Shown one piece after another: positions 1-64,000 of a DNA stretch of 64,000 nt. A program made the position numbers and the translations under genes. The notes under the pieces are model-generated. The model did not search any database. It had not been told where the DNA came from and saw only the letters and a program-made list of their open reading frames with translations. How positions within the stretch are numbered: the stretch's first letter is position 1; each line of letters starts with the position of its first letter. The stretch lies in contig JAHLWZ010000812.1 in NCBI GenBank assembly GCA_020536535.1, positions 55,163 through 119,162 on the forward strand, given 5' to 3'. The DNA is from Pelomyxa schiedti (lineage: Eukaryota > Protista > Evosea).

Positions 1-821
1 GTTATGGTTGCCGTTGGTCGGCGGCCTGTGACAACTGATCTTGGATGCAAGGTATTGTGCTTGTAGTTTTGCTTTTCTCACACAATTAGGAAATGAATAT
101 TGCACTTGACCGAGGTGGACGCGTGGTAGTCAATGAGAAATTACAAACAAACATTCCATCAATCTATGCAATTGGGGACGTCATACAGGGGCCAATGCTG
201 GCACACAAAGCGGAGGAGGAAGGTTTGTTTTTCGTCACTTTCAATCACCTATTAAAGTCGCTCAGGGTTTACTTTGGTGGAGAGACTTGCTGGTCTCCAT
301 GCACATGTCAACTATGATGCCATCCCCTCAGTCATTTACACAAATCCAGAAGTCGCATGGGTTGGAATGACACAAGAGGAAGCAGCTGCCAAAAAAATTA
401 AGGTGAAAATTGGCCAGTTCCCTATGAAGGCCTGCAGTCGTGCCAGATGCATCGGTAGTTGCAGTTTTTAAACAACAAGAATTAATCAGTACAGATGAGG
501 TCGATGGCATAATCAAAGTAATTGCGTCAAGTGAAACTGACAAGCTTCTTGGTGCCCACATTATTTCTCCAGTGTGTTCAGCCTCCCCAAAACCAAACTG
601 ATCCACTTACCTCTGTAATTCCCAGGCGGCAGGTGAGCTTATTGCTGAAGCAACAGCAGCAATCGAAATGGGAATGACAAGCGCGCAGTTGGCAAGAGTC
701 TGTCATGCTCATCCCGTATCCTACCAACATCCTCATTTAATTTGCTTACCTTCTCTAGACACTTAGTGAAGCTCTTAAAGAGGCATCCCTTGCTGTAAGA
801 GATAAGGCCCTTCACCTTTAA
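1..821 (+). CDS. DLD: Dihydrolipoamide dehydrogenase (E3 / glycine-cleavage L protein), 3' part, multi-exon; 5' end lies outside the window
   Basis: Spliced exons give [50 protein letters not shown] and the C-terminal [13 protein letters not shown] motif. Stop TAA at 819-821. Confidence 0.96.
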
Positions 822-894
822 AACAAGAAACAAGTACCAATTCAATGTCCTTCCTCTATCTACAATTTTCTCTTTTTTTTTTCCTTTCAAAACA

Positions 895-3395
895 TTATCT
901 TCTTTTCTGGTAGAATAGTAGCACGGGGTGCTCATAGTGACGTGAATTCACAAATTCGTCCCAGCTTGCAGCAACCTCATGGCACACAGAATCATCAAAC
1001 TTCATCCAGTGTCTGCTTTTGTTCCTGCTTCTGCTCTCTGGGGAGAAGGAGAAAACGCTGTTGTAGTGCATCATCCAGAAACACAACATTCCTCTTAGAT
1101 CGTATAGTGCCGATTTGCCTTGAAAAATGTCCCCCAGTTGTAGGGTTTCCCCAATGGTCTGATAGAACTTCGTAATAGCTGCAAAGGTACTGTTAGAACA
1201 ATGAAAATAGTAAGGGAAAAAACAATAGGGTTCTGGGTGTGAAGTTGGCCACGTGAGTCCAACTGCAAGGACTTGAGGGTCCGCACTTTGATTCAAATAC
1301 AAATGAGTGTCAACTTTCCCGCGACAATTTCCCTTTTCACATGATAAGTTTAGATGGCTTAGCTCCCACTATCATACACAAGATGACAGCACTGTGTTGG
1401 TAGACTTAAGCATTGAGGCCATACCTTGGCCGTCATCACTTTTTTTTGAAGGAACTGAGTTTGTGAAAGGAAATGTATCTCATACCTGACGGTCGCGTAG
1501 ATAACCCAGGATTGATATTCGCGGAGTAAAGAACCGGCCCCTTCCGGACACTTAACTCCCGCTTTCGGGCATTCTCCCTGAGAGAGTGAGGAAATTCAAC
1601 TACGGATCTTTGAGCTTGTACCTTTTGCGTTAAGCGGAGACCAAAGATTGCGTGTGGGAGGCACTTGGCATTCTGGCATGGACCTGATGGGTTTTGTACC
1701 ACCATGCACCTGTGAAGGCAGTTTAAAATCGCTTCCTAACAAAAATTAATATCCAGTGCAAGATCGGCAGGAGAATACAAATGCTTCTCTTGCATCCTCC
1801 TGAATTCAGTAAGATAACAATTACATGAACGCCCGCACACAGTTTCTCCAAGCTGAAATCGTGCCTGCTGGCTGAAATGTGTACTTAGTGCTATCCTCAA
1901 CATAGAAGGAGAAACTGTTCTTGCTTGAGTTTCTTGAAACGACAAGAAAATTTCCTAGGAATTTGTGAGTAAAAACAGTTGAAGAACAATTGAGGCTTGC
2001 TTTTAGAGCGACGAAGATACTGTCAGAATAATGCTCCTTGAGAGCCAAAAAGGGCTCCCTAAAGCGGGATAAATTCCACAGAGATTGCACAACAACATTC
2101 AAGAAACAGTTGTTTTCGCCATTGTTTATAAGGCCAACATGTCTGGGCTCCATTGTCTGTCCCATAACCTCATCTGGCAAAAATGATTTCGCGTAACCAC
2201 CATTGCCTCCCGTAAAGAAGCAATTCGGTGCCTCTTGGTGAGTTGCTGGAGCTTCCTTAGGGGCACCAATCATGGAGAACTTGAGGTCATTATATCTATC
2301 AAATCCGCCTGGACAATTCTGAGCAGGGTTCGGTTTCATGTAGGGTTGTGGGTCAGTATCCGCTATTGGAGAAATAACATCCCCCCCTTTCATGGTCATG
2401 GTCATGGTCATGGTCATTGCCGCTGCGGCCATGTGTTCGGTGGCCTGTGGTTGCTGCACAATTTTTATCTTTGGGCGCGGCTTCGAAGGCTCGAAGGCCG
2501 GGGGAGGTGGTGCCGGCGGAACACTAGCTTCAACTGAAGTGGTATCGCGCGAACCAGGCTGTGCTTGGTTAGGTAGCCGAGCCCCCATTTCCACATTAGT
2601 ATTCGCGGCACCAGGAGCCTGAGCCTGAGCCTGGACTCGAACCTGGAGCGACTGCTGGTGCTGATTTTGATGCTGATTCTGCTGGACATTATTATCGTTT
2701 GGTGTGGCGACGGGCTGTTCCCATTGGGCGTTGTTCGCCACATCGGGGGGGATCTGGCACCGCGGGAGCTTCTGCCGAGTGAACTGCTCCTGGCCCGGCT
2801 GCGGGTTCGCATTCTGCCGCTCCTGCGGAATGTGAACCGCTGTCGGTGCGGGGGCTTGCCGCTGCTGCTGCTGCGGCGGCGGCGGCGGCTGTTGTTGGGG
2901 CCACACGGGGGTCTGGGCCGAGGGGGGCATGCGGCAAACCAGCGGCTGGGGGAGAAAGACGCCCTGCGGGGGAGAGGGACGGGTGGGGGCAGGGCCCTCT
3001 ACAGGGGCGCGCTGGGGCTGGGGCTGAGGTTGAGGTTGAGGCGGCAGGGCGAGAGAGGAAGGGGGAGGGGGCAGTAGAAGGAGGCCGGGGGGCGGGACGC
3101 GGGGCTGCGGGGTGGCCACGATCAAGGGGTGCTGCAGTGGCGGCTGGGCAATGGGCAATGGGGCCTTCTGCTGCTGTACCTGGGGCGGCGTCGGTGGCGG
3201 CCGCGACGGCGGGTGTTGCGAAACGTGCGGTTGTTGTTGCGGTGGATGTTGCTGGGGCTGTGGCTGCGGCTGGGACGGTGGTGGTGCATAGCACGACGGC
3301 GGTGGTGCGTTTTGGCTGGGGCGATAGTGGTACATGGGTGGTGGGAGTTGTTGCTGTTGCTGAGCTGGGGATCGCTGGTCTGGCGGTACGTACAT
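895..3395 (-). CDS. USP-family (USP53/USP54-like) ubiquitin C-terminal hydrolase with a long Pro/Gln-rich N-terminus
   Basis: Cys box GLINNGENNCFLNVVVQSLWNL; His box YDLRGMLCFWMMHY; WMKFDD...HPVLLFY at the C-terminus. ATG at 3395 (MYVPPDQ), stop at 895. Confidence 0.85.
2391..2417. repeat. Hexanucleotide tandem repeat (CATGGT)n encoding MTMTMTMT in the USP gene
   Basis: Directly visible: catggt repeated four times. Confidence 0.85.
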
Positions 3396-3620
3396 GGTTA
3401 TTGTACCAACAAACAACAACCCAAAATTACGAAAAGACGGCTGGCACGACCGAGATTTTCAAGTTGGGTTTGGGGGTGTTACTGGATTGAGAACAGTTTT
3501 CCTCCGTTGGAGTGCTGTAATCTCCCGACGGAACTACCACCTGCTCCCATGGCAAGCCGTCCACCAGAGAGTTCTCCCCAACTCATCTCTTACTGAGATC
3601 GCACCTCAGTAAACATCAAC

Positions 3621-4419
3621 ATGCAAAGCGATGTTGAGGGTCTTTGGCGAGTGCTGGACGAGATCGGCGCGGGGGCGTCCATGTTCCTGAACGGCGTGTA
3701 CGTGTCTGTCATTCTTGGGGCGTATTGCTTCCCGACCGACAATTTGTGAAGAAACTTTTCTCCCCCCCTTTGGCACTTGGTGACCCCAAAATTTGCAGGT
3801 CAGGGGTGCCCTTTAGTCAGTACACAGCAGAGCAAGCAGCAAGTACTTAATCCGTCGCCTCTTTCGTCTATTTCTATTCGCACAATTCTAACGTATCTTA
3901 CTACTATCCTAAAACACAATACAAAACTCAATAGAGCTAACAAGCACAAATCTCCTTCAAACAAACAACACCCCTACATACATACAAACAAAACCACCAC
4001 AACAACACAAAAAAGGTGACTTGGCGAGATTGCAGGTTCTTGCTACAGAATGTGAACGACTTGCTACCACGTCATCATTGGCACACCTCGAGATATGCCC
4101 GCAGTCAGGGGACGCCTCGTCGCTGGCGTCACCAACTGGCAACCTCTACACCGCATCGTACAGCACCGCCTCAGCAATCGACGTACTCACAGAGCAAAAC
4201 ATAGCCATGATGAAGGCCGACGTGGTCATGCGCGAAGGAATCAGGCGCGTGGCCACCGGTTCCTATGACAAGATTGACGCACTGCAGAAGCAGAAGAAAT
4301 CGGGCCCGACATTCCCTCCCAAGAGCGGACCGGTTTCATCAGCACCCTCCTCGTCAATGACTTCCACACAGCCTTCATCCTCACCCTTCGCTGCGCCTTC
4401 ACAACAAAGGCGAATGTGA
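3621..4419 (+). CDS. Hypothetical protein, 3 exons (approx. 3621-3697, 3799-3842, 4016-4419)
   Basis: Phase-consistent GT-AG splicing gives MQSDVEGLWRVLDEIG...SDLARLQVLATECERL...QQRRM*. No recognisable domain. Confidence 0.65.
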
Positions 4420-4598
4420 CACTTGGTATTTCGTGCTACACTTCAGCTTTTGGACTATTCCATGACAATTGACGATACTATCAATCAATGACCACAATTG
4501 GCGAATGCCACACCTTGGCTGATGCATTTGTTTCCTTCAATACCACAACAAAAAAGTCAATTTTTTTTTTACGTACATTATTTTGTTCTTGCACACCT

Positions 4599-5981
4599 TT
4601 ATGACAATGGGAGAGGAAATGTTGTTCTGCCCTGATTGATATTGGATGAGCCCCAGTGTGGGTCGAGAGAGTGGGCAATAAACTGGCGCACAACCCAGTC
4701 TACTCCTTGTGATATCTCCACCAGCATGTCACCAACTGAGTAGCCCTGAACTCGCCACGCAGAGCATTTGAGTGAGTGAACATCCATCACAACCGCTATC
4801 TCTTGAGGAGACAGGCAGTCGGGAAGGTCTTGCTTGGCCGCTGGATGGAAGTGAGAGAATCAACATTGAAGGAAGGGTACTGGAACACACCAAATATCAC
4901 AACTGGTATGAGAGGATATTTTGAATAATTGTTGTGCAAGCCCACAATGAGGTGAAGTGCCGCCTTCGCCTCTAATATTCTTTACAAAAAGTTAATGCAC
5001 AGGATACCAAAACAATGCGGAACGAAACCGATCTACATCCTGACTATCAACAAAGAAGAATAAAGCGTCGCAAGGGAAGTATTGTTGCCAAGTGGGGATT
5101 GTCTTATCACCTCCTCTGATATCTTAAGAGAAAGTACTGACACTAAACAAAAAGATTAACATCATACCTACTAGTTCGAGTGAACACTCGTATCCTAAAT
5201 GTTTCCAAGGTATAGTTTCTACGTTGTATGACATGGTAGGTATAGTGGTAACGTACTCATGTGTCTTTGAAAGTGAGTTCGAGAACACTTCACTTCATAT
5301 AACCTGAAGAAGATAAAGAGCAAATGTTTTTCCGGCGTTATCCAAGCCCAACATGAGAACCCTGACTCAACACTTAGAAGAAATACAGACGACTATAGAT
5401 AATAGACCACAGTCTTAAATATCTAAAGGGGAGTGACTACTTGGCTGAGAAAGGTTTTCTTTTCACTGAGGCTATCAATTTTGATATAAACCCTGGATTC
5501 TGCTTATCTTCCATCCTTTTCAGGGTTGATTTGCTCGCATGTTGTACTCGGAAGTATTCTTTAGTGTAAGATTTTGTATCTGCACAACAACAGCAGACAT
5601 GTCCTCTGCGCTGCTCAGCAGTGACGGGTGGAGTGGTCTTCCTATACCAGAAAAGTCTGTCCCTCATAGGCAAAGGAACAGAACCAGAGGGAGCGGAGCT
5701 TGCAGAACGAACAAGGGCAGAGAGTGAAGTGAGCCACAACTGACTTGGTCTAAACAAACCAGGAATTACCGCTTCGTAGTAAAGCCCAACCATGGTCTTC
5801 GCGGTCTCATGCCACTGTATGTCAGATGAACAAATACAACAGCACTGAAGAGCGACAGAAAAAGATGACGGTGCCGTATGTACGTTACCTTGGCACAAAC
5901 ACGCGACGCCTGAACAAGGTCCTTCTTCCCCAACCATAAAAACACCGCTCGTAAGACAAACACCTCACTCGTGAGATCCAT
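4599..5981 (-). CDS. F-box-like domain fused to an Arf/Arl-family small GTPase domain
   Basis: N-terminal MDLTSEVFVLRAVFLWLGKKDLVQASRVCAKWHETA (F-box pattern). Spliced downstream exons give KVLMLGLDNAGKT (G1), TTIPTMSYNVET (G2), VDIRGGDK (G3), FFVDSQDVDR, IFAAKQDLPDCLS (G4) and WRVQGYS...QGVDWV. Confidence 0.82.
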
Positions 5982-6538
5982 CCGTAATTCCCAAGTGCTG
6001 TGGTCGCAACACAAACGACAAGCCCGGAGATCTCGCGTGTTGTTTCCAAATGGAGATCTCCAAGTCGCTTTTCAAACAGATTTGTTGGAACGAACGGAAG
6101 CAGGCGAATAGTGTGTCCCGTTACAGCTAGGTAAAAGCGAAAATTTAAAAAGGAGAAGATCTGACCAATCATTTCTGTTTATTTAAACAAAATAAATACG
6201 GTGGGTGGTATTGATTGATGTCGCAAGAAAGTATGTTCACGCCATGTCCGCTACGAAACCCAACAAAAACAAGAGCATTTGATGGGCCTATCGAAGGCTC
6301 TTTATTGGTTTTTTGTTTTGAGAAGGAAAAAGAACAGCCCAAGAACCAAACCTAGCGGGTGGTTGGTTCTTTCGCTGCTTTTTTTGTTTGTAGCAGTAAC
6401 AATTAGAGCACAAAAGGACAAATTTTTTAAAAAACAAAAGACGTGTTGCGTCGCTCACGGCGCTCATTAAATCGCATTTTTATTTTCTTTTTTACACAGC
6501 GTAAGTGCTTGTTGTTTCTAACATTTATAAAAAAAAAG

Positions 6539-9500
6539 ATGTTGTGGATAGGGTGATTGGTATACTTCAGGCGCAATCTGAGAAGTTCTCCTCTCAACTC
6601 CAGCAAATGCACGAATTGCTCCAATATCACGTGACTTTGGCTGGTGAGGGTGTTTTCCAGAAGCAAGGTGGAATTGCTGGTCTCACTTCAGGCCTGTGGT
6701 ATACTTCTCTCCAAGGTATCTTAGAGATTCCAATATTTTGTATTGCCAGCTTCTAACCCTGTGATTAGGCATCTTAGGTATTTATTCTCTCAGTCTTCCT
6801 TCCTGAAATTAAAGTGAAAAAGAACCAGGTTCAGAAATATGCTCTCCACCACCTTGTGTGAATCAGATTGCTGACCCTAATGATATTATTACCTTTCAAC
6901 TACCTCAACCTCAACAACCCCAACAACCTAGTGCAGCAGCTACAGGGATGGACATCAGTACTATCAAAGCACAATTGTTATCAGCAGGTCCACAAGAAAA
7001 ACGAGGAGCTATTGCCTTGCTCGAAAAGGCACCAACAGCAGATTTAGTACAGTTAGGTTTTCTTCTTCCTTTTTACCTAAGAGCCGAAACTTATCGTTGT
7101 CCGATTTTAGATGTGCCCACCCTGAAATTTTGTCTGCAATTTTGAACTGGATTCACCCAACAGGAGCTGAACCCCTAGAGACCTCTTTGCTTGTGGCTTT
7201 GCTAAAAGTACCCCAGTTAATTACCTTTTACAACTTAAAAGGATCAGGTGTTTGAGCGATTGAATTTATCTGTGGATGTTCTGCAAAAATGTCCTTTGGA
7301 GCAAGAAGTCAACCTTCTCCACAATCATTCAAATCCCCAAGTTAAACTACTATCAAAGGCATTAACACTAAAAATTCAAAGGATTCACCATCCAGGTGAC
7401 GAGTCCTCTCCACTGCGCTGTTACTAATCTTTGGTCAGATCTCAAAACAACTGCAAAGCCAAAAAAAGTGAATGGTCCCCCAAAAACGGGAGGTGCTGTT
7501 AGAAAGCGCACCACACAGTAATACTTTATTTCATTTTTATTAACCCCTTACTTTCTTGAAGGCCTGGAGAGGTTGAGCCTCCTCCCAATAAAAAAGGTAG
7601 AAATGATTTGAAGCAAGTACTAAACTTACCACTCTGCAGCCAATGTCAATACTATTGTCAAGCCCAAAGTAGCTACGATAAAGGCAGCAGCAAAAGTGGT
7701 ACCCAGCATGCCAAAGTTACGTGCCTCTGTCTCTCCTGCTGCAGCAGCTGTACAGCCCATTCATCCACCTGCCCCTATCAAGCACATTGACACCAAGAAA
7801 TTGAACAACAAACAGAAGGTGAAAAAACCAGAAGAAAAACCAGAAATAAAAAAAAATGATGTTGAGAAGAAAGCTGGGATTGCAAAAGTGTGTAATATCC
7901 CTGAAGTGAAAAAAATCTTATCATCATCAGGCACATGATGAATTTGATGCCCTTTTAACAGCTGATGACACTTCACCTGTTGCAGCGCGCTTGTCAAAAG
8001 TTTATGCACAACCAAAATGCAAATTAATCTCAACAACTGAAGTGTGTATGTTAGTTCAACTTCAAGATTAGTCACTCCTCGAAACCAAAGGAAAGAAAAG
8101 CACCTAAGAAAACAAGCTTTTACGAAGCCCAGCCTCTTTCTGCAGATGACATCCGTAAGGCCAAACAGAGAGCGTTGTATTCTGGGCAATCCGCTACACC
8201 GTCAAATACCACTACCCCCACATCTACACTCGCTGCATCACTGGCAGCGTCTCAGGAGAAAGATGTGAAGAGAACATTTGCAGGCCCCCAGCCTCCCCAA
8301 GTATCTCAGGTATGTGGCTGATATCCTATTTTCGCCCATGAATCACTCTCTATAAGACCGTAGAGTCCCCCAAGCCACTAGAAAAAAGCCCCGATTCTAC
8401 ACCAGAGAGAGATGATGATGAGGTATAATTTACTAAGCTTTCAAACATCTGAATTCTTCAAGGCGCCTTTATTTGGTAACCTGCCTAAAAAGAAGCGTGT
8501 CTCCTGGAATGAAGTGCTATTCGAAATTCAGGAGTATGACATCGACGAAGATGAAGAGGAAGTTACTAACTATACATCCTTTTTCTTGATACTCACAATG
8601 AATTAGCCTGCTGTGCATTACAGTTGCGAGGAGGCCCGGCAAATGGAAGCTGAAATGGAACGAAAATATATGAAACAACGATCTGAAGACATTCTCAATG
8701 CAGCAAAGCAAAACTTGGAACCCACTATTGAGTGGTACACACCGCCAGGTATTATGAAGTCCTTCTTTGAAAAGTCACACATCTCCAGCACTGGACCTCC
8801 CTCCGGTAACCAGGGGGCAAGACAGTATGGAAAAAACCACTCAATTGAGGCGTGAAAGCTCGTGCTTGATGGTTGTGTACGTTCGAGACGAGCAAATACC
8901 ACCAAGTCCAGCAGAACCAACCGTCCCAATCAAAGATTACTTCGACCAGGATGTTCGTATGATCCCCACTGAAGATCCACAAGAGGTAGCATCATTTTCG
9001 TGTTGTGAAGTTCTGATGTGCTAAGGCTTTGCAACGCTCACGTGGAATGCGTTCGTTAGCTGAGCCTCCTGCAGTTCAGCAACAACCACCACCATACTAC
9101 GGTATGTTTCTCCCTAATATTTGCATGCCAGTAATTTCACAAAGGTGCACCTACACCCCCTCCACACCAGCAGGGTCCTTACATGGGAGACGGATATATG
9201 CCACATATGCCACAAGTGTGCAACATCTGCCCTTCACTTTTTACTTTTAACTTGCGCACAGGGACCACATCCACACCCACAAAACATGCCACACCCATCA
9301 GCAGCTCTACCACCACCACCCCAACATTACCCCACAGATATGCCTGTAGACTACTACAGAAACCCAGCTCCGGTGGCGCCACCACATCCAAACATGAACA
9401 TGGGCATGAACATGCCACCGCAGCCCATGCCACCACACCCACAGCAGCCCTATTACCCCCCACAAGGAGGGCCCCCTCCAATGTACCCACCACCCACTTC

Positions 9501-9846
9501 CCCACCCTACAATCACATGGGTGGAATGCCACCCGGCATGCCACCCTCATATCCACCACCACATCAACAACCCCCGCTTGGTAGCGGTGGCTACCCACCA
9601 CATCAACCACAACAACCGGGCATGTCAAGCAACCCAGCACCACCGTTTGCATCACAACCCTTCAAACGCCTGAAAGAACCTTGCCGGTTTTTCTCAAGAA
9701 CAGGGGGCTGCCGCTCTGGGAACAACTGCCCCTACTCACACAATGATGCCAGTGGGTGTGATGTTAGGCAGACAATGCTTCGCAACATGGGGCAACCACA
9801 ACAACAAACCACAAGCCCTAGCAAAAAAAAGAAGTGGAACTCATAG
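6539..9846 (+). CDS. PNUTS/PPP1R10-like PP1 regulatory subunit; start codon unresolved
   Basis: Helical TFIIS-N-like region (LSVDVLQKCPL...NPQVKLLSKAL), PP1-docking KKKRVSW motif, PTIEWYTPP and PPSPAEP motifs, Pro-rich region, and a C-terminal CCCH finger CRFFSRTGGCRSGNNCPYSH. Confidence 0.82.
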
Positions 9847-10169
9847 GAACCCCCAAAATTCGAAATGAACTTCTCGAAACCAAGCCGGCAGCGGGTTTTG
9901 GAAAAAAAAATGAAAATTGTAAACCTGGCCGCATAGAACTTCCTTTTGACCATTGCCACTATAAACCTACCCCGCGGGGTACACAGGGCACGGGGGAGGC
10001 AAATCTCCGCTTCTTCTCCAGGCAACGATCACATCACCAAGCTGGAAAAGTTATTTCTACTGCGAAAGCAACAAAAAACATCGACACGAAAAGGGACGAA
10101 GCAAACAAGTTTTCTTCAACAAAAAGACACGAAAGATAGCAGCAGACAGATAGCAAGACAGAGGCCCTC

Positions 10170-13461
<3,292 letters not shown>

Positions 13462-13713
13462 CACCCCTTTCCCCTCTGTGAATATCCACAATGCCCTTTC
13501 CCCGAAATCACTCCAAAAAGCCCTTCGTGGCCCAGTGTCCGATTTCGCCCGTAAATACAAATAAAAAACAACAACAAATTTGACTGCAACAAAACAGCGG
13601 CAGCGGCAGGGGCGAGAAGTTGTCGAGCAGCGGCACCCTCAAGGGACAAATAAAAAAACAACAAAACCACCACCCCCCCAAACCACTACAATACACAAGC
13701 ACTCGTGGGTGGC

Positions 13714-16152
13714 ATGTCCAGTAACAACAGCGCCAGCCAGCAGCAGCAGCAACAAGACCAACCGCCACACGCGCCAACTGCCGCTGCCACTGCCACCACC
13801 ACCACGACCAGGACCACCAACACGGCGACAACCACGACGACCAGTACCACGACGCACCCGCCTCAGTACCAGCGGCAGCAGCAGCAGCAGCAGCATCAAC
13901 AGAACTCCACCACTGTGCATCAGCAGTACCCACGCCAGCCACAGCCGCAGCCGCAGCCGCAGCAGCATCAAGGTGTCGGCGTCGTTGGCCAACAACAGCC
14001 GCTGTCGATTACGAGTGTAGTCTCGGGATTCTGGCACCACAACCAAGTGCGTTGCCGCGACTATTCAACTATTCACTGCTCATACTGATTACCATATATA
14101 AAACATGGAGGAGAGGGGGAAAAAATCAGACTGATATATGCGTTTTATACATACTATTAAAAGGTGTAGAATGTAATAGTTCTAATACTGTTTATCTTGA
14201 TGCAGAGCACACCTGGGTCTGCCAAGGCTGTGCCTGGTACGGTTACTTCTCATAGTACCAATACAACAACGCCCAGAAATCCACCAGTCTCCACTGCAAA
14301 ACTCTCTCTTAGCATCACTCCCCCCCTTCCCAATGCAGAGCAACCACCGCCCTTGATTCCAGATTCTGGACCAACTTCCCATTTGGGAGGAGGAACAAAA
14401 ACCACAGTGTTGGCACCCGGCACAATCAAAGGAACAACACCCACAGCTGCACCAGCTACCGTTGCACAACACACGGCTTTACCTTCACGAACACCTCCCT
14501 CAAGTACTCCGGGTACACATTTGACTCCGACTTCACCATCAACAAGCTCCATGTCATCTGCAAGTGCTTCAGCATCAACCGGCACATCGGCTTCATCCTC
14601 CACTTCCTCTTCATCTCCAAGGCAACACTCGCCAACTCTACGTGCATTATCCAGTTCGCCACCTATATCAACAAAGCCAGCTTCCTCTGGCCGCACCCTC
14701 AATCCCAAGAAATTCCAAGGCTTATTGGCTGATCCACTACTAGACATGGGTACTTTTTTTTTTTTTGGTCGTTTTAACATAACTGGAATGTTAGCATCAC
14801 TGAGATCGGCTTGTTGGCGAGGAGTACCACCAGAATTCAGACACACAATATGGAAAATGTTACTGGTATATTTATATTTAACCTCTTGTCCCTGCGCTCA
14901 GTTCAAACAGGGATACCTCCCCATCAAACTCGATCGTAGAACAGATACTCTCCGCCGAAAACGGAAGGAGTACCATGAATCCCTCAGACCATATTACACC
15001 GAAGAGCACAATACTCAAGATCAATCCGTAATACAGCAGGTTTTTGTCCACTCTCAAACGCTATATTAATTGTCGTTGCAAACTTCTCTTCAATTCACAC
15101 ATGCTGTTTTAACTAATGTAGATAAGGATTGATCTCAAGCGGATGTATCCACATATTCCTTTGTATCACAATGACACTGTTTTCACCATCCTTGAGGCCA
15201 TACTGTATGTGTGGGCAAATAGGCACCCTGCTAGTGGTTACGTGCAGGGAATCCATGACTTGAGTTCCCCAATTATTGTTGTAATGCTGTCTGAATATAC
15301 TGGTAGCAAAACAGACTCAACTGAAAAAGAAAAAAAGCACTAACACTGGTTGTTAGCGGTTGATTTATCACATTTGGAGAGGACAAACTTGGAAAGTTTG
15401 TCCACCCAAAATTGGTTGGACATAGAAGCTGATTCTTACTGGTGCTTGTCCAATCTGCTTGATGGAATACAACAGAATTACACCTTTTCCCAAATTGCGA
15501 TACAGAAGTCAATCTTTAAGTACAACTCCTTCCTTTGTTACAACACAATTCACAGTCTTTGCTAGTTTACAGCAGTTGATTTTCAAAATTGATGGTTCGA
15601 GCTCAATATACCTTCCTGATTCTCACCTTTAACAGAGCCACTGGCCAAACATCTAGATGCCCAGGGTGTTTCTTACATCCATTTTGCTTTCAGGTAACCT
15701 CTCGTTTTGAGTATTTTTATTCAATCCCAATATAGATGGTTCAACTGCTTACTACTACGCGAGTTACCTCTGCATGTTGTTGCCAGAGTATGGGATACCT
15801 ACATGTCCGAGGATGATTGTAGTGGTTTTGCTGTATTACACGTGTATATGTGTGCAGCATTTCTCAAGTTTTGGTCATCCCAGCTCAGGTCCTCTTTTTC
15901 CACCTCATCCTTATGCAATGTGGCAATACTTATCTCCCCACAGGAAAATGGACTTTGGTGAATTGTTGATATTTTTACAAAATCCACCAACTGCAGACTG
16001 GGATGAGTCCTCTGTTGAAATTCTGCTGTCAGAAGCGTGTGTAACCCCACCACCCCAACTCTCATAATTCGAGTTAACTGAGCCTACTTCTCAACAGATT
16101 CATGTTCCAATCGCTGTACCACAATTCACCCAAACACTTGGAGACTCACTAA
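13714..16152 (+). CDS. TBC1D22: TBC1D22/Gyp1-like Rab GTPase-activating protein
   Basis: CWRGVPPEFRHTIWKMLLGYLP, IRIDLKR (Arg finger), HPASGYVQGIHDL (Gln finger), IEADSYWC, FAFRWFNCLLLRE, VWDTY, LHVYMCAAFL. Confidence 0.93.
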
Positions 16153-16342
16153 CAACAATCGTCACAAAAAAAAAGTATTGCCTCTGTTGTGGGGGTTTTT
16201 GCTCTTTTTCGTTCGGGGATCACTTTCTCGGAATTGTTTTTCACAACCTCTCGCACCCAGACGTCTTTTCGCCAAAGACCAAAAAAAACAGAAAAAGAAA
16301 AACCCGGGCAACAACAAAGCAAAGATCGGAAACTAGGTCGAG

Positions 16343-19300
16343 ATGATGGCAACACGGCACAAGAAGGAGAGCGTAAAACTGAGATTCAAAGTGACGCTCG
16401 TGTCGGCCACGAATCTACCAGAGGGAACGCAGGCGTGTTTGTCGTGGAAGCGCGGAGGAAAGGGCGAAAATGCGGGAGTTACGAAGACCGTTCCCGCGGG
16501 GAAAAACGGAATCGCGGAGTGGAACCACAGCGTAATCATTCTGAGCACACTATTTAAGAATGCAACAGGATACGAGGAGAAGTACATGACGATATCGATC
16601 TGCGAAGTTTGTTCTAGCTTGGTCTTGTTGTGTTTTTGCACTGCCATCACTCTGCATTGCACGCAACGCCATTGGGTCGTTACTTTGTATTTCATGTGAC
16701 ACAGTTCAAAATCCTGGGCCCAACTAGCACTTAGGATAAAGGAAGAAGGAAATCTACAATGGGGAAGACCAAAATCAACTTGGCGGAATATGGTAATCTT
16801 GCAGGAAGCTCCGAATCGAGAATTTTGCAAGTTCCAAAAAAATTGTCACGGCACACAACATACACTCTTAATGTGCCTTTTCCTTTCTATCCACTTTTCT
16901 TTTAATTACTCTGCAGATAAAAATCGTATCAGAGAGTCTTGGAATAGCGGGGTATTTTTTATGCAATAAGCCATCCATGTAATAACATAAGAAATATCAC
17001 CAAGGGATGACGAGCAAACTGATGTACACTGTGTGGATGACCCTCCAAGCGACGATGAGGGGAAGTCCATCGATTTTGCACAATATGATGATAATAATCC
17101 GACACCTTCACCAGAAACTACCACAACTTCCAGTGCTAGTGCCACTGCCTTTGGAGACCCTAATGGGAGTCAAGGAAGTACTGGCAGTAGTTCTATTACT
17201 GCCACAAATTCTATTACTGCTAGTGGTTCTATTCACTCCTCAGCCAATACACCATCAATATCAACCGCTTCAGCTCCTTCTGCCCTAGCCATGCATTTAG
17301 CTTCAAGTACCACTTCAACTGACAGTAGTTCAGGTCTCATAGCTTGAGAAAAATTTTATTTGTTCACTTCATTTCATAATTACAGACCAAACCGTTGTTA
17401 AAGAATTACGTGCTCTCGTCTTATCCCTGACTTCTGAGAGAGACGAGTTGAAAGAACAACTAAGTAAATCCAAGAGTATGAAACACTCTATGCGGAACGA
17501 AACTAAATAGTACTCCTTTCTCTTTTTAAAATGCGTTATACATACCATTTTATGCTCTGACAAATGCGGTACTACGAATTGCCTAGTAAGCAGGAATTAG
17601 CGGAAAAGAAAAAAGAGGTCAGCAGTCTACAAGAACAACTGGATTTGGTTACTAAGGATAGAGATAAACTTATTAAGGCACAATCTGCTTTAATGCTTGA
17701 AATCCAAGGTTTTTTTTCTTTCCCATTCTTCTTTTCCTCTTTTTTCTTTTCACTCAAGAATAGAGAGGTCCGGAGATGTACAAATACTGTCGAAGATGCG
17801 CAATCAAATGGAGGAAGCCGCAAAAGATAGAGAAATTTTGCAAGACAAATTAAGGAAAGCAGCAGCTAAGAAAACGGTCATAATCATCCCTCAAGCTTTT
17901 CTGGACAAATACCTTATTACAAACTACAGACCAATAAAGAAGTACTTGTGTCTGTTGAGCAACAACTGGCACAAAAAGAGCAGGAAATAGAAGAACTAAA
18001 AAAAAGGCATGAAGTAGAACTGACAAGGGCAAGTGCTGAGGTTAAGGCTGCCCAAGCTAAGGAAGAGATTCTACGAAGGCAAGCACAATCTTCAGAAGAA
18101 ATGCAATCTTTACGAGAAAAGATTGTGCAACTAGAAGCTCAAGTGAAAGACCTAGAAGTAAAAAACCAAGAAAGTGAAGAATGTGTGCAATCTCTGGTTA
18201 GACAACGAGAAGAATTGAAAAAGCAGAGAGAGGAGTTGAAACAACAACTGAAACTTCCTTCTGCCATAAATGTGTCTCCCAGTACAGGTTCTCCGTCTGC
18301 ATCACAAAGTGAATCTGCTCTAGTAAGAATGGCTGAGCAGGAGCTGGCAGAGGCTAAATCTGAAATAGAAAGGTTAACAAAGAAGCTTGCTGAAGCCAGA
18401 GTCAATATTGACGAGAAATCCAAATCATTTCAGGCTGACTTGAAAAAACTCAGGGAGGAGAATGACAACCTTCGTAAAGCACGAGTGCAGTCTGCTGCAA
18501 CCCCGATGACTACGGTTTTGGAGGCTGAAGTTAAGAAACTGCGGGATGAAAATGAGTCACTTAAAAGGACCAAATCACCAGGTGTTGCAGCAAGTCCTCT
18601 GCGCAGCTCCAATACTGTAAAAAAAGTGTGCACTCCCTTACTTAATTGGGTGCTGCTGATTCTTGTTAGCCAGTAAGCCCCAAGTTGAGTGAAAGTGATA
18701 GCAATTCTGTTTCTAATGTATGCCTTCACACTTCTTCAATCCTCCTTTAGACATACCTAAAGGAGGTCCTACAATGGCAACTTCAAGTGTCTGATATGAT
18801 TTATCGCGTATTTTACAACGTTGACAATCCAAATTTCGGTGCCTCCAATGTTCCTCTTTGTGCCGTTTCGGTTTTAGATAAGTTGCTGGACAGGGATTGC
18901 TATGAAACTCCTGACGAGTACGACCCCCTTTTTACATTTTAGACTCAAATTCACAGATACTTCTTTCGGGCAATCTCTGCTGCTGTGGAGACCACTAATC
19001 GAGTTTGTCACAATTCTTCCTTGACATACTGACATATCTTATAGGTTCACAGCACTAATAAAGTTATGTCTCTTTACTGGCTTACCAACACTTGGCATCT
19101 TGTTCAAGGAGTACATGATAAACTGACTGGCGACCAACAGTAACTTTCTCATTAGAAAGAGAGGCTAATAATATCACACCAGGACAATTCCGGAAGTGGA
19201 AAAACTCTTCATATTACAATCTGCAGATTGCGAACCTGAGGAGCCACGTGTTAAATTCCTCTACCACTTGCAGCATTCTCTGTTCGCACAGTACATTCAA

Positions 19301-20146
19301 GCACTACAGAAAATTCAGAAGGTATCTCTCCACAAAATTTACTTCCCGTGACAACGACTAACTTTCATTCAAGGCGTTGCAACCTCTGGTAATCCACAGC
19401 TTCCTTGAATCGGAGACAGCAGTTCTCGGGAAACTATCCCCATCACCCTTGTGTGTTTGTCACCAAGAAGCCATTGTCTGACATCTATTAGGAGACGCCT
19501 CAAGTCCGAAGTAGAAACAATTACGGGAATTTTATCCGAATTTCTAGAAAGTGCCATTGCCGCTAGAGTTCCAGATTCCGTTTGCCTACAATTCTTTTGC
19601 CAAGTCTTGTTTTGGATAAACACTCTTGTTTTTAATCATCTTGTATCCCACCCTGATATTTGTATGCCAGCCCAAGTTTTAATTCTTTGTAATCCCCATA
19701 GGCACCTGCAGCACTGGTTTCCAGTTGAGGCTAAGTCTGTGTCGTTTAGACGACTTTGTTTCTTCACATGGATCAATTAGGAAGTCTAGGTATCTCTGCC
19801 CAATGAATGCATTCCAACAAACCTTTTCACAGAGTTTTCCTCAACCATTGCGTGCAAGCAGCCAACTTGCTGGTGATAGACAAAAGTGTTGTTCTTGATC
19901 CAGCCGTCAGAGGCACTATTCTTAGTGCTCTAAGCCTGCCACAGGTGGCTGCCTTGGTTCTAGCATTCAAAGCTGATAGGTTAGTAGAAGCTCATTCCCA
20001 CTACCTAAATGTGTTTATGTGCTTGTAGCAATTTCCCTGGGACTGTTGTGACTGAGGATGTCATTGCGGAAATGAAAAAGGCACAAGCTGCCGCTACAGA
20101 AAGCATCTTGTTGGATGCTGCAGAATTTATTGTACCCCAATTCTAG
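16343..20146 (+). CDS. NT-C2 (EEIG1/EHBP1-type) + coiled-coil + Dilute (DIL)-like domain protein
   Basis: N-terminal FKVTLVSATNLP...SWKRG...AEWN...GKTKINLAEY; long heptad E/K/Q-rich region; C-terminal YWLTNT, QFFCQVLFWINTLVFNHL, TGFQLRLSLCRLDDF, QAANLL, LSLPQVAALV. Confidence 0.85.
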
Positions 20147-20306
20147 TACAACACAATAGCAAACTTTGTAGAAACCCTACCCTTTTCGTAAACACCCACG
20201 AAGTTCCAATAAAAAGAAAAGGACAATAGGGGTTTATTTTATAGGTACATGCATGCTACCTTGCAAAAATGATTATAAAAATCGATGTACAAATTACAGC
20301 TTGTGC

Positions 20307-21629
20307 CTATCCGCGCCATTGCACTCCTCGGAAGAATTGCTTGGCCCACTCTTTCTGCTGCTCAGTCAGTGTTGCAGGCCATAGAACTCTGAATTTCAGG
20401 TAGAGGTTTCCCTTAAACCCAGGCCTTTTGGTGATAGGCATTCCTTCACCCGGGACAACTTTGGTTGTCTCGGGGGTGATGACCTCATTGATAGGAAGAG
20501 TGACCACGTGGCCATCCAAGTGTGGGATGGTTACAACAAGTCCAGTGAGTGCATCAGCAAGGGTAATTGGAAGTGTGCAGTACAAGTCATCTCCTTCGCG
20601 TGTGAACATGTCGTGTGGTTTTTGTTTCAGCACGAAAACGATGTCCGCAGGAACGCTCCCAGGAACCTCGTCACCCTCACGCTCAAATGTCACCTTAGTA
20701 CCCTCTTTCCAGCCTGGTTTCACGTCAATTGTAAGAACCTTACTTGACTGGGACATATTCCCAGAGTTGTCCTGAGAACAGTAAGACAAACCATCTACTC
20801 AATTTAGTAATTCTCGTACCGTTATTGTCTTGGTCACTTTCAGTCTTTTGACGGCTCCTTTATACAACTCATCGAGTGAACAATGGAACTCGCGGTAAAT
20901 CTAGAAATGTTAGAAAGGACAGTGCAGAGGAAGTGAAACATACAGGCTCAGGGATGCGTGATCTGGGCTTAGTATGGCTGGGGAACGACTGTGAGAACAA
21001 CTGAGGACCTTCGTCATCATCACCACCAAAGTCCATTCCCATATTCATGCCCATACTACCAAGCCCCGACGACCCAAAGAACTCCTTGAATATCTGAGAA
21101 GAGGAGGGTTAAATGTCATTTACGCAACAAGGTGCATAAGGGTTGAAAAACACACCTCAAAAGGGTCCCTCTGTCCGCCGAATCCACCGAACCCGCCGGG
21201 TCTGCCGTTACTAGAGAACATGAATGAGGCTCCACCGGGCATTGCACCAAATCCAGGGAATGCACCACCAGCACCAGCCATGTTGGGATCAATGCCCCCC
21301 TTTAGTCCTTCCTCCCCAACTTGATCGTAAATTTGACGCTTTCGTGCGTCAGAAAGAACTTCGTAGGCTTCCCCAATCTAACCATAACGAGTGAGCACTT
21401 TTGTTGCCAGAAATTACAAAGGGGAAAAAATGCACCTCTTTGAATTTGTCTGTAGCTGCTTTTACATTGTTCGGATTTCTATCAGGGTGCCACTGACAAC
21501 GCGTTCAGCAAAAAATTAAAAAAGGAGAGTGCGAGTTACCTTGAGTGCCAATTTGCGGTACGCCTTTTTTATGTCGTTGTCGGATGCGTTTTTAGGAATA
21601 CCAAGGACGGAGTAATAATCCTTCCCCAT
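20307..21629 (-). CDS. DNAJB: Class B (Sis1/DNAJB1/4-like) J-domain co-chaperone
   Basis: [10 protein letters not shown]...[17 protein letters not shown]-rich linker, C-terminal [13 protein letters not shown]...GEGMP...GNLYLKF; no zinc finger. Confidence 0.95.
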
Positions 21630-21994
21630 GAGATCTGCGTTTTACCAAGCGTGCTGCTGTGTAGCGTGTTTGTTTTTATTGTTTTTGTTTTGATTTGCTT
21701 TCATCAGCAAGTTGGGGAGTGACACATTAATAACCGCCGGGTATTTTTTTGACGGTACCATCTCGGTGGGATTTTACGAGAATCCTGATGAAATGCACAC
21801 GGGATTCCAGAGGTAAATCACCAAAAACTCCGTCTGATCCCTGTCAGTTTTCTCACGTCGTCCATTCGAAGTATCACTCACCAATCACGCAGAAACCCAG
21901 ACACTCCAACAAAAAACGGGCAACACAAGGCCCCTGATTACCAACAGTTTAAAAAAAAAAAAAAGAAAATAAAGTGACAAGTTGTTGGTCGAGA

Positions 21995-22772
21995 ATGTGG
22001 GAGGGTAAAGACGTGTTGACGGATCCGTTCCTCATCGACCCCTTCTTTCAAGAGCTTGTAGATGAGCACGTCAGTACTTGCTGAGCTGTGACTTTCTTTA
22101 CTTTTGTTTGTCTCTGTTTTTCTCATTCGACTTTTTTTTTTCCCTCGTTAGAATCGCTTCTTGCTGTGCGTCGAGGAGATCTTCGACGATATGCCTGGGC
22201 TGGTGACTCCCTCGAAGTACTTTGTTCAAGATCCCGACGAGTACTCTTCTAGTTAAGTTAATATAGTATTAATAAGTAGTCAATCACACAATGCCAAAAT
22301 ACTCACTAACAACCAACGCTCACACAAATCCACAGAACCCAGTTCACAAACCCCTAAAAAGTCCCCTCGGTTCCATGAAGTTCCCGCACAGCCTCGCAAC
22401 CCAAATTCCATCTCCATTCCCATAACTTCGCCCCAAAAGGCCTCGCAGCCGGCTCAACAAAGTGGTTCTTCCTCCTCAGCAACTAGCACTAGCACTACCA
22501 CTGAAGCGACTGCCACTACAACAACCTCAACTTCCTCTTCTGCCTCTGAGGGTTGCTCCGAATCCACATCCCAGACCTCTGCTATGCCCGCCAGTGATGA
22601 TACCGCCATCAAAACAGCAGAAGAGGACGAGGAAGCTGAAGAGACCGAACTTGCACAACAGCTTGCTGAAGTCAGTTCCGTGGTTGTAAAGGAAATTCCT
22701 GACGAACAACTATCAGCAACCACAGCCACAGCCACTTCAACCTCCACGTACCGTGTCACTGAGGATGATTGA
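21995..22772 (+). CDS. Hypothetical acidic, Ser/Thr-rich protein, 3 exons
   Basis: ATG at 21995 (MWEGKDVLTDPFLIDPFF). GT-AG introns join it in frame to a low-complexity exon ending VTEDD*. Confidence 0.6.
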
Positions 22773-22940
22773 TTTCAATCTAAGATTATTAGCCTTGGTG
22801 TGTGTACCTTTTGTTTGAAAGCAAAGCCACTAAGTAAACTGTTAAGAATAGGGAACATTTAAAAAAAAGTTTCAATATACAATTTGGTTTTCTTTTCTCC
22901 AACCCAACAAACTGTTTTCTTTTGTATGTGAGTGTGGTGC

Positions 22941-24119
22941 CTATGAGTTTGTTATGGCAATGATGTCATTTATGACCTTCTCAAGGTCATTATTGTGGGT
23001 GCGTAAGAGCTGTAGATTGAGTTGCTTGTTTACATAGCCGATTGATTCAAGGTGTGTGAGCAGAGCTTCCTCTTCCGAAGTTGCAGCTGGGGCGCTGTTG
23101 AAAATAACTTCCTTCTCGGGGGGGATGTTGGTGCAAACATTAGCATTATCAGCTGTTAGATTGCAACTGGCTCCGCACATCCCACCAAAGCAATTGCCTG
23201 TCTGAGGGGTGGTACGAGGCATGCCAAACATCATCTGCATAAAGCCTGGTGACATCCTGTACACACAAAGTTAGAAACAAAAGGGGAAGGGAAGATAATT
23301 ACCAGTCGCTGGAGCAAGGCGGGCGTGAAGAGACGAACCCAGTTCCCCCGAATAACCCAGATCCCCCAGTGGCCCCAGACGGTACCATTGATCCAAGAGC
23401 CAAGTTTCTTTGGATCTTTTCTAGCAGCACTGGTATCATTGGCTTGAAGTACGGCGTATTCACAAACATTTTGATCATTGGGCCCATGGCTGCTGGCTCA
23501 ACGCCACTGCACATAGGCATGCCTAGTAGAGGGCATGCACTTGCTACTTGTTGAAGTAACTGACACAGTTCGTCAACAAGGTGGTCTGGGATAGGACCAG
23601 GGCACGCGCCTGTTGGGTTTGTTTTGTTAAAAAGAAAAGAGTGGCATTAAGAAAGGCATACTCATTGCAACGAGAATAGTTGTAATTCTTTGCAGCACAA
23701 TAGAATCCGATGGCGACGGGATTGGAAGAGTTACAGGGGTAGCCGGAGTCGGCTGTGCTGTAGTTGGTGCTGCAAACAAAGAGTGAGAACTGACTCGGTT
23801 GCATCTCGAAAAAAACAAGAAAACAAAAGGTGCATTGCATACCAGAAGGAGCCGTTTTTGGGGCAGAGTCCTCCACGATGAGCCTCAGTAGAGTACCTCC
23901 AGATGACTTGAGGAGAACGACGGCTGTGTCCAGCTCTTCCTGGGACGAAAGCCTGACTACATCGCCCTCGTCGTCAGTGTACTTGATCACGAGATCTCCC
24001 ACTGCACTCGGTAGCAATGCCTTTATGGCGGCACAGAGTGACCCAAACGTGGCTGGTTCTGCTATGCTTGTGCGTCGGATCTCGTCTTTGTATTGAACCT
24101 TGATTTGCAGGCCGGCCAT
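22941..24119 (-). CDS. PB1 + UBA domain protein (p62/NBR1-like candidate)
   Basis: PB1 domain with basic Lys (IKVQY..EIRR) and acidic OPCA motif (IKYTDDEGDVVRLSSQEEL); C-terminal UBA LTHLESIGYVNKQLNLQLLRTHNNDLEKVINDII. Confidence 0.88.
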
Positions 24120-24581
24120 GGCTCAGGGGTTTTTTGTTGTTTTGTTTTGTTTTGTTTTTCTTGTGGCTGCGTCGATTGAATGTCGTTTGTTTTCTTGTTT
24201 TTATGATGTTTTTTCTTGAGTTGGTTGGCCGTTTATATTTGATGTACCGGATCATTATGATGGCGGAAAGAGTGATCTTCTGGCCAATTGGATTTGGGCC
24301 GGTAAAAATTACCTAACACCAACCGAGTCAACCAGAGATTGGTTGTGTGATTGAGTGTGAGATCTGGTCTCCATTAACTCCAGAGTCGTTCGTTGAGAGG
24401 CTTCGGTTAAATGGCGTTAATGTGTGGCGGAATATCAACACTATTCCATGTTTCAAAGTGACTTCAGCGGTAAAGTTGCTCCGTTGGGGGTTACGGGAGT
24501 TGAGAGAAATCCAGGATTTAAACTAACCCGAAAGCAAACAAAGAACACAAAAAAAAAAAAAAAGCGTCGGTTCGGTCAACG

Positions 24582-27500
24582 ATGTCGTTTGAGCCGGCAA
24601 CCCCGAGAAGGGACGCAGTACCCAATTTGCACGACGGCGAACTATACATCTACCAGCCAGATGCGTCCTCCTCGGCCTCAGTCTCAGTCTCAGCTACACC
24701 CACAACTGCTACGGCTCAGGCTCAGGCTCAGCCGCAATACGTGTCTCAGGACCCGCAGTGGCGAGTAATCTGGGGGTTCGTGATGGGGCCTCCCATAAGT
24801 CAGTTGCTGCTGTTCCACAGCTTCAACGTGGAGACGCCGCCGTTCGCCGCGTTCCCCCTCGCCACCACGAAATTTGCCCCTTCAACCGACGTCGGTGTCA
24901 ATTACGGCGCTTTCGTGGTCGTTGAGCCCACAGGTCGTACCACCGTTCTGGCTCCTCGTCCCCAGGTTCTTTCTTTTCTTTTCTTTCTCCTTCTTCTTTT
25001 CTCCCTCTTTCCCTTCTCTGTCCCCCCCCTTTTAGGTTTTCTGTTTTCTTTTCTTTTTTTTTCCAAATTGTAATTATTGCCATCAGTTTCAACAGAGTTC
25101 TAGCCACCACCATCACCACCACCACACAGCAGAAACTAATACGGCGACTACCACTTGGCTGAACTTTCTTGCTCCTGCAACACCTGTACCATCAGCTGTG
25201 ACTCCGGTATAGGGAAAAAAAAATTAGCGAGTTCACTCTTAATGAGATGGCAGGGTGCCTCTGACCAGAGACATGAACAAAATACTGTCATCGATGTTCA
25301 GCTTTGTGCCCGTAAACTTCCAAAGATGGACTCTGGCCCCCTTGCCAAAAGTGGTATGCTGTGTTTCCTCCTCTGATCCCTGTTAAAATGTGTTAGACCC
25401 CTTCTTTGTCCTAATGAATGATGACACAAAGCAAATTATTCATCAATCCGAGGTCATAAAAAGTACTTTAGACCCTGACTGGGTGACTTTCCGCCTGTGG
25501 CTCCATCATGCTGGAGGTGCTGGCGGAATTCTTCGTATTGATCTATTTGATGTGTGTCTCCCTTTTATAAATGTTTATCTCTGATTTGGCGCAAGTGGGA
25601 CAAGGATGGTACACATGACTTCATGGGTTACGCCACTTTTGAGGTTCAGTTCGTCTCTAGACAAGCCATATCTTATTTATACAGGTACGGAGTTTGCTCG
25701 ATTCTAGTAAGACTATTGCTTTGAAGTCCAAGCACACAAAACACGCAATCATAAAAGTAGTGAGTGCCAAACCAAGCCGAGTCCCTGTTCCTCCTGAGCC
25801 TATTGCATACACGTATGCTTGGATAGGCCGCTTTCTTTACTAATCTGCATGATGGAGACAGTTTCCGATTTGCCGCCACTAATTTGGACAAGAAAGATGG
25901 CCCCCTCGGGAAATCAGACCCCTTTTTCACTATTTCTGTTCAGTCATACACGGTTTTTACAAGTGAAGTAGTTCCAAAGAATTTGGACCCAACTTGGCAT
26001 GACTTTGTTCTTGATTTACGTGAACTTCCTGGTTGCACTGGTACGCTACATCCAACGATAAAAATAGTAAGCCTTGTTTGCATAGGCTGGAACACCGAGG
26101 TTACAATCACTGTGTATGATTATGACAACAATGGGGACAACCAAGAGATTGGCCATTTCTCAACTCCACTTTCCATGTTACTGTTCCCTGGGTTCCCCTT
26201 TCCTCTTATAAACTCCAGTAAGAAGTACGCCTTGAAGACCAACATCCTTCAGCATTTTAAAAAACCTGTAGAAGTAAACCAGGGTATAACAACTCCGGCT
26301 ATTTCATGTCCGCCTCTGCCCAGCCAGCACCCCCACAAGATGCTATGTTTGTTGCTGACCCTGTTTCCTACTTATTCAAGTGGAGTGCAAAATGTCCCTC
26401 ACTTCTAAAAAGACCAGGTAGCCCTAGTAAAAGATTCTGTGGTGCTTACAATGACAAGACCCTTTTCTTGTTGTTTCCACTCGAAATGCTACTATTTATC
26501 GCTCTCCAACCATAAGAAACACCACTGCACCGTCTTGGTCTGCTTTTCAGCTTATGGCTGGATTTTGGAATTACTGCCCTAGAGAGCCATTGACAGTACC
26601 AACTCACTCCATATACATTCTCTCAAAGTTTAACACCAGTTTGATGTATATGACTGGGACAGTAATGGGAGTCACTCTATCATTGGGACGGCAACTTTGG
26701 ATACATGGTCATTGCGGAGGTGCCCAAACAAGAACTTCCAAATAAAAGCAGGAAGTAAAATGTAATAACAACTTCCCCATTAAACTACTGATCTTTTGCG
26801 TAGCACTGGGACCCTTGTCTGTGAATCAATGACACCTCAGACCACCTACACACCACCCTATGACATTACAGCACGAGCCTTTACTATCAAGGCTGCAGGA
26901 GGAAGATTATCGATCCCTGGTTCTCTGGTACAGCACATGATTTACAATGTTTGTTTATATGTTTAGGAACGGGCTGACCCCTTTTTTGACATTCGAGTAG
27001 CAGGAAGGCTTATTTATAGATCTGAACATGCCCACAATAACAATAACCCGAGCTGGGAGGCATTCACTGTTAACATGACTCAGATAGGGGGATTTATGAT
27101 CCCAATGGAAATAGTATTAACAAAAAAGGAAAAACCAACCTAATACATTTAGTCTGTTTTGGATTGGGAAAGCAAAGGAAACCATAGATTGATTGGGCAA
27201 TATCGTACAACACTAAATGAACTTCTCGGCGGGCCATTCCAATACCCTCTTGTTGTGAAGTATGACATTTTAGCATACTTGCTACCTCTAAGTTCGCTCC
27301 AGATCCAGTCTTGGCCCCAGTGCACCCTCTTCTGTCATAAAATACAACATACCCAATTCAAATGGTGTCTTCAGTGTTGAAAGTATTCAGGTACTTCTTA
27401 CTCTTGTGCTGAAGCCAATCTAAAGGTTTCCTCCAGCCCGCCCCAGAAAAAACTCTCCTTGAATCAGCTTACGCATTGGAGCTGCACGTGAGCTGTGCAA

Positions 27501-30500
27501 ATCTTGTTAAAGCACTTGGGCTAGTGGGCTCTTGTGGTGTGTTCTTTCACCAATCTTGATTTCCAAGGCAACCTACTGCTAGATGCATTTTTTACTGTTA
27601 TGACCACCATTGATGGCACTGATGCAACCAGTTACGTTTGTTCTTCTTCTTTCCCAGTCTCATAAGCATTCAGTTTACAAATCAGAAGTTGTACCTACCA
27701 ATTTGAATCCTGGTCCGTAGAGTTTATTGTTTTCTCAATTTCTTGTCTTATTTCTCCAAGTTTTTAAGCCATTCAGAGTACCTCTTGACCGAGGTCTTGA
27801 TGGACCCATCAGGATTCACGTTTATGACTATAACAAAGATGGTATACCATTTGTTACTTTTTTTTTTTTTTTTTTGTCAACTACCATCTGATTATAGGTG
27901 ATCACGGCTATCTTGGGGAAGTATGTTGCACTCCACGAGAGTTTACCTTCAGTTGGTTCTCCACTGCAATAAAAAAAGGGGATTCATCCTCTGGAAGCTT
28001 TATAGTGAACAAGTTTGTTGTATTGGATGCAACTAAACGTGTCCCATTAGTTGTTCCTCCTGCTGTGAGGTTCTCTTTTTCTTTTTTTTTTCCTGGTATT
28101 TACTCCTTCTCTTTTTCAGGTTCCAGTGTTATGCCAATAAACTTCCTGTTATGGATGTGTCTACAATGTCTATTGATCCCTTCTTTTGTGTGAAAATACA
28201 CAATGCTACTGTTTATCGAAGTGAATACGTTCCTAAGGTATTTTCTAAAGTCATACCACCTTCAGTAAACATTTCTCGAGAACCAAGCGCCCAGATGGAA
28301 GGAATGTGTTATCCCTCTCTCCACATTGACAGGCCCCAATGACTACCTCGAAATTGGTACAATTCCTGGTGTCCATCCAATAAACTCAAAGTGAAAAAAA
28401 AAAGAGGTGTATGACTTCGATAAAGATGGCACACATGATTGCATTGGCAAAGTTCGTGCAAGTTGGGCTGACCTCCAGTGGAGTTGGTTTGAAGAGGGCA
28501 TCAAATCTGGCGCTACCATGTGCACCTACAACAAATTTATAATTTAGTTTTCACATCATTCAACAGAAATGGTGCTTTTGGGATAAAAGAAATCGTGCCC
28601 TGCGCCCTCCCTTCAGAGGCTTCCATTAAAAGTGTCACTATGACATGCAATATCACTAAACTCGAGAGAAGTGACAATCCACTTTTAAAAACTGGTTTTC
28701 TTTCCTTTTTTTTGCAATGACTTCTCTCACTTTTTTGTAGATGCCTTTTTTGTAGTATGGTTGGATGTGAAAGATACAACAACCAACCGAATTTCCAAAA
28801 TGAAAGGTTCTACTTGCTTACTTATGAGCTGTACTTAATCGGAATGTCTATCACAGTTTATAAATCGGAGGTTGTGAAGCAGAACTTAGCACCTCAGTTT
28901 GAACCGTTTACCATTCCTCTTGATTGTGGTCTGGACACACAGATTCAGTTCCAAGTTTTTGATTGGGTATCAGCTTTGCTTTCTCGAAAATTAAACCAAC
29001 ACAGTTCAGGATGCTGATGGGGCCCATGATACCCTTGGCGGTTTCACTCTTACAGCTCGGGACCTTACGTTTTCATGGTTTTCTTCTGCAATACACAAGT
29101 CAGATGGCGGAAGTGCTGGAGGCTTTAATATAAACAAGCTCACTCTACAGGATACCGTTGTAAAAATTCTTACTCCCGAGCTTCCTCCTGCAGTCAGGTA
29201 AAATAATGTTCTTTGGTGAGAGGTTTCTGTGGCGTCCTTACCGCACTTTAGAATGTGCATTTATGCCAATAAACTTCCTGTCATGGATCCAGGAACTTTA
29301 TCTGCTGACCCATTCTTTGTGATAAGGAAATTTGATCCTGCAGTTGGAGCTGAGATTACCCTTTATAGGTTTCGTCCGGCAAACAACAACAAAGACCTGG
29401 TTTCTCGTAAAACTATTTTAACGTAAGGCACAGATCTGAAGTTCACAAGCACACTCTGTCACCAAAGTGGGACACTTTCTGCCTTCCCCTGGCACTTTTC
29501 AAGGATTGCAATGACCCCATCGAAGTAAAGGTTTGCTTAAACCCAACAAAATATCAAGTTTGTAACCACATTTAAAGGTCTTTGATTGGGACAAAGGTTT
29601 TTTTTAAAAAGAAATCAAATTTATCCATCTCACTCCTGTTATGTAAGACGGAACACATGATCTCATTGGAACCCATAAGATTCTCTTCCGAGAACTCCAA
29701 TGGTCTTGGTATGAGGAAGGACTAACAAATGATGGTTCCAAGTAAATTTCTTTCTTCTTGCTGCAACCAAACCTTTAAACTCTCGCATCATCAGCCAAGG
29801 TTGCATTGGGGTCAAACATGTGGAACCAATTCCTCCCCTTGCTATTCCTCCTGTTCCTCCTGGGTTGCGGGTCTGGTGTAGCGCCGCTAAACTGGCTAGG
29901 ATGGATGGCCCGGCAGGCAGCTCTGACCCGTTCTTTGTGGTTTCAGCACGACCACCTGGTTTTCCTCATGATATCATTCTCTACAGGTAACACTATTCAC
30001 TCCATTTTTATGCCTAAATTCCCAAGATCTGAGGTAATTAAAAAATGCCTGACCCCAGTGTGGGATGCGTTTGATTTGAGTGTGGAGGCTATTGGTGGAA
30101 TTGATAAATTTTTCACGATTTCTGTTTATGATTTTGACTATGATGGAGGGCATGATGTGCTTACTTCCTTTCGTTTTTTTGCAGTCATAACAAAAGTTTA
30201 GGTAATTGGTGAACTGAAAACCACGCTCCGTGAGTTGGGGTTTGGTATGTTTTATGTAACTTGAATCAACAAGTAAACTCTTCAACAGGGCAATACCAGC
30301 AAGCTCTGTACTCTGGAAGCAGTTCCCGTGGATCATTTTCGTTCGATAGGGTAGAAGCAATCTCCCATGTCCCCCTTCCCTCCTGGGCACCAGCATACAA
30401 AGTTTTTGCTGCTGGTTACAAAATTGCCCGTCTAGATTATAGCGCCACTGGAGCTCAACCGTCTGGTATCGTACATGCAATTAGCCTTTCAATTAAGTTT

Positions 30501-33500
30501 TCTATCAGATCCTTTCTTTGTGGTTCGCGTGGTACCACCTGGTTATGATAAAGAAATAACTATTTATAGATCACCTGTCATTAAGTTTGTCACCTTTTCT
30601 GCTTTTCGTTACCAAACAATTTCTTACAGAAAATGTGATAATCCTAAGTGGGGCTACTTTATTTTAGATATGTCCCTTATTGGAGGTAAGAGCTCTTTTC
30701 CTTACTCTCCCATTGACTCTTTAAGGGTTGGATACCCCTTTCAAAATTTCTGTCATGGTTTTTCCACTCTCTTGTTGTAAAATATGTGATTATTTTAGGA
30801 TTGGGATGCTGATGGTGGACATGATCTCGTTGGAGAGTGCAAAATCACAATGCGAGAGTGGTGGTATAAATTCCTTATCAATTCAAGCATACACTCAGTT
30901 AAAAAAGTTTTGGCCCATACCGAAAGGCACTCATCAACCCAGACAAACTTGGACTGTAGTTTTCCACTATACTTGTTCTGTACGTTTTAAACCTTCTTAC
31001 AGGCCTGGGTACGACAGCTCAGGGGCATTTTCATGTGAAGAGATTATACCTGTTTTCGAACCTGTTGAAAAAAGGCCTTTACCAGTGGCCATTGAAGTTG
31101 TAGCTTCTTCCTTTTTCCTTTCTCATAAAGAAAAAATCTAGGTCAGTGCCTCTGCCCAGAAGTTAGAGCGAAAGGATGGGCCTCTTGGAAAAAGTGACCC
31201 TTTCTTTGTTGTTTCTGCTCAACCACCTGGCTTTCATCATGAAATTACCTTGTATAGATCAGAAGTGGTGATGAAAAACTTAAACCCTGGTTTATACCTC
31301 AAGCTTTTTTTTTAAAGTTCACGTTGATTTAGTTTGGAAGCCTTTCATGTTGAACCTTTCTGATATTGGTGGCGTGGATTCTCCTTTTACGATCACTGTT
31401 TATGACTGGGACGCTGGTATGTAAGGCTTGTTTTCCTTCTCTCTTATCGTTGTAAGATGGTGCACATGACTTAATTGGCCGACTGACAACTACCTACCGA
31501 GAGTGGATGTTTGGTCCATACCAACAAGCCTTGGTTAATCCATCCAAAAAGAACTTGTAAGTTAGGGCACCCTTCTTGTATCTCAATTTTTTCCCATTCT
31601 TAGGCCTGGGTATGAGAGTTCTGGTGCTTTTTCTGTCGACAATATAATGTTGGTCCCACAAGAGTATCGCAAATTCATTCCTGCCGCATTTCAAATAAGT
31701 CCAAGTGCTCAAAAACTAGTTGCAAAGGATATTGATGGAACATCAGGTGACCCCCTAAAAAATTATATCATAGACTAAACCACCCCCCATCAGACCCCTT
31801 CTTTGAAATCAAAGCCAAACCTCCGGGATTCACTCATCCAATTACTATTTACCGCTCCGAAGTTGTTAAGTCAAATCTCAAGCCCGTATGGAAACCATTC
31901 ATCATGAATTTGGTGGATATAACGGATCTGGATACCGAGTTTACTGTTTATATCTATGATTGGGATAAAGGTACTCATTGGTTTTCGCCTTCCTTCCTCT
32001 GAAATAAAAGCAAGATGGAGGACACGAACTGATTGGGTCAGCAAATACAATTATGAGAGAATGGATGTTTTTCCCTTACCAGTTTGCAGTCAGGTCATCG
32101 TCATCATCCAGGTATGAAAACGCCCAATGCACTCAAGGTTGGCTCAGCTTTACTAGGTCATGTGGCGCATTCTCTGTTGATTTTATGCAACCCATGCCTC
32201 CCCAATTAGTACCCTCCATTCCTCCTGCTTTCTTGGTCAAGACCAGTGCACAAAAATTAGCAATTCGAGATGTTTCTATGTCATCAGGTTTGAGACTTAT
32301 CATTTTCTGTACCCCTCATTGAAGTAGATCCTTTCTTTGAAATTCTCGTGACTCCTCCAAGCATGGGAACCCCAATTTTAATGCATAGGTCAAACGTTGT
32401 CATGAAGTCACTGAAACCAGACTGGGAACCATTCGAATTCAACCTGTCAATGGTAGGGGGTTTAGATTCTCCATTTATTGTCAACGTTTACGATTGGGTA
32501 ATTCTGCCTTACGGTTTTCTTCTCTCTGATAAGCAATCCAGGATAGAGATGGAGGTCACGACCTCATAGGAACTCTGACAACAACTTTGCGGTAGAAATT
32601 TCCTATCTTATGTTTGTTGATATTGATTTATCTCGAATAGAGAGTGGACTTTTGGACCTTACCAGCAAGCTCTTCGGCTTGGAGGGAGCTCCAGTCAAGG
32701 GGCTTTTTCTGTGGATGAAATTACACCACTCAGTTCTTCACAAATGAAGCCAATAGCAATTGCTTACGAAATAAGAACGTCTGTAGACAAGATGCCCCTT
32801 ACCACTGGTTTCAAGTAAGTTCCAACGAACATTTCTCACATGCTGTTCAGGAGCTACATTCCTTGAAGTGAAAGCACAACCATTTGGATTTGATTTCCCA
32901 ATTACAATGCATCGGAGCGAGGTTGTCAAGGATGGCAAGCATGCCCATTGGGACCCATTTGTTCTCAATGTCTTTGGTTTGTCTCTCGAGTCTTTTTTTT
33001 TTTATTTTATTTTCTGACCGGGTTCAGATATAAGGGGTCTGGATACAATATTTACACTCTCTGTTTGGGAACACCATACTGATGGCTCCCATAAAAAGTT
33101 GGGATCGTTGCACACAACACTTCGTACTTGGACTTTTGGACCGTTCCGTGAGTGTATAAGATCTGGGTCTTCTGAAGTTGGTGCTTTGTGTGTGGATGAA
33201 GTTCGACCTCTCGCAGAGAGAGTTGATAGACCCTTGTTTATTGCCTACCGTGTTCACCCATTTGGCGCAAAGCTAGCAAGAAAAGACTTGTCAGGGAAAT
33301 CAGGTATGCGTTTGAGTCTTGACACAGTTTAACTTCTCTTAGATCCGTTCTTTGAGATTCGTGTAAAATCAACTGCCAATCCCCACAAGAAATACATTAC
33401 TATCTATAGAAGTGAAGGTTAACTTTTTTTTCCCCCTGGTCGGAAATCTGATGTAGTGCCTACTCCACAGTTGTAATGAATAATCTCAACCCGTCGTGGA

Positions 33501-36500
33501 AGCCGTTTGAACTTTCCACACTAGCAGTTGGAGGATTTGACACTCCATTTGAAATCGCTGTCTTCGACTGGGATGCTGTAAATCTCCAGGTTACTTTTTC
33601 TTCCTCTAACTTTTTTGAAGGATGGTGGTCATGACTTAATTGGGAGGACCCATGTGACACTTCGTGATTGGTTATTTGGTGAATACAGGACTGAACTAAT
33701 TTCTGACAGTTCTACAGTTCTTACGTACATCTCCTGCTCTTCAACTCATTTTCACCTTGTTGGCAGTCAAGGGTCTTTTGGTGTTACACAGATGGATGGT
33801 TTGACCAGTACCGACGTTAAACCTGTTATACCTGCCTGTTTTGCTCGTGTCGGTGTTGCAAAACTTGCACCCACATGTCGAAGTATTCTCCTCCCCTTTT
33901 GTGTCAGCCCTGATAGATAACAGAACCCTTCTTTGAAATGTGGGTGAAAAAGAAATTATACTATAGAAGTAAACCAAGTAAATCGAAAAACGGAGCTGCT
34001 TCTTGGGATTCCTTCCCTATTAACATAGAGGACTTGCATGACATTGATTCCTTCTTCAAAATCAAGTACTTCCACCTCACATTAGGGATGATTTGTCTTA
34101 AATTCTGTTTTCAACAGAGTGAGGGATTTCTCTGAGAAAGGTGAACATACACACATAGGAAGTCTTCAAACAACCTTCCGCGACTGGACATTTGGTGAGT
34201 TCCGATTTGGCCTAACAAAGAAGCACCAGCTGACAGATAGGTTTAACCATTTTTTTAATCTCATTTGGTTTTTTTTGAAGTCACGTGTCTCTTCTTCAGT
34301 TCCGCAGCCTTCTGCATTGAAGCCATTGAACCAAGAAACGGCCGCCTATATCCATTTACTTTGGATGGTTTACCTACCGACTATGTCCCTCCTGCTTTTA
34401 CACTTTCGTGTTCTGGTGTCAGCCTTGACAGGAAAGATGTGACTGGGAAGTCAGGTGATGCCAAAACACCCTATCCTCTTTAGTCTGATCTGTACCCAGA
34501 TCCGTTCTTCAAAATTATTGGAACACCTTCAGGATTCAGTTCCCCAATTACGTTGTACAGGTTTCTACATATAATATTTTCAATTGCTTAAATGGCATAA
34601 CAGGTCTGAAGTGATAAGAAATACATTGAAACCGAAGTGGGCACCGTGTAACATCAACACAGACTGGGTACTTGGTCTTGACGGTTCATTTACCGTTTCA
34701 GTGCTTGATTGGGATGCCGGTTTGCAATTCATTCTTTGTGCCAATTTAACTACTATAGATGGAGATCACGATGAAATTGGCACCGCTAAAGTCACACTTA
34801 GAGATATAATTCACAATGGTTTCTCGTTTCCTCTCAAGTATGAACCTCTCTCGATTCTAGGGAATGACGAAATTTCAGAGGCCCAAAGCTTGGCTTAAAT
34901 TCAGGTGCGTTCAAGATTGATAAACCAGTTGGGCTTGCACAGAAAGTGGAATCAGTTCAATCAGCTCCCGCCTTCCAGATCCAAATGTCTGCACGAAAGT
35001 TGCCTACAATGGATGGAATACGGCTAAAGTCTGGTACCGAACTGACTCGCTTATTTGCAAGTTTAACCTGAATGCAGATCCGTTCTTCACGATAAAAGCG
35101 CAACCAAGTGGCTACTCTAAGGAAATTGTGGTCTACCGGTCCGAAGTTATACCAAACACACTGGAACCTGCCTGGAAGCCTTTCGTAATTGGCACGGCAG
35201 ATATTCCATTTGATTCCACCTTTGAAATCTCCGTGTTTGATGCCGATCCAGGTTCTTTCAGTTGAAACCTTCGGATTACAAAGTAACAGGATTGAACAGA
35301 TGGAGGACACGATCTCATTGGCCAGTTGAGCACAACTCTGAGAGAAATTTCGTTTGGAAATGTTCAAATGGCTTTACATAAGCACCTTCGTGTTGGAAGG
35401 TTTACCCAGTTTCTTTTTTTTTTCCAGCACTAATGCAAGAAGTCGTGGATGCGTATCATTTGATGTTGTGCAGCCTTTGCCCTCATTTACCAGACCAGTT
35501 TTCGCCGAGGCATACACCTTCAGCATGAAAGCAGCCAAGTTGAATTCTTCAGTTTCAGTAGCTCCTGTTACTTGTAGTTTCGATCGTTGTACTTCTTACA
35601 CTTATCACTCTATCCAGCTGCTTTCTTCGAAATTACCAGTTGCCCAAAAAATAGCCGCACAGCACTTGTCATGTATAGGAGCCTCCCTGTTGCCTCTCCA
35701 AAGTTCTCTTGGAGTGATTTCACACTCTCAGTTGCCCAATTAGGGGATCCAGACACTCCGTTCACTATCACTGTGTACTCCTTTAAGGAGAATGGTGCCC
35801 ACCAGTTTGTCGGGGATGTGACCACGAACTTGAGGGAATGTGCTTTGTTTGGCCCCTATTTAATTGGATTGCACGATCCCTCTCTGCTTAACTTGTAAGT
35901 TACCACGGTTCTGATAACTGGCTGAAGTGTTTCTTCCAGGTTGAAGCCAACACGACCAGGAACTTTGCTCATAGAGTCTGTCTCTCCCGCACCGTTGGCC
36001 AATGTTCCCGCAATGCCGGTCGCAATTCAACTCGATTGTTCTGGTTTAGGATTTGAGAATAAGGACGCTGCTGGTTTAATCCAGTCTGGTCAGTTCTTAC
36101 TTCGTTTTCTACATTCCGACCTCTCTTTTAGACCCATTCTTTGAAGTTCGGCGACTCAAAGGAGTTTTACTTTATCGATCTGAAATGATAAAGAACAACT
36201 CTAACCCTGTTTGGAGGCAGTTCACTCTTAGGTATCCTTCTGATACAAGGGTACTCCCATTTACAATTAACAGCCATCAATTTTCTGGAGGCGTGGACTC
36301 TCCCCTCGAGATCATTGCCTATGATTGGGTAGGGTACTTCCTTTCTAGAAAGAATGTACCCTAATTTTTCTTTCAGGACAAGGATGGGCACCATGACCTT
36401 ATCGGCAGTTTTGTTACAACGTACCGTGACCTGGCTTTGGGTTCTCTGACTCGACCTTTGAAAAACGAAAATAAAGTTTTGAGGTATCGGATGCTCCTGT

Positions 36501-39389
36501 CACTTCTTCTCATATTTTCGCTACTTCAGTATTGGGTATAAAAGTTCTGGTGGCTTTAACTTCCGGGTTACACCACTCCCAACATACACGGAGGTTTCTC
36601 TGAGCATGCAAGCCTTTAAACTTTGTGCTGCTGCAGCCAAATTGATTTTCCCCCTTACAGACCTGAAAAAAGGTTCCTGATCCGCATTGTCTTTCGTCTA
36701 CTTAACTTTCCCAGTTCCGTTCTTCGAAGTTCGTGTTGGAGCTAAAGGCAAAAAACGCTTAATTTACCGTTCCGGTAGGAAAAAAAAACCACCCAACATA
36801 TTTCGTGTTTAATGGTTTCGCAGCTGTAGCCCAGGAAAACATGGAATGGGCACCTTTCACCCTAAATATTAATGATGTTGGTGGCATTGATGGATACCTC
36901 CACATATGGTACAAGCAAAACCCTAAATACGATTCTTCTTTTTTAAAAAAATTAAAGGGTGTGGAACCAATCTCCAAAGGGAGACCACTTGCTCATAGGC
37001 AAACTAAAAACTACTCTGCGCGAAATGACTTTTGGTTTACCGTACTCAATGAGATTAGTGAACAAGGAACACCAAAAGCTTAGGTATTTTTTCGTTCTTT
37101 TCCATTCTCTTATTACTTTAAAAAATAGACCTGGTTACACCAGTTCTGGTGCGTTCATCATTACACTAGCAGATCCCCTTCCATCTCCTGTTCCGTTCTC
37201 TCTCCCTCCCGCCTTGCGAATCACCCCAAGTGGAATTTCCCTCAAGAAGAGCGGCATAGTAGAGCGTAGGTTTGGTATGGGAAAAACCAAAGAAAGATAA
37301 CAACAGACTAACTTTTCACAGCACCATTCTTTGAGATAATGGCACCTCTGGGATCTAGCCAAATTGGATTTGCACTTGTTTACCGCAGCAAAGTCTATGG
37401 GCTTGAGGATTCCTCAGCCGGGCCAGATTCTGTGCCCCAGTGGCAGCCGTTTGAATTGAGTCCGGAGAGAGTTGGAGGATGGGATACAGAGTTCTTTATC
37501 AACTGTTATCATTGGGATAGTGTACGTTCCTTTACATTTATTTATTGCTCATGGTTTTTCTTGTAGGATGGAACGCATGATTTGATTGGTAAAACGCACA
37601 CCACACTTCGGGAGCTTCTGTTTGGCCCGTACACACTATGCCTTGAACCAGAAGACCGAACCCCACTTCAGAGCAAGTCCGCTGGGGGCCTGCAGCTTGC
37701 GGCAGAATTCCTTCCAGTGGCATCTCCTTTTATCATACCACCTGGTGTTGTCATAACGTGGGTAGCTCCTCTCATTTCTTAAACTTACTCCTCGAGAAGT
37801 GTGAATGGACTTAAACTCGATATTGGAAAAGGGGTGTGGTTTGAAATGTGGCTGATAGGTCCTGGCGTACAAGAGACTATAATCTACCGGTTTTTAGACT
37901 TAACCTCACCCGTAGTTCTTATTTTTTCTAGATCAGAGTCTGTGGATGGCCACTCTCCTCAATGGAGACCTTCAGAGATTTGGCCAGCACAGTGGCTTAC
38001 TATGGATAATCTATGGAGATGCATTTTCAATGTGCCCTCCCTCCAAGGTTCTTTTAATATCTGAATCATTTCTCCAGATTCATGTGTACGGATGGAATCA
38101 CAACCAAATTGAGCATGTAGGAAGCTCTATGTGTAGCTATCAGGACTTTTTATTTGGCTCTTGGACCGGCACTCTAATCAATAAGCGCAAGAAGAAACAG
38201 TGAGATTCCTCTGTAACATTGTAGTAATAATGTACACCCCAGCGGAATTGGATACAAGAATTCTGGAGGAATCCAATTCCATGTAACTACTCCCACAAGA
38301 CCAATGCCAACCCTCAGCAACGCATGTGAATATGCAGTTACATTTGACGTTCACCACGTTTCGAAAGACTCACAAGGTGCACCCCCTCCCGTTTTGGCTC
38401 GTTTCCCTTACTTCACAAATGAAACCAGCCATGGCCTTGTCTGTATGCGGAAAATCAACAAATGGAAAGGAGGTTGTACTTTGCTCGGAGCCCTGTCCCA
38501 CACCCCTTGGACAGTGCACTGTTATCGTACCGTTCGAATCAGTTTCTGGTCCCTCTTCAAAGATATCAGTGAAACTGTCTCTCACAACAAATACACACTG
38601 GATACACGATAAAATCTGCACACTTTCATTCAAAACGTCTTTGTTGCAGCTGGCTCTCCCTGGCTTCTCGGCTTCAGTAAAGATTCCTCGAAAGCTTTTG
38701 AAGATTGCCAATCCTCTCGAACCCAAGTATACATCCCCCGCCACCAACCAGCCTTCTCTGATGCCCTTAATTTTCTATCATCCAGGCCTGCACTTGCAAC
38801 TGTATCTGTGGTGTCCTGTGTACCCCGGAGTGTGGCAATTCCGGGCTACGCCTTTACACTCCAAGCTTCAGGCCTCCCTCGGGCTGATGCTCTCACCGAT
38901 TTATCAGGTCCGATTTTCCCACTGTCACATCAGAACTCTAATTATAACACAAAGACCCATTCGTGCAAGTCAAGGCAGAAAAGGGACAAGTGATTCACAC
39001 AAGTGAAGTGCACAACCAGGACCTCAACCCCAAATTCGCGCCGTTTGTTGTTGACATTGCGGCTGTCGGGGGCATGGATGCAATTCTCACATTCAATGTG
39101 ATGGACTATGATCCAAGTGGCACCCCAGATTTCCTCGGTTCTTGCTCAATGTGCCTGAGAAGGATGATTCAACTGCAGCAGCTTCCTCTATGGAATTCTG
39201 TCAAGGCTGCTAGGTATTTACACTACTACACAGAACGAATTCTGGATAAGCCACTCACTAATTGATTTTAGGTTGACTGACTACAATGGATCCGGGTATC
39301 TCAAGGTGATTGCCGCACAACCAGCAACCAACCTCCCACCACTTCCTGCACCTCATGCTTTCTACTGTCCTCAGCCTCTCAGTTCATAA
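24582..39389 (+). CDS. Giant protein: N-terminal PH-like domain + about 25 tandem copine-type C2 domains
   Basis: A recurring unit K-L-x2-D-x3-4-SDPFF...YRSEV.K..L.P.W..F...GG.D....VYDWD.DG.HDLIG....TLRE...G repeats every ~500-680 bp from ~25280 to ~39330. ATG at 24582, TAA at 39387-39389, many short introns. Confidence 0.88.
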
Positions 39390-39460
39390 CCACTTGGGTT
39401 TTGTTTTTGGAAGAGAAGAAATTGAATAAATCTATTCAACAAACCAAAATGTTTCGAATT

Positions 39461-41068
39461 TTAGCTTCCCTGAGGTGGAGATGGTAGTGTTGTGTGAATA
39501 AGTGAAGCAAAGCTTGTGGTTACTGGCTCGGAGCTTGCAGTGGTGCTACTTGTGTCAGTGTGTTTGGAATCCTTCATTTCCAAGCACTTGTGTTTGGTTG
39601 AGAGGTCTTGGACCTCCAAAACGCGGGCCCATTTGGCCCCTGGGGGAGGTTCTTCCATTACCTCGTAAACTACATTCAGTGTGTCAACGCAAACTCCATA
39701 GACACACATAGAGTGCTTAGAGCGCATGTGTGCAGACCGCGGGTCCAGCCGTATCACCTCCGTGATTGCACTCATGGCTTCTTCTGAGCCGGAGTAGAAC
39801 CGCAAGTGCGGGGCAGCGGTCTGGAGTTGTAATGTTGCATTTGGGGTCCATTCCACTCGGCTGAAATCAGCGAAGTCTGCTGAGCCACCGCCTGCAACCC
39901 AGCCGGGTATTCTGACACTGGATTGTGGGGCGCTATCGGCTGCGGGTATGTAGGGTTTTATATCCAGTATGGGGGTTCCGTTAACGAGGTCTATCCCGCT
40001 CAGGCGGAGTGAACCTTCATCAAAGTTGACGCTGTCAATGGCGGCAAGAGTCAACCCGATGCAGTTGGGTCTGTGGGGTGATCTTGTTGCCAATGTGCCG
40101 AGCTTGTGGATTCGTCCACCCCCAATTCCTTTTCCACCTAGTTTTGGGGGAGACACCACAGGGTGATAACTTGTGTTGACATTTGCGTGGAAAGCAAACA
40201 CCACCCAAATGTGTGAGAACGAATCAATTCCTCTCAGAGCATTCTTTGGGTCAATTCTGGGATCCAGGAAAATCGTAGCTTTGGCGTGTGGTGCCAGTCC
40301 GCCCTGCCTTGGGCAGCCATTCAGCTCAGGGAATATTGATGAAACAATTCCAATTGAGGTAAATGAGAAAGTTTGTGTCTTATGAGGGTGAGGATGCACT
40401 TTTGGGGTCTTTTTAGGTTTTTGATTACCAGAGGGTTGAGTGCTACTTCTGTGTTAACGTTATTCTACACTCTTAGCTTGAAAAATAATAAGATAACTTT
40501 GGTTGGTCTTTGATTCTATTATCAATATTGATGCATTTTTCCCCCTCCCACAATACCTCTGTGCTCTTTCCGTAATTTTCAGTCCTGTCTGCGTTGATGC
40601 GACATTTTCTCCGATTTGCTCCTGCTGTGGTGACTGTCTTTGGTGGTCAGGAGTCGTTGCCTGCTCTTGTCGAGGCGAAATTACGCTGGCTACCGCGGCG
40701 TCGTTTGTCTGCCGCTGCGTCCCACAATCGCGTTCGCCACCTTCTCGCGCTCCTCTGGCCTCCTCGCTCCTTGCTGTGCCTTGGACGCTGCCCGAGCAGG
40801 CGCCGCCTCCGACGTGCGCCGCAGGGGGCGTCAGCGATTCTGTAGGCGCCGCCGAGAGCGCGGAGGTGCACGTCGCGCAGCGGGCCTGCGCGGCCGACAG
40901 GTGGCGGTCCAGCTGCCGCGAGAGACCAAGGACCAGCCGCGAGATCTCCCCCGCCCGCGCCCTCTGCCGCGCGTCCGCCCGCAGCGCCTCGCACACCGCG
41001 CCCGTCGCGCCCGCCAGTGCCTCCATGGCCTCTCGGGCCTTGCCCACCGCACCAAGTAGCGCCGACAT
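39461..41068 (-). CDS. TRMO: TsaA/TrmO-family tRNA (m6t6A37) methyltransferase with an N-terminal coiled-coil-like extension
   Basis: IGIVSSIFPELNGCPRQG, GIDSFSHIWVVFAFH, GTLATRSPHRPNCIGLT, GIDLVNGTPILDIKPYIP, DPRS. Confidence 0.93.
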
Positions 41069-41203
41069 CCAATGAACCGAATCTGATCGGACTTGGGGAA
41101 AAGGCGGCTTGCCCGTTCTGAACCCCATTGCGGAGCCTCAGTTGCAGGGTGCATAAATCTCACAAAGAAACCGAACTACTACGATTCACATAAAGCAATT
41201 CTC
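41069..41203. promoter_or_regulatory. Putative bidirectional promoter between TrmO and YCII
   Basis: Only 135 bp separate the two divergent ATGs; a CCAAT-like sequence is present at ~41069. Confidence 0.5.
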
Positions 41204-41566
41204 ATGAGTGCTGAACAACAGGGACCAACAACCCCGCCCGGACTCAGCGTGCAGACCCTCTGGGTGCTGACGTACCAGCCGCACCCGGACCACAAGGCCA
41301 TCTCGGCGCCCTACCTCCCGCAGCACTTTGCCCACCTGCGCGCCGCCTCGGACGAGGGCAAGCTCCTCCTGGGCGGCCTCCTCGTCCCTCCCCCGCCGCG
41401 CCCCGACGGCGCCCCGGCGTACAACGACGCCGCCCTCTGCGTGTTCTCCACCCAGGAGGGCGCCGAGGCCTTCGCTCGGGCCGACCCCCTCGTCATCCAC
41501 GGCGCTGTGCTCAATTGGTTCGTCAGGCAGTGGAACGTAGTAGTTGGCGCCTGGCACAAGCCGTAA
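41204..41566 (+). CDS. YCII-related domain protein, intronless
   Basis: PQHFAHLRAASDEGKLLLGG, AALCVF, AEAFARADPLVIHGAVLNWFVRQWNVVVG match the YciI pattern. Confidence 0.9.
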   Translation: MSAEQQGPTTPPGLSVQTLWVLTYQPHPDHKAISAPYLPQHFAHLRAASDEGKLLLGGLLVPPPPRPDGAPAYNDAALCVFSTQEGAEAFARADPLVIHGAVLNWFVRQWNVVVGAWHKP

Positions 41567-42329
41567 TCCTGTTGCACAAGGCCTGAGAGCAGGTGCTCAA
41601 CGAAAAGAAAAAAAAGACACCCGATTTCTCTTTTTCTAATCTATTGGTACGTCGTGGTTCTGGTCCGCTGTCATCATCCCAACAAGAACCTCCTTCATCT
41701 GGTTTTGAATGCTGTTGTCCTTGTGAAAGAAACCTTGTCTGTCGGTGCTCCACAGTCTCCCCCTGGACAGAACCCTCCAAGTTCCAGGCATCCTGTGGTG
41801 AGCCCTTTGACTTTTTTGACGAACTACCCAAACACCTTCATCGTGTACAGCCTGTGCCACGTCCCTTTTCCCCACAACTGTACTGCCTTGTCAGGCACCA
41901 GAACCACGACGTCGTTTTTGTAACCGACTTGAGCTCCAAGTTCAAGGAGAATATTGCCTCTAGCTGTTCCAATTTGGCATCGCGGCATTTGTGTGTGAAG
42001 CCTAATTCTATTTAAGTCAATGACATCACTATTAAAACCTTTTCTACACCTGAATGACAACACATCATTGCCTGTGCTCCCACATGATACTCCCACAGAG
42101 CTACAAGTAGCTTTTTCTTCCTTGATGAAAGAAGAAGAACATGTTGTGGGTGTGACCTCAGTTGAGGTAACAGATGTGGGGGTGGGCACTCCATGTTCAT
42201 CTGGTGTGGATGAACACACAAAGTGTCAAATGACTGGAGTGGCCATTTTACACAGGAAATGATAGGTGACCGCCCTAAATTACATCATGTGGTTTTTCCT
42301 CTATGTAAAATGACCGTCCCTGGCCTCCA

Positions 42330-42724
42330 GATATGCTGGTATGTGGACGCTGGGGGCTTGCTGTTTGTGGTGCACGCACCACCCGACAGTGGCAACATAC
42401 ACATCACCAGGGTGGACCCCGGCTCCCTCGCAATCTTGCAGACGTGGGTGGTGCCGCGCGCCAAGAGGCAGACAGGCTATATGCGTTTGTTGTGCGTGGG
42501 AGGTTCTACTTTGGAAAGGCATACCACAGCAGGGAGATCGATCGGGGTGTATGACACAGCGACTGGTGTTTACGAAGTATGACACTTACAGAAACTCGCT
42601 CCCGACTTCCGGCACCTACGTGCTCCTGACATCGTGGATCCCGTCAACAAACCAGCTCCTCGTTGTCGACCGCATTGCCTCGTCAGAGTACGACTTCTTC
42701 ATCTTTGATGACGTGTCTCTGTGA
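42330..42724 (+). pseudogene. Frameshifted, 5'-truncated olfactomedin-like (OLF) domain fragment
   Basis: Joining frames across small indels at ~42480, ~42543 and ~42577 gives VDAGGLLFVVHA..SGNIHITRVDPGSLAILQTW..AKRQTGY/AFVVRGRFYFGKAYHSREID/GVYDTATG../..LTSWIPSTNQLLVVD, resembling the C-terminal half of OLF domains. Confidence 0.65.
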
Positions 42725-42917
42725 ACGGATCTGTATCAAGGTGTGGGTCAGCCCAAACCTGTCAAGTATTACAAAATTGATTCAGAGGACTGGTTTTTCC
42801 TTTTCTTCACATATTTCTTTCCTTCACTTGCACAACAACAATAATTTTCAAGTGGCATTGAGCACGCAACACGTCAATGGTGCCCCAGTTTGAAAATAAG
42901 GATCCCTTATTGTTATT

Positions 42918-44615
42918 TTATAGAAAGCCCTTTGGCTTCTTTTTGGTGTTGTCCTTGTGTTTGCTCATGCGTTGTTCAATTTCTCTTCGTCGCTCAAGTT
43001 CATCTTGGGCTTCAGTGGTACTGGTGTTTAGCTGAGTGGATGTGAGTCGAGCATTAATACAAGTGAGGACCACTTACTTTGGATGTCTCATCAGTATCTA
43101 ACTGAAGTTCAAGAGTGAAATGTGGTTCCGCATGTGTGTTGCTGCATTTTAGTTAGAGGTTCGTTCTTGTTTGGGGATTTGGACTTGCTTACAATGACTG
43201 TGAGGCACTAGTACAAAGGGGTCTTGCTCCAGGTGGGTCACCTTCTGCGGTTGGAAAAGACAGTGAGGTGGTGGGAAGTTGGTTAAATTGTGATGTGACT
43301 GTAGTGGCCTTGCTTTGCATATAAGCAGTGTAAAGTTCGCAAGTTGTTGCCGTTGGAGCCCACTCAAAAGATGCTTTCACCTGTAGGGGTCAATCTCTCC
43401 TGCCAAGAAGGTTGACAACACCTTGTTTATAATTTTTGGAGAGACGCTGGATGCAGTTCCTGAAGTCATTTCCTAGTTTAATATGAGTACAAAGTTGTCA
43501 TTCGCACGCACACCTGGAGTGCATTACATATGGCAAACAAAGGTTCGATAAGCTGCGTACATAGAAACCGCGACTCTTCAGATGATGGAGGGAGGTGTTG
43601 CATTTCCGTTTCCGCGTTTGCTGCCGTAGTTGTTTCAGATAGTTGCGGGCTGGAGGATTGCAATGCTAGTGTAGTCCTTCGATGTTTTTGATGGTGTTTG
43701 CACACATGATCTTGGTGATGATGTTGTGAGGTAGTAGTGGAAGCTGTTTTAACGGGGGGCGGTATGTCTTTCCCAAATCTGGAGCAGACAAACGGCCATT
43801 TGAAGTTATAGAAACCAATTTTCCTCTTCAGTGTCAGTACCAACTCACTGTCGTCTTGCTAGCCCAATTTCCAAACACCCATAATTGATTTGCAATAAGA
43901 AATGAAGAAGTCTTCTGGGTAGGGCGTGCGTGCATTTGATTGACAAAAAAGACAGGCAGAGAGACAGAGGAAAGAGAACACCAACCATTGAAAACGAAAC
44001 GTCAAAGTTGTCCTTCACAAGAGCCGGTGCCGTCGAGGGCGAAACGCCGCTCGCCACGGTCGAAGAGCCGAGGGTCGGCACCGCACACAGCTCGTCCTTC
44101 AGGATGCTCAAGACGTGGGACGGGGAGCACTGCAGCTGCGGATTGTGGGTCCTCCTAACAGCCTCCATGGAGTCCTTGTTCTGTACGCACCACCACACCC
44201 TCGCCATGTCGCTGACCACGAGAAACACCTCGACGTCCCCGCTCCCCCCCCGCTCCCCCCCTCCTCCTCCTCCTTCCCCCTCCGCCTGGCCCGCCTCTCC
44301 CTCGCCCTCGCCCTCGCCCTCCCCGCCGGCGCCCGGATCTCCCCCCTTGGCGGGGCCCCCGTCTCCTTGGGCTGCTCCGCCGGGGCCGCCGCCTACGATG
44401 CGGCACTTCACCAGGAACTTGCTCGCGCAGCCGCCGCGTTGGTCCGCGGGCCCGGACTTGGTGGGCACTAGCGTGCGCCACGGCACCTCGCCCACGACCG
44501 CCTCGGCCCTCTGCGTCGACGCCGCTGCAACTCCCCCTACCTCGCTCCTTGGCCTCTTGCGCTCTGTACTCCCTCCGCCGCTTTTCTCCTCATCTTCGGC
44601 GCCATTTCGGTGCAT
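42918..44615 (-). CDS. NHEJ1: XLF/Cernunnos-like NHEJ factor
   Basis: Head motifs VPWRTL, FLVKC, LVVSDMARVW, HNPQL, IGFYNFKWPFVC, FLCTQLIEPLFAICNALQ; C-terminal KKKPKGFL* matches the XLF Ku-binding motif. Confidence 0.87.
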
Positions 44616-44638
44616 TTTTTTTCTTGTTTTTTTTTTTT

Positions 44639-46570
44639 TCACGTTTTGTTGGCGCCGGTCTTGATGAGAGCTAAACGGAGGAGGCATTCTAGGTCGGACT
44701 CGAGAGTGGGAGTGATTGGGTGCTCGTCTTCTTGCTTGTTGTATGCGGAAAGGAACCCAGATACTAGGGTGTCTCTATGGTGCTGGGGTTAGGGCAAAGG
44801 GAATGTGGAATGGGGGGATTGGGCAAATAACCTGAGGCACCATTTGAGAACCAAGAAGGGACCATCTAGGGTAGCGTGGTGTGCGCAATCAGAGACTAGG
44901 GACAGCATCATACTGTACTTTTCTCTGCTTACAACTTCTTGGAAACCTGAGAAGATCGCTTAATAGTGAAAGCGGGGCTGTCATTCATACAGCCTCTCCA
45001 TGACTTCTCTGTGAATGCCATATCAAAGTCTAGTGGCGCCAGAAAATACTCCCCAGGTCCTCGCTGTTTAATAGTGAGTGTGAGGGTAGTGGAAAGAAAC
45101 AAAAAGCAATACTGCGCTTTTGAGAGACTTTGTAAACAGCCACAAGATTATTCGTATGTGCGTTACAGTGGAACCCAAGGTCGTCAGTATAGGTACCCCA
45201 ACTCAGTCCGTTATCATGAAGGGTTCTTAATATCGTCCCTACTTCCCTTCCAAGTCTATGCATTGTTGTTAGTTACCGCTATCTGTGTTTATCAACATGC
45301 CTCCAGTAAAGGGAAGTGAGCACGTGTGGCTTCCCATTTATTCTGTGTTCCCATGTTGCCTTCCACTGTGAAATCGTATCTATCTCTAGAGGAGAATGTA
45401 AATGCAAGGTACAGGGGAAATGAGTGCACACTTGCACTATCGGTTGGGAAGTTCACCACCAACGGAATTCCAAAAGTATTAGCCAACAAATGAAATTTTC
45501 GACTAATGACAGGCATAATTGATGGTCTGGGAAAATTTCCCAAAAGGCGTTCTGGCGGAAATAACTGTATCAAATCGGGCATGCCAAGGTTGCCTACCTT
45601 TTTTTTTGTATTTTGCGTCATTCTCTCAAACATATATATTGAAGGTTACCATCATAGGTAACATTTCTTCTATCCCAACGAGGATATGGTCTGAGAGTCT
45701 TCGTTCACCCTTGGTGATGAACAAGCCACAACATTTTTTTATTGATGGAATGGGGTGCTCGGTCGAACTATATTCAAACCATCCTTGGGTTTCAGAAATT
45801 AGAGTATTCCCTGACACTATGTACCTACCAATGGAGTCATTGGCCGAGACAAAGGGTGATCCGGATTTCAAAGCAGCGGCCCGTACTTCGCAAGTGATAA
45901 TCTGCTCACATAGACAAGTGTTCTCGAACATGCATCCTCTCACCTGCAAGCTCTCAGGTTTAGCAGTAGCGTCTCCAGAGGCGGATTCTGAGTTGAGTGG
46001 GAGTGGCTCCAAGTGGAATCCGCGGTAGCCATCGCCGCACCCCTTCATTCTCAACCACACAGGTCCATCGGTTGCGGTCTGGAACTTTACTATTGCTGAC
46101 CTACAGCCACTCTGCAGTCCCTGAACCAGTCCGTCTGTGCCGCCACCTACCTCGCTCCTTTTGATCAAGGGGCCCAGTGACACGAAGGAGAGCACTTCTG
46201 GCGGTACACACAAGGAAGTACAACAGCTCACGAAAGCACTTGTGGTCTGGGGAAATGGCGGCGCCGGGACAACTACTGCGAGTGTGTCAGCACGCTCTCG
46301 ATCGAGAAAAGTTGCTTGAACTCGTAAATTGCCCATATCCGCGTTGTTGACAAGCGCAACCGCGTCATTTAGCCTGTGAAACACGCCACAAGCACTACAA
46401 AGCAAAGTCCTCGCTGAGCCAAAGTAAACTTCCTCCATGTTTGGGACGCACACTTTTTTGCATCGATGGGGCAGAAAAGGTCCCCCTGGGGAAATTCAGA
46501 AAATTGTCTGGACCACATCCGGACAAGGCACATTCTACCGTTTCGTGGTTTTCCTGCCTCTGAGGAGCAT
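44639..46570 (-). CDS. Uncharacterised protein with kinase-like/SelO-like motifs; start codon tentative
   Basis: Spliced exons give GCRSAIV...WLRMKGCG...VRGCMF...CEQ, LGREVGTILRTLHDNGLSWG...HCNAHTNNL, LAPLDFDMAF, ending LLRLALIKTGANKT* (TGA at 44639-44641). Confidence 0.7.
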
Positions 46571-46644
46571 CACATGGCAAGATCCGAAGACCCAAAACAT
46601 AAGTGTGTGTCCCAATTTAAAAGACTCCAAAATGCCGAACAAAG

Positions 46645-48260
46645 TTAGAAGTAGACATTATGAAATCCAATGTTGGCAAGCTGTGGGGCACCTGCAGCTA
46701 ATTGGAAGATGCCCCCAGTCACCAGAGGTGAGGAGTGTGGGGATGGTGGGATGTTTGACAAACTTGACATGCCCAGAGCTGTACAGAGAAGACTGGTTGT
46801 CTGGATTTCATTTTGAATTTCAGGCAACTTGACAACAAAGCAACCAGCTTGCTGTTGGGTCAATTCCTTGTTTTGATTGGGCACAAGCTTGTTTAGAATT
46901 ACTCCTGAAGTCACAGTACAGAGTGTTGTCAGCTTCTCCTTCCAGAACTGGTGAACCCCCTTTCTGGAGACCTGTTCCTGCTCAGCCCACAGTTGTGTTG
47001 GTTGATTTGCAGGAATCACGACTGTGCCAAAGATTGGTGGTCCTCTAGAGGTTTCTCTCTGTGCAATAGCTTCTTCAATGGGGTCAATTACAGAATTTGA
47101 CCTCAGAGGTGCCTCTTTGTTGATTGGCCAAAGACCAGTCCTTGCCCAAGCCACTTTGATTAAGTCAGGAACAAAAGCATACTCTAATCCCCTAGTGCAA
47201 GCAAGGAGCATTTGTATTCTATGTAGGGCAGTGCCTTCATCTCTCTTAGGTTTGTAGAAAGCCCTAAGTTTTTGCTTTAATACTCCATTGGGGGCTAGAT
47301 CCAATGGTTGTAGAATGTGAGAGGTATTTGGTGGTAAAATGAGGAGGTGTATCTGTGCTTTATACAGCTCAGCTCTAACTGCCTCATAGTTTCTACTTTT
47401 GTGGCCATCAGCAATCAACACTGCAGGAGCCACCCAACCAAGTTGTTTTCTTCGTAGCTCCACTTGGGGAATGAAGATTTGTTTGACCCAATCCAGGAAA
47501 ATGATGTTAGTGATCCAACCTGAGCTATTCCCAGCCCAGGCATATTGATTCTGCAAAGATGCTGGGAGCCACGGTAAATTCTTCAGATCAAAGATAAACA
47601 ATGGTGGTAAATGGCCTCCAGCAGCATCAATTGTCATCAAACAGGTGATGTGTCTGTCAATTGGTGCTGCTGACACAATAGGTCACCATAAGCAATGACT
47701 TGGGCTTTGCAAACACCAGCAGAGACAAAGGTCTCATCTGTATTAAAAGTCATTTCAGGGAGAAAATGGTGCTCATTGTATAAGTTTTCCCAATTCTGTA
47801 TACATCCTGTGATTTCCTCTTTGAAAACCACCAGTGTGGGAGTGAGCTCAAAAGAGAGAAGTGATGGAAAAGAAACCTTCTCTTTTTCAATGATCCTGGG
47901 AGTTCTTTTGTGTAACATTGCATGTCGTTTTAAGTAGCTGCACCACCATGTTCTACTGAATTTTGGAAGCCGCTTGGCAAGATTGTGTTGTGGAGTTTGC
48001 TTCCAAAAATCTTGAAGAAGAGAAGAAGCCTCAGCCAGTGTGTAATATTTCTTTGTTGCAGAGGTGCTTTGAAAGACTTTGACTGAGTCTGTGTCTTCTT
48101 CTGTTGACAAGGATGGAGGACGACCTCTTTTTGTGCTGTTGACCTTGCCATCTGTATGACCTCTAAATGTACTGCGTGCAACACCAGTAACCTCTCGAAC
48201 AATTGACTCAGTCTTGATTAGAAGTAGAGGACTTCCGCTTTTAGTCACCGACCAAAACAA
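46645..48260 (-). mobile_element. pogo/Tc5 (CENP-B-like, DDE_1) DNA transposon transposase, frameshifted near 47680; element termini not identified
   Basis: HTH-psq GVARSTFRGH, linker RGRPPSLS, HTH FSRTWWCSYLKRH; catalytic motifs FNTDET, LIADGHKSR and LPPNTSHILQPLDL. The two ORFs are in different frames. Confidence 0.92.
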
Positions 48261-49071
48261 GAATGTTGATGTTTCAACGAAAAAAAGATGGTGGGATTAA
48301 AAACCCTGGTGGATTTTGGTGAGAGTGCTCTACACTTTATTGAGTTGTACAAGTTTTGTCATGTTGCGCATTCTATTGGGTGCACAGCACCCATGGGTGT
48401 TGGGTGTAGGAACAATCACACAAATTGTTTTTCTGTTGCCAACCACCCCAATACTTACTGTGCTGTTAGCTTCTGTGGGCTCGAGAATAAGTCCCACAGA
48501 GGAAGAAAACGAGTGAGAGTGAAGAGAATAAAGAGTGTTCTCTTGTTTGTTTGGTTGTTGTTGTTGTAAGGGGGTAAAAAGGGAGTGTGTAAAATCTCGC
48601 AGAGCGGTTGTGCGATTGGGTTAAAAGGCTGCGATGTTCAAATGGATTCTCGGACAAGTGTGCATGTGATCAAAACCGCCTGCCACGTTGTTGTTGCTGT
48701 ATTTGTGCGCCCAGCTGCGCTGTGCGCTGATCATTACCTTCGCTGTCTCATTCTGGTAATAGTCCAGATTCGGCTCAGTCCTCAGTCTCTCCAATCATCC
48801 CGCTAAAGTGCGCCAGGACTTCAGAGCCTTGTGAGCAAGGCCAAGTTCGTGTACTTTGTGGAAGTACACAGTGCAGTTACGTGTGTTAGTGTGGCAGTAT
48901 GTCCTGTGGGTGCCTTTGTGGGGGCTTGTTGCCTACATTGGCCAAAGCGAGGCAACAAACGGCTGAATAAAATAATCAACAGACCGGAACGCCGTCATTT
49001 TCGTTATCGTCGCTCTGTATCGGCGGTATGGTGTTTTTTTTATTCAGCCATTTATCTGTTGTCTTCTGTTA

Positions 49072-52000
49072 ATGAGAACGAGTGGAAGACAACGGAGCAG
49101 ACGGGCAGTACGTGGGCGAGGGCCAACAGTCATCAGCGCCGCTGCGCGTGCATCTGCAGTTGGCTCGGAGGCTAACACTGAAGTGCCCTCACCAAAGCAA
49201 GCTCCCGAGCTCATGACTGTGGGGCTGGCTGAGGCCTGCGGTCTCTTTCGAGAGTACCCTCTGGAGGTTTTCTCGCGTGCTTCACAGCTGATTACGGAGC
49301 CACAAGGCACCCTGGGGTTTGTGGTTACCATCTTTGGAGCACCAGGTTTTTTTATGTCTTGTCTGCTTTGAGTACAAGACAGAGAATCCACTGTGTTATA
49401 TTCTCTTCTGGCAGCTAACTGACACCTTCAGGATCTGGGAAAAGAACTGTACTTAACCTAATACATAAGAAAGCCAACAGGGAATTCTGCACTTTATCTG
49501 GTTCTCCAAATAGCAAGTTCGCCAAAATGGTCATGGTCATTGAAGGCTTGTTTTCTTTCAATAAAAACAAATGTAACCTCTGCTAAACAGAAGAGAATAT
49601 AACACAGTGGATTCTCTGTCTTTTAGGGAAAATAATACTGTCAAGGTATAGTACCTTTTTTTATTTACTTGTTTTATATACCTCAACCACTCCTGAATTT
49701 AAACCAGTACCCCAGCGACAGCAATGCTAAATATGGATCTCAATATTGCAGTAGCAAAGGCCGATATGGAGTGTAGCCTTACAGTGGGCACCCTAGAAAA
49801 CAGACTTCAGGGTGGACAAAAAGTTCCACTTACACTCTATTTTGAAGATTTTGACTTAATATTGGAGGTTTTTCCTCTCCACACCTGTATGCTTAGCTTA
49901 CACACTACCATAAAAAAAAACAAAAAGCAAACCCCAGGTAAAAGCCAACGTTTACTGAAAGCCCTACAGGAGGTGTTACTTCTATTAAACAACTTGGGTG
50001 TTTCAGTGGTATTCACAGGGAGTAACAAGCTACTCCTTCCGGAGATTGGAACTCATTGGAAAGTGTACAATGCATCACAGCTTGTATGCTCTACCTAAGT
50101 TAGCTTGCACTCATGTAAACTGAAGGTTTCTAATATCACATTTGCTGAAGCATATCATATTCTGCAGAAGAATGCCCCGAAAGTAGTATCTGGTAACAAA
50201 CAGGAAGTAGGGAAGGTACCATCTATATCAGCCCAAGGTCCACTCAGAAAACAAATTTTGTAAATTTCAGATCGCCAGCCTTATCAGAGGTCCAATTGTA
50301 ATTTGCTCTGAGTTTCTATCACAGTAAGTAAAGAAGGGGGTTAGAGAATGTTAAAATATGATGCAGATTAACCACTAGTAGCATATCACCTCGTAGTTGT
50401 CTAAGGAATACATTCAATCACATCTTAAAGATGTGTGTGCTTTTGCATATGCTCTTCAAGGAAAATTTTAATTTTTTTATTTTCCTCTTTCAGGTACCAG
50501 CACTACGAGTGCACTGAGAACCTAAGCAAGTCCTTTTTAAAGGAATTTACAATACTCTTATCACACCCAAGTAACATCAAATACCACAATAAGCATGGCT
50601 TGATATACAAAATAATAAGGCACATGAACCCTCAATGTAAGGAAACGGCACTTTGTTTGGTTCTGACCCTTAGTTCAGGTTTTGACACAATCTTTACCTA
50701 TGGTATGACACTTAACAAAACTGGGCTCATTGAGGTGGCCTTTGAGTGTGAAAACCAGGATATACTGATTGTGCCTGATCCTTGTCCTTGTGCACTCTCG
50801 GCTATGTGCCAGACTCTCATAAATAGCCCAGTGGTAGGGAGAGACAATTGGCTAACCTAACACTACTTACTAAGGTCCAGTCCATTCTGGATTCTTCCTG
50901 TGGACATAATACAGCCACATTTGCTGGAGAATTTAAAAGACAAATTGCTTTGGACCTGGCGAAGTTCTGGTCCCCAATTCAGTTTTACATTTTTGATCAA
51001 ACTGGCTACCACTGTGACTTGAGTTCATACCAATACCATCCTCTTTTATGTACTGATATTGAACTGGATAGACCTGCAATATGCTTCCGCTACATATGAA
51101 AAAGATAGGTTGTACACTCTTGACACACTGGTGAATAACCGTGTGGGAACTATCGAATGTGACACCCAGCATGAGAGTTTTGACTGGATCTACTATGGCA
51201 TTAGAGATGATTCGCACTCAGGAAAGCCCAATAATATAATGGGTCTGTCCCATTCCTCATAGTTACATATTGTGACTTCCATTCAACAGTTGTATGCCGA
51301 GTGACAAGCATTACTGAACAACACTTACTATGTGCCGCATGTTTGGACTTCTTCAGATCACAAAATAGAAAAAACACATCTGGTAAGCATATCTACACCA
51401 GAAGTCAAATTGACCAGTTTTAGGAATCTTTGCCTTCTTAAGTGAGCACCCATTTTCAACAAATGCTGATATTGATATTTTAATAAACAACAAACTGGAT
51501 GTAAGTCAAGACCTTTGTTTTGTCATTACTTAGTGCCTGATAGGCGGATGAAATGGCCAACCATCAAAAAAAATTCTTCAAAATCATATCTGGTCCTGAG
51601 GTATTCTCAAGCAGTAGAGAAGATGTGCTCTTTGCAATTGAAAAAGGTGCGGAGCATGGGTTATCTGAATTTCGTCACATAAACCAAAACAAAAACCATG
51701 TACAGAGGAAAAACCCATGTGTGATGCATCCACCCTAACACCTGATGCTACTGAAATTGATTCTTTCCGAGCCAACTTCCCAAACTTAGTTGAAGCCCTG
51801 GGGTGGGGCCCTGAGTCAATATTTCTGGCAACACATGAAGTGCTTTTCAAGTCTCACAGAGAGTTTTTGGCACTTGCCATGCCCATTTCAGAGGAGAACA
51901 GACCCATGGATATGTACATGAGCTTTGTTTGCCACTTGTCAGACTTTCAAGTAATTTTCCACTAGTTTTGAAGTTCAGTGCATTGATAACACACCAGATA

Positions 52001-52162
52001 CAACGCATTGCCCGAGAGATTAAGGGGCTTACAGAGGAAGACCAAGAAAGGCTGTATCATTTACCACATGACAACGTTCTGGTGCCAAAGCATCTTCGCC
52101 ATGTCTCAGAGCTTCAGTCTGCCAGACACTGGATTGAGTGGCTTACAAAGAACTGCTCCTAG
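49072..52162 (+). CDS. Multi-exon P-loop NTPase, possibly with a degenerate restriction-endonuclease-like domain (Crinkler/RHS-like architecture)
   Basis: Spliced Walker A IFGAP|GSGKRT, Walker B LTLYFEDFD, sensor-like VVFTGS; downstream AGEFKRQIALDL and HESFDWIYYG. Stop TAG at 52160-52162. Confidence 0.68.
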
Positions 52163-52969
52163 TTGAACCCTGCCTTTCTTAACTTGGGCAAAATTCGGAA
52201 GTAAAAGAAAGCAAGCTTGTTGCTAATCGTAAGTCAGGGTGACATCCATTATCCCACTCTTGTTAAGTGGGCATGCTAAGTAGGTTGCCTCCTTGAAGCC
52301 TATACTTGCGTGAGCAGCACAAATGTTGTTTGGAATGTAGAAACATTGTATTGTAGTCGTTTTTCATGTAGAAACTTTGTATTGCTTTTGTTGTGAAACT
52401 CCGATCCACCCAATTCTTCACCCATTATGAGACAGTAAGTCGTCAACAGAGTTTGTTGCTTGTAAGACCTTTCTGAGTTCTCAGTGTTCTTATTGTACCA
52501 TCTGGTGCAAAGTACCAAGAGCTCTCACTGCAGGGAATGTGACAAAAGAAAGTGTTCCGTAGGTCGAGATCGTTCTGCTGTCAACTGGAAGGATAGTTCG
52601 GTCCATGTGTATGACCACCAAGGTGAAACAACGTTGTTTGAGGTGGACTACTCCATATGACATCGCGTAGGTTCTACTGCCAACGCTTCTACGAGCACGC
52701 GAAACAACCACCAGAACTACAAAAAAGCGTAGATCTCGTGCCCATATCTGAGATGCCAACGGACGGCCAAAAACAACGGGGGTGTCCCCAACAGATACAC
52801 GGCCTTACGTCGTTTGAATTTCCGTAAAAAAATGATTTCACCGTAAAGATGGGAAAAAACAAAAAATCAGGCGAAATAAAATTAAAGACCCGGGCGTGTT
52901 GTCAAACAACACAACCTCAGTTGACAACTGACACCGAGAGATTGTATTTGTATTCTTTTTATTATATCA

Positions 52970-55900
52970 ATGTCTACGGCCGCACGTGTGTACCGCCTGC
53001 CATGTTGTGATGTTCTCGTTTCGCAGTGCCTCACTTATTATTGGATCTATTGCACCTTTCGTCCACTTATTCGTTTGGTCGTTTTACTCTGTGCGTGTAT
53101 TCTGCAACTAATTTCATTGGAACAGGGAAGGACAGATCGGCGTTCGAAAGGAGATTCCGGTGCCGCTCTTTCTCACCAGGAGCGATTTCCTATCAAGATA
53201 TCGTAAATGCTGGGAAAGCATCACAGGAAAGAGGCACTCCTTCACTTGCTGTCGAACTGCCCACCCCACCTTCTAGTTCTTCTAATTCCACAACTCATCA
53301 TTCCACAACCTCCAACTCCACAGCTGTCACCTCGGCAGCCGCCATCCCTTCTACGGGAACATCATCACTTTCCCAACCAAATTCATCATCCAACAGAGGA
53401 TTTGTTGTACCATCAGTTTCTTTCACTTCAAGCACTGACCAGAGTGCAGCAACCCACCATAAACGGCGGCTATCTCTATTCTCAGGATTGAGAAAGGGAC
53501 CCTCAAAAGCTCCCTCTGGGGCAGACTCAAACCTGTGGTTAGATGGAAACATTCCAGAAAAACCTATTCCCCCACCACTGCCTGTCTCAGCATCTCCAAA
53601 GAGGCACTCCATCCACCTTCTCACTCATGCCTACGACTCAGACCAGACAACTCTTAGACCTCTTTCTTCACCTAAAACGCGAAGCTCTCTCCGCCAGAGC
53701 TCGGATAAACAATCTCTCCCTCCCCCACCCAATCAACCTGCTCCGCAGCCGGGTACAGAGGAGTTAACACAGGAGGTATCGTCAATTGATTACACAACAA
53801 CTACCGCTACTACAACTACAACCTCTTCCTCGCAGCTCAATATTGCTACTACAATCTTGGACCCTTCTATTTCTACTGCACCCTCAATGAGCAGTCCTAC
53901 ACTGACTGCTAAGATTTTAAATCGTTCCGATGTAGATAAAAAATATAGTTCTATGGGTGCCGACTTTTTTGAAATTGAGCCAACGTGTTTTGGATCAAAG
54001 GATTTCTCAATAGAGGTATTCCTGACATCCAGTCCCTTTTAATATTGGGTGCAGAATGAATCCAGACCACCACTTCACAGAGCTGTATTTTTGTATTCCA
54101 CCCTTTTTTTCTTCATCTTAAAAATGACTGAAAATAAAAGAGGAGTTGATGCAGTACGCAGTGAACTCGAAAAATCTGCAAATATACACGCACGATATAT
54201 TGTAGACAATAGTACCGCACTACACGCCGCCGTCATCAACGGAGATGTTGCTGTCCTTCGACTTCTACTAGAAGCTGGTGCTTCTCAGGATGCTCAAGAT
54301 AAAAGTAACAACACACCACTACATTTGGGTACACACAACTCCAATGTTGAGGCTGTGAGAATTTTACTGGAAGACTGTCCCAAAGTATTTACCCACGGGA
54401 AGAAAAAGTTAACTTTTTCATCAGGCAGTTCTGAATACAAGAAATGTAGATGGCAACACCCCTCTACATGTTGCTGTTATGATGAGGAATAGCCAAATAA
54501 CAGGCATGCTCATGACATTAAGAGACAAACCTGACTCAAACGTGTATGGCATCTATACTTCTTCCATCCACAAAACTCATTTACCCCAGGTATAATGTGG
54601 CGGGCTACGTTCCGTTGCATCTAGCTGTTCTTAACAATGATCTCAAAACCGTCGAAATTCTTTTGAAAGCTGGAGCTGACCCAAATTCGAGTTAACTTTT
54701 ATCCTGGCTAACTCCGTAGTTTTTTAACCTTTTTCAGGAGGCCCCTTGCAGGAAACGGCCTTACATCAGGCAGTACTAGGGCACGTTGAGAAACCTGAAT
54801 TCGTTTCATTGCTGTTGCAGGTTTGATTTATACTGACTCTATGAGAGCAGTGATTTGTTCACCAGAATAAAGCCGACCCTGGGCTCTCTGATGGTGCGGG
54901 CAACATTCCTCTGTATTATGCCCTCGTTAAAAAGCGTGAGGTAGGGCCACCTTGATACCTCGTTCTACAACGTCAATTCCATTCTAATTCGTTCAACAAG
55001 GCCACAATTTCTACATTTGTGAAGGAAAACCCCACTGATATGTGCTATGTTTATGACTTCAAGCTCCAAATTTTGAGGGAGACTCACCCTGAAAGACTCC
55101 TTCCCAAGCATTTGTGCGCTGCTTCCTTTGTTTCAACTTTTCTTGGCTCTAACTTCAGCAGTGATGTTCCAATTAAACCCTCAAAAAATGCCATCAAATG
55201 GGAAAAGATGATGTCGGACTGGGAGAAAGCTAAAAAACCAAAGGTAAATCCATTTCTTTCTTGGTGAATATAATAAGCTTTCCAGGTTAGAAAGGCATGC
55301 CTGAAAGGTGTTCCAGCTTCAGTACGCCCTGTAGTGTGGTTATTATTATCACGCTCTTCAAGTCTACGAGCAAAGAACGCAAGCACATATTCTGTAGTTT
55401 ATTCTTTGTGTGACACCACTTACACTAACATTTATAAGTTACTCTTAAACGCCAGTCCACCAACTCCGGTTCTTACACAAATTGATGCTGACGTTAAACG
55501 TGCAGTACTGCTACAACATTTTCATGACGTAGATCATGAAGCTTTACAGTTATCCCTTTTCAAATTGCTTCGAGTTTATGCAGTTCACGATCCCAGCCTT
55601 GGGTACAGACAGGTGAGCTCCTATCAACAACAATCAAAGACCTAACTCAAATGCAGGGAATGGCGGAAATTGCTGCCTTTTTATTACTGCACTTGGATGA
55701 AGAGGTTCTTTCTCAACGCCATTCGCCAGACAGCCCTAACTCTGGAAGTAGAATTCATTTTGGACTTTTGTGCAACTGATGTCCGATGAAAACTATTCAT
55801 TACGGAACGTATTTCTTGAAGGGAACACAGCACTTCAGAAATTTTTTGCCACTCAGGTTTGGATTGCTGATGCTGTTGAGGTAACCAAATTTTGCAGAAA

Positions 55901-56493
55901 CAATTACTTAGTCAAGACACACCACATGTGTGGGCACATTTCAAAGCACGAGCTGTTGAGAGTAGACTGCAGATGTATCTAACGGAATGGTTTGAACTTT
56001 CTTTTGTGGTTGATGGCTCTATAATATCGCCTATTACAGGTTTATCACGTTATACCTGCGTGTACTTCCATATGACATCGTAGCTGGTGTTTTTGACCTT
56101 CTGTTTTATGAAGGATATGAAGTTTTGTATGCTGTCACTGTAGCCATTTTCTACACCTTCCGAAGTATTATGCCAACCTTCTTCAACTCAATTAAACGAA
56201 GCAGAGGAAATCCTTGCTGTAAATGATGATGGCCTTCTTGTCAACAAAGTGAGAGATATACACCTTCTCTTCGACAGCTGTCAAATCAGCACTGAGGAGT
56301 TTCTCACCAATACCACGAAATTCTTGCACAGCAGGAAAGAACTACCAACATTTTCACCCACCAAACTACCCAGCACCACAACACCAGGGACTCCACTTAG
56401 GATGTCACAGTGTACATCACCACCCCCTCGTAAGGTATTAAATGCCCACATTATCGTTACCAATGGCTGATATGAAACTAGGACTCCTCATGA
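52970..56493 (+). CDS. Ankyrin-repeat + TBC-domain Rab GAP
   Basis: Several ankyrin repeats (TALHAAVING, TPLHLG, GNTPLHVAV, VPLHLAV, ETALHQAV); TBC motifs KGVPASVRPVVW, QIDADVKR, SLGYRQGM. Confidence 0.9.
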
Positions 56494-56654
56494 ACAGAAA
56501 GTAAAATTAGCATTATTGTCTCCCTCTTTCTGAAAGGAAAGAGGAGAGAAAATGTGACTAAATGTAACAAATTTTGGTTCTTTCATTCACAATTTTTCAA
56601 AACAAACAACAAGCAACACCCTAGGTTCTTGTCTTCCCAAAAGCACCCACAAAC

Positions 56655-57670
56655 ATGTTGTTACGTAGGCTATCCAAGACACTCCACACGCCTCCAATCA
56701 TAGAGTCATCCACGTTGCAGCAACAGCAGCAACAACCAGGTGATTTGAGTAGTAGTGAGGTTCAACAACAGCCACAATCCAACGGCGAAGGTCACAGTCA
56801 TCATGGTCACCACATACACTTGCATCACCATCATCAGCACATCGAGCCTGCTGTTGTGGATCCCGCTGCGGCTGTGAGGGTACTTCTGGAGGCCGAGCAT
56901 GAGGTATGCTATTCATTGTGTGTTTGTGTGAGCAAAGATAGTAGGATTGTATAGTACAAATACCAAGATAATGTCTGCGGTGGTGATTGATAATAGGCTG
57001 TTATGTTAGGCTGAATTGATAGTCAAGGCAGCTAGATCCGTGAGGTCTGAAATGCTCAAGCACGCCAAAGAGGAGGCTCTCACGGAAACTTCCACCATGA
57101 AGAACGAATTTGAACAACACCTGGAAGAAATCAGGCAGCAGGTTTGATTGCATTCCCAGTTCCCTGTTATCAATGCACTTTATCAATGTGACTTGTGCAC
57201 TTCAAGTGTATTAATACTACGATGACGTCACACTCAAACTCGCACTCGTTGCCTTCCCACCAATTAACCCATCCCATAAGTGCGGAAATGAAGTTGAGGC
57301 AGCGAGGATCCAAACAGCCAAGAGGGTCAAGGAGACCCAAGCGGCGATCCGCACCACGGTCGCAGACAACGGCCCCAAAGTAGCCAGATTCCTCGTAGAG
57401 TGCGTTGTGGGCGAAGAATGCATAGACGCTGACAGCCTGGACCAGGTCCACCACGACTACAATCCCACAATGACGAGCCGCAGGCGCAGCAGCACCTACG
57501 AAGACCTCTTTGGAGTAGCCGCAACCGCCGTGACACGCCGCGACGACGCCGTTGTGGAATCTAGCAACGCCAAGGAGGATGTCGAGGCACCGCCATCACA
57601 AAACGCAGATGTACCCACGACGAGCCAATTAGGCACAGCATATCAACAGCAGCCTGGAGACGAACCATGA
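56655..57670 (+). CDS. V-ATPase subunit G-like protein with N- and C-terminal extensions, 3 exons
   Basis: Spliced core AVRVLLEAEHE|AELIVKAARSVRSEMLKHAKEEA...NGPKVARFLVECVV fits the V-ATPase G pattern (LLxAExxAxxxVxxAR...LKxAKEEA). Confidence 0.75.
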
Positions 57671-57733
57671 TCATGATCAAAAATTTTTCACTGAAAAAAG
57701 AGAATCGTTTGGTTGGAAGTTGGTCATTGGTTA

Positions 57734-60700
57734 TTAGGACGTTACGGTAAAGGAAGACGAGAGGGTTGAGGATTGTGGGAGGGAGCTGTCAGTTGTCACC
57801 CACACATTGAATTGTCCCGGCTCGACAATGAGCTGGTCCATGGCTGTAGTGTAGAACGCAAGTTGCGTGGCTGCAACCGTGAAGCTAACTTGCGTGGATC
57901 GCCCAGGGCTCAGTGAAACTTTGGAGAACCCAAATAGCTGCATTTCCCACCTTACAACACTGGCAATATCATCGCCGATATCTAAGGCAACGGGGAGGAG
58001 AGTTAGTCTTTGGGAGTTGTGGGAACTTGAAAATCGGAATTGTGTGCCAATGAATGTATTTTGATTCTGGGTGAATAGGGATAGATAGATATTGTGAGCG
58101 GGGATTGTTACATAGTTGCACGACTTCGGTCCCTGTTCGAGTGCCGGTGTTTTTAATTGTGCATGTTATAGAAACAGTTCCAGTGGGGGACAGTGTGGCC
58201 GGGGATATTATCAGATTTGACAGAGCAAATTGAGTGTAACTGTTACAGAATGAAAAAAAGAAAGAAAAAGAGCTACGCGGCAGAAAACATTACCTGAGGC
58301 CAAATCCAAAAGGGAACAGAGGTGTAGACGGTTCAAATGTGTACATTCTCCCATCATACTCCCGGAATTTCTAACCAATACTAAGTGCTTGTTACTTGGG
58401 AAAGACCAACAAACTTGGTAGTAGGGTTGACTTGGCCCATAGATTTGCCCAGCTGAAAATGGCCAGGAGGACACCAGTTTTCCTCCTGGAACCCGGTCCC
58501 CGAATATTATTGAGGTTATTGCATTTCCACCTTCCTCCCCTGGTCGCCATGACGCCAATAACGCGGGAAGAGCTGACAACAGATTGTTGGAGGCTTTTTT
58601 AAAGGTAAGTAAATGTGCACAAAGCAATATAGGCTCACCAGCAGTGCCAAAGGTGGCAGGGCGCCCGTGAATGAGAGTGCAAACTACAGGCTTCTTACAA
58701 GTGAGAAGTGCATCCAAGAGGTATAGCTTAGTGTATTGAGTTGAGTTGAGGAACACTTTTTTAAAGTAAAAAGATACCTGACCACCAGCAAGATCAATGG
58801 AGGGTCTGTCACCATACCTTCCACCCTTGTTTGTGTGAGAGGAATCGGAGTGGTCTGAAAAAAGTGAACCCAAGACTCTTCACAGGTATCTTGTGTGTCT
58901 CCAACAAAGACAAGAGCCACATCACTGTTACACGCAGCATCGACGGCACTTGGACAAGTTAAAAGGAAAATGGTACTGGTGCTTGCCAAGTAATACCTCT
59001 GTACCATGGACAAATCTTTGTCCATTACATTGCAACCTCGTTGGTAAGTCACTGACATTCCTTTTGCTCCTCCATATGACTGAATGGCTTCTAAAGGAGT
59101 GACAACATGTGCGCCATAGTTGGTATACCCTCCGGGTTGGGAGTACGAGTCGTTTGCCAAAGGACCAATTACAGCAACGGACTTAATGGTTGACGAAAGT
59201 GGCAATATATTTCCAGTATTCTAGTACGTGGTAAGTGAATATAGCGGGAAAAGATGGTACCTTGAGCAACACTATAGATTGAATGGCTGCTTCCTTTGCT
59301 AGTTCTCTGTTGGTAGAACTATCAAGTTCATCAAGTCGTTCAGTGTAAGCAAAGGGTGCATCAAAAACGCCCGAACTGAATTTTACTTTCAAAACTCTTC
59401 TCACGGCCCTTCAGGACAATATTACCGCACAAGAGGTTAAAAAAGTTTGAAACCTGTCAATTTGATCAACAGAGACTTTGTTGTCCTTAACAGCATCAAC
59501 AAGATAAGGATAGCTGTAAGCACTCAAGTCCATGTCAACACCGGCAGAAAGTGCCAATGTAGCTGCATCTTCTTCAGTTTTTGCCAGACGATATCCTTGA
59601 AGTCCAGAAATATCGTTCCAGTCACTGGAGAAGAGTTAATCTTATGAAACCTGCCAGGTCAACCTTGTGAGCATCCCATCCCATCCCCATTCTCCACGCA
59701 AGACCTAAATTTGAAACATGAATGCACAGAGTTGCATAAATATACATACAGTTTCAAGAAGCCAGGTGCTTGCGTGTGAAGGCAGTCCCAGGTGCGTTAT
59801 TTCGTTATGCGATGGCATTATAGAGGCCGTTCCAGCCTTTACTGCAGCTTGAAATGGTTGAAAGTACACTTCTCTCAGAGTTCTTTCACTAATATCGGCA
59901 GCAGACCCATCTTGCCCGGCTCTTGTTACCTACATTTGGACATTAAAAAAAAAAAGCCTATGTGTAAGGAGAGATACTCCATAGGCAGCAAAGTGCTTTG
60001 TTGTGGCAATTATAGAAGAGTTGAAATCGTAATACCCGTTTTCATTTAGAGTTCCTAAGAGAATTTATTCCCATACTAGAGGGTGTGCTTGACAATTACC
60101 TTGCAAGCCATTAATACTGGCAGTCGCCATGGAAGCAGTGAGAAAGGGATCTTCCCCCCATCCCTCTTGGTATCTTCCAAACCTTGGATCCTAATAGAAA
60201 GGTGGCATATACATGTTCACTACTGAGTAACAAAACTAGCACCGCCATACTGTGTACAAATTGATATTCGGGCTGAAGCTCCGAGTGGCACCCGTGATTC
60301 TGGAAAGATTGAACATAAGACTGACCCCGCAAAGCATAAATAATACCGTGTTTCCACTGCGATTGTGCGGTGAACTTCCTGAACTAATGTAGTGTTCCAT
60401 GTGCAAGCGAGGTTGATAGGCATAGGAAATATTGTTCCCCCACAAGCTCCCCCGTGAAGAGATTCCTAATGATAGAACTCCGAGTCAGTGCAAGTTAGGG
60501 TGAAAATCCAACAACTTGGATGAATTCAATGGGAATGGCTAGACGAGATTGAGCCATCATTGCGGATTGAAGTTGATTTCTCTGCTCTGCCCCTGTACCA
60601 TTTGGTGCCGTCCCTGTCCAACACGATGACACGCTGCTCAGCATTAAGAGATGAACTTGGCTAAGTGATTGACCGATTCAATACGAGCTTACCTGTTCAA

Positions 60701-60968
60701 ATAATAGGCACCCACGCCAGTGTCACCGTATTGTTCCAGTAACTCGTCCGGTGTTGGCAAAGTGGGCACCAACAATTGATTCACCTGTCACAGGAGATGA
60801 GTGCATGGTACAAAAAAAAAAAACTTAAAGTATCTAGACACATGCCTTCTCTTGCAGTGTCATTTGGGCCAGGAGTTGTTCCACCCTGTCGTCGACCTCG
60901 TCCCCTCCCACAATCCCAACCCCAGCCACCACAACCCACACTACCAACCAACCGCAACGGCTCGTCAT
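57734..60968 (-). CDS. Secreted/lysosomal GH3 beta-glucosidase (BglX-like) with an Fn3-like C-terminal domain
   Basis: Signal peptide MTSRCGWLVVWVVVAGVGIVGG, RVEQLLAQMTLQEK, DPRFGRYQEG.GEDP, KHFAAYG, nucleophile motif MLTSDW, SIVLLK, AVIGPLA, C-terminal LFGFSKVSLSPG...VEPGQF. Confidence 0.95.
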
Positions 60969-61124
60969 TTTGTAGATTCGTCCGATCGGCTAAACCGAAA
61001 ACAAGAAGAATCTGTTCTGCATACCATGGGACTGTTTCCCAATCATTCTCAACTGAGTGTTGAACGATCACCAAAAGAATGCTCAAGAAGTTACTGTCTT
61101 CTTGAGCTTTTTTGCTTTTTTTTT

Positions 61125-64000
61125 TCAAGGACCGGAAGAAATGTAAGGTGACAGTGCGGAGAGGCAACGGGATACACGGGTCTGTGTGATGGTGTCAGTC
61201 ACTGTGGAAATGTTGCCACCTGTGGAGTCTTCGTAAAAAAGCATGGTGAGGCAACAGAACAACAGCTTCTCGATCACAGCAAACGGCGGCCTGTCAGTCT
61301 CTTTTTGTTTGTTAACACTTCGTTTGGTTTGCAGATGGATGATTGCGGATTCGCAAAGAAGGGAAGAAGGAGGGGAAAACAACCCGGGATTGAGAGGCAT
61401 GACTGGACAACAGAACACAGAAGGTCAGAAGCAGCAACTGGAACATTTACGGCTAATGCCGGGTCATGCGCGAAGTCTGCCACAATTTGAAGGCAGGCAC
61501 TTCTTCGGCAGAGGTACTCCGCAACCGGAGATTCGCCAGCCACTTGGCAAAGCCTCGTGACTTCTGTGAGGGGTGTTATAAATCTGAGGTGGCTGCAGAA
61601 ACATACCCTCTGCGGCCTTTGCTGAAAGCAGCTTCGTTTGATCTGAGAAGAAAGTGGCTTGTGCCTGCAAAGGCAGCCTATTAAACTGGGATTCGACAAT
61701 TTGGCCATGTGCCATTTCACTCATCAAAATTCCAAACATCCACATGTCTCCTTTGGTTTGTTTGTTTGTTACGAGGAAAAGCAAAACAAACACGACCAAC
61801 GACCTGCAATTGAGTACTGATTTGTAAGCATTTGGGGAGATATGTAAATTGGTGTGCCAGGTCCAATAGTTTTGCTTGAGGTGGTCAATGTCCGGCTGAG
61901 ATTCAGTTCCCTTGACACTCCTTTTGTTTTGTTTGAATAATGAGTTCAATAGAATCATAATTCACTGTAGGGGAATCGAACCAAAGTCGCATATCTTGGG
62001 GGTTCCATTGAGATCCAAAAGGATGTTATTGCTGCTGAGGTCTCTGTGCATGTAATTTTGCCTGGATGAAACTTATTTTGGAATGCCCCAAAAGAAATTG
62101 GAAACATCAAACCTGTGGAGTGCATCCATTCCTCTTGCTATTCCATCAGAAATCGCTGCCACTTCTTGCACATTGAATCTTTTCTTGTTAAAGTTATAAT
62201 AAGATTAGAATAAAAGAACTACAGCGCAGACTTGTGAGTGCATACTTTTTGAAGGAGCTGCCTGAGGCTGCAAGCCATGAGTTCAGATACAATCCACAAT
62301 TGCCCGGACGAAGTTTTACATGTCCCGATGCACTTTACGATGTTGGGGTGCCTCAATCCGGACACAATCTGAGGAGAGTTCTCTCAGCACACACCACTTG
62401 ATTAATACGCACACATACCTCAGCTTCAGAATGGAATTTCTCGATGTTGTACTCCGACAGAATGGCTTCATGAAGTGCCTTCACTGCAAGAGCTCTGCCA
62501 GTGGCATCTATGTATTTGAAAACTGTTCCATAGCTCCCAGAACCCAGTGCACACGAAAATTGAAGATCTCCCTCTCTTATTTCCATGACTGGTTTGAGTC
62601 TCACGCTCACTCTTGGAACTGCGTCCAGCACCAGCACCTCCGAACTTCCTAAAAGACGAAAGTTGGGTAAGCAGCGGGCATCCCAGAGTTAAGGGTACCT
62701 TGTCGTACCACCTCAAACAGAGTTGTTGATTGATCAATTATTGGAACTGCCACGGCTTGTCCATTGCTTTTAATAATACTGACAGATAGATCTTGGCAGT
62801 TTTCATCCAATCCAAATCTCTTTTGGACTTCCATCTTTACAACCTTTTTTCCTCAAGGTTAAGAAGAGGAAAGTGAATAAGTATTTTCTCAAGGCGCACC
62901 TTTTCAAAGGGACAATCACAACAAAAACTTTCTGAAAACGTTGTGTTGTGCTTCTCCAAGGTGATTTCAACTGTCTTAAGAGACAAAGGAGGGGAATTGA
63001 GCCAATGTCCACCTTGAATGTGCTGCAGGACGTGGGACAGTTCTGATATGGGTGGGAGTCAGATAAAAGTTGAGAAAGTGGGCACTGTGCCGGATTTTTT
63101 ACTCTCCACTTGGTGGGAGAGTGCTGCGCACTGGCGAGCAGTGGCTTGAAGCTCTTCGTTTTCTTGAGAGATTTTTGCAACTGTGCACTTCATCTGACTT
63201 ACCTCGCCTTCCAGCTGGGTTCTTTCACTTCTCAACTTGGTAATTTCAGCTTTTTGTTCCTTCGACTTGTTGGTTAAAAAAAAGAGATTGGTAAGTATAG
63301 CACCTCTAATTGGCGCTCACTTGTTCCAAGGCAGACCCGGATGCCAGGAGCTTCGAAGAATCCTTTTTGGAGCCTCCCAGTGACAGGAGCTTGTGACCCA
63401 CCACTGAAAGTTGCCGAGCCTTTCCCGTCACCGCCAGCACCAAAGGTCCCCTCGAATTTGTCACAATTTCGCCAGATCATCGTGCCCTTCCTTGGGCAGC
63501 CATTCTGCCAAGTCCCATCGAACGCGGTGCCGGCCTTCGCCCACATCATCTTCCCTTGGCCGCACCGCTCCCCCGCCTCCCAGAGCCCCGCGTACTTGTC
63601 CCCATTGGCCCAGGTCCTCGTGCCTTGCCCGTGGAACAGGCCCGCCTTCCACTCGCCGCTGTACCACCCGTCCTCGTGCGCCTTCTCGTGCTCGCGGTCC
63701 CTCACCACCAGGGTGGCCCTGCCCTTGCCCTCCTTCTTGTCGCCGCGGAACTCCCCGTTGTAGACCCCGCCGGCGCCCGGCCCCTCTGTCTCCCACTCGG
63801 TGCCCCTGCCGTGCCGCTTGCCCTGCTGCCACTCCCCGCAGTACGCGATGGCCGCGACGGTCAGCACCCCCCTCCGCGTCCCTTTCGGCGACGGTCCCCT
63901 TGCGCAGCACGCCCCAGCCGTGCTGTCGCTGCCTGTGGTGCTCGTGATCGTGCACACTGTGTGGTGTGTGGCGCTGCTTGGTTGTGCGATCAGTGCATCC
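61125..64000 (-). CDS. MORN-repeat + coiled-coil + TKL-like protein kinase; 5' end lies beyond the window
   Basis: MORN repeats (YCGEWQQGKRHGRG, YSGEWKAGLFHGQGTRTWANGDKY); kinase motifs LGSGSYGTV, AVK, HPNIV, HRDLSSNN, CDFG, GTPIYISPQ, DMWMFG, RPPF. The reading frame is open to the window edge. Confidence 0.9.

Follow-up and report, generated by a model that had tools for sequence, protein, structure and literature searches.

A Pelomyxa schiedti Gene for 25 Copine-Type C2 Domains and Its Relatives in Other Eukaryotes

Gene Structure and C2 Units

The window analyzed was a stretch of 64,000 nt from the genome of the anaerobic amoeba Pelomyxa schiedti (contig JAHLWZ010000812.1, positions 55,163 to 119,162). 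On its plus strand, a single gene occupies positions 24582..39389, as determined by our spliced model, its controls and the public annotation, in which it is the NCBI hypothetical protein Pelo_11264. The gene consists of 87 exons and 86 GT-AG introns (39–65 nt, with a first intron of 121 nt) and encodes about 3,600 aa (398 kDa), close to the roughly 3,500 aa of the original prediction. Internal stops were looked for and none was found in the spliced model, in which one frame runs from the ATG at 24582 across all introns to the TAA at 39389. Our model and Pelo_11264 (3,594 aa) differ by 5 residues, located at 3 tandem acceptors. The spliced-path scoring, which was trained on this gene itself, gave +938 for the gene versus about −500 for shuffled sequence, and under the same scoring no path on the reverse strand was completed to its end. 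Homology searches were performed with single exons or database protein ids, while the joined model served for local checks, unit alignments and the unit profile, which was run locally on proteins already retrieved. A bacterial promoter scan of the region was set aside, as the host is a eukaryote.

Spliced transcript contigs were found for this gene and for one of its paralogues (C800). The public contig of the former (L010, environmental) verifies 11 introns and includes units 21–25; splicing is visible from 36970 on and the contig ends at 39437. The transcript support refers to the last 2.5 kb. An AATAAA located at 39425..39430 (plus strand) is the putative polyadenylation signal. The same contig shows a 1-nt deletion at 37840, which would truncate the frame. 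Since the genomic reading at this position is conserved in a paralogue, an error in the contig or a variant allele is the probable cause of the deletion.

The protein contains 25 C2 units of one alignable type, which cover residues 176–3588 nearly without gaps and follow each other at a spacing of 127–145 aa, leaving no room for intergenic DNA, as the claim of one gene had implied. In detail, 24 of the 25 motif starts proposed on the plus strand lie within 0–4 nt of a (D)PFF-type motif. For the start proposed at 38388, the degenerate unit (unit 24) exists, but the position falls inside an intron (38377–38428) and the unit resumes at 38429. The junction span between units is exactly 31 residues in 49 out of 92 junctions and 30–34 residues in 80 out of 92, as counted in four proteins from two genera.

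The full set of five acidic Ca2+ ligands is present in 14 units and incomplete in 11. All units are on the plus strand. Among units 1–5 (25284..28052), the first has five acidic ligands and the others have two to four. Units 6–13 (28059..32755) form a block of eight, with five acidic ligands in every unit. In units 14–20 (32759..36608), the full set is found in 15, 17, 18 and 20 and is lost in 14, 16 and 19, a pattern identical to that of the C790 paralogue, with which the pattern over the whole array is also largely common. Units 21–23 (36609..38330) are ligand-poor, and some of the ligand-poor units are net basic. Unit 24 (38331..38837) is strongly degenerate and gives no Pfam match; a degenerate penultimate unit is also found in the Pelomyxa paralogues and in Pyxidicula. 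The last unit and a short Pro-rich tail occupy 38841..39368; the unit is recognized as C2 by Pfam and has five acidic ligands, and there is no transmembrane helix. Judging from these residues, Ca2+/lipid binding by the array is probable.

C2 is the single Pfam domain above cut-off in Pelo_11264, with Fer/DysF and SMP domains absent, and an NCBIfam search gave no match. A weak FG-GAP match, below the Pfam cut-off, was rejected as it sits on the Ca2+ loop of a C2 unit. In accordance with the original prediction of a protein with neither a vWA domain nor a membrane anchor, the copine vWA (PF07002) has no match in the protein or on any of the four contigs of the family, and there is no transmembrane segment (maximum hydropathy of a 19-residue window, 1.71).

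N-Terminal Region and Family Members

The first two exons (24618..25179, plus strand) encode a region with two low-complexity inserts, in which the PH landmarks appear in order and align with those of the homologues' PH domains, at the orthologous position. The motifs on which a PH-like N-terminus had been proposed are thus present and correctly ordered, but the fold was not confirmed by Pfam (whole and part), hhalign, the ESM atlas or AlphaFold. Scored against a small PH profile, a paralogue's region exceeded 1000 shuffles, whereas that of Pelo_11264 did not do so clearly (19/1000). A search for short PH homologues of the N-terminus returned none. The N-terminus amounts to no more than a PH-like region in degenerate form. 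The basic phosphoinositide-binding motif of PH domains sits around strands 1–2; on inspection of the alignment, it is present in the metagenome homologue and absent in Pelo_11264. Two of the Pelomyxa paralogues miss the PH altogether. Targeting through PH-phosphoinositide binding, as originally suggested, is therefore doubtful.

The gene is not unique to this locus; apart from being already annotated, it belongs to a Pelomyxa family of four members, and the same architecture occurs elsewhere. The three paralogues have 25, 25 and about 27 units. C790 corresponds to Pelo_11264 unit by unit (1:1), and 73 out of 86 introns are common to both. Their amino-acid identity is 57.7% versus 31% at four-fold sites, which is an indication of purifying selection. 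In C800 and C650, unit 12 has been multiplied and units 19–21 have been lost. The NCBI entry Pelo_8290 (1,210 aa) spans just a part of the C650 array.

Other protists were searched for the architecture, as the original prediction had proposed. Pyxidicula EP01125_P016135 has a PH and 27 units in a single transcript ORF of 4,016 aa, and a JGI metagenome locus (L012) has a PH and 28 units. Shorter arrays with a PH are found in Thecamonas (AMSG_10679), Carpediemonas (KAG9393611.1) and Physarum, while Rhizamoeba EP01130_P008101 has 12 units and no PH was seen in it. Proteins of the type (C1)-PH plus four C2 are encoded in Physarum, Flabellula and Pyxidicula; the one from Physarum, used as a query, matched only itself. 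These uncharacterized proteins, of 4 to 28 units, share the unit type of Pelo_11264 and most of them have an N-terminal PH which, unlike that of Pelo_11264, is recognizable by Pfam. For instance, the PH is intact in Pyxidicula (E 1e-9), in Thecamonas and in the metagenome locus, and is weakly recognized in Carpediemonas. In Protostelium, a related array is combined with EF-hand and LIM domains.

The end units cluster by position across Pelomyxa, Pyxidicula and the metagenome protein with moderate support. The deep unit trees, built from about 140 columns and without bootstrap, have poor resolution, and thus no order of events is claimed beyond Pelomyxa. The unit count of the giant forms is 25–28 despite internal gains and losses.

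Predicted Fold and Comparison with Known C2 Proteins

The copines (CPNE1-9, Arabidopsis BON1 and Dictyostelium CpnA-F) resemble Pelo_11264 in being soluble and in having type II C2 domains with acidic Ca2+ ligands, and their C2B is the closest to its units in both sequence and fold. The copine-type assignment of the original prediction is borne out by unit 11, whose best match is the C2B of BON1 (E 4e-17; next family 8e-7), with 48.5 bits on C2B versus 14.9 on C2A. Structure comparison of the predicted model with BON1-C2B gave Z 17.6 and rmsd 3.5. On the contrary, copines have one C2A and C2B pair, whereas Pelo_11264 has 25 C2B-like units and a PH-like head, and the C2–C2 arrangement of BON1 is unlike that of our model (rmsd about 20).

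Ferlins (dysferlin, myoferlin and otoferlin) are also large multi-C2 proteins with a defined packed assembly, but the likeness is a functional analogy only. They have a C-terminal transmembrane helix and Fer or DysF domains, which Pelo_11264 lacks; the latter repeats a single type of C2 throughout and has several-fold more C2 domains. Their packing differs from that of the model (TM 0.17–0.18). Extended synaptotagmins, tricalbins and MCTPs similarly have several C2 domains in tandem, some of which bind Ca2+ and others not; Pelo_11264 differs from them in having no SMP or membrane anchor, and its units match theirs poorly in sequence and structure.

AlphaFold modeled units 1–2 with pLDDT above 90. 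Units 10–13 were modeled with pLDDT 94 and pTM 0.89 in a fixed mutual arrangement, from an input alignment of 38 rows that all came from the family's own repeats, and with repeat alignments AlphaFold can be over-confident. The four-unit model shows linkers of 10–11 residues and the type II strand order, and its arrangement matched none of the solved multi-C2 proteins (TM about 0.2, rmsd about 20). As the N- and C-termini of a type II C2 domain lie on the same side, short linkers cannot produce an end-to-end string. Given the pTM and the near-invariant linker length, a rigid side-by-side array is likelier than a long flexible tether, and the C2 units of Pelo_11264 are predicted to pack in this rigid manner.

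Possible Role of the Array

The reading we prefer, with a probability of about one half, is that Pelo_11264 is a soluble, rigid strip or solenoid of 25 C2 domains, acting as a multivalent membrane coat or patch recruited by Ca2+. According to the model, the copine-C2B-type domains would lie side by side in a cytosolic protein. Upon a rise of cytosolic Ca2+, about 14 units would bind Ca2+ through their five acidic residues and may then dock on anionic phospholipid, in an inferred orientation of the Ca2+ loops, bringing the whole array to the membrane with high avidity. Once docked, it could stiffen, bend or closely appose the plasma membrane or vacuoles. Units without ligands would serve as spacers or as protein/lipid-binding surfaces, and the PH-like head would be a dispensable accessory in Pelomyxa. 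In known systems, copine C2B drives Ca2+-dependent membrane association (PMC10968396) and ferlin C2 domains pack into a ring that engages membranes in a Ca2+-dependent manner (PMC12264198).

In a literature search that covered few subscription journals, no description of a PH plus about 25 C2 units was found, as the original prediction had expected; its uncharacterized relatives appeared as database entries, with no studies found. To our knowledge, no characterized multi-C2 protein has more than about seven C2 domains, and those of large size are anchored in a membrane. The present family has 25–28 and no anchor; its linker is conserved, its C2–C2 packing is predicted to be new, and it has been retained in lineages as far apart as Archamoebae and testate amoebae. 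More tentatively, it may be an old amoebozoan family whose 25–28 copine-type C2 domains build a rigid solenoid or a ring, with a length under selection, and thereby a single-chain membrane coat or ruler switched by Ca2+; the C2 fold would then have a new quaternary use. If the proposed role is true, the protein would be a soluble, highly cooperative membrane coat triggered by Ca2+, with a bearing on membrane repair and remodeling in wall-less amoebae. The array would also offer a modular scaffold for work on multivalent C2–lipid binding.

The C2 array could instead be a protein scaffold, or a cortical or cytoskeletal element, which binds actin, microtubules or partners under modulation by Ca2+. 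We consider this unlikely, even though eleven ligand-poor units have been retained, most of them at matching positions in the closest paralogue, some of them are net basic, and the Protostelium array carries EF-hand and LIM domains. In copines, the C2 domains have a further role in protein interactions (PMC10968396), and the copine A of Dictyostelium is reported to bind actin filaments (PMC6679068). However, most units have kept a complete Ca2+/lipid site in very distant lineages. Arcellinid testate amoebae have no flagella, which makes a ciliary role of the giant form unlikely.

A flexible long-range tether, as first proposed, would have its PH on one membrane and its distal C2 units reaching about 100 nm to another. 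The large size, the N-terminal PH (intact in three relatives) and the steady, ruler-like unit number are consistent with it, but it is distinctly improbable, given the type II topology, the short linkers, the near-constant junctions and the pTM. In addition, Ca2+-competent units are distributed over the chain, with a block at its center and no concentration at the far end, and two paralogues have no PH.

Compared with the coat or patch, a many-site Ca2+ buffer or sensor with no structural membrane role is very unlikely; about 14 complete sites per chain would suit it, but a 400-kDa chain is costly, and buffering requires neither a fixed linker geometry nor position-specific or ligand-less units. 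Finally, several short copine-like genes clustered in tandem, or else a repeat in decay, to which the deletion at 37840 and the partial entry Pelo_8290 might point, can practically be dismissed, as there is no intergenic space, five consecutive units lie on a single spliced contig, the Pyxidicula protein is encoded by one transcript ORF, and the units and most introns are shared with C790.

Gene model and domain composition

The interval 24582-39389 (+) is one expressed gene, whose protein of ~3,600 aa has 25 copine-C2B-like domains and neither a vWA domain nor a membrane anchor. In detail, a spliced-path model, which received nine corrections by hand, whose scoring was trained on this gene itself and which, as controls should, failed on shuffled and reverse-strand sequence, runs in a single frame from the ATG at 24582 to the TAA at 39389 across 86 GT-AG introns, 78 of which must be removed for the frame to stay open. 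It is the same as the NCBI protein Pelo_11264 (3,594 aa) but for five residues, located at three tandem acceptors. An intron-free public transcript contig (ENA ERZ12420489) is identical to the exons over 1,941 nt, from 36970 to 39437. Eleven introns are absent from it, ten as first modelled and one with its acceptor 3 nt downstream, which was taken into the model. Relative to the genome, this contig has a 1-nt deletion at 37840; since the genomic reading is also conserved in the paralogue on contig C790, an error or allelic variant is the likelier cause. The first 12 kb of the gene are supported by the spliced-path model, by NCBI's annotation and by homology, and the spliced contig covers 36970 onward. 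The original prediction of one gene is borne out.

Residues 176-3588 are tiled by 25 units (mean pairwise identity 29%, range 10-55), and C2 is the sole domain found by Pfam; the anticipated composition of about 25 copine-type C2 units, with no vWA and no anchor, was recovered. The closest solved relative of the units, both by sequence and by fold, is BON1 C2B. All five acidic positions, which we take to be the C2 Ca2+ ligands from the synaptotagmin/copine motif, are kept in units 1, 6-13, 15, 17, 18, 20 and 25, and most of them are lost in units 14, 16, 19 and 21-24. A phase-1 intron lies at one common motif in 15 units, as would be expected if an intron-bearing unit had been duplicated in tandem.

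The case for the predicted N-terminal PH domain is weaker than first supposed. Its landmarks are found in the correct order and at the same position as the clear PH of homologues, but no statistical or structural test confirmed a PH in Pelo_11264, and the basic phosphoinositide motif is absent from its N-terminus. When scored with a PH profile built from seven sequences and compared with shuffles, the region of the C790 paralogue passed and that of Pelo_11264 was marginal. Two Pelomyxa paralogues start straight at unit 1. The N-terminus is here called a degenerate PH-like region.

Paralogues and relatives in other eukaryotes

Three further arrays are located elsewhere in the P. schiedti genome. 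Pelo_9897 (C790) consists of a PH-like head followed by 25 units, and each unit has its best match in the unit of equal number in Pelo_11264; the two proteins share 57.7% identity and 73 introns, with four-fold sites saturated. Pelo_10634 (contig C800) has 25 units and the array of contig C650, in a rough model, about 27. According to the unit tree, unit 12 has been multiplied in both and units 19-21 are missing, with a similar final count. The C650 array (about 14.3-29.6 kb) is seemingly under-annotated, as NCBI Pelo_8290 (1,210 aa) spans part of it only. Genome-wide, the copine-type vWA (PF07002) has many matches on other contigs and 0 on the four array contigs.

Remote searches were run with single exons or database proteins as queries. 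The best match of an exon-piece profile among 1.84 billion proteins was a Pyxidicula operculata Trinity ORF, and the architecture recurs in this protist, whose 4,016-aa isoform carries a Pfam PH and 27 units. A eukaryotic metagenome contig encodes PH and 27 detected units, with space for a degenerate 28th. Smaller relatives occur in Carpediemonas (weak PH, about 16 units), Thecamonas (PH, about 12), Rhizamoeba (12 units), Protostelium (EF-hand, 6 units and LIM), and, as shorter forms with PH and 4 units, in Physarum, Flabellula and Pyxidicula. Pelomyxa and Pyxidicula units cluster by position at both ends of the array (units 1-3 and the last unit; SH-aLRT 84-95, no bootstrap), and the metagenome protein joins the positional groups of unit 3 and of the third-from-last unit. 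Such grouping hints at, but does not prove, descent from a single ancient giant protein in which the middle units were turned over.

One of two assembled Pyxidicula isoforms (P0001 vs P0151) is without PH and the first three units, a parallel to the PH-less Pelomyxa paralogues. Between two of its C2 units, P0151 also carries an insert of 80 residues (2945-3024) that includes a hydrophobic stretch and is absent from Pelomyxa; it might contact a membrane. Giant multi-C2 proteins whose units are more divergent also occur in Anaeramoeba (3,901 aa), Luapelamoeba (with CH domains), Phalansterium and Cyanophora.

Predicted shape and possible function

The AlphaFold model of units 10-13 (pLDDT 94, pTM 0.89) gives adjoining domains a defined arrangement, each unit an eight-stranded type II C2 with linkers of 10-11 residues. 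Single modelled domains match copine C2B; their joint arrangement has no counterpart among solved proteins, and none in the atlas above TM 0.37. Evidence on the linkers independent of AlphaFold is the nearly invariant junction span: counted from the conserved Gly in the final strand of one unit to the conserved Leu in the following unit, it amounts to 31 residues at 49 of the 92 junctions and to 30-34 at 80 of them. In type II C2 domains both termini lie opposite the Ca2+ loops, and with such short linkers this would favour side-by-side packing. A straight array would measure an estimated 60-75 nm or so, and a helical or closed one would be shorter.

By analogy, Ca2+ would bring this predicted rigid, multivalent array onto anionic membranes, which the bound array would then coat, stiffen or closely appose (probability about 0.5). 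Copine C2B behaviour is the model for the proposed recruitment (PMC10968396) and the ferlin ring an analogy for the membrane array (PMC12264198). A protein or cytoskeletal scaffold is a distinctly less likely role. The long-range tether first envisaged is weaker than was thought and more doubtful still, since fixed short linkers favour side-by-side packing. A Ca2+ buffer is improbable, and division of the interval into separate genes highly improbable.

The absence of vWA separates the protein from copines, and that of a membrane anchor from ferlins and E-Syt/MCTP, although it probably works like them. Public databases already list it as a hypothetical protein; no description of it or its family was found in the open-access literature, and the family is apparently undescribed.

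Neighbouring genes

A TrmO tRNA methyltransferase stretch (39464-40453, -), intron-free and with N- and C-terminal domains, is convergent with the C2 gene and ends about 70 nt from its stop. A PB1-domain gene (23547-24122, -) is divergent and starts about 460 nt upstream. A DDE_1 (pogo/Tc5-type) transposase-like ORF (46648-48296, -; Pfam E 2e-17) is overlapped by an upstream ORF in a different frame, and no clear terminal inverted repeats flank it. A 38-nt inverted repeat, 97% complementary with arms 177 nt apart (49373-49625), could be a small MITE-like element. DnaJ C-terminal domain (20310-20798, -), ankyrin-repeat (54043-54489, +), glycosyl hydrolase family 3 (58687-59220, -) and MORN-repeat (63277-63999, -) genes are ordinary neighbours.
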